IMG/VR virus record: IMGVR_UViG_3300034170_000100
Span: 1 to 64,000 of that record
Length of the DNA stretch: 64,000 bases
Source: a virus
Direction: 5' to 3' (one strand)
The notes under the pieces were generated by a model. That model was not told the origin of the DNA and made no database searches. It saw nothing but the letters and a program-made list of their open reading frames with translations. Positions 1 to 64,000 of this stretch are shown in pieces. Every line of letters begins with the position of its first letter. Positions within the stretch are counted from its first letter, which is position 1. The translations under genes were made by a program, and so were the position numbers.

Positions 1-221
1 TTCTTGCTCACTGAGAATTTCCTCAAGTTGGTTCAATGGGTGGGTGAAAAACGGATAATCGCCATCAGCTTTGAAAGTCACGCTGATATGCTGAATACCC
101 GTATGGCGGGTGTCATCAGAAGCACAACCGTAGTCATGCTTCGCAGATTTGTAGACAACAGAGCCTTTGACCGCTTGCGGTTCAATTTTGCTGTCGCTTA
201 ACAGTTTGTACTGTCGGATCA

Positions 222-404
222 TTACAGCTCCTTAACTACGACGGAAACGGCTTCCTTTTGGACAGCCGCGAATTGTTTACGGGACAGGCCGTTATATGCA
301 GGTGCAAATGCCCCGGGGATGGTGCAAGCCTCGATACGCACCTCGGCAATTTCACAATTGCCTTGGTCGATCCAGACCACGCTGAATAGCTTCATCTTGG
401 GCAT
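222..404 (-). CDS. hypothetical protein (60 aa)
   Basis: ORF in a tightly packed minus-strand run. Confidence 0.55.
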   Translation of the reverse strand: MPKMKLFSVVWIDQGNCEIAEVRIEACTIPGAFAPAYNGLSRKQFAAVQKEAVSVVVKEL

Positions 405-406
405 GT

Positions 407-772
407 TTAATCCTGGGCGCTGGGCGCCCCCATGTAAGGTTTAGGATTTGGGTACTGCTCACGCAGATCCGCGAAGATGGAACCGAAACCCCAAGACATG
501 AAGCCCGGGGATTTGTTTTTGACCACTTCCAACAGACGACCTATGTCGTCGGGCAGGAAGGTGTAGGGCGTTTGCCCCAGGTACATCTTTTGGGTCTTAC
601 CCACATCCGATTCCTCAACGAGGAATGCGATGCGCTGAACTTCTACTGCGTCGACTTCATGCCGACGAGGTTCCCCGATCTTTTTCACGTTGTCTTGCTC
701 TCCGGGCACGTTGTGCCGATTTAGACATACCTGGTATACGCCGGCCGCGGAATACGACAGGCTCATAGCCAA
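407..772 (-). CDS. hypothetical protein (121 aa)
   Basis: Minus-strand ORF abutting the next gene; overlaps 657-953, so the true start is uncertain. Confidence 0.55.
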   Translation of the reverse strand: MAMSLSYSAAGVYQVCLNRHNVPGEQDNVKKIGEPRRHEVDAVEVQRIAFLVEESDVGKTQKMYLGQTPYTFLPDDIGRLLEVVKNKSPGFMSWGFGSIFADLREQYPNPKPYMGAPSAQD

Positions 773-953
773 GGCGTTTGATTACGATGTCGAGACGCTG
801 CTTATCGCAGAAACCAAGGAATTCAGCAGCTTCAGTACCAGTCCGGTTCTCTTTGGCCATGCGATTCAACGCGGCCTGGAAAGATTCCCCTGTGATAGCT
901 TCATACTGCTTAATGATCTTTGTTGCGTGCATTACGCACCTTGCCAATGCCAC
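657..953 (-). CDS. hypothetical protein, possible HTH DNA-binding
   Basis: TGTEAAEFLGF..QRLDIVIKRLG helix-turn-helix-like segment, basic C-terminus. Confidence 0.5.
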   Translation of the reverse strand: MALARCVMHATKIIKQYEAITGESFQAALNRMAKENRTGTEAAEFLGFCDKQRLDIVIKRLGYEPVVFRGRRIPGMSKSAQRARRARQREKDRGTSSA

Positions 954-1156
954 TGGCTTTTACGGAATACGACTTTGCCGTCTTTCTTCCACTTTTGCAG
1001 GAGACGATCAGCAGCACGATGAATTGCTTCATCGGTTACACGGAAGAGGCGCAACTGATGCTGCAACTCACCATAGGTGAAATGCAATTGGGTACACGCC
1101 CACACAGTGGCTTTGTCGATAGCCTCTTGGGTTACTTCGAAACCTTCTACGATCAT
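932..1156 (-). CDS. hypothetical protein, winged-helix-like (74 aa)
   Basis: FTYGELQHQL..AADRLLQKWKKDGKV pattern. Confidence 0.55.
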   Translation of the reverse strand: MIVEGFEVTQEAIDKATVWACTQLHFTYGELQHQLRLFRVTDEAIHRAADRLLQKWKKDGKVVFRKSQWHWQGA

Positions 1157-1176
1157 TGGAATGCCTTAATTTAGGT

Positions 1177-1206
1177 AAAAAAATAGGCGTACTAAAAAGT
1201 ACGCCT
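1177..1206 (-). terminator. intrinsic terminator
   Basis: minus strand AGGCGTACT-TTTT-AGTACGCCT followed by ATTTTTTT. Confidence 0.8.
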
Positions 1207-1221
1207 TCGCACAAAGTGCTG

Positions 1222-1662
1222 TTAATAAGAGGTGTGTTTTCTTAACTTTTCGATCAAGTTGCCATCGACCAACATTAGAGGACGTTTAACACCCGTTTGG
1301 GTATTCGTCATCTGTAATACAGTTGCTCGGGCATCTTCGCAAACTGCACAAGCAGCAGCGTGCAGTTCGGTTTGAATTGCGGCTAGTTCGCCGGCTTCTT
1401 CAGCTACTACGTCTTCCACTAACGCAAATTCTTGTGCTTCAGCTACCCGCGCCATTTCATCAATATTGATGTGGTTGCGGAGTACCGAAGCAACTTCATT
1501 GATTTCTGCTTGCAGAATACCCATCTCTTCAAAGATGGCTGCATGCTCAGCGGAGTACGTCGAATGGCTATTATCCAGCCGCTTTTTAAGCGCGGATACC
1601 TTGCCGATAACCTGTGCAGCTACATCACCGTATTGCCCAACAAGTCCCATTAAATCAGCCAT
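1222..1662 (-). CDS. hypothetical coiled-coil protein
   Basis: 146-aa ORF with GGTGAG RBS. Confidence 0.65.
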   Translation of the reverse strand: MADLMGLVGQYGDVAAQVIGKVSALKKRLDNSHSTYSAEHAAIFEEMGILQAEINEVASVLRNHINIDEMARVAEAQEFALVEDVVAEEAGELAAIQTELHAAACAVCEDARATVLQMTNTQTGVKRPLMLVDGNLIEKLRKHTSY

Positions 1663-1906
1663 TTAGCTCACCTATCTCACTGGTTTTAAAATTGTCTGCT
1701 GCCAGTCGCCGATGTTTGCGTGTGCGACACCGACTGCGGCAATAAACATGCTTCTCGTTCGTGGAGTGAAAAAACTCACCACACTCTAAGCATGCCTGCA
1801 ATTTGCTTCCGCACATAACACATTTTTTCATGTAACACTCCATTGTGACATTTGGCGGAATACTTATATCCCTATTGCCAAATGGAGTAAACAGTGCAGG
1901 AAACAC
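1655..1906 (-). CDS. small Cys-rich zinc-finger protein
   Basis: CxxC, CxxC and YCxxxC motifs; true start probably downstream of the listed one. Confidence 0.55.
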   Translation of the reverse strand: MFPALFTPFGNRDISIPPNVTMECYMKKCVMCGSKLQACLECGEFFHSTNEKHVYCRSRCRTRKHRRLAADNFKTSEIGELNG

Positions 1907-2003
1907 TCTGCTGTTACATTCAAAGAGGTGTGAACTACGCCACCTAAAAATGGTTCATGCTTTTTGAGCGGTACATCTAAAACCGTTTGAAAAGGTGAAC
2001 ATA

Positions 2004-2885
2004 ATGACTGACGTAATCGAATTGGCAGGTGGTGGCGGCGCTGGTGCAGGTCTCGGCGCCGGCCTGGGCGGCGGGCTTCTGGGTGGTATTCTGGGCGGTG
2101 CCCTGCTGGGCAACCGTGGTCTCCTGGGCGGCAACGGTGCTGAAGTAGCCCGTGCAGCCGGTGAAGGTTTTGTTACACCAACCCAACTGACTGCTGGGCT
2201 GGCCGGTGTGACGGATGCGCTGCAAAGCACGACTGTCTTGCAGAGCCTGGGCGACATTAAGGCGTCGATTCCTCTAGCGGAAGGTCAGGTACAACTGGCA
2301 TTGGCCGGCTCTCAAGCTGCCATTACTGGCCAGCTGAACACCAACCTGTTGGCTACCTTGACGGGTCAATCGACCATCAACAAAAACGTTTCTGACGCGA
2401 TTGCCACTTCCCTGGCCAGTCAAAACAACCTCAACACCAACATCCTGTCTTCGGCGGCTGCTACTCGTGAGTCTGTCGCCGCATACGGCGTTGCCAACCT
2501 CACCGCTACCAAAGACGCGCAGTTCGCCACTCAAGTGGCTATTTCTTCGAGCACCAAGGAAATCTTGGCAGTGTTGAATGATCAGAACACTGCCAACCTG
2601 CAACGTCAGCTGACTGTGGCTGAAGCCGCCCTGGCAGAGCAACGTTCTACCGGGCGCATTCGTGAGACTGAAATCAATATCACGAACACCAACACTGCTA
2701 CTGCGCAGCAAATGCAGGCGCAAAACCAGTCCCAGCAACAAACTCAGGCCATCATTCAGTTGAATGCGCTGGTCAGCAACCTGGCCAACGACATTCAAGT
2801 CGTGCGTCAAGGTCAGACCATCTTCAACAGCGGCACCATGGCAGCATCTGGTACTCAGACCGCGGCCAACACCCGTGTGAGCTAA
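2004..2885 (+). CDS. Gly-zipper N-terminus plus Ala/Gln/Thr-rich coiled-coil protein, unknown function
   Basis: Long ORF, AAAGGTG RBS before ATG 2004, GAGLGAGLGGGLLGGILGGALLG segment, own terminator. Confidence 0.8.
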   Translation: MTDVIELAGGGGAGAGLGAGLGGGLLGGILGGALLGNRGLLGGNGAEVARAAGEGFVTPTQLTAGLAGVTDALQSTTVLQSLGDIKASIPLAEGQVQLALAGSQAAITGQLNTNLLATLTGQSTINKNVSDAIATSLASQNNLNTNILSSAAATRESVAAYGVANLTATKDAQFATQVAISSSTKEILAVLNDQNTANLQRQLTVAEAALAEQRSTGRIRETEINITNTNTATAQQMQAQNQSQQQTQAIIQLNALVSNLANDIQVVRQGQTIFNSGTMAASGTQTAANTRVS

Positions 2886-3685
2886 AAGCTCCCAAAGGTG
2901 GGCAAAGCCAGCTTAATTGCTGGCTTTGTTTTTTTATGCGTGTTCTTCGGCGCTGTCGCCAGCTTTTTAATTTCCAGGATCTTCAGCGCACAAAGGCGCA
3001 GCATTTCCAGCCTTTGGATCAAACGGCTGTCGTATTTGGAGATTGTGTATTCGTACCACTCAGACCCGAAATTCAACTCATCGTAGTTCTCGGCAATGAA
3101 TGCCTCAACTGCCTGTAGGCCGTTAGGGGCACGATCTTCGATCAGCTCTTCTACACGGTCGCAGAATTCATCGAAGTGGCAGTGTGTCTGCTCATGGGCA
3201 TGCTTTTGCATCTCCATGATAACCATATCGAGGGTGATCGGGGCAGAGCCACCAACCCAGTCGGAAAGTTCGACGTTATCGCCTTCTTCCGAATTTTCAT
3301 CGATATAAGGCACAAACTTGTCTTCCAACAGTTGGCAACCTTGCTCAACGAGCACTTCGCGTAGTCTATCTTCGTCAAGCTCACGCTTCTCGCGGTATTC
3401 CGGCTCCAGCTTGCTGATCATGTACTGACAGACTGACTCGCGGGCTAGGAATGCGATTCCATACTGGGAACCCACACCAAAGACCAGTGAGTCAACATTG
3501 CCATACATGGCAATGCCGAAGCGGCTGATGACAAGGTCAAAGCCGTAGCTGGAACTGCCATTGTTAGTGCAGCGCCAGATTTCGTTGGTGCCGTACTTGC
3601 CGACACCAGAAACCAGTTCGACTGTGTGGTTGGCCACGTTCTCAGCAGCTTGAGCAAGCTCAGCTGCGAATTTGTCTTTGATCAT
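2882..3685 (-). CDS. hypothetical protein (~267 aa)
   Basis: Long ORF; start at MIKDKF after AAGGG. Confidence 0.75.
   Translation of the reverse strand: MIKDKFAAELAQAAENVANHTVELVSGVGKYGTNEIWRCTNNGSSSYGFDLVISRFGIAMYGNVDSLVFGVGSQYGIAFLARESVCQYMISKLEPEYREKRELDEDRLREVLVEQGCQLLEDKFVPYIDENSEEGDNVELSDWVGGSAPITLDMVIMEMQKHAHEQTHCHFDEFCDRVEELIEDRAPNGLQAVEAFIAENYDELNFGSEWYEYTISKYDSRLIQRLEMLRLCALKILEIKKLATAPKNTHKKTKPAIKLALPTFGSF
2904..2937 (+). terminator. intrinsic terminator
   Basis: AAAGCCAGC-TTAATT-GCTGGCTTT followed by GTTTTTTT. Confidence 0.75.
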
Positions 3686-3831
3686 TGGTTTAACCCTTGA
3701 AGAATAGAAAACCTGCCAAAGCCCAGCCGGCCATAGCAAGAATATGGAAAATGTTACGCCAGCGACGATAATCAGCCGCTTCCTTTGTAAGGCGAATAAA
3801 ATTTTCCCTGTTTACGAAAATATCGGGAAGG

Positions 3832-4035
3832 TCATTCCAGTTCATTGTCAGGAGTCCACTCGATAGTTACGGTGAATTTGCCGGACCGGAAGCCAGGGAA
3901 TCCATTCATGTCAGGGATTTCATTCACCTTTGGGTTAAAGTCTGAATCCAGGGCCTCGTGAAGATCACGCGACATGTCTACGATAGATTCACCGTCATAT
4001 GCCTTACTGAATAGAGTTTTCATGGGTTTGTTCAC
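3832..4035 (-). CDS. hypothetical protein (67 aa)
   Basis: ORF with GAGG RBS. Confidence 0.6.
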   Translation of the reverse strand: MNKPMKTLFSKAYDGESIVDMSRDLHEALDSDFNPKVNEIPDMNGFPGFRSGKFTVTIEWTPDNELE

Positions 4036-4063
4036 CTCAGCCCTCTTCTAGGGCGTCTTCTCA

Positions 4064-4101
4064 AGAAAAAAAGAATCTCCTCCCCCGTGAGGGGAAGGAT
4101 C
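4064..4101 (-). terminator. intrinsic terminator after RNAP II subunit gene
   Basis: minus ATCCTTCCCCTCACGGGGGAGGAGAT followed by TCTTTTTTT. Confidence 0.7.
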
Positions 4102-4131
4102 ATCCAACTGCGGGGACCGCAGCCCGTCTTC

Positions 4132-5385
4132 TTACGACAAGCTGTAGTTTGAGTTCAGAATCAGAGCTGCAAGCTCGTCTCCGTCCATTTGGTCTTTGTA
4201 AGTAGGTGTCATACCGGTGATCTGCTCGTAGATGTCCTCCAATACGCGAGCACGGGCCAGGTCGGCCATGATTTGCGCGTAAGTGAGACGCATCCAGTTG
4301 CAGTTATTGGCGTGGCACTTGAATTCATCGTGAACGGTGACGATCTCAAAGGGTTCGCGTTCCAGCAACTGGTTTGCCAATGCAACCATCTGATTAATGT
4401 GCTTATCAGACATGAATTGCACATCTGCACGGGTAAGCTCGTTGAGCAAGCGAGCATCGGGCATTTCACAGCCACCCCACACAGCAATGAGCTGTTGTGC
4501 AAGGTTGGAGGCTTCGCCCAAGTCTTGTTCGACTTCTTCACCCATACGACGACCATCTTGCATCCCGCCCAAGATATATAGGGCAGTTTGCACTTTGGTT
4601 TGATCGTAGTTGCAGCGGCGCTCCATAGAACGGAGCAGGTAGGCGTCCAGTGAGTGAGTCACATTGGCCACTAGCTTCAGGTCAGTTTTGGTGCCTTCGT
4701 TGACGTAATACTCGTAGGTGAACGAGGCGCCGTCGAGTTCATCGACTTCTACACGCTCACCTTCCACCTTCTGCATCACCTTGATGCGGACGTTGAAGTT
4801 GTCCGGGCACACCCAACGGTGTTCCAGGGCAAAGGGTTGCCACGCCATGCGCAGGTCACCCAGCAGTTCAACAGCCTTCGGGGCCACAGCCACCAAGCCA
4901 GCATAGAACGCATCCAGTTCCTCGGTGTCAGTACCGAAGATCTCACGCGGCTTGGCTTGGGAGCCGTACAGCGTGGTCATGGTTGCGTCTTTGGCATCTT
5001 GCCGGGTGACGATCAAGTCGCCATCCAGCATATCGCCAGCGGCGTTGGTGACCATGGTGTAGGCATCGTTCCGGGAATCCGGGTCGATCAGGTTTGTGGC
5101 CAGGCACCCTTTATGGCACTTGGTGACCACGGACATGATGCTCATGCCCGAGCAGGTCGCGTCCAGGCCAACCATGTGGCCGATAGCCTCGCCCTTACAT
5201 GCGCGGTACAGGGCGTTCACAGCCTTGAGGTACAGCGGACGTTCTTTCTTACTGGTTTGGAGGAATAGCAGGCGGTTGAAGTTATCTTTAACCCACTGAA
5301 CTCTTTCCTCAAACAGCTTCTTGTCCATATCTGCTTGGTTTGCGATGTCAATGCACAGAAAATCAAAGCTAGTGTAAAATTTCAC
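4132..5385 (-). CDS. RNA polymerase II, catalytic subunit (N4 gp16-like, T7-type)
   Basis: Motif A LDATCSG, motif B RQDAKDATMTTLYGS, motif C VHDEF. Confidence 0.93.
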   Translation of the reverse strand: MKFYTSFDFLCIDIANQADMDKKLFEERVQWVKDNFNRLLFLQTSKKERPLYLKAVNALYRACKGEAIGHMVGLDATCSGMSIMSVVTKCHKGCLATNLIDPDSRNDAYTMVTNAAGDMLDGDLIVTRQDAKDATMTTLYGSQAKPREIFGTDTEELDAFYAGLVAVAPKAVELLGDLRMAWQPFALEHRWVCPDNFNVRIKVMQKVEGERVEVDELDGASFTYEYYVNEGTKTDLKLVANVTHSLDAYLLRSMERRCNYDQTKVQTALYILGGMQDGRRMGEEVEQDLGEASNLAQQLIAVWGGCEMPDARLLNELTRADVQFMSDKHINQMVALANQLLEREPFEIVTVHDEFKCHANNCNWMRLTYAQIMADLARARVLEDIYEQITGMTPTYKDQMDGDELAALILNSNYSLS

Positions 5386-5404
5386 AGGAATATTCCTTAA
5401 TTAA

Positions 5405-5686
5405 TTAGGGTTTCAACATAAACCAGAGATTTATCATTTCCCGCCAGGGATGGCGATCAAATGTTGGGTAAACACCTATTTCTTTCAGCACATCTCCACA
5501 ATAGTAGTAATTTGTAGGCACCCAATGCATAAAGTAGCCAGAGTCCCCCTCGGTTACCACTATTGCATCACGTCCCCATTCTTGAGGCCACACTTCGTGC
5601 ACTCTTGTCCGTATTCCATGTTCTTGGGTCATTGTGGGTGAAATTATTTCGCGTTGAAACTCACCCTTATAAAATAACCAGCCCAT
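5405..5686 (-). CDS. hypothetical protein (93 aa)
   Basis: ORF between the RNAP II subunit genes. Confidence 0.6.
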   Translation of the reverse strand: MGWLFYKGEFQREIISPTMTQEHGIRTRVHEVWPQEWGRDAIVVTEGDSGYFMHWVPTNYYYCGDVLKEIGVYPTFDRHPWREMINLWFMLKP

Positions 5687-5694
5687 ATGGCCCC

Positions 5695-5985
5695 CTAATT
5701 GAGAATCATGTCAGCGAGTATCATTTGTTGCCCGCAAGGGTCTTCATTAAATGGAATGCAATTAACACGTACTTGTTTATTGCCCATTACGTTAAAGCTA
5801 CGTGCATCCCAGCATTGTCCGTCACTTACAATACAAACGTAAGTAACATCACAATTGTTTGGACTATACACCTGCAATTTGTGATCGAAGAGTACATGGC
5901 GGTCAAGGTAGAAAACATTGTTGTTAACACTGCTTTCTACCACACAGTCCACCGGTTTGTGCCGAATGAACAGTCTTGCCATCAA
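5695..5985 (-). CDS. hypothetical protein (96 aa)
   Basis: ATGA overlap with the upstream gene. Confidence 0.6.
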   Translation of the reverse strand: MMARLFIRHKPVDCVVESSVNNNVFYLDRHVLFDHKLQVYSPNNCDVTYVCIVSDGQCWDARSFNVMGNKQVRVNCIPFNEDPCGQQMILADMILN

Positions 5986-6422
5986 TCAGCCTCCAGCGGT
6001 TCGATATAATCGTCACGTTGCCGCTTACGCTTCTCGTAACCACGTTCGTCCATGATGTAGTCACCAATCTCGAATAATTGATGCAACTCCACAAGACTCA
6101 GTGTCATAGCGTTACCCATGTCGGTTATAACACCGAAATGGGAAGTACCTGTGTAGAAGATCATGGCATTGCCATTACGGCGAGGATTCCGGGTGTAAAG
6201 CTGTGCATATGTCACAGGTTCTTGTGCAATGTTGTGGGCAGATGCCCAATCAGGCAACGGGCCAAGGTCCAGTTCAAAGCACGCTAATGCTTCCTCAGCG
6301 TCAGCAATTTCCTTTTTTGTCTGGGCATTTGGCTCACCGCACCAGTCTCCCGATTCCATACCTGAACGGTATGGCTCCAGAATGTTCTTCAGTGCAAGGT
6401 ACAGCTGTTTGTCAGTGCTCAT
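5982..6422 (-). CDS. hypothetical protein (146 aa)
   Basis: ATGA overlap with the RNAP II subunit gene. Confidence 0.7.
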   Translation of the reverse strand: MSTDKQLYLALKNILEPYRSGMESGDWCGEPNAQTKKEIADAEEALACFELDLGPLPDWASAHNIAQEPVTYAQLYTRNPRRNGNAMIFYTGTSHFGVITDMGNAMTLSLVELHQLFEIGDYIMDERGYEKRKRQRDDYIEPLEAD

Positions 6423-7348
6423 AATTGAAACTCCTGGGGAATGTCGGATACGACTTCTTTATTGGCGAACTCAAGCATTGCCTTTTTGTAAGGCGCGCCT
6501 TGAGTCGAGATGTGATAACCATTGGCGTAGATACGCCCACGTTTATCGTACTTGTGGTGCAAGTAGAACTTATTGCCTTGGCCGGCCATGAGCAAGTAGA
6601 ACTCGTGCGATTGGCGCTTCATGTTCAACCACATGGTTTGCTTCTCGGGAGTATCCAGCTCGCTGTTTGGTTCTTCCTCCACTTTGCAGAGGAAGTCCAG
6701 ATCCAGGCTCAATGCCACTGAATTCTTCGAATCCAGCACATCAAGGCACACATCGTCGTTGTGGTGACCCTTATTCAGTATCACCGAGTCTTGACCGATG
6801 GTCAGGTACGGCGTGTCCTTGTTGTGGCGCAGCTTTTTAGGTGGATGCACCAGCGGAGGCAGATATGCACAATTGCTGATGTACTCCTGCAATTGCAAGG
6901 ACAGCGTGATGTTGCTGATGATATTCCAGCTGCCGAACCGGTTGGCCTGGGTCAGGTCATACAGATCGGTGTCGCACAGCACCGCGGTTATTTCCGCAAT
7001 GGTGGTGATGCTGGCCTTCTTGTCGTCCCAGCCGAGTATGCCGGCCATGCGAGCTGTGAAGCTGGTGAACAGTTCTTCCACCTGGCAGAAGGCCGAGGCC
7101 ACGACCAGATCAGTAACGAGCTGACGCAGGTCCATGCCTCGGAGGGCACTGACCCGGAGGTTCTTCGATGCATAGCTGAACTCGGTATTGACCCAGGCGG
7201 TGAGCAAGTCCACGCCTTTGTCCAGCAGGGGCAGGACTTCAGGGTCGTTCAGCACGTAGTCACGCATGTACTTGTCGATATGCTGTTTGGCAAATCGATA
7301 CTCGTTTGCCTTTTGCATGTCGTCAGTGAGCATGTGTGTCAGTTTCAT
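6419..7348 (-). CDS. RNA polymerase II, N-terminal subunit (N4 gp15-like)
   Basis: T7-type DxRGRxY motif (YDKRGRIY); GGAG RBS; synteny. Confidence 0.92.
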   Translation of the reverse strand: MKLTHMLTDDMQKANEYRFAKQHIDKYMRDYVLNDPEVLPLLDKGVDLLTAWVNTEFSYASKNLRVSALRGMDLRQLVTDLVVASAFCQVEELFTSFTARMAGILGWDDKKASITTIAEITAVLCDTDLYDLTQANRFGSWNIISNITLSLQLQEYISNCAYLPPLVHPPKKLRHNKDTPYLTIGQDSVILNKGHHNDDVCLDVLDSKNSVALSLDLDFLCKVEEEPNSELDTPEKQTMWLNMKRQSHEFYLLMAGQGNKFYLHHKYDKRGRIYANGYHISTQGAPYKKAMLEFANKEVVSDIPQEFQL

Positions 7349-7358
7349 GGATCTTCTC

Positions 7359-7616
7359 CTAATCTACGAGCATACGTGCAAATAGCACTTCTTTTGGTAC
7401 TTTTGTGGTGTATACCCATGCAGGGCCATTACCTTTGCTGTCACGATGCAACACATTCCACACAGTTCGCTCCCCTCGTGGAGATCCACGCATTCCGATA
7501 ACTTCTTCACGGAATACCTGACCTTTGTGGTAGTTTTTGTGCGTGTAGTACGGATGTTCGGAAAAAGACTCCGTAACCTCGACAGAATCATCGAATTTCA
7601 GAATGAAGATACGCAT
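7359..7616 (-). CDS. small early protein, shared C-terminal motif family
   Basis: ends KVPKEVLFARMLVD; AGGGG RBS before ATG 7616. Confidence 0.7.
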   Translation of the reverse strand: MRIFILKFDDSVEVTESFSEHPYYTHKNYHKGQVFREEVIGMRGSPRGERTVWNVLHRDSKGNGPAWVYTTKVPKEVLFARMLVD

Positions 7617-7623
7617 ACGTCCC

Positions 7624-7869
7624 CTACAGCAGCATTGCTGCCAGTTTAATTTCTTCTGGTGCATCTTCCACGGTTAACCAACGGTTTCCCGTATAAAGCT
7701 GCAAAGTGCCTAGAATTGCGGTGAGTCTGTAAACCTTTGTGGCCATACAGCCTTGAAGCTGTTTTGCCCTGCGTGCGCCGTCATACCAGACGACAGACTC
7801 AGACTCAATCTTGCCATGATAGAGCCAAATTAACGTGACATGTGCATACATACTCACTTCTGCTCTCAC
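7624..7869 (-). CDS. small early protein, shared C-terminal motif family
   Basis: ends DAPEEIKLAAMLL. Confidence 0.72.
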   Translation of the reverse strand: MRAEVSMYAHVTLIWLYHGKIESESVVWYDGARRAKQLQGCMATKVYRLTAILGTLQLYTGNRWLTVEDAPEEIKLAAMLL

Positions 7870-8141
7870 TCGCGCATCAGCGCAACCATTCGTACAATTT
7901 CAGGAATTTGCTCCGGCCAGGCCGGCAATAACGCAGCGTATGTACCAACTAGGCCAGAAGTTGCGCCTGTTTTGGTGCTGCGCTGTAAAACACGCCATTG
8001 GGGAACATCTCCGCCTTCTGAGGCGAGACGGTATACCTCCCCAATAGGGAAATGTATCTCCATGACTTCGGAGTTCATCCAGGTGGTGGTAACGTCGGTT
8101 ATTTCACCGTCAAGCACACCTATGATCAGCTGATAGCTCAT
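7866..8141 (-). CDS. small early protein, shared C-terminal motif family
   Basis: ends QIPEIVRMVALMRE; ATGA coupling. Confidence 0.75.
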   Translation of the reverse strand: MSYQLIIGVLDGEITDVTTTWMNSEVMEIHFPIGEVYRLASEGGDVPQWRVLQRSTKTGATSGLVGTYAALLPAWPEQIPEIVRMVALMRE

Positions 8142-8446
8142 TCGAGAACCTCCACCATTTTGACGATTTCAGGGATGGCCATGCAAGCAGACCAGCCTAT
8201 TCCGGTTGGATCGCCATATCCCCAACGGGACATGTCTTCCCAGTAGAAATAGTTGACGAACCACATAGATCTTGTTGCAGGGAGCTTATTGAAACGCATT
8301 ACGTCTTCAGTACGACGACTGAAGACGTTTCCCTGCTTATGCTGGTAAAACTTTTCCCAGTGAGGCTTAGAATCTGCTTCAATAGTTTCAAATGCTTCAA
8401 TCAGTGCAGATTTATCGTCATTCAGGATGACCCACAGAATACTCAC
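8138..8446 (-). CDS. small early protein, shared C-terminal motif family
   Basis: ends AIPEIVKMVEVLE. Confidence 0.75.
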   Translation of the reverse strand: MSILWVILNDDKSALIEAFETIEADSKPHWEKFYQHKQGNVFSRRTEDVMRFNKLPATRSMWFVNYFYWEDMSRWGYGDPTGIGWSACMAIPEIVKMVEVLE

Positions 8447-8733
8447 GGTTTCACCACGTTCATCATCAGGATCAGCTGAGGAACAGCTGGCTTACCCACA
8501 GGAGTGAATTTATGCCTGCCGTCTGCGTAGCAATAGTCACCTTTGAACCAAGTTCCCTGCTCAGTAAGCAGAAATACAATAGCAAATGGATCTTCATCCT
8601 TAGCCTCACGGGCAATCTTCAGGTTTGTCTTATAGTATGTGCAATGACATACTTCCGGTATATCGTTCACCACAAGGAACAAAGTTCCCATGCTGAACTC
8701 CCCGAAGGGAGCAGCGCGTTCGAAAGTCCTCAT
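8443..8733 (-). CDS. small early protein, shared C-terminal motif family
   Basis: ends AVPQLILMMNVVKP; alternative start at 8691. Confidence 0.7.
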   Translation of the reverse strand: MRTFERAAPFGEFSMGTLFLVVNDIPEVCHCTYYKTNLKIAREAKDEDPFAIVFLLTEQGTWFKGDYCYADGRHKFTPVGKPAVPQLILMMNVVKP

Positions 8734-8945
8734 TCGAGCATCACCATTGCTAATTTGACCAGGGCAGGTACGTCACACTCCGCTACTGCGTAATAGTTTT
8801 GCATTTCAGGCGTCCAACGTGACCAATGAGCCCCGCGCAGATTATAAACTTCCATATCGTCACGGATGTACGGAATGTGCAGAATCAGCACATCGAGCAC
8901 GAGTTCTCCTGTCTCACGACAGTAGCCAACTTTTTTCAGGCTCAT
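8730..8945 (-). CDS. small early protein, shared C-terminal motif family
   Basis: ends DVPALVKLAMVMLE. Confidence 0.75.
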   Translation of the reverse strand: MSLKKVGYCRETGELVLDVLILHIPYIRDDMEVYNLRGAHWSRWTPEMQNYYAVAECDVPALVKLAMVMLE

Positions 8946-9208
8946 TCGCTCACCATTACAGCAAGACGCACCATTTCAGGTACTTCTGCCTCAAGAAGGT
9001 AGTGAGGGCTGGCATAGGGGTAACGGAGCACCCACCAGCCGGTGACAGTGATACCGTCATAGCAGTAGGTCCACGAGGTGTCGAACAACGAGCACATGCC
9101 ACTGTCTACGACCATTTGCTTCTCGTAATCCCACAGGATTTTGATAGGCATATTGCCCCGGGCAGGCTCGAAGGGATCTTTTTTCCATGGGTCCATGTAA
9201 TCACTCAT
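8942..9208 (-). CDS. small early protein, shared C-terminal motif family
   Basis: ends EVPEMVRLAVMVSE. Confidence 0.75.
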   Translation of the reverse strand: MSDYMDPWKKDPFEPARGNMPIKILWDYEKQMVVDSGMCSLFDTSWTYCYDGITVTGWWVLRYPYASPHYLLEAEVPEMVRLAVMVSE

Positions 9209-9459
9209 TGAATTAACAGATACGCCATGCGTACTGCCTCCGGTAGTTTGCTGTACTCGACAGCGATGGCGTCATGGGCAATGCCATAGACGTACCACCG
9301 CGTATCTTTGAGGTCACCGCTGACAGAATGGAACAAGGCGTAGACCTGTTCCTGATCGGCGCCCGGGCGTCCTACCCAATGGGTGGCCGCCTCCATCAAC
9401 TCCTGCCTGATCATATGGTATCGAGCGGACATGATCATGGTGCTCACTCCGGTCTCCAC
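9205..9459 (-). CDS. small early protein, shared C-terminal motif family
   Basis: ends KLPEAVRMAYLLIQ. Confidence 0.72.
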   Translation of the reverse strand: METGVSTMIMSARYHMIRQELMEAATHWVGRPGADQEQVYALFHSVSGDLKDTRWYVYGIAHDAIAVEYSKLPEAVRMAYLLIQ

Positions 9460-9881
9460 ACCTGGACGTTGGCCGGCAACCGATCAAGCATCTGGTTTAC
9501 CAGGGTCTCGATCTGCTGGGTGCCAGGCCACTCCAGGGCATATTGCTTTCCTGGGTTGTCCTCTGCCTCGTCTGCCAGCAGGCGCAGGCCAGTAGACAGA
9601 ATGGAGATGCTCACCCCTTGCCGAGGCGCCTGGCTATGCTGTAGCATGCCAACCTTCCCCGAGACACGAAGGTAGAACTCACCTTCACTGCCACACTCCC
9701 CCGCGATCCACGCTCCCATCTTCACCTTTAGGGTAGGGTATTTAAGACCCAACGCCCCGGCCAGACCATTTAACATTATTAGCTCATTGTTCTCACTTCT
9801 GAGCTTACTGCCAACAGATATGATGAAATGATCGACTTTGTCGAAGATACTCATCATGTCACCACGAATTACCTGTTTCAT
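9444..9881 (-). CDS. degenerate macrodomain-like protein
   Basis: MKQVIRGDMM start, IMLNGLAGALGLKYP and YALEWPG resemble macrodomain (ADP-ribose-binding) landmarks. Confidence 0.55.
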   Translation of the reverse strand: MKQVIRGDMMSIFDKVDHFIISVGSKLRSENNELIMLNGLAGALGLKYPTLKVKMGAWIAGECGSEGEFYLRVSGKVGMLQHSQAPRQGVSISILSTGLRLLADEAEDNPGKQYALEWPGTQQIETLVNQMLDRLPANVQVWRPE

Positions 9882-10009
9882 CGTAAAATCTCCGCAGTTC
9901 GTACCATTTCAGGTACATCCTCAGTTCTTGTGGTATCCCAACGAGAGAATCGCAGCTCTGCATGTTCATTGTGCAGCCTGTTTAGCAGCCACAGCAAACA
10001 GATGGTCAT
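9878..10009 (-). CDS. 43-aa early protein, shared C-terminal motif family (not in ORF track)
   Basis: Hand translation MTICLLWLLNRLHNEHAELRFSRWDTTRTEDVPEMVRTAEILR*; ATGA overlap with the next gene. Confidence 0.65.
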   Translation of the reverse strand: MTICLLWLLNRLHNEHAELRFSRWDTTRTEDVPEMVRTAEILR

Positions 10010-10685
10010 TCTCTTCGATTATGGCATGCTTAATCGACTTACGGACGCCTTTAAGGGCTACCTTATCGTTGAGCACATTACGTACAGCAGTCTTATAGGT
10101 GATACGCATTTTTTCAGATGCGCGCACACATTCGTCGTAATGACGAATAGTTGTTGCTTGGTTGTCGATGTACTTCTGCATCTGCTTACGCATCTGTTCA
10201 CGGCCAGCCTTAGCGCCCTTACGGACACCACGAGTGATCAGATTCTTCGCAGGCTTGCTGATTGCCGGGTCCAGCGCCATCTTGGTTTCCCATTTGATAA
10301 TCTCAGCCATCATGGCCACAGGATCATCACCGTGTTCAGTAAACTTCCACAGATGGTTTACTACAAGGTACTCAACGACAGCTTTACGGTAGTTATCAGC
10401 ATATTTCCACTGGTTTTGGTATTTACCTACCTCACGATCTAACATTTCAATAGATTCGTTTGATTTCAGCAGTTGAATCTCCAACGCATGCACAGTCTTA
10501 CGTTCCTGTGCCAGTGCGTTCTCGTAGCTATTGCGGAGAGCATTACGCTCATTGAAGTAACCTTCACGAGAGTCAGCCACCCAACCACGGTGTTGTTTTT
10601 CATGTCGGGCATAGCCGAGCATGTAGGTGATAGGCAAGATGAACACAGCTGCGCCGAGGATCATCAGAATGATATTGAGTTCCAT
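9966..10685 (-). CDS. membrane-anchored coiled-coil protein
   Basis: AAGGAG RBS; N-terminal TM helix (MELNIILMILGAAVFILPITYMLG) then heptads. Confidence 0.75.
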   Translation of the reverse strand: MELNIILMILGAAVFILPITYMLGYARHEKQHRGWVADSREGYFNERNALRNSYENALAQERKTVHALEIQLLKSNESIEMLDREVGKYQNQWKYADNYRKAVVEYLVVNHLWKFTEHGDDPVAMMAEIIKWETKMALDPAISKPAKNLITRGVRKGAKAGREQMRKQMQKYIDNQATTIRHYDECVRASEKMRITYKTAVRNVLNDKVALKGVRKSIKHAIIEENDHLFAVAAKQAAQ

Positions 10686-10776
10686 GTTGTTACTCCTTAT
10701 GGGATAAATTGCAATGCAATGAGGGTGAATACAAGGACTGACGCAAGAATGCGCCACATGATACTGCCTAGGTCTT

Positions 10777-11106
10777 TTACCACTGGTTTCGCCCCACTGG
10801 CCCACAATTGGGCTGCGGTTTGCGTTTATAGTGACGATCACCCTTACGTGGCAATGCATAAGGCATATTGATGATGTCAGCATAGCTATAGGGCCTTAAC
10901 TCCACCATATCAGGCAATGTCCACACATATTCGATGATTATGGGCCCAGTTACTGCCAGTTGTGCCATGATGCCTGCCGTGAAGTCTTTACCGTTGGCAC
11001 GGTCAACAGCAATCACACGGCACTCGTGCAGGCCAGGGGCCAGCTTAGGTGCTGCATCTGATTTGCCAATGCCCGCTTGAGCACCTAACACGTTCACATC
11101 TTTCAT
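10777..11106 (-). CDS. hypothetical protein
   Basis: AGGAG RBS before MKDVN. Confidence 0.65.
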   Translation of the reverse strand: MKDVNVLGAQAGIGKSDAAPKLAPGLHECRVIAVDRANGKDFTAGIMAQLAVTGPIIIEYVWTLPDMVELRPYSYADIINMPYALPRKGDRHYKRKPQPNCGPVGRNQW

Positions 11107-11160
11107 GGATTTGCTCCTAAAAATTATGGCCACCACCCCAATGGGATGATGGCCAGAGGA

Positions 11161-11505
11161 TTACACCAGATCCAGCATCGACTCTTCGTCGGTACGGGTC
11201 GCGTTGAAGCTGAAGGTCAGCTTGGAAGCAACGACACCGAGACGACGTGCTTTTTCAGCAGCCATACCTTCGACCGAAGCGGTCTTGGCAAAGTCAGCAT
11301 CGCACGCCTGGGACACCGAGAGGTACGCAGCCAGTTGCTCATGCTGCTTGTTGCCTTCGATGAAACGGATACCTTCCAGACGCACAGGTGCGCCAGCTTT
11401 GGTCTCGATGTTCACGTTGAAGAACCCGAGGGTTTTCTTCGCGGTACGATCAGCAGCAGTGGAGGTAGCAGGGGCAGTACGGGATGCATTACGTTCAACA
11501 GCCAT
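11161..11505 (-). CDS. probable N4 gp2-like ssDNA-binding transcription activator
   Basis: Ala/Thr-rich N-terminus then DRxxKxxLGFFNVNI, similar to the gp2 N-terminal pattern; early position, strong codon bias, upstream hairpin promoter. Confidence 0.5.
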   Translation of the reverse strand: MAVERNASRTAPATSTAADRTAKKTLGFFNVNIETKAGAPVRLEGIRFIEGNKQHEQLAAYLSVSQACDADFAKTASVEGMAAEKARRLGVVASKLTFSFNATRTDEESMLDLV

Positions 11506-11550
11506 GGGAAATACTCCAGAATAACGGAAAAGATGAGGTTTATTGGCACA

Positions 11551-11574
11551 ATTGCCTTTAAAGGGCCGAAGGCC
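11551..11574 (-). promoter_or_regulatory. candidate vRNAP hairpin promoter
   Basis: template (+) strand GGCC-GAA-GGCC, C:G-closed GAA triloop, preceded by AATTGCCT as at 13954. Confidence 0.5.
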
Positions 11575-11836
11575 GCTCTTGATTCACCAGCGCAGTCAGC
11601 GCCTTCAATTCGAACTCAGGTAGCTTGAACAGGCCATTTTCAGGCCCGTCCATGAACAAAGTGTTACCGATGTACAGATGCCACTGATTGTTGCCCAGTT
11701 TGAATTTACCGATGATTTCACCTGCTTTATGCAGATAGCCATCGCTATCGACACGATAAATAGGCTCACGCTCACCTAAAATGGTGTAACTGAACGAATC
11801 ATCGGTTAGATCGAGTTCTTGACGTAAACGGTGCAT
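11558..11836 (-). CDS. hypothetical protein (92 aa)
   Basis: AAGGAG RBS. Confidence 0.7.
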   Translation of the reverse strand: MHRLRQELDLTDDSFSYTILGEREPIYRVDSDGYLHKAGEIIGKFKLGNNQWHLYIGNTLFMDGPENGLFKLPEFELKALTALVNQERPSAL

Positions 11837-11845
11837 GATTGCTCC

Positions 11846-12106
11846 TTAATTGGGTACGGCCAGCTTCATACTGACAGTCATGCCCGACATAACTGCTGCA
11901 TGATGCAGAATTTCGAAGGACATTTCGTCTTCTTTGAAGTTTGCGATCTTACAGATCGTAGGAATGCTTACATCGAAGATTTCAGACGCTGTCTTATAAA
12001 GCAGTGTATTTGCATTGATATGCGAGCGGATTTCACTCGCAATGATGTGTTTCATATCCTTCAGACACAGAGATGCGAAGGTTTCGAACTTGTTTGCAGT
12101 GGGCAT
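11846..12106 (-). CDS. HTH (XRE/Cro-like) protein
   Basis: YKTASEIFDVSIPTICKIAN HTH pattern; GAGG RBS. Confidence 0.6.
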   Translation of the reverse strand: MPTANKFETFASLCLKDMKHIIASEIRSHINANTLLYKTASEIFDVSIPTICKIANFKEDEMSFEILHHAAVMSGMTVSMKLAVPN

Positions 12107-12207
12107 AGACACCTCAGTTAGCTTACCGCCAAGGCCCAAAAGGGCCACATAGGCGTATGGTTTTCATCGCCGAATATGGCACTTTCTGTATTCTTGAAAT
12201 ATAGGTA

Positions 12208-12498
12208 TTAGAAGACGAACAATTCGACTTCGATACCTTGGGCACGCAGCTTGTTGTACTCACGTACAGCTACAGCCTCGGCTTCGCCAGGTGTACCGCA
12301 ACCGGACTCCTTGCGCACAGCGATCAGCGACAAGTCGGCAATCAGCACAGACTGAACAGCATCGTTTTGCAGCACAGCAGCAGCGCGAGTGCAGTCGGTC
12401 AGTGTCTTGGCGACACTATCCATTTCAGTGTGGGACACCGAACAGTTCATTGCACCAACAGCATTCATGACACAGGAGACAAAGTAAGCAGCGAGCAT
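12208..12498 (-). CDS. hypothetical, possibly exported Cys-containing protein
   Basis: hydrophobic N-terminus with paired Cys. Confidence 0.6.
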   Translation of the reverse strand: MLAAYFVSCVMNAVGAMNCSVSHTEMDSVAKTLTDCTRAAAVLQNDAVQSVLIADLSLIAVRKESGCGTPGEAEAVAVREYNKLRAQGIEVELFVF

Positions 12499-12500
12499 GA

Positions 12501-12806
12501 TTATTTATCCTGGTTTATGATTGTGAATGTAATGCCAGCCTTCTTGTAGGCCAGTGTAATTCGATTGAGCACAGCATCACGATGTGCCACTGATTCGAAG
12601 CAATTGTGCGAACCGGGGAACAGTTCGTCAGTATCCAAGCGCTTCATCAAATCGGCCGCAGCTTTAAAGCGAATGCGGTCCAACTTGCCATAGCAGATGG
12701 GCTGACTGATCTGGTGATACTTATCTTGCGTGACGATGTCACACACTGCGTTGGTGCCTTCTTTATTCAGGGCACAGACAACAACCATAGTTGCAAACAG
12801 TGGCAT
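12501..12806 (-). CDS. hypothetical, possibly exported Cys-containing protein
   Basis: AGGAG RBS; layout similar to the neighbour at 12208-12498. Confidence 0.6.
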   Translation of the reverse strand: MPLFATMVVVCALNKEGTNAVCDIVTQDKYHQISQPICYGKLDRIRFKAAADLMKRLDTDELFPGSHNCFESVAHRDAVLNRITLAYKKAGITFTIINQDK

Positions 12807-12946
12807 GATTAAGCTCCTATGGCTTGGGCATCAAGATACCCGTCTTGCCAGTCTTGATCTTGAGTGTGGTCGAACTCTTCGTCGTCCATGAATGCTTCAT
12901 AGCCGGCGTTGTAGTTGTTCATGTTGGAAGGCATAGGAATATTCCT

Positions 12947-13171
12947 TTAAGGTTTATTAAGCAGAGCAGCCTCTATGTGATCAGTAAGTTGATCACGCAG
13001 GCGTTGGCAATCTTCAATATCCAGCAGCACCGACACTTTAGGTGCATTGGCATACTCGGAACTACACACGATAGCAAATGTGTCTTCCAGCCCAGCACCC
13101 TGCACACTGGTGTAAGCAACCAGTACATCAGCAGCAGCCGATGCACATTTATACGATTGACCTTTATCCAC
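12947..13171 (-). CDS. hypothetical protein
   Basis: ORF in early run. Confidence 0.55.
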   Translation of the reverse strand: MDKGQSYKCASAAADVLVAYTSVQGAGLEDTFAIVCSSEYANAPKVSVLLDIEDCQRLRDQLTDHIEAALLNKP

Positions 13172-13174
13172 GGG

Positions 13175-13522
13175 TTATTCCCCTTTGGCTTTGAGTTTCA
13201 TGCAGAGCATGGCCCAGAATTGAACACGAATATCGTTCTTGCGGCGTTTGTACGTGGAGCACGCTTGGCGGAACCCTTTCACGTCATTCGCCCACAAGTG
13301 GGAGTACAGCGTGCAGCTGCCGTTGATAGCCTCGTCAATTGTTTGACGGGCAGCGTGACATTCCAGATGGGCGATAACACCCTCTATGCGCATACATTCA
13401 AGCATGCGGCACAAGAACATCTCACCGTCATTGCCACGCAAGTAGCGTGGATCATTTACCGCGAGGGCAATTACATCACTAGTTTTGCGTTGTTGCTTAG
13501 TCATGACACTTCTCCGCGGCAT
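13175..13522 (-). CDS. hypothetical protein
   Basis: ORF in early run. Confidence 0.6.
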   Translation of the reverse strand: MPRRSVMTKQQRKTSDVIALAVNDPRYLRGNDGEMFLCRMLECMRIEGVIAHLECHAARQTIDEAINGSCTLYSHLWANDVKGFRQACSTYKRRKNDIRVQFWAMLCMKLKAKGE

Positions 13523-13733
13523 TCTGTTTAATCATTTCAATAGCATGGGGTTCAGGAACCTCAAAGCCGTTCTCAAAACAGAATCGGTTGATCTGTTCTG
13601 GTGTCATGTTCTTGATCATTTCATTGTGTAAACGACGATCTAGTTCAACAGCCAGTTGATACGCATCCATGGATATAGCTCCTATATTAGAGGCGAGAGC
13701 ACAGCACACAGTCACAATTGACAATGTGTGCAA
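13497..13733 (-). CDS. hypothetical protein
   Basis: ORF; likely true start at MDAYQL after AGGAG. Confidence 0.5.
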   Translation of the reverse strand: MHTLSIVTVCCALASNIGAISMDAYQLAVELDRRLHNEMIKNMTPEQINRFCFENGFEVPEPHAIEMIKQNAAEKCHD

Positions 13734-13929
13734 ACATACGAGGCTTCGTGACAGTTACTTCACACTCACGATGATCATCATGAATGGCAGCAACAATGTC
13801 AGGTACAGCAATACGACGCATACGCTTAGTACTCAATTGCTTGAGCACACGACGCTCAGTTGCAGTGTTGTACTTACAAATAGGATGTGTAGCATCAGCA
13901 CGAGACAAGCTAGATACATTGCATTGCAT
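13687..13929 (-). CDS. hypothetical protein
   Basis: AGGAG RBS, just downstream of a hairpin promoter. Confidence 0.6.
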   Translation of the reverse strand: MQCNVSSLSRADATHPICKYNTATERRVLKQLSTKRMRRIAVPDIVAAIHDDHRECEVTVTKPRMFAHIVNCDCVLCSRL

Positions 13930-13953
13930 GGATATAACTCCTGTAGTTGTGGC

Positions 13954-13980
13954 AATTGCCTACTTCATCCCCGAAGGGGA
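13954..13980 (-). promoter_or_regulatory. candidate vRNAP hairpin promoter
   Basis: template (+) strand TCCCC-GAA-GGGGA (13968-13980), intergenic. Confidence 0.65.
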
Positions 13981-13981
13981 A

Positions 13982-14233
13982 CTATGTAAGCATTATTGCA
14001 AGTTTGATCAGATCGGGTACATCAGCATAATCTATGCGAGTGTCCCCTTCGTGTTCAAATACAGGAAGCAGTACATACCAACCTTCAACGAGATATTGGA
14101 TAGCCCCTGGCCAATAGTAGGCTATACCACGATATTCAATAAGCAAATACGCTATTTGATGCGCAGTTGGCACACCATTGGGGAATGGGAGTACAGAACC
14201 GTCAGCCAATAGCATGTATTCATACATATTCAT
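13982..14233 (-). CDS. small early protein, shared C-terminal motif family
   Basis: ends DVPDLIKLAIMLT; paralogue of 14237-14464. Confidence 0.75.
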   Translation of the reverse strand: MNMYEYMLLADGSVLPFPNGVPTAHQIAYLLIEYRGIAYYWPGAIQYLVEGWYVLLPVFEHEGDTRIDYADVPDLIKLAIMLT

Positions 14234-14236
14234 ACC

Positions 14237-14464
14237 TTACTCCAGCATGGCTGCAAGTTTGATTACAACAGGCAGTTCATCATAGGTTATTTGCTTGTTA
14301 CTCACTTTTGGCGATGTATTAGTAATGCAATTCCAGTTAAAGGTATGGTTGTGCCAGTAATAAGCAATACCATCATAATCAGCCATAGCACCCATAACAT
14401 CTTCATGCATGGCCAGATTGTCGAAGGGTTTTACAGACCCGTCACGAAGCAGCATGTATTCCAT
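14237..14464 (-). CDS. small early protein, shared C-terminal motif family
   Basis: MEYMLLRDGSV..GIAYYW..ELPVVIKLAAMLE; GAGG RBS. Confidence 0.75.
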   Translation of the reverse strand: MEYMLLRDGSVKPFDNLAMHEDVMGAMADYDGIAYYWHNHTFNWNCITNTSPKVSNKQITYDELPVVIKLAAMLE

Positions 14465-14950
14465 AATTAGACCTCGATTGATACCGCGACAGACCCGAAG
14501 GGATACGGATACACCACAGGTGTGTATAGGAATGATGAATGGTGTTGATAGGATACAGGAAAGGGGAAACCTGCATGTTGATGCCAAGCACATCACAACT
14601 TGATCACTGTTTCACTCCAATTCCCTCTACCCCACTCACATATATACATCGATGAGTGGTAATACTGCCTAATGCCACGCTTCGCGGGCTAGCTGAAGGG
14701 AAAGGGGAAGAAAGGGTGTCTTCCTAACCTACTGTCTCAAAGGCTGGCGCTCTTGACGTGGATGTGTGCTCTTGTTGTGTGATGTTGTGTGTGCTTTTAA
14801 AAAAGAACTGATACCCAGCCCTATTTAGGGTTTGAGTACCAGAGTGCTACGACCAGCAGTACAGTGATGGCAAAGCATGTGATAGCGAGTGATGTTTCGA
14901 ATGTCATGGTGTGTCACCTGAATGGAGGCCCGAAGGCCCCCGATGGAGAG

Positions 14951-15247
14951 TTAAGCAGCTTGAGTGTTCTTGGCTTCAGCGTGGAGCAGACGGAGTTTGG
15001 ACTCAGCGTCAGATGCAGCGAGCTGGGATTCGACAGCACGGATGCGGGAAGCAATGTCATACTTGCCACGGAGAGCGTCGAGTTTCTCGTTACGCTCAAG
15101 AGCAGAGATTTCATTGAAGCCTTCGGCAGCACCTTCGACGTAGGACGCCGTATGTACAGCAGCATTGGACAGCTTGGTGCCAGCAGTGAACAGGTTGGTC
15201 AGCATCAGGGCGAACTGGGCAACCATTGCGAAGATTTGCTTGAACAT
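14951..15247 (-). CDS. first early gene (N4 gp1-like position)
   Basis: AGGAG RBS; amphipathic MFKQIFAM.. N-terminus; first gene after the hairpin promoters. Confidence 0.7.
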   Translation of the reverse strand: MFKQIFAMVAQFALMLTNLFTAGTKLSNAAVHTASYVEGAAEGFNEISALERNEKLDALRGKYDIASRIRAVESQLAASDAESKLRLLHAEAKNTQAA

Positions 15248-15300
15248 GGGTGTATCTCCTAGCTAGGGATAAGAAAGTAGTGAACACCGTTATGGTATCC

Positions 15301-15318
15301 ACCACATAGCCGAAGGCT
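15301..15318 (-). promoter_or_regulatory. candidate vRNAP hairpin promoter
   Basis: template (+) strand AGCC-GAA-GGCT (15308-15318). Confidence 0.55.
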
Positions 15319-15440
15319 TAGTTGTTACGACACAGTTGGTAAGTCATGCGTGATACGTCTGCTACGTACAGGGATACGATGGCAATGCATACAAGTTCGA
15401 CGAACATAGTGTGTACTCATGAGTAGGAGCAGGATTACTC

Positions 15441-15460
15441 CGTTACAGGGCCGAAGGCCC
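15441..15460 (-). promoter_or_regulatory. candidate vRNAP hairpin promoter
   Basis: template (+) strand GGGCC-GAA-GGCCC (15448-15460). Confidence 0.65.
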
Positions 15461-15638
15461 GTACAGACACAGTAGCGTAGCCATTGAGGAAAATGGAAAG
15501 CAAGTGAACCCCGGGGGGGTGGTCGGCTTTGGCTGTGGCCACTACATATGTCCTGCATTGACCAGTCTATGAAAATTTCCCACCCACTGCGACGAACGGT
15601 ATATCATCCCCTATATTCTATCGACGGACGGCTTTCTC

Positions 15639-15935
15639 ATGGCGGATAAGTACAAGCAGGCAGACAAGCCCTATTCCTACATCGCGGCAAGACTCGGCGG
15701 TACGTTCGACCCTTTACCTTATTGGTTTCGCCTTTTGGCAAATACCGGTATGCTAAGGTTCGATTCAGAGTTCAATGTGGAGGTTCAGCTCATTACCGGT
15801 GCCTGGGATCAGGTGAAGGAAGGTGACTGGGTCGTCGTGCAGCGGGCGGAAGTGAATGGGCCAATCGGCTACGAGCGGGCCAACATCTGGCATGTTGAGC
15901 ACGAAGACTTCATAAAAGGGTGGGAGCGAGTATGA
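15639..15935 (+). CDS. hypothetical protein
   Basis: first ORF of the rightward block; EGDWVV..F..WE pattern common in small phage proteins. Confidence 0.65.
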   Translation: MADKYKQADKPYSYIAARLGGTFDPLPYWFRLLANTGMLRFDSEFNVEVQLITGAWDQVKEGDWVVVQRAEVNGPIGYERANIWHVEHEDFIKGWERV

Positions 15936-16198
15936 ATACTGGAAATGTGGTAGATGCAACACGTTATGATCCTTACGGGGAAATGGGCCATGTAAAGGCT
16001 CTGCCTATCGCAGAAGCTGTTGAAGCCTATGTAAAAGCTGTTGAGTACTCAGGCAATGTGGGCCGGGTCACTGGTTATCCAGGTGGCACATTGGCCTGGG
16101 ACTTAGAAGTCCATCACCGTACAAAGCTGGTTGAGGATGCTGCGTACTGCGTACTTCTCTCCGGTTTTGCTGCTCGTACAGAGGGGAAGGTAGAATGA
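15932..16198 (+). CDS. hypothetical protein with capsid-like DPYGEMG motif
   Basis: ATGA coupling on both sides. Confidence 0.65.
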   Translation: MNTGNVVDATRYDPYGEMGHVKALPIAEAVEAYVKAVEYSGNVGRVTGYPGGTLAWDLEVHHRTKLVEDAAYCVLLSGFAARTEGKVE

Positions 16199-16443
16199 AC
16201 ACACAAGATCCGTACAACGAGTTTGCTGACATATTGCCGCTGACTGTGGCAGATGCTGCCAAAGTACTGCGCATTATGACTGCGGAGTTCGCATTGGCAC
16301 AGGAGAAAGTGGCAGAGGCTCAGCGTATGCTGGCTTTTGTCACCACACAACAGGCCCGTGCGGAGTATGCAGTAAAGCGTGCTGAGCATTGCCTGAAGAT
16401 CTCTGCCCTGGCAGATCTGAAAGATAGTGGCGGTGCCGCATGA
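16195..16443 (+). CDS. hypothetical coiled-coil protein
   Basis: ATGA coupling. Confidence 0.7.
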   Translation: MNTQDPYNEFADILPLTVADAAKVLRIMTAEFALAQEKVAEAQRMLAFVTTQQARAEYAVKRAEHCLKISALADLKDSGGAA

Positions 16444-17132
16444 GTACCGAGGTAATGAGCCCGGATGACTTCAAACTGGCGTTACCTGTGCAGTTCCGCG
16501 GCAATGTGACGCAAGAGGTCATGGATGGGGTCAATGCGCTGTTGGCTGACCCTAACTTGGCGGAAGCGTACCGTGAGCGCATGATCGGGCACACGTCTGT
16601 CTTGCGGGAAGGGAAGTTCAAGCTGGAGAGCTATCTGGCTGCTGTGAAGTTCGTTACGCAGAAGATGATGAACAAGAGCGACATTGATGCGTATATCGGT
16701 ACGTTCCCAGCGAAGTACCAGGACTTTGTCGCCCGGGGCGTAAGCCAGAAGGATATCAGCAGCTACGTGAGTGCGTTCAAGAAGTCGAAGCTCGTGACGA
16801 AGATCATGGAGCAGGCTTTGATCCCGGCGTGGGTCGGCAATGCTGACATGTATCAGCAGGCGCTCAATGCACAGTTTGACCTGGGCATGAATGCTGCCAG
16901 CGAGAAGGTGCGCGTGGAGGCACTCAACAGCGTGCTGGTGCAACTCAAGCAGCCGGAGAAGACCAAGATCACCCTGGACGTTTCCGAGGAAGTGGGCGAC
17001 ACCATGGCGGCTGTGCGCAAGCAGATGCAGGATCTGGCTGACCAGCAGCGGTTGCATATCCAAGGAGGCTTTGCCAATGCCAAGGATGTGGCGGCGCAGC
17101 GCTTGCCGTTTGAGATTGAGGCCCCCCAATGA
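16440..17132 (+). CDS. N4 gp69-like conserved protein
   Basis: size, position directly before terminase, GKFKLESYLAAVKFV motif. Confidence 0.75.
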   Translation: MSTEVMSPDDFKLALPVQFRGNVTQEVMDGVNALLADPNLAEAYRERMIGHTSVLREGKFKLESYLAAVKFVTQKMMNKSDIDAYIGTFPAKYQDFVARGVSQKDISSYVSAFKKSKLVTKIMEQALIPAWVGNADMYQQALNAQFDLGMNAASEKVRVEALNSVLVQLKQPEKTKITLDVSEEVGDTMAAVRKQMQDLADQQRLHIQGGFANAKDVAAQRLPFEIEAPQ

Positions 17133-18790
17133 CAGCCGTTGTTGAAGTTCCTGTCGATGAAGTGCAACGTTCGGTGGATAGCTGGTTGGATAATGTCGAT
17201 TACAGCATCGACCCTCGTTATGTGCCCAGTCAGTTCGCTTTGGAGTTCGTCACCTTCATTAAGCTGGTGAATGGCGGGCAAGGCGAGGAAAACGAAACAC
17301 CTGTGCTCCACTTGAAGATGTTGGACAATATTGACGACATCGAGTACGACGATAAAGGCGAGCTGAACAAGTTCCCTCGCTTGGCAAACATGGTGTTCCG
17401 GGGTGCGGCAAAGACCACACTGATGGGGGAATATCTGTTCCTGTACATCGGAATGTACGGTGGCCTGCCCAACTTCGGCCGAATTGAGCTGGCTCTGTAC
17501 GTCTCGGACTCCATGGAGAACGGCGTGAAGAACATGCGCAAGAACTTGGAGTTCCGCTACGAAGAGAGCGACTTCTTGCAGAAGTACATGCCGAAGAAGT
17601 CGCCTGACTGTCCTAATGGCACCGAGTTCACGGATATGCGCTGGAAGTTCCGTAACCTAGACGGGAACATCTTTATCGTCAAAGGTTACGGCGCCAAGAC
17701 CGGTGTCCGGGGTTCCAAGGAAATGGGTAAGCGGCCACGCCTGGCAGTGCTCGATGACTTGCTATCTGATGATGATGCACGTTCTCCGACGGTAATTGCC
17801 GCGGTTGAGGACACAATCTACAAGGCGGTCGACCACGCACTGCATCCTGAGCGCAACATGATCATTTGGTCGGGCACACCCTTCAACGCGAAAGATCCGC
17901 TATACAAAGCGGTCGAGTCGGGGGCTTGGCGGGTCAACGTGTACCCTGTGTGCAACCAGTTCCCTTGTGCAGAGGAAGACTTCTGCGGTGCGTGGGCTGA
18001 CCGTTTCACCTTCAGCTTTGTAAAAAAGAAGTACGAGACTGCGGTAAAGGTAGGCAAAGTCGACACATTCAACCAGGAACTGATGCTTCGCATCATGTCC
18101 GAGGAGGATCGGCTGATTCAAGACGGGGAAGTAGGCTGGTACAAGCACAAGAACGTGCTGGACTTCAAATCCAACTTCAACTTCTACATTACGACGGACT
18201 TCGCCACATCCGAGAAGCAATCGGCGGACTTCAGCGTGATCAGCGTGTGGGCGTATAACTACAACGGTGACTGGTATTGGGTGGACGGCATCTGCAAACG
18301 GCAGGACATGTCGGCCAACATCAGTGATCTTTTCACTATGGTTTCGCGTTGGCGCCCTCTTGGTGTGGGTGTGGAGGTCTCTGGTCAACAATCTGGTTTT
18401 ATTCCTTGGATTCAGGACCAGATGATGCAGAAGAACATCTATTTCAACCTGACCAGTGAGGGGAACAGCAGTAAGCCGGGTATTCGTCCGAACACGAACA
18501 AGATGGTCCGGTTTAACACCGTGATCCCCTTGTTCAAGCTGCACAAGATCTACTTCCCTCTTGAGCACAAGATGGGGTCGATCATGATGGAAATGATGAA
18601 CGAGATCAGTCTTGCCTCTAGTTCAGGGTTCCGGTCGAAGAAAGACGACTTCATCGACACCATCTCGATGCTCTCGGTGATGAAACCAATTGCCCCGACT
18701 GCCCAGGAGATTGATCATCGCACGGGCGGTGGAATGTGGGATGATGACGACGTATCCACAGCAAGCCCGCTTTCCAATTACTTAGTGTGA
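17129..18790 (+). CDS. terminase large subunit (N4 gp68-like)
   Basis: Walker A variant FRGAAKTT, Walker B LAVLDD, nuclease TTDFA and DDFID. Confidence 0.93.
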   Translation: MTAVVEVPVDEVQRSVDSWLDNVDYSIDPRYVPSQFALEFVTFIKLVNGGQGEENETPVLHLKMLDNIDDIEYDDKGELNKFPRLANMVFRGAAKTTLMGEYLFLYIGMYGGLPNFGRIELALYVSDSMENGVKNMRKNLEFRYEESDFLQKYMPKKSPDCPNGTEFTDMRWKFRNLDGNIFIVKGYGAKTGVRGSKEMGKRPRLAVLDDLLSDDDARSPTVIAAVEDTIYKAVDHALHPERNMIIWSGTPFNAKDPLYKAVESGAWRVNVYPVCNQFPCAEEDFCGAWADRFTFSFVKKKYETAVKVGKVDTFNQELMLRIMSEEDRLIQDGEVGWYKHKNVLDFKSNFNFYITTDFATSEKQSADFSVISVWAYNYNGDWYWVDGICKRQDMSANISDLFTMVSRWRPLGVGVEVSGQQSGFIPWIQDQMMQKNIYFNLTSEGNSSKPGIRPNTNKMVRFNTVIPLFKLHKIYFPLEHKMGSIMMEMMNEISLASSSGFRSKKDDFIDTISMLSVMKPIAPTAQEIDHRTGGGMWDDDDVSTASPLSNYLV

Positions 18791-18797
18791 GGCAAAA

Positions 18798-19463
18798 ATG
18801 AAACTCTCGACCATCTTCAGTCAGATGGAAACAACTGAGCTGAATCAACTGAGCTGCATCGATAAGGTCACGAAGAAGATCAGCCCGGACAAATACCAGG
18901 CAATCGTCGACGTAATGAACCAGGGTCTTGTTGACTTGAACACTCGCTTCAAATTCCAAATCGGCAAGGTCGAGGTACCGATCGATCCTGCTATTGGCGA
19001 GTATGACCTGAGCAAGTTTGACGCCCAGGTACGCGGACGCTTCATGCAACTGCATGATGTGAAGGATGAGTGTGGTAACACGATCCCGGTGAACACCTTC
19101 ACCGACCGTGGGGTTAACTTCCGCTCGGCCCTGATCATGGAAGTGCCGGCCTACTTGCGGCAGGTGCACCCGATGCGGGTTGTGACAGTGCAGTATCGCT
19201 CACTGCCTAAGAAAATTGGGGACTGCTACGGTGACATCGACCCGGAGATGATCGACGTTGATTTGCCGGTGATGTACGTTTGGGCATTGTGCCTCTATGT
19301 TGCGAGCCGGCTGCACACCCCAGTGGGTTTAACGGACGGAACCTACCGAACCAACGCATTCCTGGGGTTGTACAACGCAGAGTGCAACCGCCTGGAGGAA
19401 GGTGGCTTTGACCTGGACTATCAACAGGACATGGGCCATCACCGTCGAGGCGGCTGGGCATAA
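18798..19463 (+). CDS. N4 gp67-like virion/adaptor protein
   Basis: synteny, size, ALCLYVASR pattern. Confidence 0.7.
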   Translation: MKLSTIFSQMETTELNQLSCIDKVTKKISPDKYQAIVDVMNQGLVDLNTRFKFQIGKVEVPIDPAIGEYDLSKFDAQVRGRFMQLHDVKDECGNTIPVNTFTDRGVNFRSALIMEVPAYLRQVHPMRVVTVQYRSLPKKIGDCYGDIDPEMIDVDLPVMYVWALCLYVASRLHTPVGLTDGTYRTNAFLGLYNAECNRLEEGGFDLDYQQDMGHHRRGGWA

Positions 19464-19464
19464 C

Positions 19465-19496
19465 GAAGAAGGGGACCGTTTGGTCCCCTTTCTTTT
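19465..19496 (+). terminator. bidirectional intrinsic terminator
   Basis: AAGGGGACC-GTTT-GGTCCCCTT followed by TCTTTT, between convergent genes. Confidence 0.75.
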
Positions 19497-20010
19497 AAGT
19501 CGCGGCCACTATGGACACTTGCGTCTGCGGGAGGTCTTTTGCATGCACACGAACAGTGCCATTCTCATCCCGCAAGGTAACATCGACTTTATCAGTGCTA
19601 CCAAACCCGCCGATACCGCGATCACTCGCTTCGCTGAACTTGTCGACGAATACCAGCTCAGGTGTACCAACCGGCACTACAATGAACTGAAACAGACGTT
19701 CGCCTGCTGCCCATTGAATAACATCTCCTGTGCGCCCACGCACGTTCACTTTCCACTCGCCTTCATAGTCGCTGTCGATAACACCAACAGTATTGCCCAA
19801 TTGAATACCGTGTTTCACACCTGCGCTGGAACGTGGCAGAATCAGGGCAACATAACCCTTTGGCACTTTGGCTGCGAAGCCCAAACCCGTCAAATAGGAG
19901 GGGGTGCCCAAGGTAGCGCCTGCTACAGGCATGAACAGGTCATAACCTGCGGCGCCTTCGGTACCGCGTACAGGGGTGATTAAATCCGGGTGAAGTCTAA
20001 CGATTTCCAT
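19495..20010 (-). CDS. dut: trimeric dUTPase
   Basis: AAGYDL, PRSS, GVIDSDYEGE and RGIGGFGST motifs. Confidence 0.95.
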   Translation of the reverse strand: MEIVRLHPDLITPVRGTEGAAGYDLFMPVAGATLGTPSYLTGLGFAAKVPKGYVALILPRSSAGVKHGIQLGNTVGVIDSDYEGEWKVNVRGRTGDVIQWAAGERLFQFIVVPVGTPELVFVDKFSEASDRGIGGFGSTDKVDVTLRDENGTVRVHAKDLPQTQVSIVAAT

Positions 20011-20046
20011 TAATATGCTCTCTTTACTGGTTTAGGGGATGTGCAC

Positions 20047-22200
20047 ATGGCACAAGATGAACAACAACCGCTGGATACGCTGAACCAGCATAAACTGACA
20101 GATTGGTCTCACGAACCAACTCTGGCGGAATTAAAGCTCGATGTCGAGAACTCTGCTACTGCGCACAAAACGCAGGTGACGCTAATTGACGGCTGGCTTG
20201 AATATCTACACGCGACTGGTAAAGGTGCGGCGCCGAAGGAGAAGAACAAGTCTCAGGCCCAGCCAAAGCTCATTCGCCAGCAAGCAGAGTGGCGATACGC
20301 TTCTTTGTCCGAGCCTTTCCTTTCTTCCCCAGACATCTTCGAACTGAAGCCGGTTACCTGGGAAGATCGTAATGCTGCGATGCAGAATGGTCTGCTGCTC
20401 AACAACCAGATGAACACCCGCATCGACAAGCAACACTTGATCGACACGATGGTTCGCTGTGCTGTTGATACCGGCGTGGCCTTCCTGAAGACCGGTTGGT
20501 TGCGTGAAGTCAAGAAGGTGAAGCGCCAGGTACCTCAATACGAGCTGACGCAAAATCCTGAATACTTGCAGATCATGCAGGAACTTGATGCACTCAAGGC
20601 TGAATCGCCGTCGCAGTATTACGAAGTCGATGAAGGTTACCGTCTTGCGCATGAAACCTACGAAACCGATGGCATTCCGTATGCTCCGGTGCAAGTAGGG
20701 TTCATTGAAGAAGAACAGGAAGACGTTATTCAGAACCACCCTACGTTGGAGGTGATTTCACACAAGAACATCATCGTTGACCCAACGTGCAAAGGTATCC
20801 TGGAAAACGCCGGCTTTATCGTGCACAAGTTCCTGACCAGCAAGTCCGAGCTGAAGAAGGACGGTCGTTACAAGAACCTGGACAAAATTGTCACTGACAA
20901 GGCCCAGCCACTTTCAGAGCCTGACTTTGATGTGGGCGTAAAAGATCGGACGTTCAACTTCGCGGATAAAGCCCGAACCAAGATGGTTGCCTATGAGTAC
21001 TGGGGCTTCCGTGATATTGACGGCTCCGGTGTAGTGAAGCCGTTTGTGGCTACCTGGGTAGGCGACATTCTGATCCGTATGGAAGAAAACCCGTTCCCAG
21101 ATGAGAAGCTGCCCTTTGTTGCAATTCCATACCTTCCGGTGTACGAATCGGTATATGGCGAGAGCGATGGCTCGCTGCTGATCGAAAACCAGAAGACTGT
21201 TGGTGCAATCCAGCGTGGCATGATTGACGTGTTCGCCAAGTCTGCCAACGGCCAGACCGGTATTGCAAAGGGCGCCCTCGACGCACCGAACAAGCGCAAG
21301 TTTGTTGAAGGTGGTGACTACGAGTTCAACCCGGGCAACGATCCACGGTCGGCGATCCACATGCACACCTTCCAGGAAATTCCTGTGTCGGCGTGGCAGA
21401 TGTTGCAAGCGCAAAACCAGCAAGCTGAAGCAATGACCGGGGTCCAGGCTTTCTCTGCTGGCTTGAGTGGTACGTCTCTGGGCGATACTGCCACTGGTGT
21501 GCGTGGTGCTCTGGATGCTGCGTCGAAGCGTGAGCTGGGCATTCTGCGGCGTCTCGCTGCCGGTGTAGTGAAGGCCGGCCGCAAGATGATCGCCATGAAC
21601 GCGGCATTCTTGGAAGACAAGGAAGTCATTCGGGTAACCAACGATTCGTTCGTGGACATTCGACGTGACGACCTGGCCGGCAACTTCGACATCAGCCTGG
21701 GTATCTCCACGGCCGAGGAGGACAATGCCAAGGCTCAAGAACTGTCCTTCATGCTGCAAACTGTTGGCCCTAACGTAGGCTGGGAAGTGACGGCAATCAT
21801 CCTGGCAGACATTGCACGCTTGCGCAAAATGCCTGACTTGGCCAAGAAGATTGAGGACTATCAGCCGCAACCTGATCCTGTTGCTCAGCAAAAAGCACAA
21901 CTGGAACTCGCCTTGTTGCAGGCGCAGATTGTTACCGAACAAGCGCGCGCCGCACAGTTCGGCTCCAATGCTCAACTGCATCAGGTCAAGCAGGGCACCG
22001 AAGTTGCGAAGGCCAACGCACTCAATGCGAACGCCGACAAAACTAACCTCGACTTCTTGGAACAGGAGTCCGGTGTTAAGCAAGAACGCGATAAGGAGAT
22101 CATGGACAAACAGCACCAGGGTCAGGCACAGTTGCAGGCAGTTCAATCAGCTATCCGGCAACAAGAAGCAAGTCAGATGAATAAACCTGGCGCTACGTAA
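20047..22200 (+). CDS. portal protein (N4 gp59-like)
   Basis: PKLIRQQAEWRYASLSEPFL motif, size, synteny. Confidence 0.9.
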   Translation: MAQDEQQPLDTLNQHKLTDWSHEPTLAELKLDVENSATAHKTQVTLIDGWLEYLHATGKGAAPKEKNKSQAQPKLIRQQAEWRYASLSEPFLSSPDIFELKPVTWEDRNAAMQNGLLLNNQMNTRIDKQHLIDTMVRCAVDTGVAFLKTGWLREVKKVKRQVPQYELTQNPEYLQIMQELDALKAESPSQYYEVDEGYRLAHETYETDGIPYAPVQVGFIEEEQEDVIQNHPTLEVISHKNIIVDPTCKGILENAGFIVHKFLTSKSELKKDGRYKNLDKIVTDKAQPLSEPDFDVGVKDRTFNFADKARTKMVAYEYWGFRDIDGSGVVKPFVATWVGDILIRMEENPFPDEKLPFVAIPYLPVYESVYGESDGSLLIENQKTVGAIQRGMIDVFAKSANGQTGIAKGALDAPNKRKFVEGGDYEFNPGNDPRSAIHMHTFQEIPVSAWQMLQAQNQQAEAMTGVQAFSAGLSGTSLGDTATGVRGALDAASKRELGILRRLAAGVVKAGRKMIAMNAAFLEDKEVIRVTNDSFVDIRRDDLAGNFDISLGISTAEEDNAKAQELSFMLQTVGPNVGWEVTAIILADIARLRKMPDLAKKIEDYQPQPDPVAQQKAQLELALLQAQIVTEQARAAQFGSNAQLHQVKQGTEVAKANALNANADKTNLDFLEQESGVKQERDKEIMDKQHQGQAQLQAVQSAIRQQEASQMNKPGAT

Positions 22201-22264
22201 CGACAAGCGGTAATATGCGGGACTTCAAACGAAGTCCCCTTTAATTCACTCAGGAGCACCCCAA

Positions 22265-22606
22265 ATGGGCAATGCAACTAAAGAAATCGAAGTAACCATC
22301 GAGCAGTGCAATGAGCGCATCGAAATGGCACGTAAGCTCGAAAGTCTGCTGAACAACCCCGACTTCAACGATTTGATCATGACCGGTTACATGGAGCGCG
22401 AGTCGCACCGCCTTACCCTCATGCTTGCAGACCCGGCGTGTGAAACTGCCCAAGGTCAGACCAACGTAGTGCGCGACCTGTCCGCCATCGCCCAACTCAA
22501 TGCCTACTTCCGCAAAGTGCGTCTGGCCGGCAAAGTGGCCCTTAACACCAAACGTGACCACGAAGAAGAACTTCAACTGCGTCTGATCGAAGAGTTGGAG
22601 GAATAA
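22265..22606 (+). CDS. N4 gp58-like conserved protein
   Basis: between portal and gp57-like gene; AGGAG RBS. Confidence 0.75.
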   Translation: MGNATKEIEVTIEQCNERIEMARKLESLLNNPDFNDLIMTGYMERESHRLTLMLADPACETAQGQTNVVRDLSAIAQLNAYFRKVRLAGKVALNTKRDHEEELQLRLIEELEE

Positions 22607-22609
22607 GCC

Positions 22610-23755
22610 ATGGCCGACTTCCTCTCTATGTCTGATGCGGACTTCTTGTCTGCCGGTCCCGCCAAGTTAGTGGAAGCGCAAGCCGCTTCAGAGGTTGCTG
22701 TCGATGCGGAGCCCGTCGTTGTTGCCGAAGTACCTGCCACCGTCGAAAGCACAGAAGTTTCTGCTGACGCTAATACGTCCCCCGAAGCTGAGCAAGAAGG
22801 CGAAACGCAGGGCGAAGTCAGCGAAAGTGCTGAAAGCCAAGCAGCTGACGACCTTACTGACCCGCTTGGCGAAGATGCCGACGTTGAGATTGATGGCCTC
22901 GTAGCTGAAAAGCCCAAAGTAGCGGCGGAGCCTGCTGCTTCTACTGGTTTACCTGAAGGCGTAGAACGTATCTTTGGGACTATCCGGGCCAACGGCCGGG
23001 ACATGCAAGTCAAGAACGTCGACGAAGCTATCCGTCTTATTCAGATGGGTGCCAACTATTCGCAGAAACGTGCAGCTGACAAGAAGAACCTGTCGTATGT
23101 GCGAGTTCTGGAACAAAATGGCATGCTCGACCACGAAAAGTTGTCGTTTGCAGTTGACTTGCTTGCCGGAAAGCCCGAAGCTATCGGCAAGTTGTTGAAA
23201 GACAGCAAGATTGACGTTCATGAACTGGACGATGACAAAGTTGCAGCTTACCGCTCGGAATCTCGGGCACCGTCTGAAGCAACTATGGCCATCGAAGAAG
23301 TTGTCAGTGAGCTGGAAGGCAACGAACACTTCGGTCGTTTGGTTGGCGAAATGAAGAACTGGGATACACAATCCCAAGCTCTGCTGGGTCAACACCCACA
23401 ATCGCTGGCACAACTCACCGAACAGGTCGAATCTGGCGTTTATGACAAAGTCATGGACGAAGTCAATCGCCAACAAGTTTTGGGTAACTTTAAAGGTGTA
23501 CCGCTGATGCAAGTGTACAACCAGATCGGCCAGGAAATGGCTGCTGCTGGCGCCTTTAACGCCCCGGCCCCGAAGGGTCCAGTTACAAAGCTGGTAACTC
23601 CGGGCAAAAAACCTTCCGCAGCCCCAAAAGCTGATGAAGAACGCCGTCGCGCTGCTGCCCCGTCGAAGGGTGTAACGACTGCAACTGAAGAAGCAAAAGA
23701 TCCGAAGTTTCTCGCTATGAGTGACGAGGATTTTATGAAGACCCTTAAACGATAA
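22610..23755 (+). CDS. N4 gp57-like protein (probable scaffold, often labelled tape measure)
   Basis: acidic low-complexity N-terminus, LIQMGANY motif, FL(S/A)MSD repeated at both termini, directly upstream of MCP. Confidence 0.8.
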   Translation: MADFLSMSDADFLSAGPAKLVEAQAASEVAVDAEPVVVAEVPATVESTEVSADANTSPEAEQEGETQGEVSESAESQAADDLTDPLGEDADVEIDGLVAEKPKVAAEPAASTGLPEGVERIFGTIRANGRDMQVKNVDEAIRLIQMGANYSQKRAADKKNLSYVRVLEQNGMLDHEKLSFAVDLLAGKPEAIGKLLKDSKIDVHELDDDKVAAYRSESRAPSEATMAIEEVVSELEGNEHFGRLVGEMKNWDTQSQALLGQHPQSLAQLTEQVESGVYDKVMDEVNRQQVLGNFKGVPLMQVYNQIGQEMAAAGAFNAPAPKGPVTKLVTPGKKPSAAPKADEERRRAAAPSKGVTTATEEAKDPKFLAMSDEDFMKTLKR

Positions 23756-23769
23756 AAGGAAACGCCGAC

Positions 23770-24960
23770 ATGGCAGCGCCAAACGTATATAAACCGATGT
23801 CTTACAACGCCCCACCGGGCACCCCTTCGAGCATCGGTCCACAGGCTTACGAGGAGTTTCACCAGAAACAAGCCCTGATCGAAGCTCGACGTGAACAGTT
23901 CTTTACCCAACTGGCCGACGTGACCGTCATGCCCAAGAACATGGGCAAAAAGATCACCAAGTTCCACTACATCCCGCTGCTAGACGACCGCAACGTCAAC
24001 GACCAGGGTATTGACGCAAACGGCGCCGTAATCGCCAACGGTAACCTGTACGGTTCCAGCAAAGACATCGGTTTGATCCCGGGCAAACTGCCGGCTTTGA
24101 CTGAACACGGCGGTCGTGTTAACCGTGTTGGTTTCACCCGTATCGAGCTGGAAGGCACCCTGGAAAAATTCGGTTTCTACGACGAATTCACCCAGGAATC
24201 GATGGACTTCGACAGCGATGCCGAACTGGATATGCACATCACCCGTGAAATGGTGACCGGTGCGCACCAGATGTCCGAAGCGGCTCTGCAAATCGACCTG
24301 ATCAACGCCGCTGGCGTGATCCGTTACGCCGGTGACGCTACCAGCACCGCAACTATCGGCAAAGATGACTTGGTCACCTACGACGACCTGCTGCGCCTGG
24401 GCATTCAGCTGACCAACAACCGTACCCCGCGTACCATCACGCAGATCAACGGCACCCGTCTGACCGACACCCGTACCATCCCAGGCGCCCGTCCTCTGCA
24501 CTGCGGCTCCGAGCTGATCCCGACGCTGAAAGGCATGAAGGATATGCACGGTAACCCGGCATTCATCTCTGTTGAGAAGTATGCTGCCGGTGGCGAAACC
24601 CTGATCGGTGAAATCGGCCAGATCGATGAATTCCGCATCATCATCGTGCCGGAAATGCTGAAGTGGGCTGGCGCTGGCGCGGCCATCGAAGTTGGTGATG
24701 CTTCCAACCACGATGACGGCGTGAAGTACGACGTGTTCCCAATGCTCTGTATCGGTCAAGGCTCGTTCACTACCATCGGCTTCCAAACTGATGGCCAGTC
24801 GACCAAGTTCAAGATCATCAAGAAGATGCCTGGCGTTGAAACCGCCGACCGTCTGGACCCGTATGGCGAGATGGGCTTCATGGCCATCAAGTGGTACTAC
24901 GGCTTCATGACCCTGCGTTCCGAGCGCATCGGTCTGATCAAGACTGTAGCCCGCCTGTAA
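23770..24960 (+). CDS. major capsid protein (N4 gp56-like)
   Basis: PLLDDRNVNDQGIDA, GNLYGSSKD, GGRVNRVGF and DPYGE motifs. Confidence 0.95.
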   Translation: MAAPNVYKPMSYNAPPGTPSSIGPQAYEEFHQKQALIEARREQFFTQLADVTVMPKNMGKKITKFHYIPLLDDRNVNDQGIDANGAVIANGNLYGSSKDIGLIPGKLPALTEHGGRVNRVGFTRIELEGTLEKFGFYDEFTQESMDFDSDAELDMHITREMVTGAHQMSEAALQIDLINAAGVIRYAGDATSTATIGKDDLVTYDDLLRLGIQLTNNRTPRTITQINGTRLTDTRTIPGARPLHCGSELIPTLKGMKDMHGNPAFISVEKYAAGGETLIGEIGQIDEFRIIIVPEMLKWAGAGAAIEVGDASNHDDGVKYDVFPMLCIGQGSFTTIGFQTDGQSTKFKIIKKMPGVETADRLDPYGEMGFMAIKWYYGFMTLRSERIGLIKTVARL

Positions 24961-24979
24961 CGGCAAAGTAATACCATTT

Positions 24980-25001
24980 GGGGAGCTTCGGCTCTCCTTT
25001 T
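24980..25001 (+). terminator. terminator-like hairpin after MCP
   Basis: GGGAGC-TTCG-GCTCTC followed by CTTTT. Confidence 0.65.
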
Positions 25002-25035
25002 GGGTACAACCCACACCGTTTCCAGGAGAAACGCA

Positions 25036-25734
25036 ATGTCCGAACAAACTTCGCAAGATCAAGCACCATCCGAACTGGAATTGCTGCAAAAACGTGCAGC
25101 TGCCCTGAACATCACCATTGACGGCCGCTGGGGCGTCGAAAAGCTGCGTGAAGTCGTAGCTGCTGCGTTGGCTGAAAAACCTGCGGCAACTCCTGCACCT
25201 GCGCCTGTTGTTGTACCAGTTGCACAACCTATTGTGGTAGCAGTAGCTAAACCAGTGGAAGAAGACGACAGCGAGATTAAATCTCCTGTTGCTCCTACTT
25301 TGATGCCAAGTCTCGCCGCTGCAACTGCCGCCGCCCTGGCGCCGGAAGAACTGGCCGCTGAAACCGAAGGCCAGAAGAAAAACCGTCTGCGCCGTGAAGC
25401 TCAGGCGCTGGTCCGTGTTCGCATCAGCTGCATGAACCCGACCAAGAAAAACATGAAGGGCGAGTTGATGTGTGTGTCGAACAAAAACTTCGGCACCATC
25501 CAGCGCTTCATTCCGTTCAACCGCGACTGGCATATCGAGAAGGTGCTGTTTGATGCGCTTTCCGAGCGCGAGTACATGGTGTTCGACCGCGAGAAGACTG
25601 GCCGTGCCAACATCGAAGTCGTGACCCCGCGTTGCGTCCCTGAATTCAACATCGCTGTGCTGCCTCCACTGACCAAGGGCGAACTGAAAGACCTGGGTCA
25701 GCGTCAGGCCATGGCCAACGGTACTGGTGAATAA
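25036..25734 (+). CDS. N4 gp55-like protein
   Basis: LVRVRISCMNPTKK and LPPLTxxEL motifs; synteny. Confidence 0.8.
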   Translation: MSEQTSQDQAPSELELLQKRAAALNITIDGRWGVEKLREVVAAALAEKPAATPAPAPVVVPVAQPIVVAVAKPVEEDDSEIKSPVAPTLMPSLAAATAAALAPEELAAETEGQKKNRLRREAQALVRVRISCMNPTKKNMKGELMCVSNKNFGTIQRFIPFNRDWHIEKVLFDALSEREYMVFDREKTGRANIEVVTPRCVPEFNIAVLPPLTKGELKDLGQRQAMANGTGE

Positions 25735-25736
25735 TC

Positions 25737-26453
25737 ATGGCGCTACCAGATCCAATCACACTGGCTTCGCTTACAGAAGCCCGGGTTGACGGGTCTGGTG
25801 TCTTCGACACGCTTATGCGTGCAATGGCCGGCCACCTGGAACGGGAGTTTGACGACAACCGTTTGCGAGGGGCCGACTATGCCAACGTCTACCTGAACGC
25901 ACTGACCCCGGTATTGCAAAATGCCGTGGGTTTTTTGCTTCAAAAGGATGAAGCTGCGTATAAAGCGCAGTTGGTTGAAGCCCAGATCCGGCTGACTGAA
26001 GTGCAGATCCGTCTGGCCGAGGCGGAACTTGAACGTGAGATTCTGACCAAAGCACTGCTTGCAGCGCAGGTCGATAAGATCACGCAAGAGATTCTGAACC
26101 TGAAGGCCGAAGAATGTGTGCTGAAGGCGCAGTACGACATCGCACTGTCGACCAATCTGCAAACTGTGGCACAGACCTCCCTGGTCAACCAGAAGATCGC
26201 CACCGAGAAGGCGCAGACCTCCGGTATCGGCATTGAGGTGGGTTCGGTAATTGGCAAGCAGGTTGCTCTCTATACCGCGCAAGCTGATGGCTTCCAGCGA
26301 GATGCAGAGCAGAAAGCGGCCAAACTGATGGTCGACTCTTGGAACGTGCGGCGGACCACAGACGTGGGCACCGTAGCGGATGCGACCAACCAACTGAACG
26401 ATGCCAACGTAGGTCGGGCAGTCACTGCTCTACTCGCAGGTGCCGGGGCATAA
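25737..26453 (+). CDS. N4 gp54-like structural protein
   Basis: GSGVFDTLM and GKQVALYTAQ motifs; synteny. Confidence 0.78.
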   Translation: MALPDPITLASLTEARVDGSGVFDTLMRAMAGHLEREFDDNRLRGADYANVYLNALTPVLQNAVGFLLQKDEAAYKAQLVEAQIRLTEVQIRLAEAELEREILTKALLAAQVDKITQEILNLKAEECVLKAQYDIALSTNLQTVAQTSLVNQKIATEKAQTSGIGIEVGSVIGKQVALYTAQADGFQRDAEQKAAKLMVDSWNVRRTTDVGTVADATNQLNDANVGRAVTALLAGAGA

Positions 26454-26470
26454 ACCAAGCGTGATAGGAT

Positions 26471-26498
26471 AGGGGAACTTCGGTTCCCCTTTTTCTTT
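26471..26498 (+). terminator. intrinsic terminator
   Basis: AGGGGAAC-TTCG-GTTCCCCT followed by TTTTCTTT. Confidence 0.8.
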
Positions 26499-26508
26499 GG
26501 AGTCAATA

Positions 26509-28797
26509 ATGGGGCTATTCAGCAGTAAGAAAAAATACACCGTGAACGTCACGGTGCAGCCCGTATTTCAAGATTCCCAGATCCCTACGAGTGCTCTTAA
26601 TGGCATCATTAAGGGAATCATGCAGGATACTGATCTTGTGCCTACTCTTATGGAGGAACTCACGAACAGTATGGGAATTCGGGCAATGACCGGCTTAGCT
26701 AACACACGCAGCCGTCCTTATGACGTAGGCATCCCAAAAGCCAAAGTAGATACCGTCATTCAAGCGAAAGAGCAGGTAATTGCAGCAATCCAAGCAAACA
26801 TCGGACTAGTAATCGACACCGAGTACTATTACATGGGTCCGCTGAACTCCGTGCACTACGGTTGGCAATATTGCTATGATGCCCTGGGTTACAATCCAAG
26901 CACCAACGAACTTGCTGGACTATCAGCAACTGTGGGCTTTCCATGCTATTTGGCTGACATTATCGCTACATACCTGAAAAGCGATTATGAATGGATGGTT
27001 GAAACCAATGATATGGGGATGCTAGCCCAACTCGGCCCTTCGCCACGTTCCGGCTATCGGCCCTCGGCGCCCTTCAATACTTTGTCGGGTATTGGGCAGT
27101 ATGCAGAACAACCTGCATATGAAGTGAGCGACGTGGCTACTGATGACTTCATCACCATTCAGTACGAATTTAAGAACGAAAACGGCACTATTGTGCAACG
27201 TGGGATGACCGTGTCGATGGCCGCATTTGACAACACAACGGACTTCCACATGTGCCGTTATCAGGACACAACGGGAAAAACTGGATTCTTTACTTACCAG
27301 CATGGTGCAGGCACCTACCCATCTATTGATTTGGCTTATGCTTTGGAAGATTCCACACTAGGCACGTACTTTCCGTGGGCTTATTTCCGCGTGGCGGGGG
27401 AAGACGTATACCAGGTGGAAACTGAACAGTCTATTAACCAAATGAAGGCATGGTGCGACACCTTGGGAGTTAGTTACGACAAGCTGTATGAAGGGGTACA
27501 AGAAGACCCTAATGTGGACGATGTTGCACAAAGCATTTTAATGATGGCTGTTTGGCCTGGGCGGCAGAATATTGCGTGCCAAGAATACCTGTTCAAACAC
27601 TTTTCAGCATTGCATGCTAATTCCATGTCTCAAGAGGCTCTTAGCTCCACCTTGCCCGGCCGTATGCAAAACTTCACGTCTTCCCCATCACAGATGCAAC
27701 GTATAGGGGACAACCGTTTCAATATGTCCTTGCAGTACAGCGGGATTACCAAACGCAGGCTCACGGGCAAGATAGGCAAGCGTGGCACCTACAGTTCTAA
27801 ATATGGGGAGATGTCGCAGAATCAACAGATCTTTATGACACAAACACCGGAAGGCGCAGGAGTCGGTACGACTGCTACCAGTCAGCCTGGTTGGGTGTAT
27901 CAATTCCAGGTAACTGACACCATCTTCGAAGAAGTTATTGTTTATGGTTTACGCTCTAACTATGAAGTGCATAGAAAGAAGGGATTTGCTGCGGGTAACA
28001 ACGAGCGTGAGCTTATTATCCCAGTAGACTCTGCAATTGCACAAACAATGTCAGTAGCTGCACGAGAACAGCTGTTTTGTCGTGCTTTGACTATGATGGT
28101 CAATACTGTGATCGTTACGAAGTCTCCATGGTATGCATCATCAGCGTTCCGCATTATCTTGATAGTTATTGCGATAGTAATCACTATCTTCTCTGCTGGT
28201 ACGGCGTGGCAGACAATTGTAGCTGCGGCGTCGATAAGTATTACTGCACTGGCTATTACGGTGCTTACCATGATTGTGCAAGCTGTTGTGGTGTCTGCTG
28301 CGGTTAAACTGTTTGTTCGTGCAGTAGGTCCGAAGTATGCGATTATTGCGGCAATTGTTGCTGTAATTTATGGCAACTCTGGCTATGCCACTTCACAGCT
28401 TTCGGCTACCTGGGCAGAAAGCATGATTCAAGTAGGCACTGCCTTAGTAAGCGAAGCTGCTACTGTGAGTCAGCAACAGATCGCCGCGGGCATCCAAAAC
28501 ATCGTGGACGATGCGCAGGCATTTTCTGTGTGGGCAGCGGAGCAACTGGATGGGCTTGGTGATAAGATGCAAGCCTTGGGCTTAAACCCGGCTATTGTCG
28601 GGCTGGAAGCCTTTGATGTGGTAAGAATGGGTCCGCGGCTTGTGTTGGGGGAATCCCCTTCTGATTACTACAATCGCACCATTCACGCAGGCAACATTGG
28701 TGTCTTGGGTATCGAGATGACGGAAACCTTCGTATCGGTACAGACTCAGCTACCAACCTTCAACCAAACGCAGGAGACTTTCAACTATGGCGAATAA
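26509..28797 (+). CDS. N4 gp53-like structural protein with C-terminal hydrophobic helices
   Basis: MGLFSSKKK start, TM-like C-terminal region, synteny. Confidence 0.78.
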   Translation: MGLFSSKKKYTVNVTVQPVFQDSQIPTSALNGIIKGIMQDTDLVPTLMEELTNSMGIRAMTGLANTRSRPYDVGIPKAKVDTVIQAKEQVIAAIQANIGLVIDTEYYYMGPLNSVHYGWQYCYDALGYNPSTNELAGLSATVGFPCYLADIIATYLKSDYEWMVETNDMGMLAQLGPSPRSGYRPSAPFNTLSGIGQYAEQPAYEVSDVATDDFITIQYEFKNENGTIVQRGMTVSMAAFDNTTDFHMCRYQDTTGKTGFFTYQHGAGTYPSIDLAYALEDSTLGTYFPWAYFRVAGEDVYQVETEQSINQMKAWCDTLGVSYDKLYEGVQEDPNVDDVAQSILMMAVWPGRQNIACQEYLFKHFSALHANSMSQEALSSTLPGRMQNFTSSPSQMQRIGDNRFNMSLQYSGITKRRLTGKIGKRGTYSSKYGEMSQNQQIFMTQTPEGAGVGTTATSQPGWVYQFQVTDTIFEEVIVYGLRSNYEVHRKKGFAAGNNERELIIPVDSAIAQTMSVAAREQLFCRALTMMVNTVIVTKSPWYASSAFRIILIVIAIVITIFSAGTAWQTIVAAASISITALAITVLTMIVQAVVVSAAVKLFVRAVGPKYAIIAAIVAVIYGNSGYATSQLSATWAESMIQVGTALVSEAATVSQQQIAAGIQNIVDDAQAFSVWAAEQLDGLGDKMQALGLNPAIVGLEAFDVVRMGPRLVLGESPSDYYNRTIHAGNIGVLGIEMTETFVSVQTQLPTFNQTQETFNYGE

Positions 28798-29233
28798 CAG
28801 CTTCATGCCCTTCGATTTCAGCAATCTTTTCGGGGGCTTGTTCGGCAACAATAACAACCAGCAAAATGCAGGCAGCTTCGGCTCCCAGGCAGGCAACTTC
28901 TTGGGTGGGCAATCTGGGTCTACTTCCCCTAGTTTGTTTAGCCGGCAGAGCCTGTTTGGCGGCACTGACGCCACTACCGGTATTTCCTCCGGTGGTTGGG
29001 CACCGGTGGCCCTGGGCGCAGGTCAGGCTATCTTTGGCGCCCTCCAGGGCAACAAAGCAACCAAGCTGGCAGAAAACCAGTTCAAGGAATCGGTTCGCCA
29101 GTTTGACTTGAACTTCAATGCACAACGCAAGTCGATGAACACTGAGTTGGAAGATCGTCAGCGTGCGCGTGTTGCATCCAATGCCGGGGCTTATGAGCCG
29201 GTATCCGACTACCTCAAGAAGAACTCGGTGTAA
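28787..29233 (+). CDS. N4 gp52-like ejection protein
   Basis: Gly-rich, Cys-free, NTELEDRQRARV motif. Confidence 0.8.
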   Translation: MANNSFMPFDFSNLFGGLFGNNNNQQNAGSFGSQAGNFLGGQSGSTSPSLFSRQSLFGGTDATTGISSGGWAPVALGAGQAIFGALQGNKATKLAENQFKESVRQFDLNFNAQRKSMNTELEDRQRARVASNAGAYEPVSDYLKKNSV

Positions 29234-29235
29234 TC

Positions 29236-30546
29236 ATGGCCGGACCAATCACTTGGCGGAACATTGGCGGGGGTGGTGGAGGCAACTCCACCGCTTTGCT
29301 TGCCCTCGGCAATCAGCAGGTTCAGCAGAGCTTCAACGCTTTGCAGGACATTTTTAAAAACGAAACGCAGCTGCAAGCTAAAAACCAGCAAGCGTTGACA
29401 GCCAACAATACCGCTCAATATCTGGATGCGGTCAATGCGGCGGACCTCAATGGACTACAAGATCCTGCACAACGCTCGAACCTCGAAGCTCTCCGATCAG
29501 GCTTCGGTGCCGCAATTGATCGCAATGCAACTCGCAATGCAATCGACAACCGAATCGCCGGCATTCAAAAGCAGACCCTGGTCGGAAACCAGTTCCAGGA
29601 TCAAGCGACGGAACGAGAACAACGGGGGCTACTCGACAAAGGTCTAGAGCTGGCCACGTCCGGGGATATGCAGGGCGTGCAGAAATTGCTGTCCGATACC
29701 CAGTTCTTGAACGAAGGCAAAGTCACCAGCGACCTCATGGGAGTGCTGGATGCTCGCACCCGACGTACTTATGCTGCTGAGGACCAACAGCGTCAGGATC
29801 GCGCTGAAGGCCGTCAGATCGCACAATTCCAGGAGAGCATGGCGGCTGCGGCAGAGAACCGTATCATGCGCAAGGAAGATCGTGCTGATCGTGCGGACGC
29901 TCGCGCGTTCACCCAGGGTGCTCGGGTTCTTGACGATGCGTCGAACCAGGCCAAGGAAATCCTGAATTCCCGCCTGGCGGGTAACGAATGGGCAAACGTA
30001 TCGACTGATCCTGCTAAAGATACCCAGGTGCTGTTGAAAACTGCCGGGGGTCTGGATAAGTTCACCTCCTTCCTCAACACTGATGGCACCGATTACAAGC
30101 AGATTCAAACTGGTGTCACAGACCTGCTGTCGAAGGGTATCGAGGTAGAAGGCGAGATCTACAAGGTGCCTCCGGCTATCTTGCAGCAGGTGCTGAACTC
30201 CAAGGCCGCCAATTGGAACATCACTGACAACCCGATGGATGCTATCCGTAACGAAATTAAAAATAGCCTATCGGGTAATGAAGGTGCGGGTAACCGTGCA
30301 AAAGTGCGTGAAGCCGCCGATATTCGGGCCTCTGCGAGCAATTTCATGCAAACAGTTAAACGGGCGAAAACACAATTGGGGTCTAGCTCTTCCCTTGATA
30401 CTTCTGGTATCGTTAGCGCTCTCGCTGAGTTGGCAGGCAAAAAACCGGTCACTTCTTCGAAGTCATCCCAAAACCTCCTGCCAAGTGCAGCTGAGGATTT
30501 ACCAGAATCCTGGCCCCCTAAAGGACAGGAAATGAACTTCCAGTAG
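29236..30546 (+). CDS. N4 gp51-like ejection protein
   Basis: PITWRNI start, Cys-free, directly upstream of vRNAP. Confidence 0.78.
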   Translation: MAGPITWRNIGGGGGGNSTALLALGNQQVQQSFNALQDIFKNETQLQAKNQQALTANNTAQYLDAVNAADLNGLQDPAQRSNLEALRSGFGAAIDRNATRNAIDNRIAGIQKQTLVGNQFQDQATEREQRGLLDKGLELATSGDMQGVQKLLSDTQFLNEGKVTSDLMGVLDARTRRTYAAEDQQRQDRAEGRQIAQFQESMAAAAENRIMRKEDRADRADARAFTQGARVLDDASNQAKEILNSRLAGNEWANVSTDPAKDTQVLLKTAGGLDKFTSFLNTDGTDYKQIQTGVTDLLSKGIEVEGEIYKVPPAILQQVLNSKAANWNITDNPMDAIRNEIKNSLSGNEGAGNRAKVREAADIRASASNFMQTVKRAKTQLGSSSSLDTSGIVSALAELAGKKPVTSSKSSQNLLPSAAEDLPESWPPKGQEMNFQ

Positions 30547-30558
30547 GAGCAATGACAT

Positions 30559-33500
30559 ATGGCAAACGGCGATAACAACTTCGGTTTTGACGAATTGTTC
30601 CCTGCCGGCCTGCCTGCTGCAAAAGAAGGGGCGTTCAAGCCCCTTTTTGACCTTTCAGCGAAAGCTGAGTCGGTTGCGGCAGCTTCTGAAGAAAAGAAGC
30701 AGACTCTTATCGGGAAAATGGGTTATGACGCCGAAGATACCGTGGGCACCATCGCTAACTATGGTGCTCGCTTTGCGTCCGGTCTAAGTCGCCAGGTTCT
30801 TGGCAACTTGGCTACCCTGCCTCTCGATGTGATTTCTGGCCTGGCCCAAGGGTCCGTTCCTGAAGAACAAGTGCAAGCGTTCAACCGCATGCAAACCAAT
30901 CAAGCAAGTGACGCGGATATGGCTCTGTTGAACCAGACTGCACCACTTGATGACGGTATCCCGCAGACTTACCTTGAGCGCCTGCAAGGCACCCAGGGCA
31001 TTCAAAAAGTTGCGCAGAATGTCGGTGATTTCTTCGACATCTCTAGCATTGTGGACACCACCCGCTCCGAGCGACTGAGCCGCGATATTCGTGAAGCTGC
31101 TGGCGATGGTACTGCGCAGCTGCGCGGCGCCAAAGAAGCCTTCAACGAAGGCCAGTACCTGGAAGCTGCTGGTGAAGGTATCAAGGGTCTCGGCAATACT
31201 GTTGGCCCTGCTTTGCTTGCTGGTTTGCAGTCTCCTGTCGCTGCCGGTGAATACGTCGCAGAGAACATCCCTCAGATCGTTGCTGCTGCTTACAACCCAT
31301 CCATTCTGGTTGGTACCAACGCCGGCTACGGTTATGACACGTACCGTGAAGGTATCCGTGACTACGCCAAGAAGAACGATGGTCAACTTCCAAATGCCGA
31401 CGAGCGTGCGACCATGGGTCTGTTCGCTGCATCGGCTGCTGGTGCTGAAGTAGTTGGCGATGTTGGGCTGCTCAAAGGTATCCGCGCTGCGGGCACCGGC
31501 TCTGGCAACAAGGCAATGAGCGCTGCTATGGGCATTGGTGGGGCCGCTGCACGCGAAGGCGTGACTGAGGGCTACCAGACCTATGCTGAGAACCGTGCTC
31601 AACTGAAAGACACCACGTTGGAAGATATCGTCGAAGGAGCCACCATTGGTGCGCTGGTTGGCGGTAACTTTCAACTGGCTGCTGAAATTGGTGGGGGACC
31701 GAAAGGTGATGCTGCACCTGCCAGGAAAAACGCTGTAGAAAACGCATTTACTTCCGCTGTGGAATCCGGTGATGTTTCATCCCTGACCGACAGCACTTCT
31801 CCTGCATATAGCCCGGTGCGCGCTGTTGAAGCCCTGCATCAGATGAATCTGCAAGATGGTGCCAAGGCCGAGGAAAACCTCGCTCAAGTCGACCGTATTC
31901 AGCAAGACGTGACAGCAGACCTGTCTTCGATCCAAGCCCGTATGGAATCCACTACGCCTGAGCGTGTGGCCCAGATCGGTGCGCTTGTTCAACAAATGGA
32001 AGTCGCAGGTTCCGACCAAGCCGACATTGCTGAAATGCGCCAGATCCACGAAGCTGTATCGTCGTACACGCCTGCCCAACGTAAGGCTGATGAAACTCGT
32101 GCTGCTCAACTGGAAAGCCAGCTGAGTGAGATTCACACTGCTGCCGAGCGCATGCGCGTAGACGCCAGCCCTGAGCAGGCTGATGTTCAAGCGCTTGCAA
32201 CCGATGCACAGACAGGTGATCAACAAGCGGTTGACCGTTTGCTGACCCTGACCATGACCAATCCTGAAGCCGTCGACACCTCGGTCGCTGAGTCTCTTGC
32301 ACAGAGCGAAGCCTTGACCGAGCCGCAACGTAACGCTATGCGCCTCTTCACAGAAGCACAGGTGGCCGCTAATGCCTTGAAGGGCATGCGTGGTGTTAGT
32401 TCGGAAATTGCCACTGGTGGCGATGGTTTCAAGGGTATCTCGCAATATCGCAATGCAATCCGTATGGCCCTGGCCAATGGCAATGAAAGCGCCGCCCGCT
32501 CGCAAGTCGATGGCGTTCGTGCTTTTGCTGCTAGTCGTGTATCGAAACTGGAAGCTATCACCGCTGCTTATGAGCAAGTGAAGGGCACAGACAACTCGAT
32601 CAACATCGTGCGGAATGAGCAAGGCGAATGGGGTCCGACTTCCTTGAAGGGCACAGCTCTCAAGAAAGCCAAAGGTCTGGTAGTTGATGCCCGTTCCTTC
32701 AACCTACGCGACGGTGTAGCTACTGAAGCGGACGTGTTAGCAAAAACTGCTGATGCATTCGAAGCTATGGTAAATGCTGCTCCATCTCCTGTATCGCAAC
32801 CGGTTGTGCAACCGACTGCGGATCAGGGTGAAGTTGCCGCTGCAACCCCTAAAGCTGATGCAAACGCCCCAGTTGACGCAGCACCGGTAGCTCCGGTCGC
32901 TGAACAGACTGCTGCGCCTGCACCTGCTGAAGAAGTTGTGGCAAAGCCGGAAGATGCCCCGAGCGTGACCGAGAAGGCTCCTGCAAATGCAGGCCAGCTC
33001 ACCACAATCGGCGAGCGAACCGGTGAAGCGGTAACCGCGGACAACTACCGTTCTGTCAATCTGGTTTCCGAGCTGTTCGACCAAAAGGTCGGCTCTGACA
33101 CCGATGCAAGCGTTCGCCCGCTGGTAGCTGTCAAAGACTTCGCTTCGGCCATTAAAGCCGGTGAAGTAACCGTGCAAGACTTCCTTACCCAGGAAGGTCC
33201 ACTGCCGGCCCCACAAGTCACGGCACTCAATGCATTTTTCAACTTTGCTCAATATTCTGAGCAGGCAATCCGCAACCAGTTCAAGGTCACTGCTACTCGT
33301 GCCAAACGCCCGGACTTCTTCTATCGGGACATGGCGCAGTTCATGCAGAACGCGGACGGCCAAATTGACGAGAACTTGGCGACTGCCGTGTCTTACGGCA
33401 TGTTCTCGTGGGCAAACGAAAACGCAACTCAACTGCGTAACAGTCCTGAGTCGATCAACACTATTCTGATGCGCGACCTGGACGATGAAGTCTCCAATGC

Positions 33501-36500
33501 TGCGTATGCGGCGCTATCGGCTATCGGTACACGAGAGTCGGTCGTCGCTTCGCAGCTTGGTGGCCGCATCCTGCAAGCCCTGGGCCTCCAGGTAAATCAG
33601 AACGGTACTCGTGCTGAGCTGAGTAAACTGGAATCGTCCGTAGGCGAGCGAGCCATTGCTGCCATGGTCAAGTTGGGTTTGGTAGAACGTACCCAACTCG
33701 CGGACCAAAAACTGCAAGTGCTGATGGGCAAAACTGAATTTGATCCTAAACTGACCCACAACTTCGTTGTTGTGAAGTCGGTGACCGATGCTGAAGGCAA
33801 ACTGCAACCGGCACCGGTTGTGAAGCGCATTCGTGAGCGTTCGGTGGGTTCCCAGTCGGTTGTGTCCAAACTGTTTGCAGTAGAGGCTGCTGGTGTAGAG
33901 CCGAGCTACAAGCCGATCCCCTTCACCCAAGAATTCGCTAAACGTACTAGGCAAGCTGTGCCTAAGACCCTGGCCAAGATTTTGGACAAGGAAGGTGCAA
34001 AAGCTCACGTTGTTCGCCAGAACATGTGGCACGTTTGGGGCAAACTGAGCAAGCAGGCTCTCTATGAAATGGGCGGCGTGGTCTCGACCACCGATGCACC
34101 AACTCACGTTGAGAACCTGGCTTCACGCCAGGCGAAGAATGATGGCCTGATCCAACAAGTGGACAACTTCGACGCATTCGTTAACGCGATGACCGCCGAT
34201 AGCTCGACTGAGGGTCTGGACCAATCGTTGTACTTCGGCCGCTCCGTTTGGAAACCTCAACGTGTTGGTTTGACTGCAAACGTGATCAACCCGCAGACTT
34301 CGAAGATCCACCGTCACATGCTGGCCATGTCCGGTTGGAATGCTACCGTCAACCTCGACAACAAAGCCGAGATGGACAACTTCAAGCTCCGTGTGTTGGA
34401 AGCGTTCGGCAAGAAGACCGAAGCAACCACTACCGCCAAAGTGTTGGCCGGCTACGATGCTGTCGTGTCCAACCCTGCAATTCAGGCTGGTATCGACGCG
34501 CTGGCTGAAGTCCTGCGCGACAATGGCACCGTGAATGAAGCCGCTATCGTCGACGCTGTAAAAGCGGCCGGCGAGAAGTTCCATTCCTTCGATGCGCTGG
34601 TTGCCTTGGCTGAGCAACGTATTGCCGAGCAAGATGGCAAGCCTGCGTTCGAAACCGCGATGATGGGTGAAGTGGACGGTGTAACCAACGGCCCTATGCT
34701 GTCCCTGCTGATGCTGGGTGCCAAAGGCTTTGAAACTATGAACCAAGGTGGTTTCTTTGAGCTGGGTAGCCAGTTCACACAGTTCAACGACTACAAGGCC
34801 CAGGGCAACCTCGACCTGTACGAGTCGAACATCGCTCAGGCACTGAACCGCCTGCAAGGTCGCCAGCAAGGTCAGCTCGACGCTATGTCGGTCATCACTG
34901 GCCAACTGCAAACTGCCGAAGGCAACGTGACCTCTAAAGGCCGTAACATTATCAAGAAGCCGCTGACCGCCCTGATGTTCGGGTCCAACCCGACTACCGC
35001 GGTACAAGGCATGGCCGACGGCTTCATTGAAGCGATCTACAGCCGTATCGAAGATGCAGCTGCTGCCCGTGACAATGATGCAATCGCCCCCTTGTTTGGT
35101 GCTGTGAATACCCTGACTCGCTCGCCGAAGTTCGCTTTGGATGTGAAGATGGGCTATGAGCGTGCCCTGGAAACCAAGTTGACTACTCAACAGCAAGACG
35201 CGCTGAAACGCTCGTTCTATGAGTTGCTGGGTGAGCCGACTGAGAAAGCTCTGGCCGACAACTACGCTACCTTCATCGCTCGCCGGAACGTGATCAACCA
35301 GACAGCACAACTGTCGTTTGACCTGTTCAACGCTGTGCGTGATGGCGTGACTGAGTTCGTTGAGTCGACCAGCCAGGATGTGCCACGTAACAATGCTGGC
35401 GCCGCCATTCGCACGCTGACTAAAGAGCAACAGGCACAAGTAGATGCACTGATGGGCGACATGGCCCCGATCCTGCAAACTGCTATGTCTCAGGCATCGA
35501 AGCAACGTGAAGCTGGTATGTACATGGCCAAGTCGAAGCGTTCGCTCGATTCGTCTGCTGCCTACGAGCAAGAAGTCGCTTTCGGTGAAATGGTTAACAC
35601 CATTGCCCCGGACGGCTCCATGCAGGGTATCGGCTCGACTCGCCTGTCGTCTTCGCGCACTCAGGACATCGACCCAGGTGTAATGCCTTTCATTACCTCC
35701 ATTCACTCCAGCGACTCGGCTATTGCCTCGACTGTGTACGGAATGATGGAAGCACTGAACGTTCACGACGCCTTGGGCGTAGACCTGAACAATGTGGCCA
35801 AGGTTGGCCAGGAGCTGAACAAAGCGACGTTCAACACCATGCTGGAATACTCGTCCGCGACCGCAATGAGCAACATGCTCGATGAAGTCCTGGCCGGTGT
35901 ATCCAAAGTGATGCAGAACCCTGAGCTGGCTGCACGCATTCAGCCTAAGCTGCGCGAGAAGATGGTTGCCCGGGCTGAGAAGAAGCGTGGCTCTATTGCT
36001 GAGCAACTGACCGCTATTCGTGAGACTGCGACCCAGGCGGACACCGATAAGCTGAATATGCTGAGCAACATGCAGGCAATCGGCCAATACGCTACCGACG
36101 GCGGTTCTTACATCGTGACCGACGCTGACCGTGCAAAAGCACAGGCCAAGTTGGACGAAGTGGGTTCCACCTTCAATGCTGCGGCTGAATCTGTGGCTGA
36201 GCAACTGGACGCCGAAGCAAGCATCGTCTCAGCTGTGTATGTTGCAGGCAAGCAAGCTGAGCTGTCCAACACGTCGGTAACGACTCTGGCGCCGGCCACT
36301 TCTCTCAATACTCTGGCTTCGCTTGAGCAGACCCCGGCTGTTGTGCAGGTAATTGATTCCATGGTTTCGGGTAACCGAACTCTGGCCGATGCCCTGCAAG
36401 TTCTGCCTGAGCATCAAGCTGCCGAAGTAGTTGAAGCGGTAAATGGTGCAAGTGAAGCGAAATTGTCTGTATGGGGCCGCTTGGGCACCCCTGTCGTACA

Positions 36501-39500
36501 GTCCGACGTGAACTTGGTGCAACTGCTGGACACCACGGGCATGACTGCTCACAACCTCGTTGATTCGCTGGTTGAGTACGTACAGAACCCGTTCCAGAAG
36601 ACTGTGCTCAAGATGGCCAAGAAAGGCATCTCTGCTCGTATGCCGGTGACCTACATCACTGCCGAGACCGGACCAGAAGGCGCATTTGGTGAAGGCGTAG
36701 ACAAATCCCGCGGTTGGTACGCACAGCGTAACGACCAAGCCGGGTTGTTCATTAAATCCCCGGACTTCGTTGAATCGGGTATCACCCCTGAGCTGCTGAC
36801 CCATGAACTGGTGCATGCTGCTCTGGCAAACCTGATCGACGCAAACCAAGGTAAGAACACCCTGGCCGGCCGCGCTGTAGCGGATCTGGAAGTGCTGCGT
36901 ACCCAAGCTGAAGACTTCCTCGCCAACAATGGCGCCCTGTCTGCTAAGTACCGCAACGCCACGTCGAACGTGCATGAGCTGGTCTCCTGGGGCCTGTCCA
37001 ACCAAGACTTCCAACGTGAAGTGCTGGGCCAGGTATCGGTGCCACAGAAAGACCGATCGATCCTCGACGGCCTGAAGGGTTTCATCAAGTCGCTGACTGA
37101 AATGCTGTTTGGTGCCAACACTCCGTCGGCAAACAACGGTATGGCCAACTTGATCGCCAACTCTGCTGTTCTGTTCCGTGAAGCGGCCCAGGCGCAAGAG
37201 AAGCGTGCGACTGCAACCCACAAGTACGAAGACGCCATCGACCACATCAACGCTATGACTGCTGAGCAGGTGTTTGACGCTCTGGCTACCGTAGGCAACC
37301 ACAAGACTGATGTGGTCCATGCTGAGTACCTGCGTGACCTGTTGGCGCAGACTGTTAACCCGGTCTACGGCCCATACGGCGCATTCAAAGAGGCAGCATC
37401 GGCAAACCGTGCGCTGACCCCGCTGGATGTGTTCCTGAAAGCGGTGAGCACCGGCCAAACTCCGTTCAGCTCCCAGGCAACAGCCGGCCAGTTCATCCTG
37501 TCCCAGCAAGAAGCATTTGTGCTGGAATCGGTAGAAGCGACCATTTCCCACGCCATGGAAACGAAAGAAACTCTGTTCGTTCGCCAGGGTCTGGAAAACC
37601 TGTTCAAGGAGGCACGTTCGAAGCTGAACCCGGACGGGCGCAACTTGCACGCTGGCGATTGGGCAACCGCAAGCCAGAATGAGAAGGATGTCGCTAAAGC
37701 GAAGTGGGACTTCCTGTTCCGCCCACAAGTGAGCGCAACTGGTCGCAACAATTACTTGGCACGCTTTGCTGCCCTGGGCCTGGCCTCGGCCGAAGTCCGT
37801 AATGCACTTGGTTTCTCGACCAACAACTTCGAGACCCCGTTGAAGGGTCTGCCGATCACCAGCAAGCTGACTGAGTTGTTCCGTCGGGCAATGACAGTCT
37901 TTGCCCGCCTGGCAACCAAAGTCATCCCTGGCACCTCGGGCAACGTCGCACTGAGCACTCTGGTAGAGCAACTGGTGGACATCGAGGCCAAGCGTAAAGC
38001 ACGCATGGACCAGGAGAAGGTGAACCACTTTGACCAGCTCGAAACTGCGCTGGCCGGTGTGGGTGACTCCATCCTGGAAAAAGCTGATGCACTAGGCCGC
38101 GCCGGGTTCATTCGCAAGTCGAAGATCCCGTTTGTCGCCGGTCTCGGCGCTGTGGTATCCACCGCTGCCGGTAACCGCCTGGATGCGGTACTGAATGCCA
38201 TCACAATGATGCGCGATCAGTCTCAAAAGAGCCGGCACGGTGTGGTGATGGGCATGCTGACCGAATGGCGCGGTGTGTACGATTCTCGCCGTTTGGCTGC
38301 TGAATTGTTCAAAGGTGCCAAGGCCAACGAGCAACAGCGCAAATCGGTTATCGAGACCACTGCTGCATCGGTAAACGAAGCATTTGCAAACCAGGGCCAA
38401 GATTTGACCCAGGTGCAACGTGATGCGCTGACTCGTGTGTTTCTGCGGACCAATGCCCAGGCAATCGCCGCTGCTCGTGGTGTCGACGGACTGCGCGACC
38501 TCATGGAAGACCCTGCTGCAATGGCGGCATACCGTTCAGACTTGGAAGCACAGGTAACTGCGCTGACTCCGAACTATCTGTACATGATCAGCCAGGCCAA
38601 AGACTTGGCGCACCACAAGGTGGTGGGCGGCTCGACTTCGGCCAACCTGATGCTGTCGACCGGCAACATTGCGGCCATGTTCGGCACCAAGAAGAAAGTT
38701 GCTGCCAATGCCGCGGTTATCACGCTGCTTGAGCAACTAGTGGGCGTATACGGCCTGGACTACAGCGGTGATGTCGATCTGCGCAATGCTCGTGAAGTTC
38801 TGCGCACTGAGATGAATCGTACCGACGGCAACGGCGTGGACTACATGCTGAAGCTGCACACTGGTCTCCAGGCCAAAGCAACTGCTGACCTGTTCAAAGG
38901 CACCGAAGCGCTGCAACAGACCGGCTATGTGGCGGAGATCCACGACAACAAGATCGAAGTCTTGCTGGTAGCCAAGAGCGACGTAGCTGCACACGAGCGC
39001 GCCGGCTACATCGTGGGCACTGCCCTGCAAATGGACCCGAATGTGAAAGGTCTGAAAACCACAGGCCGTGTACTGATGACTCGCCGTAGCGCCGGTCAAA
39101 CTGCGCTGCTTACTGGTGCCATGTCTTTCACCGGCAACAATGCCAAGGGTTCTAGCCCGGTCACCGAAGCTGTCAACATGATGGCCGGCAACCAGACCTC
39201 TGCCGCTGTACGTCAGCAGATTGCACAGCAGAAGGCCCAGGCAGTGGCTGATTTGTTCCACCGCCCATTGTCTTACGACCCACGCAAGGCACAAGCTGGG
39301 CACATGGTCCCCACCCTGGCGCCTGACGGCCGAATAGCTGACTACCGTCACATGATGACCGAACAAAACCGCGATGTCCTTTTGGACCGCGATAATTCGA
39401 TGGATCAAGTGCTGGGAGTCATGGCTGGTCAAATTGCTGACAAAGTGTCCACTGTTCAACAGAACACTGACGTTGTTCGCTCGATGTATGATCAATACCG

Positions 39501-40695
39501 CGCTGACTACACTTCGCGCCCTTCTTCGTACATTCGTGTGTCCGCGGACAGCAAAGACAAAGGTTTGGCCGAGACTTATCGCCTGTTGCCAGAAAGCACC
39601 AAGCAAGAGATCCGCAAGGTATGGAAAGACGACGCAATGTATGTGCCGGCTGACCAACTCGATCTGATCTTTGGCTATCGCAAGTTCAGCCTGACCAATT
39701 CGTTTGACGAATTGCCAGGTGACCGCAACATGTTTGAAAAGGTGCTGGTTGCTGCTACTTCTGCGATCTACGGCGAGAAAGCTGCGCTTCGCGTAGGTCA
39801 AGCTGAAGACATCATGCAAACCCTCGTTAAAGAGATGAAAGACATTCTTGTTGTTAAGAACATCTTCACTCTGGCGGGCAACATCACGTCGAACATGACA
39901 TTACTGGCTTGGGAAGGTGTTCCATTGCGGAAGGCCGCGGCTTCTCACGCTATTGCTATCAAAGGTGCAATCGATTTCCGTAAGGATTCGAAACGCCTGC
40001 TGCAATTGCAACAAGCTGTAGAAATTGGGTACTTCGCTGATAACACTGCTGCTGGGGCAGAGATTCTGGAAATTCAGGATCGTTTGGCACGTAACCCGAT
40101 CAAACCATTGGTGGATGCAGGCTTGATGCCTACTATCGTGGAAGACGTTGAAGTTGATGACGACCGCTACACCTACAAAGCTCACTTGGCCCGTAAGGTG
40201 GAGAAGTTCACTGATAAGGTTCCAGCTTGGATGCGTACTGTCGGTAAACAGGTCTACATGACCCATGACACCGCCACGTATAAATTCTTGAGCCAAACAA
40301 CTCAGTTGTCTGACTTGGTGGCACGTTATGCGCTATTTGAGCACTTGACTACCCGCACGAAAGATCCTCTGAGTGTTGCTGATGCTTTGCACCAAGCTGA
40401 GGACAGTTTCGTAAACTACGACCTGCCTTCGCACCGCACACTGCAATATCTGAACGATATGGGCATTGTGATGTTTACCAAGTACTACTTGCGTATTCAG
40501 AAGGTGATCATGCGTCTTGTGCGTGAGAAACCTGTACGTGGTCTGATGTTGGCAGCAGTTGGTCATATGTGGGCCGGTCTGGATTCCATCATGGATTCCA
40601 GCTGGCTCAACAAGATTGGCAACAATCCGCTGCAAGATGGAGCACTTGGTTACCTCGGCTCGTTGAAAGAGCTGCCAGCAATCAAGTTCCTGTAA
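30559..40695 (+). CDS. virion-encapsidated RNA polymerase (N4 gp50-like)
   Basis: 3378 aa, no Cys seen, motif A EVDGVTNGP, motif B RNIIKKPLTALMFGS, motif C NVHDA. Confidence 0.96.
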   Translation: MANGDNNFGFDELFPAGLPAAKEGAFKPLFDLSAKAESVAAASEEKKQTLIGKMGYDAEDTVGTIANYGARFASGLSRQVLGNLATLPLDVISGLAQGSVPEEQVQAFNRMQTNQASDADMALLNQTAPLDDGIPQTYLERLQGTQGIQKVAQNVGDFFDISSIVDTTRSERLSRDIREAAGDGTAQLRGAKEAFNEGQYLEAAGEGIKGLGNTVGPALLAGLQSPVAAGEYVAENIPQIVAAAYNPSILVGTNAGYGYDTYREGIRDYAKKNDGQLPNADERATMGLFAASAAGAEVVGDVGLLKGIRAAGTGSGNKAMSAAMGIGGAAAREGVTEGYQTYAENRAQLKDTTLEDIVEGATIGALVGGNFQLAAEIGGGPKGDAAPARKNAVENAFTSAVESGDVSSLTDSTSPAYSPVRAVEALHQMNLQDGAKAEENLAQVDRIQQDVTADLSSIQARMESTTPERVAQIGALVQQMEVAGSDQADIAEMRQIHEAVSSYTPAQRKADETRAAQLESQLSEIHTAAERMRVDASPEQADVQALATDAQTGDQQAVDRLLTLTMTNPEAVDTSVAESLAQSEALTEPQRNAMRLFTEAQVAANALKGMRGVSSEIATGGDGFKGISQYRNAIRMALANGNESAARSQVDGVRAFAASRVSKLEAITAAYEQVKGTDNSINIVRNEQGEWGPTSLKGTALKKAKGLVVDARSFNLRDGVATEADVLAKTADAFEAMVNAAPSPVSQPVVQPTADQGEVAAATPKADANAPVDAAPVAPVAEQTAAPAPAEEVVAKPEDAPSVTEKAPANAGQLTTIGERTGEAVTADNYRSVNLVSELFDQKVGSDTDASVRPLVAVKDFASAIKAGEVTVQDFLTQEGPLPAPQVTALNAFFNFAQYSEQAIRNQFKVTATRAKRPDFFYRDMAQFMQNADGQIDENLATAVSYGMFSWANENATQLRNSPESINTILMRDLDDEVSNAAYAALSAIGTRESVVASQLGGRILQALGLQVNQNGTRAELSKLESSVGERAIAAMVKLGLVERTQLADQKLQVLMGKTEFDPKLTHNFVVVKSVTDAEGKLQPAPVVKRIRERSVGSQSVVSKLFAVEAAGVEPSYKPIPFTQEFAKRTRQAVPKTLAKILDKEGAKAHVVRQNMWHVWGKLSKQALYEMGGVVSTTDAPTHVENLASRQAKNDGLIQQVDNFDAFVNAMTADSSTEGLDQSLYFGRSVWKPQRVGLTANVINPQTSKIHRHMLAMSGWNATVNLDNKAEMDNFKLRVLEAFGKKTEATTTAKVLAGYDAVVSNPAIQAGIDALAEVLRDNGTVNEAAIVDAVKAAGEKFHSFDALVALAEQRIAEQDGKPAFETAMMGEVDGVTNGPMLSLLMLGAKGFETMNQGGFFELGSQFTQFNDYKAQGNLDLYESNIAQALNRLQGRQQGQLDAMSVITGQLQTAEGNVTSKGRNIIKKPLTALMFGSNPTTAVQGMADGFIEAIYSRIEDAAAARDNDAIAPLFGAVNTLTRSPKFALDVKMGYERALETKLTTQQQDALKRSFYELLGEPTEKALADNYATFIARRNVINQTAQLSFDLFNAVRDGVTEFVESTSQDVPRNNAGAAIRTLTKEQQAQVDALMGDMAPILQTAMSQASKQREAGMYMAKSKRSLDSSAAYEQEVAFGEMVNTIAPDGSMQGIGSTRLSSSRTQDIDPGVMPFITSIHSSDSAIASTVYGMMEALNVHDALGVDLNNVAKVGQELNKATFNTMLEYSSATAMSNMLDEVLAGVSKVMQNPELAARIQPKLREKMVARAEKKRGSIAEQLTAIRETATQADTDKLNMLSNMQAIGQYATDGGSYIVTDADRAKAQAKLDEVGSTFNAAAESVAEQLDAEASIVSAVYVAGKQAELSNTSVTTLAPATSLNTLASLEQTPAVVQVIDSMVSGNRTLADALQVLPEHQAAEVVEAVNGASEAKLSVWGRLGTPVVQSDVNLVQLLDTTGMTAHNLVDSLVEYVQNPFQKTVLKMAKKGISARMPVTYITAETGPEGAFGEGVDKSRGWYAQRNDQAGLFIKSPDFVESGITPELLTHELVHAALANLIDANQGKNTLAGRAVADLEVLRTQAEDFLANNGALSAKYRNATSNVHELVSWGLSNQDFQREVLGQVSVPQKDRSILDGLKGFIKSLTEMLFGANTPSANNGMANLIANSAVLFREAAQAQEKRATATHKYEDAIDHINAMTAEQVFDALATVGNHKTDVVHAEYLRDLLAQTVNPVYGPYGAFKEAASANRALTPLDVFLKAVSTGQTPFSSQATAGQFILSQQEAFVLESVEATISHAMETKETLFVRQGLENLFKEARSKLNPDGRNLHAGDWATASQNEKDVAKAKWDFLFRPQVSATGRNNYLARFAALGLASAEVRNALGFSTNNFETPLKGLPITSKLTELFRRAMTVFARLATKVIPGTSGNVALSTLVEQLVDIEAKRKARMDQEKVNHFDQLETALAGVGDSILEKADALGRAGFIRKSKIPFVAGLGAVVSTAAGNRLDAVLNAITMMRDQSQKSRHGVVMGMLTEWRGVYDSRRLAAELFKGAKANEQQRKSVIETTAASVNEAFANQGQDLTQVQRDALTRVFLRTNAQAIAAARGVDGLRDLMEDPAAMAAYRSDLEAQVTALTPNYLYMISQAKDLAHHKVVGGSTSANLMLSTGNIAAMFGTKKKVAANAAVITLLEQLVGVYGLDYSGDVDLRNAREVLRTEMNRTDGNGVDYMLKLHTGLQAKATADLFKGTEALQQTGYVAEIHDNKIEVLLVAKSDVAAHERAGYIVGTALQMDPNVKGLKTTGRVLMTRRSAGQTALLTGAMSFTGNNAKGSSPVTEAVNMMAGNQTSAAVRQQIAQQKAQAVADLFHRPLSYDPRKAQAGHMVPTLAPDGRIADYRHMMTEQNRDVLLDRDNSMDQVLGVMAGQIADKVSTVQQNTDVVRSMYDQYRADYTSRPSSYIRVSADSKDKGLAETYRLLPESTKQEIRKVWKDDAMYVPADQLDLIFGYRKFSLTNSFDELPGDRNMFEKVLVAATSAIYGEKAALRVGQAEDIMQTLVKEMKDILVVKNIFTLAGNITSNMTLLAWEGVPLRKAAASHAIAIKGAIDFRKDSKRLLQLQQAVEIGYFADNTAAGAEILEIQDRLARNPIKPLVDAGLMPTIVEDVEVDDDRYTYKAHLARKVEKFTDKVPAWMRTVGKQVYMTHDTATYKFLSQTTQLSDLVARYALFEHLTTRTKDPLSVADALHQAEDSFVNYDLPSHRTLQYLNDMGIVMFTKYYLRIQKVIMRLVREKPVRGLMLAAVGHMWAGLDSIMDSSWLNKIGNNPLQDGALGYLGSLKELPAIKFL

Positions 40696-40701
40696 CAAGG
40701 A

Positions 40702-40781
40702 CGGGAGGGGCAGGATTCGAACCTGCGGTGACGAAAGTCACGACCTTATGGGAATGCATTAAACCGCTCTGCCACCCTCCC
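40702..40781 (-). tRNA. tRNA-Ser-like (class II) gene with truncated anticodon arm; pseudo-tRNA or tRNA mimic
   Basis: acceptor GGGAGGG/CCCTCCC, D arm GCAGAGCGGTTTAATGC, variable arm GTGAC-TTTC-GTCAC, T arm GCAGG-TTCGAAT-CCTGC, discriminator G; no regular anticodon arm. Confidence 0.75.
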
Positions 40782-40794
40782 ATGTAAAACAAAC

Positions 40795-40819
40795 AGCCCC
40801 CTTACTTAGGGGGCTTTTT
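40795..40819 (+). terminator. bidirectional terminator
   Basis: AGCCCCCT-TACTT-AGGGGGCT followed by TTTT. Confidence 0.7.
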
Positions 40820-41011
40820 CATTGCGTCAATCACGAATTCCTTGATCGCTGCCCAAACCAGGAAGAGTATGAAGGCAAGCACCAACATCACTGCCAAGAC
40901 AAAGCAGACGATCTTGAATGCGTAGCCCAACACTACAATCGTAGTGAGGAAGGCGATCAAGGCACCTAATCCGATACAGACCGAGAAAAGGCGCCTGATC
41001 CCCCGGATCAA
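40802..41011 (-). CDS. small two-TM membrane protein
   Basis: hydrophobic 69-aa ORF, ATGA coupling. Confidence 0.7.
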   Translation of the reverse strand: MIRGIRRLFSVCIGLGALIAFLTTIVVLGYAFKIVCFVLAVMLVLAFILFLVWAAIKEFVIDAMKKPPK

Positions 41012-41349
41012 TGCTTGGTCGGGCGACGGATGATCATAGCTTCGCCGACTGCCTTACCGTTCAGGTAAATCAGATCGTCGTCACCGATAGTCATACCTTC
41101 CGGCAACTGGGCGTTGATTTCAGCACGGGCCGCGGCCATAGGGTCGACCGAACCTTCGTGTTTGCTGGCCGTGCCTTTATGGCCTGGAGCCTTTGCTTCT
41201 TCAACTGGTTTGAACAGATCAGCTGCGGCATTGGCCAGGATATTGGCTGCTTCCTGCTGATTGACGTTGTACAGGGTTGCTGATGCCTCTGCGAGCAAAT
41301 TGGCAGCGGTTGCGGCTGCAAGCAGAGCTTCATTACATTTTCGGCACAT
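41008..41349 (-). CDS. hypothetical protein
   Basis: AAGGA RBS before MCRKCNE. Confidence 0.7.
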   Translation of the reverse strand: MCRKCNEALLAAATAANLLAEASATLYNVNQQEAANILANAAADLFKPVEEAKAPGHKGTASKHEGSVDPMAAARAEINAQLPEGMTIGDDDLIYLNGKAVGEAMIIRRPTKH

Positions 41350-41369
41350 ACTGCGTTCCTTCTGTTGGT

Positions 41370-42250
41370 GGGTGTATTGGTAGTGCAACTGCCGAGCTTC
41401 CCATGGCAACACTCATCGCTGAGTGGCAGTTGCACGACCAAAACACCCTCCATGTGTAAACCTCTCCGAAGAGTCAGCTTACGGCGGTTGATGTTTCGGG
41501 TGAGTTACCAACTCACAAGGTTATAGGTTATTACGCGAGCGTTACGGGCTCGCAAGCACCGGACTTCGGAGAACGATGCTTTATGTCTTTGAATCGGTAA
41601 CCCCACTGTGGGCCTGCAAAGCCAGGGGACGCATAGTGCAGCTTACTCGCTGCGCGTGGATGTGTAACACACAAACAAACAGTATCTCGATGTAACATAC
41701 TCACGAATGAGTATTGGAGAGCATCTGGGCATTGTTTCTGTATCTGCCCTCTAAGTGCGGGCGTTTCTGTAGCCCATCCCAGATGCTTTCCAATACCGAT
41801 TCTGAACTCGATATTGGGTTCGATCTTATGTTCGAACAGACATAACCAGAATCGTTCTGGTGTAGACGGGCCGTTATATCCCGGCTCAAGGATAGGATCG
41901 GGGGCCTCGCAGTAGTTGCGAGATCTTAGCTTTTATCCGGACTAAGCCGGCCCCAATTTGACGGTACACCCAAGAATCGAACTTGGATACCGGGAGCGAC
42001 CCGATATTCACACATAATCACCAGACCTGCTGATGTCACGTCAATTCATGGAGCTACCATGTTTATCAGTGACGGCAGTTGTGTGTATGCACCAAAACTT
42101 CAAAATTCCGGCTCGTTGTTTTCCAAACAGTTTTCGCGGTAACAAACGACGTGCTGTTTGCCAACTTCAGTTGGTTTTGGTGTTCAGTACCGATCACACC
42201 ATTATTCGTTCTTTTTATTCCCGGAGTACGAATGACACAGTCCCCTCCGT
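41370..42250 (-). ncRNA. candidate large structured ncRNA or ncRNA cluster
   Basis: ~880 nt with no convincing ORF and more than a dozen stems, including 22/24 and 18/19 bp inverted repeats; strand inferred from flanking genes and the embedded T-loop. Confidence 0.55.
41958..42044 (-). ncRNA. tRNA-like element (T arm plus long variable-type arm)
   Basis: CCAAG-TTCGATT-CTTGG T arm, ATATCGGG/CCCGGTAT hairpin, closing TTGACG/CGTCAA stem. Confidence 0.55.
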
Positions 42251-42255
42251 GTTGC

Positions 42256-42459
42256 TTAATCGAGCGTGGTGCGAATTTCACTGCGAGGAGTCCATCCGCT
42301 GCTGGATTGAACCATGCAACCGATAGACCCGCTGAACTTCACAACACGCTCTGTCTGGTAGCCGTACCAACTGCACTTGCCCCATCCAAAGCCCCAACCG
42401 ATACCGATCACGACAATGAAGAAGGCCAGCACAATTAATGTGGCTTTCAGGTGAGCCAC
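42256..42459 (-). CDS. small membrane-anchored protein
   Basis: N-terminal TM helix, two Cys. Confidence 0.65.
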   Translation of the reverse strand: MAHLKATLIVLAFFIVVIGIGWGFGWGKCSWYGYQTERVVKFSGSIGCMVQSSSGWTPRSEIRTTLD

Positions 42460-42903
42460 TTAGGCACCCTTGCGGATTTCGAAGTGTTCTTCGCTCAGGC
42501 GGTAGCCCAGCTCGCGCGCGATCTCTTCGATCACTTTGCGTTCTTCCGGCTCGACTTCGCCGTCAGCCTTGGCGATTGCCAGGACGTTCAGCACCACGTC
42601 TTCGACGTGTTCGTCGTTGCCTTGGATGTCGCGGATTTCGCGCAGGATCTTGCTGCGGCCGACCAGGAAGTCACCTTCCAACAGATCGGTGAAACGACGA
42701 ATCGTCTTACCGATGTCGGCGCCGAAGTGCTTGAGGTTTTCATTACCGGCGATCAGCTTTTCGAGCTTGGTCAGCTCGTCTTTCTCGATGTCGCCATCAG
42801 CTGCGGAGACCAATAGACCGCCGCCGACGATTGCTTCCATCAGGTCGCGGTTTTCGACTTTCTTGGCACCGCGGAACAGCTTGCCAGCGAGTTTACTGAA
42901 CAT
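42460..42903 (-). CDS. TerB-family (tellurite resistance-like) protein
   Basis: duplicated AADGDIEKDE and AKADGEVEPEE motifs. Confidence 0.85.
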   Translation of the reverse strand: MFSKLAGKLFRGAKKVENRDLMEAIVGGGLLVSAADGDIEKDELTKLEKLIAGNENLKHFGADIGKTIRRFTDLLEGDFLVGRSKILREIRDIQGNDEHVEDVVLNVLAIAKADGEVEPEERKVIEEIARELGYRLSEEHFEIRKGA

Positions 42904-43363
42904 GATCATTTTCCTGGATTGGCAGGTCATTGCCTGGGGGCCGGGTTGACGCTGCGACAATTTTGGTACGCATGTCACGGCCAACGGCCGCGCCTAATGC
43001 CCACTCTTGATGATTGAAGGTGTCGTCTTCAGGGAAGGCGTTCACCAACTGGCCTGGGTCGGGCACCGTAAAGGTTTGCTCTAAACCAAGGTTGTAAGCG
43101 GCAGAGGTGACTGACGCTACTGGCGCCTGCGAAGTGCCTGTCAGCTCGAACTCGGTCATGTAGCCAACATAGGCCACGTTGATCAAGGTCGAGCCTTCAG
43201 GGATCTGTCGGCTGGCACGGGCACCATTCAAAATGGGGATCGTGACAGCACGCGACTTCGACCAGACAAATGCACTCAGAGGGACGTAAGCCCCCGGCTG
43301 AGGCACCGACCAGACTGCCAGGAACCAATGCCGCTTTTTATTGCGGTCATCGGCCTGGGTCAT
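42893..43363 (-). CDS. hypothetical protein
   Basis: ORF in middle-gene run. Confidence 0.7.
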   Translation of the reverse strand: MTQADDRNKKRHWFLAVWSVPQPGAYVPLSAFVWSKSRAVTIPILNGARASRQIPEGSTLINVAYVGYMTEFELTGTSQAPVASVTSAAYNLGLEQTFTVPDPGQLVNAFPEDDTFNHQEWALGAAVGRDMRTKIVAASTRPPGNDLPIQENDHVQ

Positions 43364-43365
43364 GA

Positions 43366-43701
43366 TCAGTCGAACAGGTTGTCGGCATCGGAACCGGCAA
43401 CATCGGCGCCAACTTCGGCAGCGGTTTCGACCTGGGCTTCGGTTTGAACTTCAGCCGGGGTTTCGACAACAGGCGCCAGAGCTTCAGTTACCGGGGCCAC
43501 GACGGTCGCTTTGGCAACAACAGGTGCTGCTTCGGCCGGGGCCTTCGGCTCGGTGTCCAGTTCGCACAGCAGTTCTTTCGAGCCGCGCTTGAAAGCGAAA
43601 TCGGCGGTGACTTTGGACGGATCGAACGCAGTCATGCCACGAGTGGCCAGGAATTCGCACAGAGCCAGGGTTACGTCAGCGTGGGAGAGAGTCAGTTTCA
43701 T
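43366..43701 (-). CDS. N4 gp47-like small acidic protein
   Basis: position after the resolvase, acidic low-complexity tail ending NLFD. Confidence 0.65.
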   Translation of the reverse strand: MKLTLSHADVTLALCEFLATRGMTAFDPSKVTADFAFKRGSKELLCELDTEPKAPAEAAPVVAKATVVAPVTEALAPVVETPAEVQTEAQVETAAEVGADVAGSDADNLFD

Positions 43702-44261
43702 TGTTTCGTTCCTCGGTAAAATTGGATGATTTGTTTGTAAATTTCGGTCTGGAGACCGGCATAGATGGCGCCCAATGCGTCAGCCATGTGTTCTGCATCG
43801 CACAATAGGATTTCTCCGTTGGATTTCCGTGGCCAGGGGGCCTCGGGGTGTTTCTTTATCGCCCACTCGATCATTTGCTTTTTGGTGGCCTTTCGGTCAC
43901 CTACAGCCGCAAGTTTGACTTCGTTGGGCGTTACTTCGACGAATTGAGAATTGGCGCGGAGACTGCCCAAAACCCCAATGCAGATACCAGAACATAGCGA
44001 GGCGCGGGCGCTTTGACTCCCAACGGGAATTTCGGCGAAGGTAAGGCTCGCTGCTGTGAAGGGAGCTACGCCCTCATATAACTGGTTTGCCGTGCGCAGA
44101 TCTTGTGAGTTCTGCCGTACCTGCTTTCCTTCGAGCGGTTCAGCCCGCACAACCCGGAGGGTTTTGATGGTCAGTTGCCCGGTGTCGGTGTCAATCGTTC
44201 CACCGGCTATGCCCCAGTTACGAGAACTTGGATCGTGTCCCGCTACACTGAGGCGAGCCAT
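43698..44261 (-). CDS. RuvC-like Holliday junction resolvase (N4 gp46-like)
   Basis: GHDPSSRNWG, AEIP, TPNEVK and EHMADA motifs. Confidence 0.85.
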   Translation of the reverse strand: MARLSVAGHDPSSRNWGIAGGTIDTDTGQLTIKTLRVVRAEPLEGKQVRQNSQDLRTANQLYEGVAPFTAASLTFAEIPVGSQSARASLCSGICIGVLGSLRANSQFVEVTPNEVKLAAVGDRKATKKQMIEWAIKKHPEAPWPRKSNGEILLCDAEHMADALGAIYAGLQTEIYKQIIQFYRGTKQ

Positions 44262-44812
44262 TACACGCCAGCGCGGCTAAGGCGGCGCTGGAGCACAGCA
44301 ACGTAGTCTTTCATCAGACCGTGTTGCGTGCGAAGGTCGGCGATTTCATCGTCCGAAAGTTCCAGAGCTTCCAGAGCACCTGCATCGACTTGAACAAGAA
44401 ACTCGCTCAGGCCCATCAGACGGGAAGCCACTTGGTACATTTCAGTCAGCACACGCTGCACATGATCAGGCAGCTCGCGCTGTTCCTGAGTCAGTGGGCG
44501 ATTGCCGCGATGGATGTCTTCGGCCAACAGGAAACCGGCGAACGGCCACAGTTGGTTCCGGGCATCTTCGTAGGCGAATTTCTTCGCCAACTCTTCGCTG
44601 TAGTTCTCGGCCGAGACCGCGCCCAGGTTTTTGCCCAGGACGGTGAAACCGTTGTGCAGGGTGATTTGGCACAGCATGCCCAGGCCGCCGATCTTGAGCA
44701 GAGACTGCTCTTTGATCATGGCGTCCAGAGCGGCAGGGGTGACCCGTGGCGCCTTGGTAAGGCCGAGGGCCTGGATCTGTGCTTCGGTTGCAGCTTCGTC
44801 TTTGTTAGACAT
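44261..44812 (-). CDS. Phage_gp49_66 (Acb4-type) plus crAss001_48/Y16Q (Sequestin-type) fusion, putative immune-signal sponge
   Basis: N-terminal APRVT..LHNGFTVLG..VSAENY..QLWPFAGFLL; C-terminal HVQRVLTE..LSEFL..LRTQHGLMKDYVAVLQRRL. Confidence 0.7.
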   Translation of the reverse strand: MSNKDEAATEAQIQALGLTKAPRVTPAALDAMIKEQSLLKIGGLGMLCQITLHNGFTVLGKNLGAVSAENYSEELAKKFAYEDARNQLWPFAGFLLAEDIHRGNRPLTQEQRELPDHVQRVLTEMYQVASRLMGLSEFLVQVDAGALEALELSDDEIADLRTQHGLMKDYVAVLQRRLSRAGV

Positions 44813-44856
44813 GTACAGCTCCTGAGAAGGGCCGGTTACCCGACCCATGGGGGTGT

Positions 44857-45645
44857 TCAGTCGAATAGGGAGTCGACAGCTTCCCCACCGGCAGTGGTAG
44901 GCGTGCCAGCAGGGCCACCGGTACCAGCAGGTGCGACCAGCTTGTCAGCTTTGACTTTGTTCACGACTTTGCCGGTGTTGGCTTCAACCCATTTCGGGTA
45001 GAAGTCGGCGGCGACAGGTTGGCCTTTCTGCTTGGCTTCACGCAGCTCGGCGATGGTCGCATTGTTGTCGGCGAAGAAGATCTTGCCAATCTGGTTTTCG
45101 AACTTGGTGTCCGGTACGCCAGGCTCGCCAGCTTTGTGAACTGGCAGGTATTCGTTGCCGACCTTGATGGTCTTGTTCACTTCGTGCTTTTCCAGGCCCA
45201 AGATGAACTTTTTGCCGATCAGCTCGACCGCCATTGGCACTTCGGTTGGAACGTCTTTCTTCTGCTCGTGGTCGCGCAGTTTCAGGATTTTCGTTTCGAA
45301 AGCCAGAGCGTTCAGCTCTTTCTTCGCGCAGAACATCGAGATCGCGTTGACGTTGTTGAAACCAGGCAGGTAGGACTTCTTACCGTCGCGCTCGTAGTAC
45401 GGCTTGTTGCCTTTGGCATCGCCGGAGGTTACCCACTCGGTGAACTTGAACTTACGACCGTCGTCGCCTTGGACTTCGAAAGACATACTACCGGCGCCGC
45501 CTTTGGACTTGCCAGCGTATGCAGCCAGGATGGTTACAGGGTAAGCACCACCGTCCCAGACGAAACCACCACCGAGACGGTCACTATCCGTTTCGATCTG
45601 TTCGTTCGTGGTATTAACGGTGTTGGCAAAAGGGTTCAGACTCAT
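44857..45645 (-). CDS. single-stranded DNA-binding protein (N4 gp45-like)
   Basis: DRLGGG, SKGGA, YLPGF motifs, acidic SLFD C-terminus, synteny. Confidence 0.88.
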   Translation of the reverse strand: MSLNPFANTVNTTNEQIETDSDRLGGGFVWDGGAYPVTILAAYAGKSKGGAGSMSFEVQGDDGRKFKFTEWVTSGDAKGNKPYYERDGKKSYLPGFNNVNAISMFCAKKELNALAFETKILKLRDHEQKKDVPTEVPMAVELIGKKFILGLEKHEVNKTIKVGNEYLPVHKAGEPGVPDTKFENQIGKIFFADNNATIAELREAKQKGQPVAADFYPKWVEANTGKVVNKVKADKLVAPAGTGGPAGTPTTAGGEAVDSLFD

Positions 45646-45716
45646 GATGTTGCTCCAGTATGGAAGGGAAGTGTTTAAAAATCACAAATGCCACCGGAGG
45701 TGGCCACTGTTATTGA

Positions 45717-46184
45717 TTATGTGGTTTTTGCTTGACGAAACAGAGCATTGACGTACCCCACAGATATTCCGTACTCGGACGCTAGTAAGTTGGTCGGATT
45801 GCCTGCCTTTTTGCGTTCGACAATATCAGACACCTGTTTTGCGTTCAATTTTAAACGCTGGGTGCGGCGTCCTGATTGACGTCCAACGATAGCTATCATG
45901 TTCTCCCTGTGGGGGATATAACAGCACGCTTCAGGGGAATACTTTTTGTTACCCGACACTTTTGTGTCTTTGTCCAAATCATACTCAGGGCGCCACCCAT
46001 TAGTGATAGACCAGTCGTAGAACGCTTTGAAACTATCACGCCACTCTCGACATACCGTCACGCCTTTAGCACCGTACCATTGATACGGGACCGCAGACGG
46101 TACATAACAACGTGCAAGCATGTCTTGCCATTTACGGTAAAGCGGGTGGCGTGACAACCCGTGATTTTCACGGGGTTTACGCAT
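45717..46184 (-). CDS. HNH-related homing endonuclease with C-terminal HTH
   Basis: HGLS.HPLY..W..M..RC..YGAKGVTVCREW..F..DLDKD..GN..YSPE.C pattern. Confidence 0.8.
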   Translation of the reverse strand: MRKPRENHGLSRHPLYRKWQDMLARCYVPSAVPYQWYGAKGVTVCREWRDSFKAFYDWSITNGWRPEYDLDKDTKVSGNKKYSPEACCYIPHRENMIAIVGRQSGRRTQRLKLNAKQVSDIVERKKAGNPTNLLASEYGISVGYVNALFRQAKTT

Positions 46185-46890
46185 AATACGTATCCATCCT
46201 ATCAAGCACTTGTTGGATACAGTTGTCGATGAAGACTTCGTTGTCTGCCCACATCATCATTGGGCCACGGATGCGCGTATTGAGCGTGTCCTTCGTGACT
46301 TCCGTCTGATAGACGTGTTTGAACCCGACGTTACGTTCTTTGTCGGTAATTTTCAGCAAATCGCTGCCTTCAACCAAGTCGTCGATCTTCACCTTCTGGC
46401 ACATGAGCACCAGGGAGAAGTAGGCTTCGATGCCTTGGTTCTTGAGCGAACCGGCGACGGGGATTGCCGTTTCCATGACCATGGCGGTTTCGTTGTACAC
46501 GTCGAGCGTGTGCGCGAGGAAGATCACCTTCTTCGTGGACTTCGCAACGTCAACCTGCATGGTTGCCTTGAAGAACTCAGCAAAGTTGCCCCAGGCTGCG
46601 CGCCCGTCAGTTGCCGGCTTAACGAACTGGCTGATGTACATATCAAGCCAGAAAGTCAAGGTATCGACGACGATGACCTTGATGTGGTCCTGCTTCTCAG
46701 CCCAGGCGAAAGCATCGCGGACTTGAAGCGGGTTGGTCACCGTGCGTTGCACGAACTTGGCAGGGAACGGCAGGCGTTTACCGGCTTCGCAGTTCAGATA
46801 GAGAACTGACTCAGGATCACGCAGATTCCGCAGAGAAGCTGATTTGCCACTGCCGGATTTGCCACAAATAAGTGCCAAATGTTCATTCAT
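46177..46890 (-). CDS. Sak4-like AAA ATPase (N4 gp44-like)
   Basis: Walker A GKSGSGKS, Walker B IVVDT, GSLKNQGIEAYFS. Confidence 0.88.
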   Translation of the reverse strand: MNEHLALICGKSGSGKSASLRNLRDPESVLYLNCEAGKRLPFPAKFVQRTVTNPLQVRDAFAWAEKQDHIKVIVVDTLTFWLDMYISQFVKPATDGRAAWGNFAEFFKATMQVDVAKSTKKVIFLAHTLDVYNETAMVMETAIPVAGSLKNQGIEAYFSLVLMCQKVKIDDLVEGSDLLKITDKERNVGFKHVYQTEVTKDTLNTRIRGPMMMWADNEVFIDNCIQQVLDRMDTYYA

Positions 46891-46944
46891 GAAAAACTCC
46901 AGGTGTAAGATCACAAAAGCCCCGGGACGGGGCCAGTGTGAGAG

Positions 46945-49101
46945 TTAAGGACGTGCTGCCAGTTCTTTACCGACAGTGACCATGATAGAGCCGAGAATCT
47001 CGCCCTCGGTGAGTTTGTCTGCCAACTTATCGTTGAGAGACGACACGAGGTCTTTGATTTCAGCCCAGTTCTTGCCGGCTTCGATCAGCAGACGCGCATA
47101 ACGGTGTAACATAACGTTGCGGTTGCCATCGCCGGTGTTGTTGATGATCCAGCGTTCCAGGTTATCCATTTGTTGCTGGGTGCCCAGGCGATCCTGACGT
47201 TCCTGGTTTTTGCTGGTTTTCGGGATGAACGGCAGTACGTCAAACAGTTCACCTTCGGTTTGCTCAAAGTCACCCGGGTTGGACATCCACTTCTTGCTGC
47301 GGTGCGTACACGATTCGTCCACTTGGAACGGCAGAGACTCCAGCACGTTCTTCATGAACTCCTTGTATTCCTTCGCATCCATTTTCAGGACGTAGTTCGT
47401 CGGAAGCAGGATACGGTAGCGGTTTTCCGCTTCCGTGTGACGTTTTGTCGTGTAGTAGATGGCTGCGTAATCTTTCAGCAGCATCTTCGCCGTGGCCAGA
47501 TTCATGGTCCCATCAATGTCCAACACGATCATGTTGAACGCCGGGATGCACGTATCTTCCGTGCGATGGCCACCATGAACATGGTGGTTGAGCCAATGCA
47601 GATCGCCGCCTGTTACCAGACGTTCCAGCATCAGCCATGGCACAGTTTTGTTGAGGTAGCCCTGTGCTGGGTGTTCGCCGGGGTTGCCGCGAGCATACGA
47701 CACAATCATCTTCGTCAGGTCGGTGACCTGTAAGCATTCGCCACGGATAAATTCGATCCCGTCGGTGAACGCCTTTTTGATGACGATGTTGTTCTTGTAG
47801 CCCCAGGCAATTGCCATCTTGACCATATCCGCCCGGATAGCCTGACTTCCCTTGTAATAAGGCAAATCCTGCATCAGGTCGGGCTCGGTGACTTCTGCCC
47901 CGCAGTTACCGAGGTATCGGGCCAATTTGACATACGGCCGCTCACGAGACAGCAGAAGCTCGAAAGCCTTACCGCTTTCTTCAGCCAGCTTCACGGCTTG
48001 GTAAAAATGCTCCGGCAACAGTTCCGGGGAACCGCTGATGAATGCATATGCACCGGCCGCTTTCAAAGCCTTGAAGTAGCGGTGAGAAATTTCCGCTTTG
48101 CGTTGTTCTTCGTGTTCCGGCAGTGCTTCGGCAATACGCTCACAGTCAATCTTGTACTGGATCACCAGCAAGCTGGTTTCCTTGGACATAGTCAAGACTG
48201 TGTTCATGTTGTGTGCGTCGGCCAGGTAACCCAGGCGTTCGCTGAAATCATCGACAAACACGGACGAAGTTTTATTCGTCATGCGGTCGTAGATCTCATT
48301 GGCAGACAACGACAGATCGCGTGTGCTTTCTTTACCGAAGCTGAAGAATGAACGACGTGCATAGCCGGTATCCAGCAACGACATCAGTTCTTCTTCGATC
48401 TTGCCACCGTCAAGCAACTTGGACGGTGTACCGAACATCATGAGGTTCGTTGGCGTGTTGCCATTAATTTCCTCGTGACGGACGTTCTCGGCGGTGACTT
48501 TGGTGATTTTCTGGCGAATGCCCCCAATGTCGTACAACTCCAAGAACGTGGTGAGCACTTCGCTTGCCGAAGTCAGGTTAGACCCGATTTCGTCGATGAT
48601 CAGGTTCAAGGCGCCTGAGTCTGCAAGCAACAGTTTGTGCCGCATCTGCTTCACAGCTGCTGGGGTGCCTGAGTCGAAGCTATACACAAGGGGACCGAGG
48701 GAAGCGAATTCCTTCTTGGTCTTTTCCAGTTCAAAGTCGTAATCCGTCTGGTCACGGCTGGAACGCTTGAGCGCCAGCTTCTCCAGATTCGGTTCGGCGA
48801 TGTACGGGAAGTTTTCCAGGAACTGCTCACGGAATCGGTTGGTGATTTCCTTTTCCAGAATGTTCGTGGAGAAACCCTTACCGGCGCCGGATGTTGCCAG
48901 GTTCAGGGCGTACATGTTGACCGGGATGTCACCGCGGTCGTGTGTGCGAATTAGCACTCGCATCTGCGAAGCAATCATGCACAGGTGGAACGTGGTCAGT
49001 ACCCGGAAGAACAGATGGTTCGAACTCTGTGTCTTTTCACACAGAATTCGTACAACGTCTTCAACGTCAGGGTTATAGGGCATGTCTTCTACAGCAATCA
49101 T
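46945..49101 (-). CDS. DNA primase (N4 gp43-like)
   Basis: SGAGKG P-loop, LDID, YTTKRH, PriCT-like GDGNRN. Confidence 0.88.
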   Translation of the reverse strand: MIAVEDMPYNPDVEDVVRILCEKTQSSNHLFFRVLTTFHLCMIASQMRVLIRTHDRGDIPVNMYALNLATSGAGKGFSTNILEKEITNRFREQFLENFPYIAEPNLEKLALKRSSRDQTDYDFELEKTKKEFASLGPLVYSFDSGTPAAVKQMRHKLLLADSGALNLIIDEIGSNLTSASEVLTTFLELYDIGGIRQKITKVTAENVRHEEINGNTPTNLMMFGTPSKLLDGGKIEEELMSLLDTGYARRSFFSFGKESTRDLSLSANEIYDRMTNKTSSVFVDDFSERLGYLADAHNMNTVLTMSKETSLLVIQYKIDCERIAEALPEHEEQRKAEISHRYFKALKAAGAYAFISGSPELLPEHFYQAVKLAEESGKAFELLLSRERPYVKLARYLGNCGAEVTEPDLMQDLPYYKGSQAIRADMVKMAIAWGYKNNIVIKKAFTDGIEFIRGECLQVTDLTKMIVSYARGNPGEHPAQGYLNKTVPWLMLERLVTGGDLHWLNHHVHGGHRTEDTCIPAFNMIVLDIDGTMNLATAKMLLKDYAAIYYTTKRHTEAENRYRILLPTNYVLKMDAKEYKEFMKNVLESLPFQVDESCTHRSKKWMSNPGDFEQTEGELFDVLPFIPKTSKNQERQDRLGTQQQMDNLERWIINNTGDGNRNVMLHRYARLLIEAGKNWAEIKDLVSSLNDKLADKLTEGEILGSIMVTVGKELAARP

Positions 49102-49119
49102 CGTATTCTCCGGGTTCTG

Positions 49120-50103
49120 TTACAGGATGAGGTCGCCGGCTGCAATCAGCGCATCCTTTTGCTTGCAAGCAAGGAATGCATTGCAATATTTGCAGCCAGT
49201 TACACCGCCTCGCTTGGTAACGAGGACGCCGCCTTTGGTAGCAACGTGCAGGTCAGCTTCAGCTTTGTCGGTGAAGTTTTTGGAGGAACGAGCACCAGGC
49301 TCATGTGCTTTTTCTGGTTTGGCGAACCACCGGTACGTGTCTTCCTTGCGCCACAGCTCTTTGTCGGTGCATTGAGGCATTTGCTCCTCATCTGCATGTT
49401 CAAGGTCGATCAGCTGCTGAACCTTGCGTTCCACCCACTTATCCGTCTCTTCATAGCTCATAAGCTGGAGCTTGCGAGTATGCATGCGGGCCGGTGGGTA
49501 GTTGTCAGGATTCATGTTGCGGTCCCGGCCATTCCAGTCGGTGAACTGGAACGTCAGGTTCATCCAGTCCTTGGTGACCAAGGTCGGATTCAACCACCGA
49601 TACATGCTGCCCTGCAAGATGTAGTGCTCGAAGTCAGCGTTCAGGAACTTCCACACGGATGTGTTCTTCAAGTCCTCGACGGCACCGTCGCCGATGAAGT
49701 CGAACTTGCCGGTCACACGGACGCCTAGGACTGTCTTGGCGCTGCGGATCTCCGTATAGACGGCGATGATTCCGCCTGCGGCTACTTCCTCGGCAGAGGG
49801 GTTCACACGCACCTTGCTGGCCACACCCTTCGGGTAACCCAGGCGAATAAGTGTGTTTACCAGCTTGGGGGATTTCCAGGCCGCTTCGAAAGCGTCGTGG
49901 ATCGCGGTGCCATTACTGGATGCAGCTAGATCAGCCACATCGGTGGACGCCATGCCCTCGGGCACTCGACGGGCCAGGATGATTTGCTTTACTGGTTTCA
50001 GCAGTGCTGTTACCGACAAGCCGGCCTCTTCCCGGTCATACGTCTCGTGTGCCAGGTAAACCTGGGCGAACAGCGACAAACCAGTGTTATTGGTGTACTT
50101 CAT
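49120..50103 (-). CDS. PD-(D/E)xK exonuclease (N4 gp42-like)
   Basis: GTAIHD, TGKFD, EDLK, C-terminal CKYC..C. Confidence 0.85.
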   Translation of the reverse strand: MKYTNNTGLSLFAQVYLAHETYDREEAGLSVTALLKPVKQIILARRVPEGMASTDVADLAASSNGTAIHDAFEAAWKSPKLVNTLIRLGYPKGVASKVRVNPSAEEVAAGGIIAVYTEIRSAKTVLGVRVTGKFDFIGDGAVEDLKNTSVWKFLNADFEHYILQGSMYRWLNPTLVTKDWMNLTFQFTDWNGRDRNMNPDNYPPARMHTRKLQLMSYEETDKWVERKVQQLIDLEHADEEQMPQCTDKELWRKEDTYRWFAKPEKAHEPGARSSKNFTDKAEADLHVATKGGVLVTKRGGVTGCKYCNAFLACKQKDALIAAGDLIL

Positions 50104-50462
50104 GCGTTGTGCTCCGGTTGTTCAGCCAGCCACGCCCCAAGGGTGCGATGGGCTTCTTTGAGATCTTGGTAGACAGTTTTACCTCCCGTGCGGCACCCGG
50201 GCACCAGCAATTTCTTGCGTGTGTGGTACAGGCGGGACGAAGGCAGTGGGAACAGGTCATCGATACGGTAGGTATCGATAGCTGCCCAGTGAGCTGGAAG
50301 GACTTTCCAGTACGCCGGATAGTCCTTGGCGAGCTGAGCAGCTTCTTTGTCGTTTAACCCTTTGGTAACCAGCGGAACGACGAGGGTCGAGTTTTCCCCC
50401 TTGTTGATCGTTACATGGTATATGCCGGATTCGAAAATCTGGGCGTGCAGGGACTCACTCAT
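50100..50462 (-). CDS. hypothetical protein
   Basis: ATGA coupling on both sides. Confidence 0.65.
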   Translation of the reverse strand: MSESLHAQIFESGIYHVTINKGENSTLVVPLVTKGLNDKEAAQLAKDYPAYWKVLPAHWAAIDTYRIDDLFPLPSSRLYHTRKKLLVPGCRTGGKTVYQDLKEAHRTLGAWLAEQPEHNA

Positions 50463-50920
50463 GAGGTTTCCTTCTTCAGTTGGTGGCGTTGGCGCAGTTC
50501 GGCCAACGATGGTTCATGACGCACCAAAGAGCGGGGCTCCAGGTGCTTTGTCATACGGAGGATGACCAGCTTTGCCGCTGCCATGTACCGGCGTGCTTGC
50601 CGGTCCGATAGGCGCAGTACGCTGGCCAGATGCTCGCTTGAGATGTTCTCCATGTAGGAGAGCACGGCGAACAGGCGCGTCGGTGACAAGTTGCCACCGG
50701 AACCATGATCCAAGGTGCAGACACCGGTCACGATATTTTCGATTAGCGTGTTGTCGCCCAGGCGTTTGAAAAACGCGAAGCGTTGGTGATGCGGGTTCTG
50801 TAGAAAGCGCACACGGTTGGAGCTTGGCGTGTACTCGCGCTGCAAGTGCATGTTCACTCGATCCGTTCCTGATTGGCCCAACGATGCGGCCAGCGATGGG
50901 TAGCTATCCTGCAAATTCAT
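50459..50920 (-). CDS. hypothetical protein with HTH-like segment
   Basis: ISSEHLASVLRLSDRQARRY. Confidence 0.65.
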   Translation of the reverse strand: MNLQDSYPSLAASLGQSGTDRVNMHLQREYTPSSNRVRFLQNPHHQRFAFFKRLGDNTLIENIVTGVCTLDHGSGGNLSPTRLFAVLSYMENISSEHLASVLRLSDRQARRYMAAAKLVILRMTKHLEPRSLVRHEPSLAELRQRHQLKKETS

Positions 50921-51165
50921 GGGGTCACCTGTGGTTAATTTTTGGTCAATCGAAACGGACCCATGTATATAGAGGGGACTCTCCTCCCCGATTCGCTATG
51001 CGATCATGAAGGCTCCCGGAGGGAGCGACTCCCCTCATCCCCCACACCCACACCCACCCACGGACTCGACACGCCGAGCGGGGTGCCAGGAGGGTCGCGC
51101 AGCGAACCCGACGCCCGCACCGTAGCGGAGGCGGGGAGAGGCCAAAAGAGATAAAAAATAGACAA

Positions 51166-51195
51166 CAAAAAACCCGCCAGAGTAGTGGCGGGTTT
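51166..51195 (-). terminator. intrinsic terminator
   Basis: minus AAACCCGCCA-CTACTC-TGGCGGGTTT followed by TTTG. Confidence 0.7.
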
Positions 51196-51414
51196 CGGTC
51201 TAGAGCACTGATTTTCAAGGAGAAAGATAGGATTTTGCTGCTGACCGTGGATGCAGAGTATTACGGTAATAGCGCTGCGTCAAGCACGCAAACCCCACCG
51301 TCTTACCCATCCCGGCACTCGTTCGCTACGCTCACTCGATTGGGCGGGACGACGGATGGTGTTTGCTAAGGGAAAGGGGTGTAGAATCCCGTTCAATTAT
51401 GTTAAGGGGGCTTT

Positions 51415-52707
51415 ATGAGCCAAGTTTGTTCAATCACCCCAACCGGTGACTATGTTTGCGGTACAGGGGACTGGACCGGGCCAAAGCCTGGCGATCCAAA
51501 CACATCCGATATTCTGCTGACGGCAGTGCCTGCCTTTGGTGGCATTGACGTGAACTGGACATGGCCAGATACCTACCCGGAGGCTGTTGCGTACACCACT
51601 ATTTATCGTGGCACTGGCAATGACTTTAATGCGGCAACTGTCCGTATTGCAGCTGCCTCCGGCAATTTCTTTTACGATGCTGTCGAAGATGCTGTAGCAA
51701 CTCGGTACTACTACTGGATCATGCTCACGTCTATTTATGGTACCAAATCTCAGTTGATCGGCCCTACCTGGGCAGTTGCGAAGCCTCGCATCGAACAAAT
51801 GATCGAAGATTTGACAGGTCAGATCGATAATGGTGTTTTGGCTCCGGCCCTCAAGAATGAGATTGCCCGGATCGAATTGAACGCTCTGGGGATTACCCAG
51901 GAGATTCTTGATCGTGCTGCCGAAGACGAAGCCATTGGCGCTGAAGTGCGCACAGTAGGCGCGTACACGGGTGAAACCCGGGCGCTGCTGCAAGAGGAAG
52001 TGCTAGCGCGTACCGAGCAAGGCAGTGCTTTCGTTTCCACGGTAAACACGTTGTGGGCTGAGGTAAATGGCAACATTGCCTCTATCCAAGTGCAGCAGAC
52101 AGCCTTGTCTAGCCAAGTGCAGACTTTGGCACAGCAATTGACCACCTTGGAGTCACAGGTGGGCGAGGATTTAGCCCAGGTACTGCAAACAATGCAGACC
52201 AAGATTGATGTGGTTGACGGCAAAGTCGTCGCTATCGGCGCCTTGTACACAGCACAAGTGAACGTAAATGGGCTGATCGGCGGCTTTGGTGTTTACAACG
52301 ATGGTACTACAGTAGAAGCCGGTTTTGATGTCGATCGGTTCTGGATTGGGCGCACTGGCACCAATAAGCGGAAACCTTTTATCATTGATAACAACGTCGT
52401 CTATATCGACGATGCTGCGATCAATAAGTTGGTATTTAGCAAGCTCCGTGATGAATCCGGTAGCTTTGTTGTCGCCAATGGCAAGATCCAGGCACAATAC
52501 CTGTCTGTCGACACCCTTGTTGTAAACCAGGCACAATCTCTGAATTTTGTTTCTGGTATATCAGGTTGGTCTTTCAACCGTGACGGTACAGTGGAAATTA
52601 ATGGTCCTACTGGTGGTGGTGGGCGACTTGTAATCACCAACAGGGCAATTAAAGTATTTGACGGGAATAACGTCAAACGTGTTCAGTTAGGGGACATGAC
52701 AGCATGA
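51415..52707 (+). CDS. tail protein (FN3-like N-terminus, coiled coil, DUF1983/gpJ-like C-terminus)
   Basis: YYYWI, IGGFG, PFIIDNNVVYIDDA and RVQLG motifs. Confidence 0.8.
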   Translation: MSQVCSITPTGDYVCGTGDWTGPKPGDPNTSDILLTAVPAFGGIDVNWTWPDTYPEAVAYTTIYRGTGNDFNAATVRIAAASGNFFYDAVEDAVATRYYYWIMLTSIYGTKSQLIGPTWAVAKPRIEQMIEDLTGQIDNGVLAPALKNEIARIELNALGITQEILDRAAEDEAIGAEVRTVGAYTGETRALLQEEVLARTEQGSAFVSTVNTLWAEVNGNIASIQVQQTALSSQVQTLAQQLTTLESQVGEDLAQVLQTMQTKIDVVDGKVVAIGALYTAQVNVNGLIGGFGVYNDGTTVEAGFDVDRFWIGRTGTNKRKPFIIDNNVVYIDDAAINKLVFSKLRDESGSFVVANGKIQAQYLSVDTLVVNQAQSLNFVSGISGWSFNRDGTVEINGPTGGGGRLVITNRAIKVFDGNNVKRVQLGDMTA

Positions 52708-53033
52708 CTTATAGTCTAGGTACTTGGGGGCCGACAGGCGGGGCTGAAATAACTGATGATTCTTTTACAGTTAGCACTACTTACACGGCTATCATCTCTA
52801 AAGGTGCAGGGCGTTCGGTATTTATACCAATTACGGGCGTAAGTCCGTCTACGCACTCTGCTGTGTGTATTCCGGTGACTGACTACCCTACAGATGGTCA
52901 ATTTACTCAGGCTATTCAGTTCACCCCTATTGTTTCGGAGGGGGGCGTAACTGTTTATTTTGGATCGCCTGCGGCTAACACTGGGCCTACAGGAAGTACC
53001 CCACAACGGCTTCTTGTAATGAGGTTTCGATAA
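52704..53033 (+). CDS. tail-associated protein
   Basis: beta-rich ORF coupled to the tail gene. Confidence 0.65.
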   Translation: MTYSLGTWGPTGGAEITDDSFTVSTTYTAIISKGAGRSVFIPITGVSPSTHSAVCIPVTDYPTDGQFTQAIQFTPIVSEGGVTVYFGSPAANTGPTGSTPQRLLVMRFR

Positions 53034-53689
53034 TGTCCTATGGTTTGGCTTTTACCAATAACGATAGCACTGTTATTCTGGACTCGGAGTTTGCACGCCT
53101 GGTTATTGTGCAACAGGGCACGTGGTCAGGCACTGGGGCGGGTGTGGGCGTGGCTTTCACTGTGCCTGTTACTACAGCAGAGCCGCCTTTGGTATTTGTG
53201 CGTCCGGCGCAGTCAAATGTATTTTGTTTCTGTAAAATATTAGGAACTCCAGGTAACTGGACAGGTTTCTCTTTTGTTGGCATTACAGGCCAAGCCACAT
53301 CAGGTTCCTGGTTTTCTGGTGTCTTTAAATCTCAACCGTTAGAAGACTACGGATTACGCTTGTGGGATGCCGCTTCGACATTGCTTTTTGACTCCGGGAC
53401 ACCCGTAGCACAATTCACACGGATTTTATCTTCGTGGCAGTACTTAGGGTCTGTACCAACTTCTCAAGGTGTATCTATGTTGTCATGGACTGCACCTTCA
53501 CCCCTTAATACAGGGGATTTTATGTTATTAAACAATATTGCAATGGATATGGCAGGTATCACATCCAGGCAGGGTAATATGTACGCTTACTGGGAATACA
53601 ACAACAATAGGCTTGTTATTAAAGCTGTTGGTGTGGATTTGCCTATAGCCTTTTATATGCCTGTTGTGTTTGCAAAAGCACCTGCATAA
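53033..53689 (+). CDS. tail-associated protein
   Basis: MSYGL and YGLRLWDA..LLFDS repeats typical of tail-tip accessory proteins. Confidence 0.7.
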   Translation: MSYGLAFTNNDSTVILDSEFARLVIVQQGTWSGTGAGVGVAFTVPVTTAEPPLVFVRPAQSNVFCFCKILGTPGNWTGFSFVGITGQATSGSWFSGVFKSQPLEDYGLRLWDAASTLLFDSGTPVAQFTRILSSWQYLGSVPTSQGVSMLSWTAPSPLNTGDFMLLNNIAMDMAGITSRQGNMYAYWEYNNNRLVIKAVGVDLPIAFYMPVVFAKAPA

Positions 53690-53757
53690 TGCTGCGTAAC
53701 TGGATTTTGTGTATACTATTTTTCGTAGTGCCATGATAAACACATAGGAGACAGTCG

Positions 53758-56001
53758 ATGACTGCCGTTATTTTCAAATTTCAAAAGCCTGATGGCGAAC
53801 CGGTGGTGGGGGCACCCTTCACGGTTACGTTACGTAAGCCTACATTCGACGAAACAACTGAGGAGGGCATTCTGCTGCCTGGCGTTATCGAAGGCATTAC
53901 TGATGCCCAAGGCGTGTGTACGCTTGAATTGGCGCCAGGCTATGGCCTGTATTACCTTTCCATGGTCACGCCTGGGGCGGTTGAAGATGTTGAAGGATGC
54001 GTATCCGGGTTGCATTACAAATTCATCGTCCCTGAAGGACTGGTCACTGCCCGGGTAGAAACCCTGATTGTTACCTCACCAACATGGTCACGGCCCTGGG
54101 ATGAACAGGCTTTGGTTGTTATCACTGAGGCAAAGGTGTCAGCCTTGGCTTCGGCTGAGCGTGCTGAGACAGCTGCGCAAACCATTGAAGGCGATGCTGA
54201 ATCTGCCCGAGATAGTGCGGTAGAAGCACTGCTCAGCAAAAATACTGCTGTTGCCGCCGCTTCCATAGCCTCCGATGCAGCTACTGCTGCCGGGCTCTCT
54301 GAGGTTGCAGCCAAGGCCAGCGAAGACGCGGCTGATGCATCTGAACTTGCTGCCTGGCAGTCTGCAATTACGGCAAGCACTCAGGCGGGTATTTCCATAG
54401 ATGCAAGCAACCTGGCAAAACGCTGGGCGTCTGAAAATGAAAACGTAGTGGTAGCCGACGACAAAGAGTCGTCCTACTCCTATTCGCGCAAAGCTGCTAC
54501 CAGCGCTACGGATGCTGCTGCATCTGCGGGCACTTCGGGTACTCAGGCTGGTCTGGCAACTGCCGCTAAAATGGCTGCTGAAGCTGCGGCGGTCACTGCT
54601 ACAGATGGAGCCAATGTGGCATCGGGTTCTGCTGCTACTGCATTGACTGAAGCCAACCGCTCCAAGGTAGAAGCGGATCGTGCAGAGGGGTATGCAAGTG
54701 CGTTGACGGGTTCGTTGGTTGAGGCCGGCTCTGTTGATCTGTCCAGTAACCAGTATCCTGCAAAACCCGTTTTTTCCAGTTTTTGGAAGGTGGTTATAGG
54801 TGGTGCGGTCGGCGGTGTTGACTACGGCATCGGCGACACTCTCGTTTATTCCAAGACCCTGGACCAATTCTACAAGATCGACAATACCGAGTCTGTCAGC
54901 TCTGTAAACGGTAAAACCGGTGCGGTGACTCTGGTCAAGGCTGATGTGGGTCTGTCCCAGGTTGATAACACGGCCGATGCAAACAAGCCTGTCTCTGCGG
55001 CGCAGCAAACTGCTTTGAACGGTAAACAGGCAAGCGCAGCCAACCTCACTGCATTCGCTGGTTTGACTGGTGCTATTGACCAGCTCCCTTATTTCACCGG
55101 CGCCGGGGCATTGTCGCTGTCAACCCTGACTGCTAAAGCGCGTCTGCTTAATGCCCGCACTGATGCTGCTGGTATGCGCACTGAGATATCCGCCGCATCA
55201 AGCGGGGCGAATAGTGATATCACCAGTCTATCAGCAATGACTACCCCGCTATCTGTTACACAGGGAGGCACAGGGGGAAGTTCGCAAGCAGGTGCTCAGG
55301 CGGCCTTGGGGCTAGTTCCAGTTTCTTCTAATGTTGATACCACCCCAGGTAGGGTATTAACCACTGGCTGGATGGGGTTGGGTGGTAATGTTTTACCGTG
55401 GAGTGGTAACGCACAAAACCCTGACGTGTACCTGACCGGTGGATCATACTGGGGCGAGTTCACTATGGTCGACTGGAATGGTACCGGGACAGGATCAAGT
55501 CCTGTTGCTGGGTATCTGGTTGTCACTTGTGGTGGTGATGATACATTTAAGGATCAAGTATTTAAAAACGGCGCTAATGGTACGATGTTTACACGTTCGC
55601 GTAATAGCTCTACAACATGGAGTGGATGGGCGAAAACATACAATAGTATTAATGCCACGCAAGACCCACAAACACTATTTGGCCTTATGTCTTCTACAGT
55701 AGTTAGTGGTTGGACAATTGAAAAATTTGCAAATGGTACTTGTATTGTCGCGGGCACCTTTACTAGCGCTAGTCTCGCCGCTAACTCGGTAACATATGCG
55801 GATATAACTGTACCCACTGTTTTAGTTAACGGAGCCGTGGCGGGAGTTACAGCGTCAGCAACTCCAACTATAAATTCGGATATTTCGGCGATAAACGCCG
55901 TTATGAGTACCGATACTTTGGCGCGTTTAACTATACGTAATGGATCTTCCCCTCAGTCATCGCTATTTCGTATAAAAATTATTGGACGGTGGAAAGCATG
56001 A
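53758..56001 (+). CDS. tail fibre / receptor-binding protein
   Basis: Ala/Ser-rich stalk, VSSVNGKTGAVTL, GANSDITSL..QGGTG, C-terminal KFANGT..IGRWK. Confidence 0.9.
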   Translation: MTAVIFKFQKPDGEPVVGAPFTVTLRKPTFDETTEEGILLPGVIEGITDAQGVCTLELAPGYGLYYLSMVTPGAVEDVEGCVSGLHYKFIVPEGLVTARVETLIVTSPTWSRPWDEQALVVITEAKVSALASAERAETAAQTIEGDAESARDSAVEALLSKNTAVAAASIASDAATAAGLSEVAAKASEDAADASELAAWQSAITASTQAGISIDASNLAKRWASENENVVVADDKESSYSYSRKAATSATDAAASAGTSGTQAGLATAAKMAAEAAAVTATDGANVASGSAATALTEANRSKVEADRAEGYASALTGSLVEAGSVDLSSNQYPAKPVFSSFWKVVIGGAVGGVDYGIGDTLVYSKTLDQFYKIDNTESVSSVNGKTGAVTLVKADVGLSQVDNTADANKPVSAAQQTALNGKQASAANLTAFAGLTGAIDQLPYFTGAGALSLSTLTAKARLLNARTDAAGMRTEISAASSGANSDITSLSAMTTPLSVTQGGTGGSSQAGAQAALGLVPVSSNVDTTPGRVLTTGWMGLGGNVLPWSGNAQNPDVYLTGGSYWGEFTMVDWNGTGTGSSPVAGYLVVTCGGDDTFKDQVFKNGANGTMFTRSRNSSTTWSGWAKTYNSINATQDPQTLFGLMSSTVVSGWTIEKFANGTCIVAGTFTSASLAANSVTYADITVPTVLVNGAVAGVTASATPTINSDISAINAVMSTDTLARLTIRNGSSPQSSLFRIKIIGRWKA

Positions 56002-56378
56002 AAATTAAACTTTGGCCTGATCTTGTAAGTTGGCCACTTGCAGCCTCAGTAAGTGGTGATGTAATCACCATTAATGGTGAAAAGATCGATCTTTCTGGTA
56101 TTCCTGAAGGATTTCGCTTACCGGGTAGCGCAGTTGGCAATAACTGTTTTGTAGGCACCGAATATGTGGAACGTATTAACGGAGTGCTACATTTCACCTT
56201 GTTCTTACCGGTTGCTTGGGAAAGCCCAGAACATCTGCGTAATCCGGCTACTCCAATTATTTTGGATGTAACTGAAGGTGATGTACCATTCCCGGTCACT
56301 GCCCCACCAGTGGTGGATGTATTTGAACCAACACCAGTATTGGAGGAACCAGAAGATGGTGGACTTGAGCCAGCTTGA
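55998..56378 (+). CDS. tail fibre assembly-associated protein
   Basis: GDVITINGEKIDLS.IPEG..LP, VERINGVLH; follows the fibre gene. Confidence 0.7.
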   Translation: MKIKLWPDLVSWPLAASVSGDVITINGEKIDLSGIPEGFRLPGSAVGNNCFVGTEYVERINGVLHFTLFLPVAWESPEHLRNPATPIILDVTEGDVPFPVTAPPVVDVFEPTPVLEEPEDGGLEPA

Positions 56379-56556
56379 AAAAGTGAAAACTGTGGCAGAC
56401 GTTGAAGCTGAAAATGCTAGAACTGCTGCCATCCAGTATCTGAATGACACTGATTGGTACATTATCCGCTTGATTGAAACACAAGCGGCTGTGTCAGGCG
56501 AAATCACAGCTAACCGGGCAGATGCCCGCAAAAAGATTAAGGATGCAAGCAAATGA
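56356..56556 (+). CDS. small tail fibre-associated protein
   Basis: YLNDTDWYIIR..R..AR motif; GGAGG RBS. Confidence 0.65.
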   Translation: MVDLSQLEKVKTVADVEAENARTAAIQYLNDTDWYIIRLIETQAAVSGEITANRADARKKIKDASK

Positions 56557-57083
56557 CACTTAAAGAAGTAAATCAAGTCCTTAACCGGATGTTCAGCTAC
56601 TTTCCGGCCAACTATGACAGTTTGGCTGTGCGCGTCCTCCTTTTCACCATTGGTTTGCAGGAATCGCGCTTTACTTCGCGTCGTCAGATGATCAGCAAGA
56701 TCGTCGACGGCAAGAAGGTGCTTGTACCCGAAGGGCCGGCAATCGGCTTCTGGCAGTTTGAACTTGGCAACGAGGTCAGTCGTGGTGGTGTATGGGGTGT
56801 CCTTAACCACTTCCGGGTTGGTCCAATCGCCAAGCAGTTCTGTCGCCAGATGGGTATCGCTGCCGATCCGAAGACTGTCTGGTTGGCCTACCAGACCAAC
56901 GATGTGCTGGCCGCTGGTTTCGCTCGCTTGTTGCTCATGTGCGATGCCCAGGCGCTGCCAAAGATCGGTGATGAAGAGGCTGCATGGAAATGCTACGCTG
57001 ATCGCACCTGGCGCCCGGGTAAGCCTCACCGCGAGACTTGGGACGGGTTCTATGCTCAGGCACGCAAGGAATTGGGGGTCTAA
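56553..57083 (+). CDS. putative endolysin (lysozyme-like fold)
   Basis: IGLQESRF, GPAIGFWQFE, WRPGKP; directly upstream of the spanins. Confidence 0.75.
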   Translation: MTLKEVNQVLNRMFSYFPANYDSLAVRVLLFTIGLQESRFTSRRQMISKIVDGKKVLVPEGPAIGFWQFELGNEVSRGGVWGVLNHFRVGPIAKQFCRQMGIAADPKTVWLAYQTNDVLAAGFARLLLMCDAQALPKIGDEEAAWKCYADRTWRPGKPHRETWDGFYAQARKELGV

Positions 57084-57595
57084 TGAACTGGAAGGTACTG
57101 GCGGCTGTGGTCTCCACCCTTTCACTCCTGGCTTGGATACACTTTGACGGTGTATCCCGGGGGGAACTGAAAGGGAAGCTGGAAGTCACAGATTTACGGG
57201 AGCAGTTGGCAACGGCCAGGGCCGATGCCCAAACTGCGTTGATTGCACACCAGCGTCAGATTGACGCTCAAGCCAAAGAGATGACCGATGTACATAATCA
57301 AGAAATGGGCGATTTGCAACGCAGTGCTGTTGACAGTCGCAATGCTGCTGACGGCATGCGGGGTGAACTCGCCGCACTCCAAAGCCGACTGCGAAACCAG
57401 CCAACTGACAGTACCGGCACTGGATTCCAGCTATCGGCAGCAACCAAAGCCGCAATGGTGCTCTCCGAGTTGCTCAGTAGCTGTAGCGCTGAAAGATCGG
57501 AACTCGCAAGAGCTTTTGATGACTCTCACGCCCGCGGAGTAGGGCTGGAGAAGCAGTATGATTCACTGTTCAATTCGCTGAACAAAGCCCCCTGA
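57083..57595 (+). CDS. i-spanin (Rz-like)
   Basis: N-terminal TM helix then coiled coil; follows the endolysin. Confidence 0.8.
   Translation: MNWKVLAAVVSTLSLLAWIHFDGVSRGELKGKLEVTDLREQLATARADAQTALIAHQRQIDAQAKEMTDVHNQEMGDLQRSAVDSRNAADGMRGELAALQSRLRNQPTDSTGTGFQLSAATKAAMVLSELLSSCSAERSELARAFDDSHARGVGLEKQYDSLFNSLNKAP
57288..57542 (+). CDS. o-spanin lipoprotein (Rz1-like), embedded in +1 frame
   Basis: KK, hydrophobic core, lipobox LTAC, Pro/Cys-containing mature part, entirely inside the i-spanin gene. Confidence 0.75.
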   Translation: MYIIKKWAICNAVLLTVAMLLTACGVNSPHSKADCETSQLTVPALDSSYRQQPKPQWCSPSCSVAVALKDRNSQELLMTLTPAE

Positions 57596-57611
57596 TTGGG
57601 GGCTTTTTATT
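57583..57611 (+). terminator. bidirectional terminator
   Basis: AAAGCCCCC-TGATT-GGGGGCTTT followed by TTATT. Confidence 0.8.
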
Positions 57612-57873
57612 ACCCCAGAATTTCATCGCCGTCTAGGTCGTTGTTTTCCGCCCACTCTCGCACGATTTCATCGGGGTCATGGCCGATCTCCAATGCGAAC
57701 TCGTTCAAGGCATCCGCCTGGGACATTGCGTCACCTTCACCACAGGCCGTCACGCGAACGCCGTCAATCGGGCCAGTCCCTGTATCCATACTGCCGGAGG
57801 CGGCACTGGCTACACGTTTAAACGCCTCGTCGTTGTGGATCTCATAGACCACGGTGTAATAACGCTTACTCAT
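57610..57873 (-). CDS. hypothetical protein
   Basis: ATGA-coupled start MSKRYY. Confidence 0.65.
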   Translation of the reverse strand: MSKRYYTVVYEIHNDEAFKRVASAASGSMDTGTGPIDGVRVTACGEGDAMSQADALNEFALEIGHDPDEIVREWAENNDLDGDEILG

Positions 57874-58253
57874 TTGAATATCTCGATGATGAATGGCGCC
57901 GACAATGCGGTCAGCCAGAGTTGAACTGCAAAGGGGATGTTCCAAAGGGCTCGCAAAGCGCGCTCCGGCTGGTACCGGTCCCATTCTTGAAGGGTCATGA
58001 CGTAGTGTTTATCACTTGGTTTCGCCATGCGATAAGTGCCTGCGTCAAGGCCGGTGCATAGCCCCACAGAGCCTGGCATAAGGCTGCATCCTTGCACATC
58101 CCCATCGAGATGCGGGTTGTTGACGATAAGCATGTCGCCTACCGCCTGGGACTGTTTACCCTCGGCACCTTTATGGGTGTAGAAGGCAATGTCAGTGGCG
58201 ATCACTATGTCACCATGCAGCAGGTTCATAGGCCCGCGGCGCTCTCGTTTCAT
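57870..58253 (-). CDS. hypothetical protein
   Basis: GGAG RBS before MKRERR. Confidence 0.6.
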   Translation of the reverse strand: MKRERRGPMNLLHGDIVIATDIAFYTHKGAEGKQSQAVGDMLIVNNPHLDGDVQGCSLMPGSVGLCTGLDAGTYRMAKPSDKHYVMTLQEWDRYQPERALRALWNIPFAVQLWLTALSAPFIIEIFK

Positions 58254-58268
58254 AGAAACTCCAGGCGT

Positions 58269-58291
58269 AAAAAAGCCCCTTTCGGGGCTTT
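58269..58291 (-). terminator. terminator after holin
   Basis: minus AAAGCCCC-GAAA-GGGGCTTT followed by TTT. Confidence 0.8.
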
Positions 58292-58293
58292 GG

Positions 58294-58620
58294 TTAGTTG
58301 GCAGATGGGGGAGGTGTGTACCCGATCCGTTTACCGAGCACAAACTCGGCGATGTTGAACAACTTGCCACCAAAGTGGGCAGCGATGGACGTTGCGATTG
58401 GCTGAGTCAGCCAAGCCGGCACAGTTTCATCAATTGCTGGGTACATGTCCCAAACAAGCCATCCTGCGATGACAGCCCCGAGGAGCTGTGCAATCAGCCA
58501 GAAGATGGAGAATTTGTGGCCGGTTGCCAGTGCCTGGGCTACCGATAAAACACCAGTGCCAAGACTGATAACAAACGCAATGACCGCACCGGTAATGGTA
58601 GGATCGTCTTTCCAGGGCAT
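58294..58620 (-). CDS. putative holin
   Basis: 108 aa, 2-3 TM helices, AAHFGGK motif, GGAG RBS. Confidence 0.7.
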   Translation of the reverse strand: MPWKDDPTITGAVIAFVISLGTGVLSVAQALATGHKFSIFWLIAQLLGAVIAGWLVWDMYPAIDETVPAWLTQPIATSIAAHFGGKLFNIAEFVLGKRIGYTPPPSAN

Positions 58621-58694
58621 ACAACTCTCCAGTCAAAATTGGCCTAAAATGTAACAGCGCACATGATAGTGGCATTTTGACTGGAGCGGAACAT

Positions 58695-59216
58695 TTAACC
58701 GACCAGAGCACTGCGAATTGTGGAAATTCGCTTGAACAGTTCGGTATAGTTTGGGTGCTGGCCCAGGAAGCGTTCGTTTACCTGATTGGACCACATAGGG
58801 CCGTAGATCTCGACCATAAGCGGGCCATTCAAGGCAACAAGACCGTTCACGTCGGAGATCGGTGACAACTCCACCAAACGGCTGGTCAATTCCAGCTTTT
58901 GATTATCGTCCAGTTGTTCCGAATTGCTGATGTCCATGGCGATGATCCCTTTCAGAATCTGTGGGTCGATCTTGCGGAACAAGGTGCCGAAAGGGTCGAG
59001 ACAGCCAACGACATAAGCGTCAGTGGCGAGGGCGAAGAACTCGCGCACAGTCCGGTCGCCCATGGCGTTCCAATAGCATGAATAGCTCATGCCGTTGCAC
59101 ACCACGGAGAATCGGCCTTTACCGGGTGCCTCGTCCGTCATGCTGACCGTGGCGACCCGGGAACCATCGTCATCGGTGATGGTATATTCTTGCGTACTGC
59201 GGGTGGTTACTTGCAT
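58695..59216 (-). CDS. hypothetical protein
   Basis: 173-aa ORF, GGAG RBS. Confidence 0.7.
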   Translation of the reverse strand: MQVTTRSTQEYTITDDDGSRVATVSMTDEAPGKGRFSVVCNGMSYSCYWNAMGDRTVREFFALATDAYVVGCLDPFGTLFRKIDPQILKGIIAMDISNSEQLDDNQKLELTSRLVELSPISDVNGLVALNGPLMVEIYGPMWSNQVNERFLGQHPNYTELFKRISTIRSALVG

Positions 59217-59219
59217 GGT

Positions 59220-59381
59220 TTACAGCTCCATAAGGGCGTCGGCCACCGCCTGGATGATCGAGATGCTCTCTTCGGGCATCTGGCCGGTAGCAATGCTAAC
59301 AGCCTGAGCCCGGGAAGTGAGCGGGAAGTATTCGGGATGCTGCTCTTTAATGACCGCAGCTACTTCGTCGGCCTCGCTCAT
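59220..59381 (-). CDS. 53-aa hypothetical protein (not in ORF track)
   Basis: hand translation MSEADEVAAVIKEQHPEYFP..ADALMEL*; ATGA coupling. Confidence 0.6.
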   Translation of the reverse strand: MSEADEVAAVIKEQHPEYFPLTSRAQAVSIATGQMPEESISIIQAVADALMEL

Positions 59382-59596
59382 TTCACTTCTTCGAACGAGT
59401 GACGGACTTCGGTGCCAACGATGGTGTCGAAACTGGCGCAGTTGGCTTGCGAGGATTGGATGTCCTCGATTTCGTAGTTGTCCCCGTCGAGTTTGTCTCC
59501 GTAGCGGCTGAAGATTTCCGCACGCGCTTCTTCGAAGCTGGCGCCGGAGGTGACTTCGATGAGGGTGCTGATCGTGGTCGTGAGTCGGACTTGCAT
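59378..59596 (-). CDS. hypothetical protein
   Basis: GGAG RBS before MQVRL. Confidence 0.6.
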   Translation of the reverse strand: MQVRLTTTISTLIEVTSGASFEEARAEIFSRYGDKLDGDNYEIEDIQSSQANCASFDTIVGTEVRHSFEEVK

Positions 59597-59832
59597 GGTA
59601 ATTCTCCGTAGAGTGAGGCGTGAAGCGCTTTGCGCTTTTTCAGTGGAATGAGCAGGGTCTCTTTGCGGAATTGAATCCATTCCTCAAGAGATACCTGCTC
59701 CCAGTTGCCTGGAACCGGCAGGCTGTCCATGTCCCAGCTCCGCACGCAGCGGCTGGAACGATGAACGAAGAAATACCGGCCATTGACTGGTGCGTTACCG
59801 TATCGGCCGGGCGAGTGCAGAGACTTGGACAT
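59383..59832 (-). CDS. hypothetical protein; C-terminal half overlaps the next gene
   Basis: AAGGA RBS; only the N-terminal ~75 aa look protein-like. Confidence 0.45.
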   Translation of the reverse strand: MSKSLHSPGRYGNAPVNGRYFFVHRSSRCVRSWDMDSLPVPGNWEQVSLEEWIQFRKETLLIPLKKRKALHASLYGELPCKSDSRPRSAPSSKSPPAPASKKRVRKSSAATETNSTGTTTKSRTSNPRKPTAPVSTPSLAPKSVTRSKK

Positions 59833-59846
59833 TTTATTTCCTTGGT

Positions 59847-60119
59847 TTAGAAAGTCAGGTTTTTCAGTTTGACCAGGGTTTTTTCAACAGAGGCGATCTT
59901 TTTGATCACCATCTCATTGGCGCGAGCTTTCGCATCAGCCAGTGTGCGGTGAAAATCTTTACCGTGGACATATTGAGTCCAGCCATTAACCTTGTAAGAG
60001 GCCATGGATCCTTCATTGCTAATTTCAGCAGTTACTTGCTGAATGCCTTTGGTAAGCGCATATCGAGTTACCCAAATCTGCGCCATTTCTTTTTTTGGTG
60101 CTTCGTGCTTTTTCTGCAT
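59847..60119 (-). CDS. hypothetical protein
   Basis: WVTRYALTKGI motif, GGAG RBS. Confidence 0.7.
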   Translation of the reverse strand: MQKKHEAPKKEMAQIWVTRYALTKGIQQVTAEISNEGSMASYKVNGWTQYVHGKDFHRTLADAKARANEMVIKKIASVEKTLVKLKNLTF

Positions 60120-60121
60120 GA

Positions 60122-60577
60122 TTACTCCGTAGGGCGTTTCAATTGGAAGACTCCCAGCCCGGCTTGAGCCATAAGCTCAATGCCGGTCATGTCGTCATGA
60201 ACACGGTGGAAATACACCCGCTTAATACCGGATGGGATGATTGCACGGGCACATACGTCGCAGGGTGCTACAGTGGAGAACAGCCAGGCACCATTGAGTG
60301 ATGTACCGCTGCGCATAGCCCAGCCCATAGCGTTATTTTCTGCGTGAAGCACAGAACGATCGGTCTTCATCCGCTCTCTGCCATCTTCCACCACAGGTGT
60401 GTTTTCGCAGCAGTTGGTGTGGTGACCAGCAGGCTGTCCATTCCAACCGGTGACCATAGCCCCGGAAGGGGACACGATGACACAGCCAACGCGCTCACGT
60501 AGGGCTTCAGTCTGGGCTTCAGCTGCATAAGCCTGGGACATGAACATCTGAAGATACTTGTCACGCAGCGGAGTCAT
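60122..60577 (-). CDS. dCMP deaminase
   Basis: VGCVIV, GWNG, HAENNA and PCDVC motifs. Confidence 0.92.
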   Translation of the reverse strand: MTPLRDKYLQMFMSQAYAAEAQTEALRERVGCVIVSPSGAMVTGWNGQPAGHHTNCCENTPVVEDGRERMKTDRSVLHAENNAMGWAMRSGTSLNGAWLFSTVAPCDVCARAIIPSGIKRVYFHRVHDDMTGIELMAQAGLGVFQLKRPTE

Positions 60578-60741
60578 ACGCAATCCTCGAAGGTGGTGGT
60601 GACGTGGCTCACGCCACTGATAAGACCACGCCCGATTTGATCTTCCAGCAGGTCATTCACGATGGTCTCGTATTCCTCACCTGTCAGCTCTTTACCGGAG
60701 CCTTCAGGGACGTTCAGTGCAACTTGAATAATCACTTGCAT
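60574..60741 (-). CDS. 55-aa hypothetical protein (not in ORF track)
   Basis: hand translation MQVIIQVALNVPEGSGKEL..FEDCV*; AGGAG RBS, ATGA coupling. Confidence 0.6.
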   Translation of the reverse strand: MQVIIQVALNVPEGSGKELTGEEYETIVNDLLEDQIGRGLISGVSHVTTTFEDCV

Positions 60742-61067
60742 CATTTTGCTCCTTTTTCAAAGCAATTGACGCAATTGACGCCATGTTGGGGGCCACCCAT
60801 ACCACGGATGACCGTATGGCATTCAACGCAGGAGATGACACAGGCAGTGGTTACCCTTCCTGGTTTTATTGCGAAGATTGGGGCACCATTTTTGGAATAG
60901 CCCAGCGGGGTATCCTCACCGATTTCGATGTACGAAATTTCGGTTGTACCTTGTTCATCCTGCGAAACTACACGAATAGCCGGGCCTAATGCACGGGTAA
61001 GTGTATCCATGACGCGAGTCTTACCGGAGCCGGTAGGGCCGGAGATTTCAATTTTAATACTGATCAT
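60741..61067 (-). CDS. hypothetical protein with P-loop-like and CxxC segments
   Basis: GPTGSGKT, CVEC, CVNC. Confidence 0.6.
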   Translation of the reverse strand: MISIKIEISGPTGSGKTRVMDTLTRALGPAIRVVSQDEQGTTEISYIEIGEDTPLGYSKNGAPIFAIKPGRVTTACVISCVECHTVIRGMGGPQHGVNCVNCFEKGAK

Positions 61068-61684
61068 GCTGCGTCCTTCTCACGAATTTTGACCATATGC
61101 GCTTTGCACACGGCCTTGATGGTTGGAATGTCCGCGTTCACAGGCAGAGTCACAGGAGTTGCCCAGTTCGGATAGAACAGGTCCAGTGCAGCGCCCAGTT
61201 TCACGGTGTCATGTTCAAGCTCCGGCAGTTCCTGCCAGGACATTTCTTCGATCAGCACCCGGTTGGCAAACTCCACCACTACTGGGTCATTTTTGATCAA
61301 GAGGTAGATAGAGTCATGAATCATAGCAACTGGTTTAATGTCGTACCGAAACGGGCTATCGTGCACACGTTTCATGAAAGCCACGGCAGCGCGGTTATTG
61401 AGCAGCCCATATGACTGTCCCATGGCATTACCGGCAGAACGGCCTTCAGCAGCGACTTCTTTAGGTGTACAATCCAGCCCTAGTACAGAACGGCCTAGCA
61501 TTGGGGTACGTAAACGTAAACCAAAGGCTACAGTTACGTACCCATCGACTGTTGCTTGTTTTAGGCGGTCCATGATGTATTCAGTGGAGGCTTTATACAA
61601 ATCGTGAAAATTTGCTTCGATGCGCTTGGCTTTATCTTCTGCCCAACCAAGATTCTTCATTAATGTCGCAAAAGTGCCTTGATA
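61064..61684 (-). CDS. DNA polymerase (family A), C-terminal segment
   Basis: reading frame YQGTFATLMKNLG..GNAMGQSYG..MIHDSIY (motif C); first ATG at 61660. Confidence 0.85.
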   Translation of the reverse strand, partial: YQGTFATLMKNLGWAEDKAKRIEANFHDLYKASTEYIMDRLKQATVDGYVTVAFGLRLRTPMLGRSVLGLDCTPKEVAAEGRSAGNAMGQSYGLLNNRAAVAFMKRVHDSPFRYDIKPVAMIHDSIYLLIKNDPVVVEFANRVLIEEMSWQELPELEHDTVKLGAALDLFYPNWATPVTLPVNADIPTIKAVCKAHMVKIREKDAA

Positions 61685-61686
61685 AG

Positions 61687-61830
61687 CTAGGTGAGAGCAA
61701 AGGTTGGGGCTTTGCTCTCTTGGCGTTCCTCCTTATAAAGTTTTGCGATGGAGTTAATACGGAACGTGTCATGCTCCGTACTTTCAATTACTTTGATGCC
61801 CTCAATGGGCGTGTTGATTTTTAGCACCAT
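61687..61830 (-). CDS. DNA polymerase middle segment (47 aa, motif B N-half; not in ORF track)
   Basis: AAGGA RBS; MVLKINTPIEGIKVIESTEHDTFRINSIAKLYKEERQESKAPTFALT*. Confidence 0.75.
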   Translation of the reverse strand: MVLKINTPIEGIKVIESTEHDTFRINSIAKLYKEERQESKAPTFALT

Positions 61831-62398
61831 TTATCCTTGCGCGGGTTACGCGCTGCAAATAGAGAGATTCGTCCAATTCACCTTCCAATCCCAACTCTTG
61901 TGCTATTTTCCGCACCTTAGTTGATAGAAAGGGTACTTTATATGGGACTCTTGATGTTAGGCTCTGATAAGACTCACCTTCGATGACGGCGTACAGACAA
62001 TCCACAAATTCTTCTTTAGTGAGTCTGGTTGTGTACACACGCAGCCCTTCGCCAATAGCGTGCAGCTTATTTTCTAGCGAGGTGACCCATTCAAGATTGG
62101 TGCGCGCGTTATTACTACGTACCCCATCCTTATGATTAACCTCTGGTTTGTTTTCTGGGTTGGGTATATGCGCAAGTGCTACAAGCCTATGTACATAAAA
62201 CGATGTGCCTACATTGCCTGCCCACAAGCTAACTTGAGGGTATTGGGTGTCTTTGTGTGGACTTTGACGTAGCACACGCCCCTTACGGGGGTAAGTCACA
62301 CCATCCCGTCCTACGATGATGCGATCTATTGACCGCACCACACCACAGTCACTTACTTCGTAAAGTCCCGTGTAATCAGGCACATTGGAGAAGTTCAT
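61802..62398 (-). CDS. NUMOD4-HNH homing endonuclease
   Basis: YEVSDCGVVRS (NUMOD4), VHRLVA, EVNHKDG..NN..NLEWVT..EN. Confidence 0.92.
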   Translation of the reverse strand: MNFSNVPDYTGLYEVSDCGVVRSIDRIIVGRDGVTYPRKGRVLRQSPHKDTQYPQVSLWAGNVGTSFYVHRLVALAHIPNPENKPEVNHKDGVRSNNARTNLEWVTSLENKLHAIGEGLRVYTTRLTKEEFVDCLYAVIEGESYQSLTSRVPYKVPFLSTKVRKIAQELGLEGELDESLYLQRVTRARINGAKNQHAH

Positions 62399-64000
62399 AC
62401 AGTTCCTTACCGGTCATTAAATTACCCAGGTACTCTACTTCCTCCGTAGCGTAAAAGCAAACGTCGGTATCACCAACCTTTGCTCGGTAACACACGGCAT
62501 TCTCCGGTGCCGTTTTAATATCTGACATCCGTTCAGGAAAGTATGCAAAAGCGCGTAAGCAGTGCCCATCATAACCGTCGATGTATACTTTCAGTTTGTT
62601 TGGGTCGCGTGTCGTCAAAGCAGAGATGTAATCTTCCAAAGATGCAAAATCTGCGCCTGCAAAGATCCATCCTGGCGGCCCCATGAACAGTTCCTTGATT
62701 AACTTACCGTAAGCGCTACCACTTGGTATATTTTGCATGTTTGGGTCGGAAGACGACAAACGTCCTGAAATTGTGCCGCCCAGGTTGAATACGCCATGCA
62801 AATAGCGCATGCCGTCGGCTTTGAGGATGCCATTCTCGAATGCAGGCATGAATGCCTGAATGATCTTGGTTACCGCTGAATAGTCGATCAATGCTTGCAG
62901 CAATACCACATATGGCTTGGCCGCTTCGTGATCGAGCAACTGCTTGATGATCTTGCCCCCGGTGGCTGGCGCCTTGGTGGGTGTCCGTGCAAGCACAGGC
63001 AAGTCCATCAGTTCGTACAACAGGCGGGCCAATTGCAATGGCGAGCCTGGGTTGAAGATCGTGTCGCTGAATTTCTCCAGCGGGTGCTGTTTCGTCTTCA
63101 GTTTGGCGTTGGCCGCCTCCATTGCAGATACCTGCAACAGATAGTTCAGCTTGGCCACCATCGGATCACTTTGGATAACGAGCAGGTATTCCTCCTGCAT
63201 CTTCTCCAGTTTTTCCTTGGTTTCGGTGACCTTCTTCGGGTCCATTGGCAAGCCCACCAACTCGACGTTGATGATCAGCTTCATGGAATCCTTCATCAGG
63301 CCGTCGTACAACTCCAGCTGCTGATCCTGCACCACGACAGGCATATGCTTGTCATAGGTGAAGTTCGTGGCCATACAGTCCACTCCGTTGTAACGGAGTA
63401 GGTTTGGCAGTGGAATTTTGCGGATGTCCTTGATGTCGTCCTCTGCGTAGTTGCCGGTGAACTCCTGGGACTGGTACTTCAAGCCGAGGGTGTTACCCGA
63501 GCATGAGTTGACCGAAAGGTAGCTGAGGATCTTGGTGCAATCCAGATTGCTACACATGATGTCCAGACCTTCCAGACAGCTCACGTAATCCAGCGGATCA
63601 CGCATCCAGAGGTTGTAAATCAGGTGCTTCACGTCAAACGTGGCACTGTGGAACCGCTTGGCGCCGATGTACTTCTTGAGGAAGTCCTTGAGTATTTCAC
63701 GAACCTCGACGTTGTCCTTGCGGTAGTGATAGTTCCCATCTTCGTCCTTTGCGCCCAGATCGTTCAAATCGACAGGGAATGCAATGAAGTCGTGGTGGGT
63801 CCAGGCTAAAGCGAAGGTGGCAATACCACATTCGTCCAGACGCAGGCTGTAGCCCTCGATGTCCATGGCAAGGTGGGGGAACTTGTGCAGTTCCATCAGC
63901 GCGTTGCGGATTTCGTTCGGGGTCTTGGGGTAGAACTCCGAATGGATGATCTTGTCACCAGGCGGCACGTAGTTGCCCAGCACTTTGCTGCACAGCGCGT
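62376..64000 (-). CDS. DNA polymerase (family A), N-terminal segment, truncated by window edge
   Basis: exonuclease DIEG, FD and YNGVD; GTISGRLSSSDPNMQN; motif A DFASLE; DGH. Confidence 0.93.
   Translation of the reverse strand, partial: ALCSKVLGNYVPPGDKIIHSEFYPKTPNEIRNALMELHKFPHLAMDIEGYSLRLDECGIATFALAWTHHDFIAFPVDLNDLGAKDEDGNYHYRKDNVEVREILKDFLKKYIGAKRFHSATFDVKHLIYNLWMRDPLDYVSCLEGLDIMCSNLDCTKILSYLSVNSCSGNTLGLKYQSQEFTGNYAEDDIKDIRKIPLPNLLRYNGVDCMATNFTYDKHMPVVVQDQQLELYDGLMKDSMKLIINVELVGLPMDPKKVTETKEKLEKMQEEYLLVIQSDPMVAKLNYLLQVSAMEAANAKLKTKQHPLEKFSDTIFNPGSPLQLARLLYELMDLPVLARTPTKAPATGGKIIKQLLDHEAAKPYVVLLQALIDYSAVTKIIQAFMPAFENGILKADGMRYLHGVFNLGGTISGRLSSSDPNMQNIPSGSAYGKLIKELFMGPPGWIFAGADFASLEDYISALTTRDPNKLKVYIDGYDGHCLRAFAYFPERMSDIKTAPENAVCYRAKVGDTDVCFYATEEVEYLGNLMTGKELYELLQCA

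Follow-up and report, generated by a model that had tools for sequence, protein, structure and literature searches.

An array of small, fast-diverging proteins with a shared C-terminal helix in the early region of an N4-like Pseudomonas phage

The window, a stretch of 64,000 nucleotides of viral DNA (IMG/VR record IMGVR_UViG_3300034170_000100), is that of an N4-like (Schitoviridae) Pseudomonas phage near phCDa, whose 75-kb genome carries eleven open reading frames (ORFs) from one small-protein family. The evidence tips, if modestly, towards a single lineage-restricted, fast-diverging family of single-domain proteins with a common fold, the members of which we infer to be diversified early binders. 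The proteins (70-115 aa), whose genes lie in the early part of N4-like Pseudomonas phage genomes, would share a compact alpha/beta fold, whereby a hairpin (b1-b2) is followed by helix a1, by strands b3-b4(-b5) and then by a C-terminal helix, which an earlier note on this DNA had described as a constant tag. Tandem duplication at one fixed site, around a phosphatase-like gene and upstream of the RNAP1 gene, appears to have enlarged the family, and Litunavirus has a single candidate relative at this site. Each copy would display its own surface on a common scaffold, and the paralogues may thereby act early, binding host (or phage) proteins in host takeover or counter-defence. The family most likely comprises a diversifying set of early proteins that interact with the host, and a host-takeover or counter-defence ("anti-defence") role is plausible.

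Table 1. Family members and neighbouring genes in the window (E values are those of the family profile HMM).
Feature	Coordinates	Strand	C-terminus	Remarks
RNAP1 (RNA polymerase II small subunit, N4 gp15-like)	6419..7348	-		directly downstream of array
Family member, group 7, ~85 aa	7359..7616	-	KVPKEVLFARMLVD	E 2e-11; last before RNAP1
Family member, group 3, 81 aa	7624..7869	-	DAPEEIKLAAMLL	E 1.5e-5; GTG start overlaps upstream stop
Family member, group 8, 91 aa	7866..8141	-	QIPEIVRMVALMRE	E 1.4e-10
Family member, group 6, 102 aa	8138..8446	-	AIPEIVKMVEVLE	E 5e-10; Trp-rich insertion
Family member, group 1, 96 aa	8443..8733	-	AVPQLILMMNVVKP	AlphaFold model ma911b0b63b4d
Family member, group 2, 71 aa	8730..8945	-	DVPALVKLAMVMLE	profile HMM match
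Family member, group 5, 88 aa	8942..9208	-	EVPEMVRLAVMVSE	E 1e-7
Family member, group 10, 84 aa	9205..9459	-	KLPEAVRMAYLLIQ	E 7e-8
Phosphatase-like early gene, phrog_335	9444..9881	-		landmark flanked by array
43-aa ORF, 3' remnant of group 4 member	9878..10009	-	DVPEMVRTAEILR	HMM match to profile positions 73-101 only
Family member, group 0, 83 aa	13982..14233	-	DVPDLIKLAIMLT	E 3e-19
Family member, group 0, 75 aa from MEYMLL	14237..14464	-	ELPVVIKLAAMLE	E 1e-23; AlphaFold model m84d0368333bf

Members of the family and their C-terminal motif

The eleven ORFs all lie on the minus strand, as eight coupled genes (7359-9459), a 43-aa remnant (9878-10009) and a separate pair (13982-14464), and the coordinates and endings given in the earlier note were all confirmed (Table 1), as was its description of a family of early proteins; the phage in whose early region they lie is N4-like. 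Within the run of eight, neighbouring genes are joined by 4-nt ATGA or GTGA overlaps or by an 8-nt gap; the group 10 member opens the run and overlaps the end of the phosphatase-like gene, a gene conserved in Litunavirus and in phage Littlefix. The start of the group 7 gene is probably the ATG at 7616 and not the position of the longest ORF, at 7664. Synteny with N4-like early regions and hairpin motifs point to early expression of the array, and a CCGAAGG hairpin lies at 14495, just 5' of the 75-aa group 0 member.

The shared C-terminus reads V-P-[ED]-x-[VI]-[KR]-[LM]-A-x-[ML]-[LMV]. This pattern followed by a stop codon occurs at exactly 11 sites in the six frames, compared to 0.16 per shuffle, a count which is partly circular because the pattern was fitted to the same data; without the stop there is one extra match, internal, at 63732. 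As an independent check, the family HMM separates the eleven ORFs (E 1e-23 to 1.5e-5) from the next ORF of the window (E 0.9). The view that conservation is at the protein level is upheld, as 123 of 232 identical-residue pairs in the motif are encoded differently, at a nucleotide identity of 52%.

The motif carries about 29 bits. Seven of its 11 positions (-1, +2, +3, +5, +6, +8 and +9) are 83-100% hydrophobic, about two thirds and all round the helix, and only positions +1, +4 and +7 are polar or variable. The helix contains one basic residue and one or two acidic ones, its net charge being about zero or negative. Among individual residues, Pro is conserved at 100%, Glu/Asp at 85%, Ala at 82% and Lys/Arg at 72%; a small residue is kept as Ala at +6, often with Ala at +7. 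Within groups, identity amounts to 0.58-0.94 in the helix versus 0.35-0.78 in the remainder. Past the motif follow one to four variable residues, the terminal residue being D, L, E, P, Q, R or T, and in coupled copies the last residue is dictated by the start codon of the following gene, which overlaps it. Constraint from the following gene's start codon or ribosome-binding site accounts for that last residue only, and it fails as an origin of the motif because the two uncoupled copies (13982-14464) retain it. Two further sets of ORFs have C-termini that are alike by eye, namely those between the two RNA polymerase genes (5405-5686 and 5695-5985) and Ab09 ORF19-21; both were rejected as family members at hhalign probabilities of <=1%.

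Predicted fold and relatives

The earlier note had proposed dissimilar N-terminal "warheads" on a portable tag, and this picture finds no support in the profile matches, which cover the whole length. The family alignment shows, besides the invariant Pro, a Trp in >=90% of members, situated about 20 residues upstream of the motif, and a recurrent DG hairpin. The recurrence of this Trp and of the N-terminal hairpin, together with the order of elements common to two AlphaFold models, speaks against unrelated warheads. The AlphaFold2 model of the 75-aa group 0 member, built from an alignment of group 0 only, is predicted as b-b-a-b-b-(b)-a (pLDDT 83.8, pTM 0.68), and that of the group 1 member as b-b-a-b-b-b-a (pLDDT 85.2, pTM 0.76), from an alignment of the whole family, a choice that could have pulled it towards a common fold. 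The two modelled members share ~8-14% identity and the same order of secondary-structure elements, and in both the motif forms the last helix (pLDDT 81-96). An independent match (probability 0.94-0.99, TM 0.42-0.62) comes from the BFVD models of those phCDa paralogues that belong to other groups. Comparison by hhalign of N-terminal-only profiles between groups gave weak matches, with probabilities below 50%. A single ordinary fold with the helix as a buried structural element had been named in advance as the outcome that would speak against the tag; the predicted models come close to it in their common element order and in placing the motif as the last helix.

The closest relatives are those of phCDa (Shizishanvirus), among whose paralogues all 11 ORFs are placed by a full-length profile match together with the motif C-terminus. 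The 14 phCDa copies (phCDa_27-29 and 38-48) belong to the same family, occupy the same genome positions, carry the same motif and are annotated solely as hypothetical proteins; their BFVD models match those of the window family at TM 0.81-0.86. Groups 9, 19 and 20 occur in phCDa but are absent from the window. Six small ORFs of Littlefix (Littlefixvirus; gp49-52, gp55 and gp56) and four of the IMG/VR contig L009 lie at the same place, by the phosphatase-like gene and upstream of RNAP1, in fewer copies than in the window and with their own lineage-specific versions of the C-terminal helix. The relation in sequence is weak, with HMM E values for Littlefix of 2e-6 to 2e-2 that become marginal at the upper end; by Foldseek, one Littlefix protein matches at probability 1.00 (TM 0.64-0.71) and a second at 0.87 (TM 0.53-0.58). 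One helix variant is common to all paralogues of a lineage, namely PE.V[KR][LM]A.ML in Shizishanvirus, PKE[IL].L...LLG[DE] in L009 and P..[VL][KQR]M..L[VI]G in Littlefix. A further candidate is the ORF17-like protein of Litunavirus (Ab09, LIT1, PEV2 and others), a single-copy protein of 117 aa with a longer N-terminal part, encoded directly upstream of RNAP1, ending in LVPPEIRAQSLLFD and recorded as "hypothetical protein" in 72 records. It matches the family in hhalign at 81% probability (E 1e-5), but over only 42 C-terminal columns, which span the Trp strand, the next strand and the helix and thus only the C-terminal half.

The family is narrowly distributed. Its profile found only 84 matches among 1.84 billion representatives, ~80 of which are proteins of 71-115 aa aligned over profile positions 21-97, i.e. 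end to end; the members are found on contigs of 70-75 kb. Among 50,697 GenBank phages phCDa is the sole match, and the member at 14240-14464 has no close relative in the bacterial and archaeal genome collection. In Pfam, 10 window members searched at E up to 1 matched no family, one chance match aside, and 128 family members showed no recurrent family; PHROGs likewise gave no recurrent family for the small-protein members, and the ESM Atlas no informative relative. The statement that no functional description of the motif exists stands, for the motif as for the family, in Pfam, PHROGs, PDB and the literature searched. Against the PDB, the sequence profile reached a best E of 0.24, which is not significant, Foldseek a best E of 0.83, a weak match which alone does not make the fold new, and VIA-align of the two models best Z scores of 4.4 and 4.9, with no informative relative. 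Phage inhibitors that are small alpha/beta proteins of similar size, namely AcrIF9 (7chr), T4 Dmd (5hy3), p56 (8ail/2le2) and RnlB (6y2p), match at Z 3.2-3.6, far under the shared-fold level (tool guidance: Z below 8), and lack sequence similarity. The family is without annotation anywhere, and its confidently predicted fold has no clear relative among the solved structures searched.

Possible roles of the C-terminal helix

The last helix is probably a core element that would pack on the sheet and on a1, because hydrophobic residues occupy about two thirds of its positions; as such it would be kept while the surface diverges. Its residue identity is tighter than upkeep of a fold alone usually needs, which counts against a purely structural reading. 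Another explanation would make the helix a shared docking surface, in addition to or instead of its place in the core, that binds a common partner such as the adjacent phage RNA polymerase II or a host hub while the variable remainder gives the specificities. The conservation of the helix far above the remainder speaks for such docking. Since the helix variant differs from lineage to lineage and is common to all paralogues within each, a common binding interface is conceivable; weak hints, consistent with gene order, suggest that some of the paralogue groups may be older than the lineages, in which case the helix changed in concert, and the differing codons of the motif make recent gene conversion unlikely. 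However, the orthology hints are statistically marginal, and independent lineage-specific expansion from one ancestral gene (cf. Litunavirus) would explain the variants without a partner. In addition, the polar stripe is narrow, the helix is confidently modelled within a compact domain, and the motif never occurs on a larger or unrelated protein, either in the window genome or among the profile matches. We regard docking as rather unlikely. The same low expectation attaches to its fuller form, a combinatorial adaptor system in which the helix, co-evolving in each lineage, would link 10-14 divergent early proteins to one hub (RNA polymerase II or a host protein) as a common docking or assembly element; if true, docking to a common hub would represent a new modular adaptor principle. 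A mutual-information contact analysis of 48 sequences was too noisy, the helix being too invariant to inform it.

Less probable still, and doubtful on balance, is homo- or hetero-oligomerisation of the paralogues, for instance through paired helices at a dimer interface that would give rise to mixed oligomers. The hydrophobic arc is broader than one sheet-packing face, the small Ala at +6 (and often +7) would permit close helix-helix contact, many paralogues are co-expressed and translationally coupled, and the lineage-specific helix variants also fit mutual co-evolution; yet a1 within the same polypeptide can explain why there is a second hydrophobic face, and Litunavirus retains one copy. 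A C-terminal targeting or degradation signal, as the earlier note had also suggested, is very improbable. The motif does lie at the extreme C-terminus and some copies end in an LAAML-type sequence, but an ssrA-type degron, recognised by ClpX, is a constant extreme C-terminus of the LAA-COOH type, and here the variable trailing residues leave no constant free C-terminus. A membrane-targeting helix of the MinD/FtsA type is amphipathic on one side and positively charged overall, features which the all-round hydrophobicity and the charge of this helix do not match, and the helix moreover belongs to a domain confidently modelled as folded; the degron and membrane readings were both rejected on the anatomy of the motif. 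Mimicry of the FtsZ C-terminal peptide draws on the superficial likeness of D-V-P-x-h-h-[KR] to the tail D-I-P-A-F-L-R; scored with the family matrix, the E. coli tail (NC_000913.3) reaches -2.2 bits versus a family mean of 29.6, and its first 7 positions score 5.2 bits versus 17.1, a score reached by 32 of 18,912 random 7-mers, so that this candidate was also set aside.

Copy turnover at a fixed locus

Close genomes differ through gain, loss and truncation of family copies. In the stretch examined, the copy number is 4-14 in each of seven related contigs, and the copies sort into ~21 groups of patchy presence across the eight genomes compared, group 2 being found in all eight. The 43-aa ORF exemplifies truncation: as had been noted, it exists and bears the motif, yet it is not an intact gene, since ~650 bp present in the related contig L002, whose RNAP1 is 99% identical, are absent from the window. 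This deletion truncated the group 4 member, whose intact counterpart in L002 is 112 aa long, and took out a group 9 member. Identity to L002 is 77% in the array versus 92-94% in the flanks. The family diverges 3-6 times faster than RNAP1, and its dN/dS of 0.16-0.47, versus 0.07 for RNAP1, indicates purifying selection.

Poxvirus host-range families and the MGF families of ASFV are virus multigene families that expand and contract, and they resemble the present one, by analogy only, in their tandem paralogue arrays, fast divergence, gain and loss, and early expression. The likeness to the early ORFan host-takeover proteins of phages such as those screened in LUZ7 is also one of analogy, and entails no claim of shared sequence or fold. 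The locus illustrates cleanly how a phage gene family expands at a single fixed site and diverges quickly in all but one helix. Should the individual paralogues recognise distinct host targets, they would form a ready-made panel for the discovery of host-takeover and counter-defence functions in Pseudomonas, and the cultured relative phCDa, which grows on P. fluorescens, is available for testing. Copy counts at the locus are one, a candidate member, in Litunavirus, six in Littlefix and up to about eleven around it in the lineage of the window, where two or three further copies lie several kb upstream.

The motif-bearing genes of the window

All eleven small minus-strand ORFs which the earlier note had listed as sharing a C-terminal motif are present, with the endings it gave; the motif is written here as V-P-[ED]-x-[VI]-[KR]-[LM]-A-x-[ML]-[LMV]. 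A six-frame search of the window for this motif followed by a stop recovers exactly these sites (0.16 matches per shuffle in shuffled sequence), and dropping the stop adds a single match, internal and elsewhere. Since the pattern was fitted to the same data in which it was counted, a family HMM was built as an additional check, akin to one proposed at the outset; the eleven ORFs score at E 1e-23 to 1.5e-5, compared to 0.9 for the next best ORF of the window, and the HMM finds no further copies in the whole genome. Conservation at the protein level, also claimed, is borne out: 123 of 232 identical-residue pairs in the motif use different codons, at a nucleotide identity of 52%. Over 164 distinct sequences the motif reads V(65%)-P(100%)-[E55/D30]-x-[V48/I46]-[K43/R29/L20]-[L57/M30]-A(82%)-x-[M63/L19]-[L65/M18/V12], with 1-4 residues after it.

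Translational coupling links all eight genes of the array, through ATGA/GTGA overlaps or, before the last gene, across an 8-nt gap, and it dictates which residue ends each coupled copy (GAA-TGA, GAG-TGA, CAA-TGA, CCG-TGA). The motif is not accounted for in this way, as it is also kept by the two copies at 13982-14464 that are not coupled. Alignments show this pair to be recent paralogues. The 43-aa ORF, put forward as a further gene, is real and ends in the motif, yet it is not intact. Relative to the close relative L002, whose RNAP1 (the small subunit of RNA polymerase II) is 99% identical, the window has a deletion of ~650 bp; the missing DNA encodes in L002 one whole 135-aa member and the initial two thirds of another, of 112 aa, of which the ORF is the leftover 3' end. 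Identity to L002 is 77% in the array and 92-94% in its flanks. At the nucleotide level, no similarity to L002 is detectable in two segments of the array, reflecting localised replacement or divergence.

Coordinates of features in the window and in related contigs
Feature	Sequence	Position	Remarks
RNAP1	window	6419-7348	
Coupled array, eight genes	window	7359-9459 (-)	
Segments dissimilar to L002	window	7663-7865, 8983-9204	
Phosphatase-like gene, 145 aa	window	9444-9881 (-)	
43-aa ORF	window	9878-10009 (-)	
Deletion junction	window	9960	L002: 6776-7425
'Toxin' match, 114 aa	window	11161-11505 (-)	
Weak HTH_37 match, 100 aa	window	11846-12148 (-)	
Uncoupled family genes	window	13982-14233, 14237-14464 (-)	
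CCGAAGG cores	window	11566, 13971, 14495, 15310, 15451 (+ strand text)	flanked by complementary bases, giving short hairpins that precede leftward genes
Virion RNA polymerase ORF, 3378 aa	window	30559-40695	
Paralogue array, same locus	L015 (Littlefix, MG775260)	6740-8992	lineage-specific C-terminal helix version
Paralogue array, same locus	L009 (IMG/VR contig)	4940-6524	lineage-specific C-terminal helix version

A predicted domain common to the paralogues

The proposal that the motif is a portable tag on unrelated proteins stands only as to the existence of a real early multigene family. That the N-terminal parts should have seemed dissimilar is understandable, because pairwise identity between the sequence groups of the family is about 13% and hhalign comparisons of N-terminal-only group profiles are weak, below 50%. 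Several results point to one domain in all members. A Trp lies about 20 residues upstream of the motif Pro in at least 90% of them, an N-terminal hairpin (hydrophobic strand, D/N-G, strand) recurs, and blastp of the N-terminal parts gives cross-group matches that are weak but collinear. Out of 1.84 billion representative proteins, a profile built from 81 members retrieves only 84 (E < 1e-3). About 80 of these are 71-115 aa long and align along their full length (profile positions 21-97). Four long proteins among the 84, with multi-stretch matches outside the motif, look spurious.

AlphaFold2 models of two divergent members agree in the order of their elements. The group 0 member at 14240-14464, modelled from an alignment of that group only (pLDDT 83.8, pTM 0.68), comprises E2-6, E11-14, H20-29, E32-39, E43-48 and H66-74, and the group 1 member at 8446-8733, modelled with the family alignment (pLDDT 85.2, pTM 0.76), comprises E14-22, E25-33, H34-47, E52-56, E62-68, E73-79 and H86-94; the latter is 8-14% identical to the two group 0 members of the window. 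The motif forms the last helix of each model and is predicted there with some of the highest confidence (block pLDDT 81-96). For paralogues from other groups, encoded by Pseudomonas phage phCDa, BFVD holds models of independent origin, and these match the group 1 model with probability 0.94-0.99 and the group 0 model once (0.69), with TM of 0.42-0.62, and both models match the same third phCDa paralogue. The end-to-end database alignments, the recurrent Trp and hairpin, and the common element order thus speak against unrelated N-terminal 'warheads'. Helix positions -1, +2, +3, +5, +6, +8 and +9 are 83-100% hydrophobic, leaving +1, +4 and +7 as a narrow stripe of polar or variable residues; from this we infer that more than one side of the helix is buried, as it would be in a position between the sheet and helix a1.

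Pfam, PHROGs and PDB sequence profiles yield nothing recurrent for the family, the best PDB match by Foldseek has an E of 0.83, exhaustive structural comparison reaches Z values of 4.4 and 4.9 at best, well under informative levels, and the ESM Atlas gives no lead; the predicted fold thus appears to be one for which these searches find no solved relative. The protein family is undescribed and new, yet its kind is familiar, that of virus multigene families of early ORFans which expand and contract.

Genomic setting and relatives in other phages

The virus record (74,794 bp, with direct terminal repeats) encodes, within the 64 kb that the window covers, both subunits of an N4-type RNA polymerase II, and its nearest GenBank relative is phCDa (Schitoviridae, Shizishanvirus; host P. 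fluorescens). The family lies in a leftward-transcribed block upstream of RNAP1 which is syntenic with the early region of N4-like phages, a synteny that suggests early expression. CCGAAGG hairpin cores are over-represented in the window (18 observed versus 7 expected); one lies directly upstream of the gene starting at 14464, CAATTGCCT is close to two of them, and they are candidate N4-type early promoters. The same region holds a match to phrog_6271, annotated 'toxin' (E 8e-12) and syntenic with the Ab09 ORF12 'toxin', and a gene whose HTH_37 match (E 0.003) is below the Pfam cut-off and whose product may be an early transcription regulator. The phosphatase-like gene (phrog_335), a conserved landmark within the paralogue array, resembles Ab09 ORF16, and its product's C-terminal end is almost identical to that of Littlefix gp53.

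A BFVD search with the group 1 model retrieves a Littlefix protein (E 8e-3, probability 1.00, TM 0.64/0.71), as well as proteins of 98PfluR60PP, like Littlefix a Littlefixvirus, and of phi176 and MAG4. Littlefix gp49-52, gp55 and gp56 lie on either side of the same phosphatase-like gene, ahead of RNAP1, as the family does in the window; they score at E 2e-6 to 2e-2 with the family HMM, the weakest being marginal, and have their own C-terminus, P-x-x-[VL]-[KQR]-M-x-x-L-[VI]-G-x-x. L009 (RNAP1 67% identical) carries, upstream of RNAP1, four small ORFs with the ending P-K-[ED]-[IL]-x-L-x-x-x-L-L-G-[DE], of which the HMM recognises two (E 2e-5 and 1e-4). Litunavirus has a single relative directly upstream of RNAP1, Ab09 ORF17 (117 aa, ending LVPPEIRAQSLLFD), which hhalign aligns with the family over the Trp strand, the next strand and the helix (81% probability, E 1e-5), and which is conserved in 72 records as 'hypothetical protein'. 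The family therefore looks like a fixed-locus expansion of a gene that is single-copy in Litunavirus.

Diversification, the role of the helix and extent of the family

For orthologue groups dN/dS ranges from 0.16 to 0.47 (dS about 1-1.8), compared to 0.07 at dS 1.04 for the neighbouring RNAP1; the genes are real and constrained, yet evolve 3-6 times faster than RNAP1. Within 13 of 14 groups the helix is more conserved than the remainder. We lean, with little more than even confidence, towards a diversifying family of small early proteins built on one scaffold common to all paralogues, in which the C-terminal helix would be a core element, with variable surfaces that may serve to bind distinct targets of host or phage.

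The main rival, which we hold to be rather unlikely, is that the helix additionally forms a shared interface, and oligomerisation through it, a further form of such an interface, is less probable still. In favour of a shared interface, residue identity in the helix is unusually tight, and every lineage has its own helix variant, common to all its paralogues. N-terminal-only tests further give weak matches consistent with gene order: upstream of the phosphatase-like gene, Littlefix gp50 is similar to group 9, and downstream of it gp55 and gp56 are similar to groups 5 and 3, in the order seen in the window; 5 of 165 such tests beat all 300 shuffles, versus about 0.55 expected. If the paralogues do predate the lineages, the helix underwent concerted change in which recent gene conversion had no part, and this would point to a common partner. 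That evidence is marginal, however, and independent expansions would produce the same pattern. Whether the helix is also an interface is a testable question. Readings of the motif as a degron, a membrane helix or an FtsZ tail are rejected, on motif anatomy and on a direct score.

Among 50,697 GenBank phages phCDa alone matches, and a search of a bacterial and archaeal genome collection with one member yielded no close relative. Sampled members are without a name and are encoded on contigs up to 70-75 kb. The examined stretch of each of seven IMG/VR contigs related through RNAP1 holds 4-14 copies, and 82 members in all fall into about 21 groups of patchy presence, only two of which are found in all eight genomes.

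Follow-up and report, generated by a model that had tools for sequence, protein, structure and literature searches.

Gene setting of the locus

The DNA analyzed here (the window) comprised the first 64,000 nucleotides (1-64000) of a virus record that is 74,794 bp long and has direct terminal repeats. The phage is N4-like (Schitoviridae), and its closest cultured relative is Pseudomonas phage phCDa. The virion RNA polymerase (vRNAP) gene (30559-40695, plus strand, 3378 aa) showed 80.5% DNA identity to its counterpart in phCDa (Schitoviridae, Shizishanvirus). To the right of this gene all genes were on the minus strand, in the order SSB, gp49_66/crAss001_48 protein, RuvC-like resolvase, two uncharacterized proteins, TerB, 67-aa membrane protein, gap, p113, p69, terminator, and tRNA gene. 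The features around the gap were as follows:

44857-45645, minus strand: SSB gene
42460-42984, minus strand: TerB gene (PF05099)
42256-42459, minus strand: gene of the 67-aa membrane protein
41350-42255, minus strand: non-coding gap between the 67-aa membrane protein gene and p113, from the ORF list and the sequence
41008-41349, minus strand: p113 gene (113 aa), with its ATG at 41349 preceded by AGAAGGAA
40802-41011, minus strand: p69 gene, encoding a 69-aa membrane protein
40795-40815: candidate bidirectional terminator hairpin at the end of the island, with T runs flanking both sides
40699-40782, minus strand: tRNA gene, called tRNA-Leu(AAG) by ARAGORN and scoring 41.6 bits with the Rfam tRNA model

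The ORFs in the gap were all short and without conservation, no Pfam or PHROG gene lay within it, and the corresponding gap in phCDa is likewise unannotated. A promoter scan of 40600-42600 found no sigma-70-like promoters. The TerB gene (PF05099) and, for the putative sponge gene, a gp49_66/crAss001_48 gene were confirmed upstream, where the initial annotation had placed them. The ORF at 44261-44848 (minus strand) joins Pfam Phage_gp49_66 (residues 36-110) and crAss001_48 (residues 127-192).

At the other end, the hairpin at 40795-40815 fits a bidirectional terminator separating the p69 gene from the convergent vRNAP gene, and the tRNA gene lies beyond it. ARAGORN reported no tRNA in L013, a relative 96% identical to the window, and the DNA contigs of two public runs omitted exactly 40690-40783; close relatives thus differ by insertion or deletion of this tRNA gene. 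Two other relatives (L003 and L005) carried tRNA-Arg(TCT) at this place.

A conserved core of covarying helices

Relatives of the locus were collected by exact-word scans of IMG/VR, which returned nine contigs, phCDa included. A protein profile of p113 recovered the same nine IMG/VR contigs as the RNA words, and among GenBank phages only phCDa was found. A looser gapped pattern gave 101 IMG/VR loci, none of which carried the RNA according to nhmmer beyond the known relatives. The core was detected by nhmmer in all ten relatives and was absent elsewhere among 108 loci. Alignment of the relatives (A3) and RNAalifold defined the following features on the minus strand:

41365-41893, minus strand: conserved structured core with 19 predicted helices, 529 nt in the window
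41711-41796, minus strand: long helix (helix 6, with 5 compensatory pairs) whose tip carries two ACAGAAAC motifs (41734-41741 and 41763-41770)
41810-41845, minus strand: stretch of about 34 nt including the hairpin GUUCGA-ACAUAAGA-UCGAAC (alignments A2 and A3)

The core formed the 3' part of the gap on the minus strand and was 530-590 nt long in the relatives. The conserved unit was about 0.55 kb (41365-41893), not the whole 0.9-kb stretch.

The consensus of nine sequences comprised 136 pairs in 19 helices, with 94.2% of the pair cells paired. Pairs changed on both sides numbered 43 of 136, compared with 22.2 ± 2.8 in column shuffles, and none of the 500 shuffles reached 43. Slid controls, which preserve the relatedness of the sequences and in which the partners were moved by 1-3 columns, gave 6-14 such pairs. 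Moreover, the variable columns were spread evenly over the three codon phases without 3-base periodicity, and most indels across the relatives were not multiples of three. These results indicated that the pairing is under selection and that the region is non-coding, in agreement with the initial annotation, which had seen no credible ORF in the 0.9-kb stretch. The power of the covariation analysis was limited, since the family is narrow, with about five independent lineages in one genus-level clade.

Judged by these pair counts, the covariation check that had been proposed for the locus was positive, and so was the comparison of folding with shuffled sequences. The whole gap folded at z = -7.2 (plus strand) and -5.0 (minus strand), and the core alone at z = -8.3 and -6.6, respectively. 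Both were well beyond shuffles, and the dense base pairing first noticed in this stretch was borne out on both strands.

The individual stems listed at the outset fared differently. Most recurred in the family consensus and several were compensated, while others were window-specific, lineage-specific or at chance level. The stems 41370-41393/41425-41448, GTGAGTT/AACTCAC, GCAGC/GCTGC, ATACTCA-CGAA-TGAGTAT and 41711-41729/41778-41796 were in the consensus, each with at least one compensatory pair. Compensation of GCGAGC/GCTCGC was seen by eye in comparison with phCDa, as the family alignment misregisters this arm for the window and phCDa. The stem CCGGCT/AGCCGG enclosing CTCGCA/TGCGAG is real but restricted to the window and L013, its 96%-identical twin. 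The stem CGATTCTG/CAGAATCG was window-specific, the family consensus giving those bases other partners, and CACCAAAAC/GTTTTGGTG and CAAACAG/CTGTTTG lay in a block that folded no better than shuffles (z = 0.1).

The strand was assessed in several ways. The consensus energy was -149.6 on the minus strand and -121.2 on the plus strand, with 43 and 30 compensatory pairs, respectively. The 81 pairs predicted on both strands contained 23 G-U cells compared with 8 A-C cells. For single sequences, 8 of 9 relatives had the lower MFE on the minus strand, with a difference of up to 38 kcal/mol. The exception was the core of the window itself, with -209.5 kcal/mol on the plus strand and -196.1 kcal/mol on the minus strand; the long-range pairings that favored its plus strand were absent from L006 and phCDa, both read by eye, and were discarded. 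The minus strand, which is also that of the neighboring genes, is the better-supported strand.

The predicted structure consisted almost entirely of local hairpins. Its sole long-range helix has 3 bp and clashes with the alternative pairing of the 3' domain. Such a predicted architecture gives no support to a single compact large RNA. A kissing contact between a CCGAAG loop and a CUUCGG tip was also considered and was rejected, as no supporting covariation appeared when alignment A3 was read.

The stretch at 41810-41845 was identical across the relatives, except that L013, which was found by another pattern, differed slightly. Part of this identity reflects the choice of sequences, as the initial search was made with a 22-mer taken from that stretch. 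The 22-mer scan also returned a metagenome contig (L014) in which a bacterial gyrB-ibpA leader shares the invariant hairpin, and which was dismissed as a chance match. At 4990-5040 of that contig, in the leader of a small heat-shock gene, the hairpin reads GUUCGAACAUAAGAUCGAAC, with the common UAGUCGGU just upstream; the match exceeds the searched 22-mer in length and is probably due to chance. A 20-mer scan of 185,579 genomes gave one Amycolatopsis site, about the number expected by chance, and was dropped. The ACAGAAAC motif had three sites in the 64-kb window, two of them in the helix 41711-41796.

Flanking domains and counterparts in other N4-like phages

The end of the core nearest to p113 comprised two features on the minus strand:

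41365-41521, minus strand: 3' domain (helices 15-19), consisting of two hairpins and then a long terminal hairpin (41366-41452) with a three-way-junction cap
41490-41499, minus strand: upstream competitor strand CCGAAACAUC, predicted to pair with 41438-41447 and so to displace the 3' arm of the terminal hairpin

The 3' domain was the most sequence-conserved part, with a mean column identity of 90% (alignment A5). Between subclades it showed 80-85% nucleotide identity by blastn, whereas p113, at only 35-45% protein identity, was conserved far less than this RNA domain beside it. In the lower stem of the terminal hairpin, 41438-41447 pairs with 41370-41380. The alternative pairing consists of ten consecutive pairs (A3 columns 478-487 with 531-540) and was kept in 8 of 9 sequences, the exception being L009 with one U-U. 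Column 537, the sole variable column of the shared arm, covaried with both of its partners, columns 481 and 602. In these alignments, the last domain has two conserved, mutually exclusive predicted pairings.

In each of the ten genomes p113 adjoined the RNA, and 14 nt separated the last helix from the p113 start codon. The N terminus of the protein contains an invariant MCxxC, and no Pfam or PHROG match was found for it. In a large protein collection p113 fell into 32 clusters, none with a Pfam domain and several on 72-78-kb contigs. In the AlphaFold model, whose mean pLDDT of 66 is too low to search for similar folds, a disordered linker lies between a helical hairpin and a small C-terminal sheet.

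Upstream of the core, the 5' part of the gap (360 nt in the window and 230-500 nt in the relatives) was a mosaic of small shuffled modules according to the whole-gap alignment. In the window it contained the following:

42103-42248, minus strand: block M1, the conserved trailer of the upstream operon (81-92% identity by blastn)
41956-42102, minus strand: cloverleaf-like tRNA mimic (z = -2.1), only in the window and L013
41894-41955, minus strand: two-hairpin module (z = -1.7), only in the window and L013

Blocks M1 or M1', M2 and M3, together with lineage-specific pieces, varied in combination and order among the relatives. M1 was common to the window, L013, L008, L002, L005 and L003 and was replaced by a different block in the other relatives; its folding was no better than that of shuffles (z = 0.1). 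M2, which has two ACAGAAAC motifs around a hairpin, folded at z = -3.5. It was located at the tip of the core helix in the window, L008 and L009, and upstream of the core in L006, L002, L005 and L003. That the 5' modules recombine as units among relatives is as expected of separate small RNAs. The initial annotation had left a choice between one large RNA and several pieces, and these separately shuffled modules fit several pieces in the 5' third.

The tRNA-like element noticed inside the stretch corresponds to 41956-42102. As a fold it is real, with an acceptor-like stem of 7 bp, a tail G-UCA, and a middle arm of 8 bp whose loop has 5 nt in place of the 7 nt of an anticodon loop. The T arm, CCAAG-UUCGAUU-CUUGG, is canonical, but a long insert replaces the D region. 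The element was not called a tRNA by ARAGORN or by the Rfam tRNA model (RF00005) at E <= 10, and its occurrence was restricted to the window and L013. In phCDa (L007), at about 1850-1895 and just before the core, GGGGGTTCGATTCCCTC followed by GGCATCCGCCA resembles a tRNA T arm with a CCA end; no tRNA was called there.

A comparable gap lies between orf69 and orf70 of phage LUZ7, where heavy late-infection transcription and three putative small RNAs (sRNA1-3) were reported (Putzeys et al. 2022, PMC9163698). Two of these arise from a mapped start site and one is probably processed; the cluster spans about 400 nt with transcripts of <250 nt, compared with the 900-nt gap here (PMC9163698). The window and LUZ7 hold the same gene order, SSB, gp46-like resolvase, small genes, gap, small genes, p69/gp72 and convergent vRNAP, with two to three small genes following the SSB/resolvase block before the vRNAP gene. 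Furthermore, p69 of the window is homologous to LUZ7 gp72, the last small membrane gene (E = 3e-6). Because the gene order matches and this last gene is homologous, the LUZ7 gap is truly equivalent in position to the present one.

Strong folding was also seen for the LUZ7 gap (14645-15042 of L108; z = -6.15). Just before the ribosome-binding site of the next gene, it closes with a long hairpin that carries two small hairpins as a cap, which is the same layout as that of the 3' end of the present RNA. No sequence match between the LUZ7 gap and the present RNA was found by nhmmer, and no homologue of p113 was detected in LUZ7. A covariance model of the 3' domain (R1) scored 12.5 bits at L108:14886-15006, on the right strand and matching the gap end, with E of about 0.09 over 47 kb and 0.001 within the gap, which is not significant on its own; by its position this hit is suggestive. 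The corresponding junction holds a gap of 430 nt in PA26 and three tRNA genes in Meara. LUZ7, PA26 and Meara together mark this junction as a recurrent home of non-coding RNA in Pseudomonas N4-like phages.

A peat metatranscriptome (X10) contains this phage letter for letter as assembled contigs. Two stretches are covered, 42112-44222 at depth 147 and 40823-41362 at depth 55, and sequencing-adapter letters occur at positions 42112, 41362 and 40823. The interval separating the two stretches is represented only by a 220-nt piece, 41783-42002 (depth 7), and the depth in the vRNAP gene is 2-5; such contigs cannot show the ends, strand or level of an RNA, and the uncovered part proves nothing. As a lead only, such coverage would be consistent with cleavage at the edges of the structured part, or with its late and low expression.

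Interpretation of the locus

With the Rfam models, cmscan was run on the window at gathering scores and on 40500-43000 at E <= 10, and it returned only the tRNA gene and chance-level hits. The same scan of six relatives at E <= 1 gave nothing in the gap, and that of LUZ7 gave only tRNA genes and chance-level hits. RNase P RNA, tmRNA, 6S, SRP and Y-RNA-like RNAs had no Rfam hits at E <= 10, and ARAGORN found no tmRNA. The initial annotation had also suggested kinship with GOLLD and ROOL. A covariance-model match is the sole testable criterion for membership, and no Rfam match appeared even at E <= 10; the RNA is therefore not GOLLD (RF01998) or ROOL (RF03087), and this suggestion was given up. 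Its broader proposal of a structured non-coding RNA locus beside tRNA genes held, given the conserved pairing, the non-coding character and the nearby tRNA gene. The RNA family is new, as no Rfam match and no description of this RNA in the literature were found, and its general kind, a phage structured RNA beside tRNA genes, is known.

We consider it somewhat more probable than an even chance that the locus specifies a clade-specific structured non-coding RNA, made from the minus strand, as are the genes of the adjoining replication block, and acting in its own right. Its core would be a chain of about 19 helices over about 0.55 kb, preceded by exchangeable small structured modules, one of them a putative tRNA mimic in this phage. 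With p113 co-inherited 14 nt after the core, the whole locus would form an RNA/tRNA island placed where the early/middle genes meet the vRNAP gene head-on. The RNA would be transcribed through or within the island and freed by endonuclease cuts at its borders; the freed RNA may then act as RNA, most likely by binding a protein, with p113 as the first candidate partner. The alternative pairings of the last domain may set the folding of the junction with the p113 message. Transcription and release are suggested by the analogy with LUZ7 and by the place in an RNA/tRNA island. That the core is expressed as RNA we infer from LUZ7, a phage of another genus without clear sequence homology at the locus.

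A cis-acting leader or processing cassette would account just as well for the constant distance to p113 and for the conservation of the alternative pairing. The structure would then be the long 5' leader of the p113-p69 message, in which a switch between the two pairings hides or frees the stretch before the ribosome-binding site, or directs a cut, and so sets the amount and timing of p113. The constant 14 nt between the RNA end and the p113 start in all ten genomes, the unbroken association of RNA and p113, the mutually exclusive 3' pairings sharing one covarying column, and the highest conservation in the part closest to p113 all speak for such a leader. However, about 19 conserved helices over 0.55 kb far exceed the needs of known leaders, no known riboswitch, T-box or leader family was matched in Rfam, and the ribosome-binding site itself lies in neither pairing. 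In addition, the LUZ7 counterpart gives discrete small RNAs with a start site of their own (PMC9163698). We regard the leader as a possible explanation, but a clearly less probable one than an RNA acting in its own right.

A role of the locus at the DNA level appears improbable. In this case the hairpins would arise in DNA that is single-stranded or supercoiled, and their role would be in replication, such as that of an origin or a priming site. Extruded DNA hairpins do serve N4-like phages as early promoters, and in LUZ7 they act as middle promoters as well (PMC9163698); the locus is at a switch of gene orientation, and DNA tolerates G-T wobbles too. On the other hand, the known hairpin promoters are single 4-7-bp stems with 3-4-nt loops rather than a 0.55-kb array, and the published spacing of 13-15 nt to a plausible start is found for none of the helices here. 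The strand asymmetry agrees with the direction in which the neighboring genes are transcribed, and the LUZ7 counterpart is transcribed.

Even less credit can be given to a ribozyme or intron-like RNA that has escaped recognition and excises itself from the operon transcript. In size and number of helices it would be similar to group I/II introns and RNase P RNA, and a hairpin near the 3' end, GCAAGCU...GGUUUGC, contains an AGC paired through a G-U wobble, presumably comparable to group II domain V. Against this, no intron, including groups I and II, RNase P or small-ribozyme model matched in Rfam at E <= 10, and the flanking genes are complete and independent, each having a separate stop codon, ribosome-binding site and start codon. 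The relatives differ in the upstream gene, and no joined form was found among the contigs of public runs. Least credible of all are decaying, functionless remnants of a former tRNA gene cluster, as the T-arm-like pieces in the window and phCDa and the real tRNA genes nearby might suggest, since the compensatory changes and the invariant 34-nt stretch point to purifying selection that still acts on the core, none of its helices resembles a tRNA arm set, and the covariation largely refutes this origin.

A structured RNA acting in its own right also has analogues among phage and host RNAs. The stable RNAs C and D of phage T4 are structured, about 120-140 nt each, and lie in a tRNA gene cluster; their function is unexplained, and they are released by tRNA-type processing. 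The present RNA resembles them as a structured RNA among phage tRNA genes, and processing at its tRNA-like junctions may be similar. With CrcZ and RsmY/RsmZ, the protein-sponge RNAs of Pseudomonas, it shares a multi-hairpin form, and the two-fold ACAGAAAC module resembles the display of a loop motif; it differs from them in having no motif enrichment and no Rfam match. For an Hfq/Crc sponge, 0-2 AAnAAnAA sites were found per locus, and any enrichment of A-R-N repeats did not go beyond about two-fold. For an RsmA sponge, GGA motifs were at or below shuffle expectation. Both sponge ideas were dropped as unsupported, and the decoy role suggested in the initial annotation likewise gained no support.

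A bolder and rather unlikely version of the interpretation would place the core in a class of its own among large ornate phage RNAs, working jointly with p113 as a ribonucleoprotein or a giant sensor. In the sensor version, the 3' switch could read out the state of the domains upstream. Few conserved non-coding RNAs exceed about 500 nt in length, and the classes RNase P, introns, OLE, GOLLD and ROOL are all mechanistically interesting. Like GOLLD and ROOL, the present RNA is a phage-carried, many-helix non-coding RNA of more than 500 nt beside tRNA genes. Unlike them, it occurs only in one narrow clade of Gram-negative N4-like phages, its predicted fold is mostly a chain of local hairpins, and pseudoknots or higher-order assembly are not in evidence.

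The narrow clade limits the reach of the finding. The RNA is present in a cultured phage, phCDa, whose host is Pseudomonas fluorescens CS1, and the phage family is amenable to start-site mapping by ONT-cappable-seq. The neighboring p113 and the two-state 3' domain offer direct experimental handles. The locus also connects the small-RNA cluster of LUZ7, which is expressed and unexplained, to a structure with clear evolutionary support. If the bolder version is true, the N4-like Pseudomonas phages would gain a late-stage RNA-based function without a described counterpart, for example the takeover of a host RNA-handling enzyme, or the evasion of defence by means of tRNA-like add-ons.

Follow-up and report, generated by a model that had tools for sequence, protein, structure and literature searches.

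We propose that the gene at positions 44261–44812 (minus strand) of the viral DNA analyzed here codes for a nucleotide-signal sponge with two domains that belongs to the Acb4-Sequestin fusions already published, a reading to which we assign a probability of about 0.82. The window, by which we mean the whole stretch of DNA that was analyzed, comprises bases 1–64000 of the 74,794-bp IMG/VR virus record IMGVR_UViG_3300034170_000100, a record with direct terminal repeats and a completeness rated at 100%. The phage is an N4-like podovirus (Schitoviridae) encoding a virion RNA polymerase ORF of 3378 residues, and among named phages it is closest to Pseudomonas phage phCDa (Shizishanvirus, host P. 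fluorescens), to which it has ~86% DNA identity in parts of the replication module. By relation to phCDa, we judge its host to be a fluorescens-group Pseudomonas.

The first-pass annotation of this DNA had described two recognizable domains in one 183-aa ORF between an SSB gene and a resolvase gene, and had proposed comparing them with HMMs. Exactly this ORF was present in the ORF list and its translation, and both domains, PF13876 in the N-terminal part and PF21825 in the C-terminal part, were matched above the Pfam gathering score, a two-domain make-up that is far beyond chance. In addition, a match to phrog_3934 (PHROGs) spanned the full protein with an E value of 5.4e-36, and 70 full-length homologs were identified, most of them 179–187 aa long, with the phCDa ortholog being 76% identical. 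Two further Pfam matches, to MBTPS1_3rd and YjeJ, were under the cut-off and were disregarded. When the complete 74,794-bp record was searched in six frames, neither domain was found a second time, the only matches being those in the fusion gene, and no match to a Tad2-family gene was found in the genome of this phage.

Domain composition of the fusion protein

The N-terminal domain (residues 24–98, positions 44519–44743, minus strand) matched PF13876 (Phage_gp49_66), for which the cut-off is 27, with 57 bits over profile positions 1–80 of 82 (E 2.9e-15), and the six-frame genome search placed the match at 44519–44743 with 58.9 bits. In a structural model of the fusion protein, produced by AlphaFold2 with 51 homologs (mean pLDDT 87.4), this domain consists of three beta strands (residues 33–41, 45–52 and 57–63) followed by two helices (residues 73–86 and 88–102). 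Foldseek comparison with the PDB returned the chains of 9E4W first (probability 1.00, rmsd 1.1–1.5 Å over 65–68 columns), and this entry, the crystal structure of SPO1 Acb4 with 3'3'-cGAMP, was the sole significant PDB match by sequence (E 1.3e-3). PF13876 is the Pfam family founded by SPO1 Acb4, a tetrameric 3'3'-cGAMP sponge (10.1101/2024.12.30.630793), and the initial claim that the N-terminal pattern is that of the family including this CBASS sponge therefore holds.

The window protein shares with SPO1 Acb4 the fold of residues ~28–95, membership of PF13876 and the stacking residue F48, which corresponds to F56. SPO1 Acb4, however, is a single-domain protein of 96 aa with ~22% identity to the window protein, and the two differ in the ligand pocket. 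The cGAMP contacts in SPO1 Acb4 are K36, F48, E49, V56, Y57, F62, N63, I66, T70 and K81, among which K36 and E49 read guanine, Y57, T70 and K81 contact phosphate, and N63 touches the ligand through its backbone only (10.1101/2024.12.30.630793). In the alignment with 9E4W, F48, F62 and I66 are retained or have conservative replacements (F56, Y71 and L75), whereas K36, E49, Y57, T70 and K81 are altered to L44, T57, V66, F79 and P90, respectively, so that non-conservative changes affect five of the ten contact positions. Because several of these contacts are changed, the ligand of the N-terminal domain is uncertain, and we infer its preference for cyclic dinucleotides. The tested homolog gp59 of Pseudomonas phage Ab09 also lacks E49 and T70, yet is a weak cGAMP binder (10.64898/2026.06.04.730250).

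The C-terminal domain (residues 115–180, positions 44273–44470, minus strand) matched PF21825 (crAss001_48) over the entire profile (positions 1–61 of 61) with 49.2 bits and an E value of 4.9e-13, the cut-off being 24.8, and was found with 51 bits at 44273–44470 in the six-frame genome search. It was modeled as a helical hairpin formed by residues 116–143 and 154–180 with a pLDDT of 87–96. The C-terminal part of the protein also matched phrog_774, the PHROG annotated on T4 Y16Q, with an E value of 4e-10, and T4 Y16Q itself belongs to PF21825 (10.1101/2025.07.12.664507); the initial description of a crAss001_48/T4 Y16Q-like hairpin was thus borne out. Searches of the PDB with this domain returned nothing by sequence or profile, and Foldseek gave only non-specific coiled-coil matches.

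PF21825 was picked in a previous study because no other family is so frequently found in fusions with Acb4 (91 Pfam instances) and with Tad2, and was named Sequestin after 10 of 13 members tested were found to block type I Thoeris (10.1101/2025.07.12.664507). The protein sequesters 3'cADPR (1''-3' gcADPR), the signal of type I Thoeris, and forms an antiparallel dimer with two 3'cADPR pockets; in SequestinA, the substitution E12A, Q47A or R61A abolishes the anti-Thoeris activity (10.1101/2025.07.12.664507). That Y16Q-like proteins are sponges of Thoeris signals, as the first-pass annotation had stated, is therefore published. The window domain has in common with SequestinA, SequestinB and T4 Y16Q a helical hairpin of ~60 residues and a pocket of R, E, Q and R. 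Its R120, E124, Q163 and R177 are the counterparts of SequestinA R8, E12, Q47 and R61, which means that all four of the pocket residues named in the literature are kept, and the same four columns were invariant in a MAFFT alignment of the C-terminal domains of the window protein, its phCDa ortholog, gp59 of phage Ab09 and T4 Y16Q. Sequestins are free-standing proteins of 60–80 aa, whereas that of the window is a C-terminal domain with a longer inter-helix loop and 28% identity to T4 Y16Q.

Comparison with Ab09 gp59 and proposed mechanism

The architecture, locus and function of an Acb4-Sequestin fusion have already been published, and these data support our interpretation of the window protein, which is not new. 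The published protein, gp59 of the N4-like Pseudomonas phage vB_PaeP_C2-10_Ab09 (Ab09), is encoded in the order SSB (gp57), small gp58, gp59 and RuvC-like gene (Fedorova et al., 10.64898/2026.06.04.730250). It has a high affinity for 1''-3' gcADPR and a low one for 3'3'-cGAMP, and also binds 2'3'-cAA; it strongly blocks type I Thoeris and partly blocks type II-A CBASS, and Panoptes is triggered (10.64898/2026.06.04.730250). The protein is tetrameric at full length, as is the Acb4 domain, and the Sequestin domain, for which a crystal structure is mentioned, forms dimers (10.64898/2026.06.04.730250). Ab09 without gp59 replicated normally and the single deletion gave no sensitization, and evasion is also conferred by bes1 (RuvC-like) and bes2, the pair of genes that follows gp59 (10.64898/2026.06.04.730250).

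Ab09 gp59 resembles the window protein in having both Pfam domains in the same order and in being encoded at an SSB/Bes1 locus. The two proteins are nevertheless far apart in sequence: the BLASTP alignment between them covered only the N-terminal domain (35% identity), and the kinship of the C-terminal domain, which aligned with gp59 residues 84–147 at 18% identity, was shown through Pfam and the MAFFT alignment with T4 Y16Q. The two phages belong to different groups, the window phage being Shizishanvirus-like and Ab09 a Litunavirus. Based on the shared domains, pocket residues and gene order, we consider the window gene to be the ortholog, in another genus, of the published dual sponge.

At 183 aa the window protein exceeds Ab09 gp59 (147 aa) in length by 36 residues, and it differs from that protein by an added N-terminal extension of 23 residues, a longer segment between the domains and five more residues in the loop of the hairpin. 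The N-terminal extension (residues 1–23, positions 44744–44812, minus strand) has a predicted helix at residues 4–15, and E6, E10, L18, P22 and R23 are near-invariant in alignments of the clade; the first residue of Ab09 gp59 corresponds to residue 23 of the window protein. The inter-domain segment (residues 99–114, positions 44471–44518, minus strand) has the consensus ..D.HRGN.PLT..Q..L, with D99, R102, G103, N104, P106, L107, T108, Q111 and L114 near-invariant among the 51 homologs; it appears in the model as a short connection between the domains and is absent or shortened in Ab09 gp59. Such conservation is unusual for a mere linker, and the segment may prolong the final helix of the Acb4 domain and contribute to the wall of its pocket.

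Other fusions follow the same principle of two sponges in one chain, by which two signaling systems are blocked. Pseudomonas phage YH6 is described as having a PF21825-Acb4 fusion, and Pasteurella phage Pm86 has an Acb4-Tad2 fusion, with Tad2 in the place of Sequestin (10.1101/2025.07.12.664507). Homologs from phCDa, Littlefix and Ab09 are listed in a table of 1,331 Acb4 homologs (10.1101/2024.12.30.630793). The corresponding list of Sequestin homologs has 3,244 entries, and phCDa, Littlefix, YH6 and Ab09 are not mentioned in the text supplements of that paper (10.1101/2025.07.12.664507).

The oligomeric state, ligands and anti-defense activity that we propose for the window protein are those expected from its homologs. 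The Acb4-type domain would assemble as a tetramer in which pockets between the protomers sequester CBASS cyclic dinucleotides, the likeliest being adenine-containing (3'3'-cGAMP, cUA or isomers of c-di-AMP). The Sequestin-type hairpin would pair in antiparallel fashion with a second copy, creating two pockets built from R120, E124 and R177 of one chain together with Q163 of its partner; these would hold 1''-3' gcADPR (3'cADPR), with which type I Thoeris signals. With these molecules held, the host effectors would stay inactive. Weighing against this reading are the distance from the tested Ab09 gp59, the partial retention of the SPO1 contacts and, for Ab09 gp59 itself, the weak binding of cGAMP and the lack of sensitization upon its deletion. 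The first-pass annotation had proposed one protein acting against both CBASS and Thoeris, and this proposal gains support from the dual activity of the syntenic Ab09 gp59, the CBASS half of it resting on a presumed ligand of the N-terminal domain.

An alternative, which we consider unlikely, is that immune-signal binding is confined to the Sequestin half, with gcADPR as the ligand, and that type II-A CBASS is not really countered. The Acb4-type half would then be a tetramerization scaffold joining Sequestin dimers, or would hold a ligand other than 3'3'-cGAMP, such as 2'3'- or 3'3'-c-di-AMP, cUA or some further signal. The changes at five of the ten SPO1 contact positions, which include the guanine-reading K36 and E49, are in keeping with this alternative, as is the replacement of the phosphate-contacting K81 by P90, a proline that is invariant in the clade whereas Ab09 gp59 has lysine at this position. 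The weak binding of cGAMP by Ab09 gp59, its partial effect on CBASS and its binding of 2'3'-cAA (10.64898/2026.06.04.730250) point the same way, and Acb4 homologs from phages of Gram-negative hosts bind 3'3'-c-di-AMP (3'3'-cAA) too (10.1101/2024.12.30.630793). However, all eight of the Acb4 homologs tested bound 3'3'-cGAMP despite their divergence (10.1101/2024.12.30.630793). Moreover, purifying conservation of the N-terminal domain is strong across the clade, the pocket-region residues included, which would exceed what a scaffold needs.

Gene order, neighboring genes and reading frame

On the minus strand the gene order is primase-like gene (718 aa), AAA_24 ATPase gene, 162-aa ORF, SSB gene, fusion gene, RuvC-like gene, Bes2-like gene, 156-aa gene and TerB gene, and the plus-strand 3378-aa polymerase ORF (30559–40695) converges on this block. 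The fusion/Bes1/Bes2 region was described as an anti-signaling hotspot conserved across N4-like phages (10.64898/2026.06.04.730250), and the fusion gene of the window, which has the primase gene on one side and that of the virion RNA polymerase on the other and adjoins the SSB gene and the Bes1 ortholog, matches the location of that hotspot. The order SSB, fusion, RuvC-like and Bes2-like recurs in ~20 related viral contigs, as part of a longer order that begins with the primase and AAA_24 (Sak4-like) ATPase genes and continues to the 156-aa and TerB genes.

The upstream neighbor, which forms the boundary of the hotspot, encodes an N4 gp45-like SSB (44857–45645, minus strand) at the same position as Ab09 gp57; it is syntenic in ~20 loci. 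Ab09 has gp58 between the SSB and fusion genes, whereas in the window there is no gp58-like gene at that point. The downstream neighbor (43698–44261, minus strand) encodes a RuvC-like protein that is the ortholog of Ab09 gp60 (Bes1), with 42% identity and an E value of 1e-49, and its match to PF02075 (RuvC) was weak and under the cut-off. The next gene (43366–43701, minus strand) encodes a protein of 111 aa, which we assigned to the Bes2 position based on its location, its N-terminal resemblance to Ab09 gp61 and a shared tail; by BLASTP alone, its match to Ab09 Bes2 (gp61) was not significant (E 0.97).

Beyond it lies a gene for a conserved protein of 156 aa (42893–43363, minus strand), located between the Bes2-like and TerB genes and syntenic in most related contigs. 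Downstream of this gene, and in the same hotspot as the fusion gene, is a gene for a TerB-domain protein of 174 aa (42460–42984, minus strand; PF05099, E 1.8e-12), also syntenic in most related contigs. At the other side of the SSB gene, between it and the gene for the AAA_24 (Sak4-like) ATPase, is the 162-aa ORF (45717–46205, minus strand), which has no Pfam match. Among the relatives examined, an ORF of comparable size (190–200 aa) occupies this slot only in two of the related contigs, which we denote by L numbers (L008 and L017), the likeness being one of size and position.

The position of the fusion gene among SSB, Sak4-like ATPase, primase and RuvC-like genes, that is, in the replication module, would also suit an accessory protein that serves replication or recombination in N4-like phages and takes no part in immune evasion, and the Acb4 fold resembles that of dsRNA-binding domains (10.1101/2024.12.30.630793). 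We regard this as very improbable, since the tested members of both domain families are sponges, the Sequestin pocket residues are kept, and Ab09 deleted for gp59 replicates normally (10.64898/2026.06.04.730250). The fusion is also found elsewhere in other N4-like phages. In Achromobacter phage JWAlpha (L006, 2531–2998) the matching gene adjoins the small terminase gene and not the SSB gene, and in Alcaligenes phage QDWS595 (L007, 1940–3055) it also adjoins the small terminase gene and directly follows a DUF2829 (Tad2-family) gene. Both genes match the window fusion over 95–99% of its length. Their location by the small terminase and a Tad2-family gene indicates that the fusion travels with anti-defense genes and not with replication genes, and suggests a second anti-signaling island in other N4-like genera.

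The reading frame of the fusion gene runs from an ATG at 44812 to a TAA stop at 44261–44263. Its start is preceded by 6 nt by a ribosome-binding site, AGGAG (44819–44823, minus strand), read from the sequence; the end of the upstream SSB gene is 44 nt away, and the stop codon shares one base with the ATG of the RuvC-like gene (TAATG). Under the sponge reading, the gene would be expressed alongside the replication genes, and its translation would be coupled to that of the Bes1-like RuvC gene. A longer reading of 195 aa from an in-frame ATG at 44848 was rejected because relatives (L012–L020) open the frame only at the 183-aa start, which is where the alignment of the homologs begins. That the ORF is decayed or a chance frame that is not expressed has a negligible likelihood, since no support for it was found and it is contradicted by the good ribosome-binding site, the overlap with the next gene, the 70 homologs of the same length, the confident predicted fold and the two HMM matches over the cut-off.

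Variation at the locus and its implications

Comparison of the window with L008, a viral contig of 73.6 kb whose SSB and RuvC-like protein are 99% and 98% identical to those of the window and whose flanking genes have 95–100% DNA identity to it, revealed a sharply delimited divergence. Between window positions 44275–44452 and L008 positions 3860–4040, which correspond to the Sequestin half only, the DNA identity is 52–70%, whereas the Acb4 half and both flanks have 92–100% identity, apart from a value of 88% in the 60-bp bin that immediately precedes the breakpoint. Among the relatives in the clade, the second helix of the hairpin occurs as three alleles. The first, canonical allele, which is that of the window, has the pocket glutamine in register; the second has the glutamine one position earlier and a glycine in place of R176; and the third is without the pocket glutamine and has leucine or lysine at position 120. 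The second and third alleles score under the PF21825 cut-off.

Judged from these alignments, the Sequestin half appears to behave as an exchangeable cassette, in what looks like half-domain exchange under an arms race, and the canonical allele of the window should be gcADPR-competent. The alleles of the C-terminal domain, together with the altered Acb4 pocket (proline for the K81 equivalent) and the invariant inter-domain segment, led us to consider that in the Shizishanvirus-like clade the sponge has been re-targeted by module exchange to signals other than gcADPR and cGAMP, its specificity having been switched by a half-domain swap. We hold this as a tentative and rather doubtful possibility.

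The neighboring genes vary as well. In the Bes2-like gene, the middle part (43385–43494) is a local divergence hole with 45–47% identity and gaps among otherwise near-identical phages, and around it the N-terminal domain and the C-terminal tip are kept. The encoded protein has a disordered low-complexity stretch of Ala, Pro and Glu that is followed by a tip shared with the SSB of the same phage. We compared these tips in the window, L001, L004, L005 and L008–L027, and they were found to co-vary (LFD with LFD, LFG with LFG and LFS with LFS) across ~25 N4-like phages. In the window, phCDa and most relatives the SSB ends in DSLFD and the Bes2-position protein in DNLFD. The corresponding pairs are DSLFG and ENLFG in L015 and L020, DDLFG and DNLFG in L022 and L023, DNLFG and ENLFG in L024, SLFS and SLFS in Ab09, Littlefix, 98PfluR60PP and L025, and SLFS and SLFA in L027. 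The coliphage N4 SSB cannot activate the host RNA polymerase at late promoters, which it does via the beta' subunit, without its C-terminal residues (PMC4496689). Based on the shared tip and this role of the N4 SSB C-terminus, we speculate that Bes2 may mimic the SSB tail or share its partner.

The window gene by itself answers no open question. It extends the published dual sponge from Litunaviruses of P. aeruginosa to N4-like phages of fluorescens-group Pseudomonas, and it confirms the SSB/RuvC hotspot as a dependable place for anti-signaling genes. For the mapping of ligand specificity, the divergent Acb4 pocket and the series of alleles that the Sequestin half shows in nature provide ready material.

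Follow-up and report, generated by a model that had tools for sequence, protein, structure and literature searches.

A stop codon within motif B of an N4-like phage DNA polymerase: a five-base coding gap at the edge of a mobile nuclease cassette and a probable ribosomal hop

The family A DNA polymerase of an N4-like (Schitoviridae) phage is interrupted within motif B by five bases, TAGCT, that open with an in-frame stop codon and shift the reading frame. Comparison with related sequences indicates that these five bases very likely mark a programmed +5 ribosomal hop, in which peptidyl-tRNA-Thr would leave the message before the stop and re-pair beyond it. The gap forms the right-hand boundary of a mobile cassette, about 850 bp long, that comprises a polymerase tail, a NUMOD4-HNH endonuclease and a leader and divides the polymerase into two genes. 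Gaps of the same form, a stop codon followed by C and one further base between the Thr and Tyr of motif B, are present in 15 further contigs (12-13 distinct versions). A hop is favored over other readings because of the matched triplets that flank the gap, the use of three different stop codons, the conserved hairpin and SD-like motif on its 5' side, and the purifying selection evident downstream.

The sequence analysed here (the window) comprises positions 1-64,000 of IMG/VR record IMGVR_UViG_3300034170_000100, which is a complete 74.8-kb virus with terminal repeats. The polymerase lies on the minus strand from 64000 to 61064, and a search of the complete 74.8-kb genome found no second family A polymerase. 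The nearest public genome is that of Pseudomonas phage phCDa, in which the polymerase is a single gene of 877 aa. Relative to phCDa the window carries two insertions: TAGCT itself and a stretch of about 750 nt that separates MSDI from INSI. The N-terminal polymerase gene, encoding the exonuclease, the thumb and palm motif A (62376-64000, minus strand; Pfam DNA_pol_A, 2e-25), crosses the edge of the window and is an open frame of 712 aa in the genome. It shares 84% nucleotide identity with phCDa down to about 62539, near which phCDa-like sequence ends, to return about 100 nt beyond the gap.

The first of the cassette-borne segments is a 46-aa C-terminal tail of the N-terminal part (KTAPENAVCYRAK...ELYELLQCA; 62379-62516, minus strand), delimited by alignment with phCDa, phiAxp-3 and Zuri. 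It is missing from unsplit polymerases and kept in the divergent contig L003 and in other split polymerases. A free-standing NUMOD4-HNH homing endonuclease gene of 198 aa follows on the same strand (61802-62398; Pfam HNH_3, 1e-10, and NUMOD4, 1e-9), overlapping both the 3' end of the N-terminal part and the start of the C-terminal polymerase gene. The first 47 codons of that C-terminal gene, assigned from the ORF list and the alignment (61690-61830, minus strand), consist of a 23-aa cassette-borne leader (MVLKI...HDTF, 61830-61762) and then INSIAKLYKEERQESKAPTFALT, and they end in RQESKAPTFALT followed by TAG.

The elements around the gap are tightly packed on the minus strand. An SD-like motif, TAAGGAGG (61728-61735), stands 8 nt 5' of an mRNA hairpin of 10 bp with a 7-nt loop (61693-61719), whose arms GAGAGCAAAG (61719-61710) and CTTTGCTCTC (61702-61693) enclose the loop CCCCAAC (61709-61703). 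The 3' end of this hairpin abuts the candidate take-off codon, ACC, which encodes the Thr of motif B (61690-61692). The gap itself (61685-61689) is made up of the in-frame UAG (61689-61687), an invariant C and a U, and the candidate landing triplet, GCU (61687-61685), shares the last base of the stop. Reading resumes at TAT (61684), the Tyr of motif B, followed by CAA GGC, and the rest of the C-terminal gene continues in the shifted frame through motif C to its stop codon (61064-61684; Pfam DNA_pol_A positions 224-361), with 92% amino acid identity to phCDa. Alignment with the intact phCDa polymerase sets TAGCT exactly between the Thr and Tyr of motif B, RQESKAPTFALT/YQGT. The original prediction had held that removal of 61685-61689 restores motif B, and the alignment bears this out as an exact 5-base insertion. 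When the minus strand was re-read all of its coordinates proved correct, including those of the hairpin, a perfect 10-bp stem, and of the SD-like motif, and the ORF list places the next ATG at 61660, as had been claimed.

That prediction had also proposed an alignment with related Schitoviridae. The gap recurs in 15 other contigs. A search with a degenerate pattern covering motif B plus the insert recovered L003, a divergent virus contig of the same architecture, and a looser pattern, which accepted a stop-like triplet and any two bases, recovered 13 metagenome contigs. A profile search with the nuclease only, blind to the gap, added L216 and L218, both with a 5-nt gap. No gap was found in cultured phages, as blastn against GenBank phages returned uninterrupted alleles only and megablast returned phCDa only; the bacterial genomes searched gave no match.

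The 5-nt inserts seen are TAGCT, TAGCG, TAACG, TAACA, TAACT, TGACC and TGACT. All three stop codons are used, the fourth base is invariably C, and the fifth is variable. The triplets at which a tRNA would take off and land form the pairs ACG/ACG, ACC/ACC, ACT/ACT, ACG/ACA, ACG/ACT, ACG/GCG and ACY/GCT. In the TAA and TGA versions the landing triplet is a Thr codon built from the final A of the stop. In the TAG versions, the window included, it is GCU or GCG, a non-Thr triplet on which re-pairing requires a first-position G.U wobble. Among versions with TAGCT the pair is ACT/GCT in L003, L088, L090 and L093, ACC/GCT in the window and ACG/GCT in L098; take-off and landing differ in their third bases (G versus U) in L098 and also in L094.

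Two loci recovered with the nuclease profile carry longer gaps at the same place. In L219, whose nuclease shares 36% identity with that of the window, motif B contains the in-frame series CUC AGG UAA CUU (L219:3183-3200), and a 9-nt hop from Leu to Leu would restore the F-x-x-x-Y spacing. In L217 (nuclease 58% identity) the motif B gap is 41 nt long and bounded by ACG triplets (L217:3207-3250): an ACG is followed by a 38-nt stretch, with AUA UAA, a 9-bp hairpin with a UUCG loop and an AU-rich tail, and then by a second ACG just before TAT CAA GG. The 50-nt stretch from the L217 take-off codon folds at -21 kcal/mol, and in style this gap resembles that of T4 gene 60. The A-site codon after take-off is the stop in all 5-nt versions, and the corresponding sequence is AGG UAA in L219 and AUA UAA in L217.

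The hairpin and the SD-like motif accompany the gap. For 11 different alleles with the gap and 101 different alleles free of interruption, folding was compared over the 30 nt 5' of the take-off codon. Free energies range from -12.9 to -18.2 kcal/mol in the gap alleles (mean -14.4, window -13.3; n = 11), against a mean of -4.0 and a best value of -12.0 in the controls (n = 101), and the two sets are fully separated (Mann-Whitney p = 6e-8), although the gap alleles share ancestry through the cassette, and allele counts, like the joint presence of hairpin and SD-like motif, overstate their independence. With the same proviso, GGAG, GAGG or AGGA occurs in the 25 nt 5' of the hairpin in 11/11 gap alleles, versus 18% of the 101 controls. 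Hairpin and SD-like motif occur together in 2/101 uninterrupted controls (L206 and L213), both of them split-polymerase relatives of the cassette's flanks, with a weaker hairpin and a GGAG motif. L216, L217 and L219 have the SD-like motif as well, and in every version a motif of the GGAG type lies 1-12 nt 5' of the hairpin, encoded within differing peptides.

In the window the hairpin is built from synonymous codons not chosen by phCDa (GAG AGC...GCT CTC versus GAA TCG...GCC CTG). Across the gap alleles two base pairs have been altered on both sides, from GC to AU, and others have become G.U, a pattern that points to RNA structure. The 3' end of the hairpin falls at the take-off codon in every version: in L219, where take-off would lie one codon upstream, the hairpin is shifted by 3 nt likewise, and in L217 the stem is preserved by changes that even alter amino acids. 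L216 has lost the usual 5' arm, and there AAGAGCA, farther upstream, pairs with the same 3' arm. A 70-nt stretch of the window (61676-61745) folds at -19.3 kcal/mol (z = -2.9 against shuffles). The minimum-energy fold brings the SD region, UAUAAGGAGG, into pairing with the take-off codon, gap and landing triplet at the base of the hairpin; this extension is unconserved in the fold of the 11-sequence alignment, and pairing between SD region and gap was rejected as a signal.

Downstream of the gap the shifted frame runs without a stop for 194-208 codons in every complete contig, and dN/dS between gap-bearing pairs is 0.09-0.28 over this frame, which is under purifying selection.

A hop could proceed in the window as follows. 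The ribosome would arrive with the Thr codon ACC (61692-61690) in the P site and with UAG, then C, in the A site. UAG followed by C is a poor context for termination. Peptidyl-tRNA-Thr would unpair, the mRNA would slide by 5 nt, and the tRNA would re-pair on GCU (through G.U, C-G and U.G) or, in the TAA and TGA versions, on ACN. Decoding would restart at UAU and yield an intact motif B, ...KAPTFALT-YQGT..., with the junction peptide APTFALTYQGTFATLMK. Unprogrammed short hops in E. coli are inefficient. Here the hairpin, refolding behind the ribosome and perhaps anchored by pairing between SD-like motif and anti-SD, may pull the mRNA forward. That said, the 3' arm of the hairpin would be inside the ribosome, in the mRNA channel, at the moment of take-off. 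The only tRNA in the window is a tRNA-Leu with anticodon AAG, recognized by ARAGORN (40699-40782, minus strand); a link between it and the CUC codon that precedes the take-off site is pure speculation.

The original prediction missed two aspects of the locus, the restriction of hairpin and SD-like motif to gap-bearing alleles and the mobile HNH cassette. Every gap contig that extends far enough upstream, L095 excepted, has a homologue of the HNH nuclease (57-72% identity) immediately upstream of the gap, and this close nuclease is absent from all 81 uninterrupted controls that include 1.5 kb or more of upstream DNA (0/81). The edges of the cassette are visible in pairs of contigs. L088 and L090 are about 78% identical upstream, 97-100% identical from about -800 to the gap, and 84-90% identical downstream. 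L089 and L097 are identical for 4 kb up to the gap and fall to 70-89% within about 20 nt, and L086 and L091 are identical over the 85 nt that L091 has upstream of the gap before falling to the same 70-89% within about 20 nt. Such near-identical cassettes with sharp edges in diverged backgrounds point, at the level of sequence, to lateral transfer of a free-standing HNH cassette. By analogy with MobA and gene 60 of T4, the gap most likely protects its carrier from the carrier's own nuclease, whose target would be the DNA of uninterrupted motif B. The exception, L095, has a TGACT gap with the pair ACT/ACT and with hairpin and SD-like motif (L095:875-939), in a polymerase that is unsplit at the usual site and has no nuclease there. 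This state may reflect partial co-conversion or loss of the nuclease, in a contig of only 1.15 kb.

The site at which the polymerase is split has a wider history. Four viral contigs, L112, L165, L166 and L206, are split at the same site and have similar tails with motif B uninterrupted; the breach holds unrelated small ORFs or, in L206, almost nothing. The split site appears to attract gene insertions. Its occurrence with similar tails, and with neither nuclease nor gap, means that it is older or more widely used than the gap. Further interruptions are found in the N-terminal gene, where L092 has two more HNH-like ORFs, about 2.3-2.6 kb and 1.3-1.5 kb upstream of the gap, and L086 and L089 have additional frame changes and an insertion of about 500 nt. 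The polymerases of L092, L086 and L089 are hosts to several mobile elements.

The nearest nuclease in a cultured phage, at 52% identity, is that of Acinetobacter phage nACB1 (OQ032511), and its gene lies within a group I intron in motif B (Rfam 41 bits, E = 8e-9, below the gathering score). The probable intron is 843 nt long (L099:2844-3686), contains the HNH gene and interrupts motif B; in GenBank the polymerase pieces are separate "DNA polymerase" CDSs. From the P1 pairing (GCGU/AAA with UUUGCGC) and the terminal G, the junction can be read as TTT GCG T-intron-TA ACA TAT, which would put it 5 nt upstream of the gap position. These arrangements would fit a family of nucleases directed at motif B DNA, with two different ways of making the interruption tolerable. 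The original prediction had listed a remnant of a lost intron among its options, and the presence of a related HNH gene in the nACB1 intron, 5 nt upstream, lends this indirect support. Descent of the T4 bypass from an intron is a published idea (PMC5009743), and the position of the nACB1 intron, 5 nt from the gap, fits that proposal.

Given this neighbor, the five bases might conceivably be missing from the mature mRNA, whether spliced out as a micro-intron, edited away or skipped by the polymerase, which would leave the mRNA collinear with the protein; the gap could descend from an intron like that of nACB1. A group I intron within the window was sought and rejected: no match to RF00028 was found in 61000-63000 at E <= 10, with the 41-bit nACB1 intron as a positive comparison. 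Rfam finding no intron in the window, and 5 nt being too short for a ribozyme, RNA-level removal is very improbable. We know of no mechanism for removing 5 nt in bacteria or phages, and no homopolymer that could support transcriptional slippage is present. Nor would removal explain why the gap always opens with a stop, continues with a constant C and is flanked by matched triplets. An intein or split intein was also considered and rejected. The three ORFs occupy different frames, the two tails add up to only about 70 aa, and the Cys of CYRAK is unconserved, being replaced by Ala or Pro in relatives.

Equally improbable is the absence of any recoding, with the locus making three polypeptides: the N-terminal part, a 47-aa peptide ending in FALT, and a C-terminal part begun either at the ATG at 61660 or by termination-reinitiation via the SD-like motif. 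The many relatives that tolerate a two-gene polymerase lend this some plausibility, as does the presence of an SD-like motif upstream. The break would, however, fall inside motif B, between its conserved Phe and Tyr, and the codons for YQGTFATL, which run from the gap to the first ATG, remain conserved. No conserved start codon exists 3' of the gap: the Met of TLMKN (ATG 61660) is Val in several lineages, with GTC, GTA or GTT at this site in L086, L089, L095 and L098. No start codon lies at a working distance from the SD-like motif, and the matched triplets would again go unexplained.

The frames would also be joined by a conventional frameshift, -1 or +2, ahead of the stop, and the target frame is in fact open for about 16 codons upstream of TAT. 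This is a shade less probable still. There is no slippery site of the form X XXY YYZ, and tRNA-Thr could not re-pair at -1 (CAC) or +2 (CUA); the sequence CUC ACC UAG C offers no re-pairing at +1 either. A shift at ACC in the -1 direction would add two residues between Phe and Tyr, and one farther upstream would substitute residues of motif B. The record being an uncultivated virus genome, an assembly or sequencing error, or a defective genome with a dead polymerase, might be suspected, but the chance of this is negligible given that gaps of this type are found in 15 other contigs, which come from different samples and have divergent flanks, that the downstream frame is under purifying selection and that dedicated signals co-occur with the gap. 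Of the four options entertained by the original prediction, then, a hop is strongly supported by the comparative evidence, assembly error is excluded by 12 other distinct natural versions of the gap, and a simple frameshift does not fit for want of a slippery site or re-pairing.

Taken with its longer relatives, the proposed hop in the window probably belongs to a homing-endonuclease-linked bypass family in DNA polymerase motif B of N4-like phages that has so far gone undescribed, with gaps of 5, 9 and 41 nt. The 5-nt gap would be the shortest natural programmed hop, and nACB1 would stand as a living intermediate between intron and bypass. It is likewise probable that the members share a module consisting of an SD-like motif, a hairpin ending at take-off, a stop and a matched landing triplet. 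The literature searched held no description of bypass in N4-like polymerases. If the hop is real, it represents an independent and much shorter bypass system in another essential gene and another phage family. The natural variants (5, 9 and 41 nt; three stops; several triplet pairs; shifted and rebuilt hairpins) would then amount to a ready-made mutational series from which to learn what makes a ribosome release and land. A selfish nuclease could, on the same premise, shield its carrier by inserting bases where a gene is most conserved, and leave the protein unharmed. There is also a warning for annotation, since phage polymerases called "frameshifted" may be intact.

Published precedents for such an event are the stop-hops and T4 gene 60/MobA (PMC5009743; bioRxiv 10.1101/2022.08.31.505936). 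In stop-hops a peptidyl-tRNA leaves the codon that precedes a stop and pairs with a matching triplet a few nucleotides downstream (PMC5009743), as proposed here, and CUC AGG UAA CUU in L219 has the classic Leu-stop-Leu form. Stop-hops are, however, low-level events in artificial sequences, whereas the polymerase gap is a natural site in an essential gene, conserved across divergent phages and flanked by dedicated signals.

The hop proposed here can also be set beside two other kinds of natural precedent. The prfB (RF2) gene uses a programmed +1 frameshift between overlapping codons, with an SD 3 nt from the shift codon. Both systems have a stop followed by C in the A site, first-position wobble in P-site re-pairing and an SD-like stimulator upstream. 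The move proposed here differs in being +5, and the SD-like motif lies 28-36 nt upstream in the linear sequence, with the hairpin in between. Group I introns with HNH homing endonucleases are found in phage DNA polymerase genes, as with I-HmuI of SPO1 and in T7-like phiI. As in these, the probable target of the nuclease is interrupted and the polymerase kept functional, and the nACB1 intron in addition encodes a related nuclease (52% identity) and is inserted in the same motif, 5 nt away. The window differs in lacking a ribozyme, and its nuclease gene lies outside the gap, between two polymerase genes.

The closest parallel is the T4 gene 39/mobA/gene 60 cassette with its 50-nt bypass, reportedly described by Huang in 1988 and by Bonocora in 2011. 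In both systems an HNH homing endonuclease gene has divided an essential replication gene and furnished each half with a tail; a further short insert, with an in-frame stop directly after take-off, is found 46-47 codons from the start of the downstream gene. Both have matched take-off and landing triplets, an SD-like element with mRNA structure, and recombination edges indicative of mobility, and in both the gap can be kept where the nuclease is lost, in gene 60 relatives without MobA and here in L095. The differences are equally plain. The host gene here is a family A DNA polymerase, interrupted in motif B, rather than the large subunit of topoisomerase II; the phage family is Schitoviridae; and the gap is 5 nt rather than about 50, with a landing triplet that overlaps the stop. 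A 5-nt gap has no room for a take-off stem-loop or an SD within it, and the window has instead a conserved hairpin ending at the take-off codon and an SD-like motif 5' of that hairpin. No signal in the nascent peptide was recognized. The T4 gene 60 cassette has been reviewed (PMC5009743), and its homologues were surveyed by Manning and Atkins in a 2022 preprint, which reports the cassette in topoisomerase genes only and terms it unique (bioRxiv 10.1101/2022.08.31.505936). Bench experiments have established programmed bypassing in T4 gene 60 and in the yeast mitochondrial byps (PMC5009743), whereas the polymerase gap is known from sequence. The nuclease gave no match to T4 at E <= 1e-20. The polymerase gap is analogous, not homologous, to T4 gene 60/MobA.
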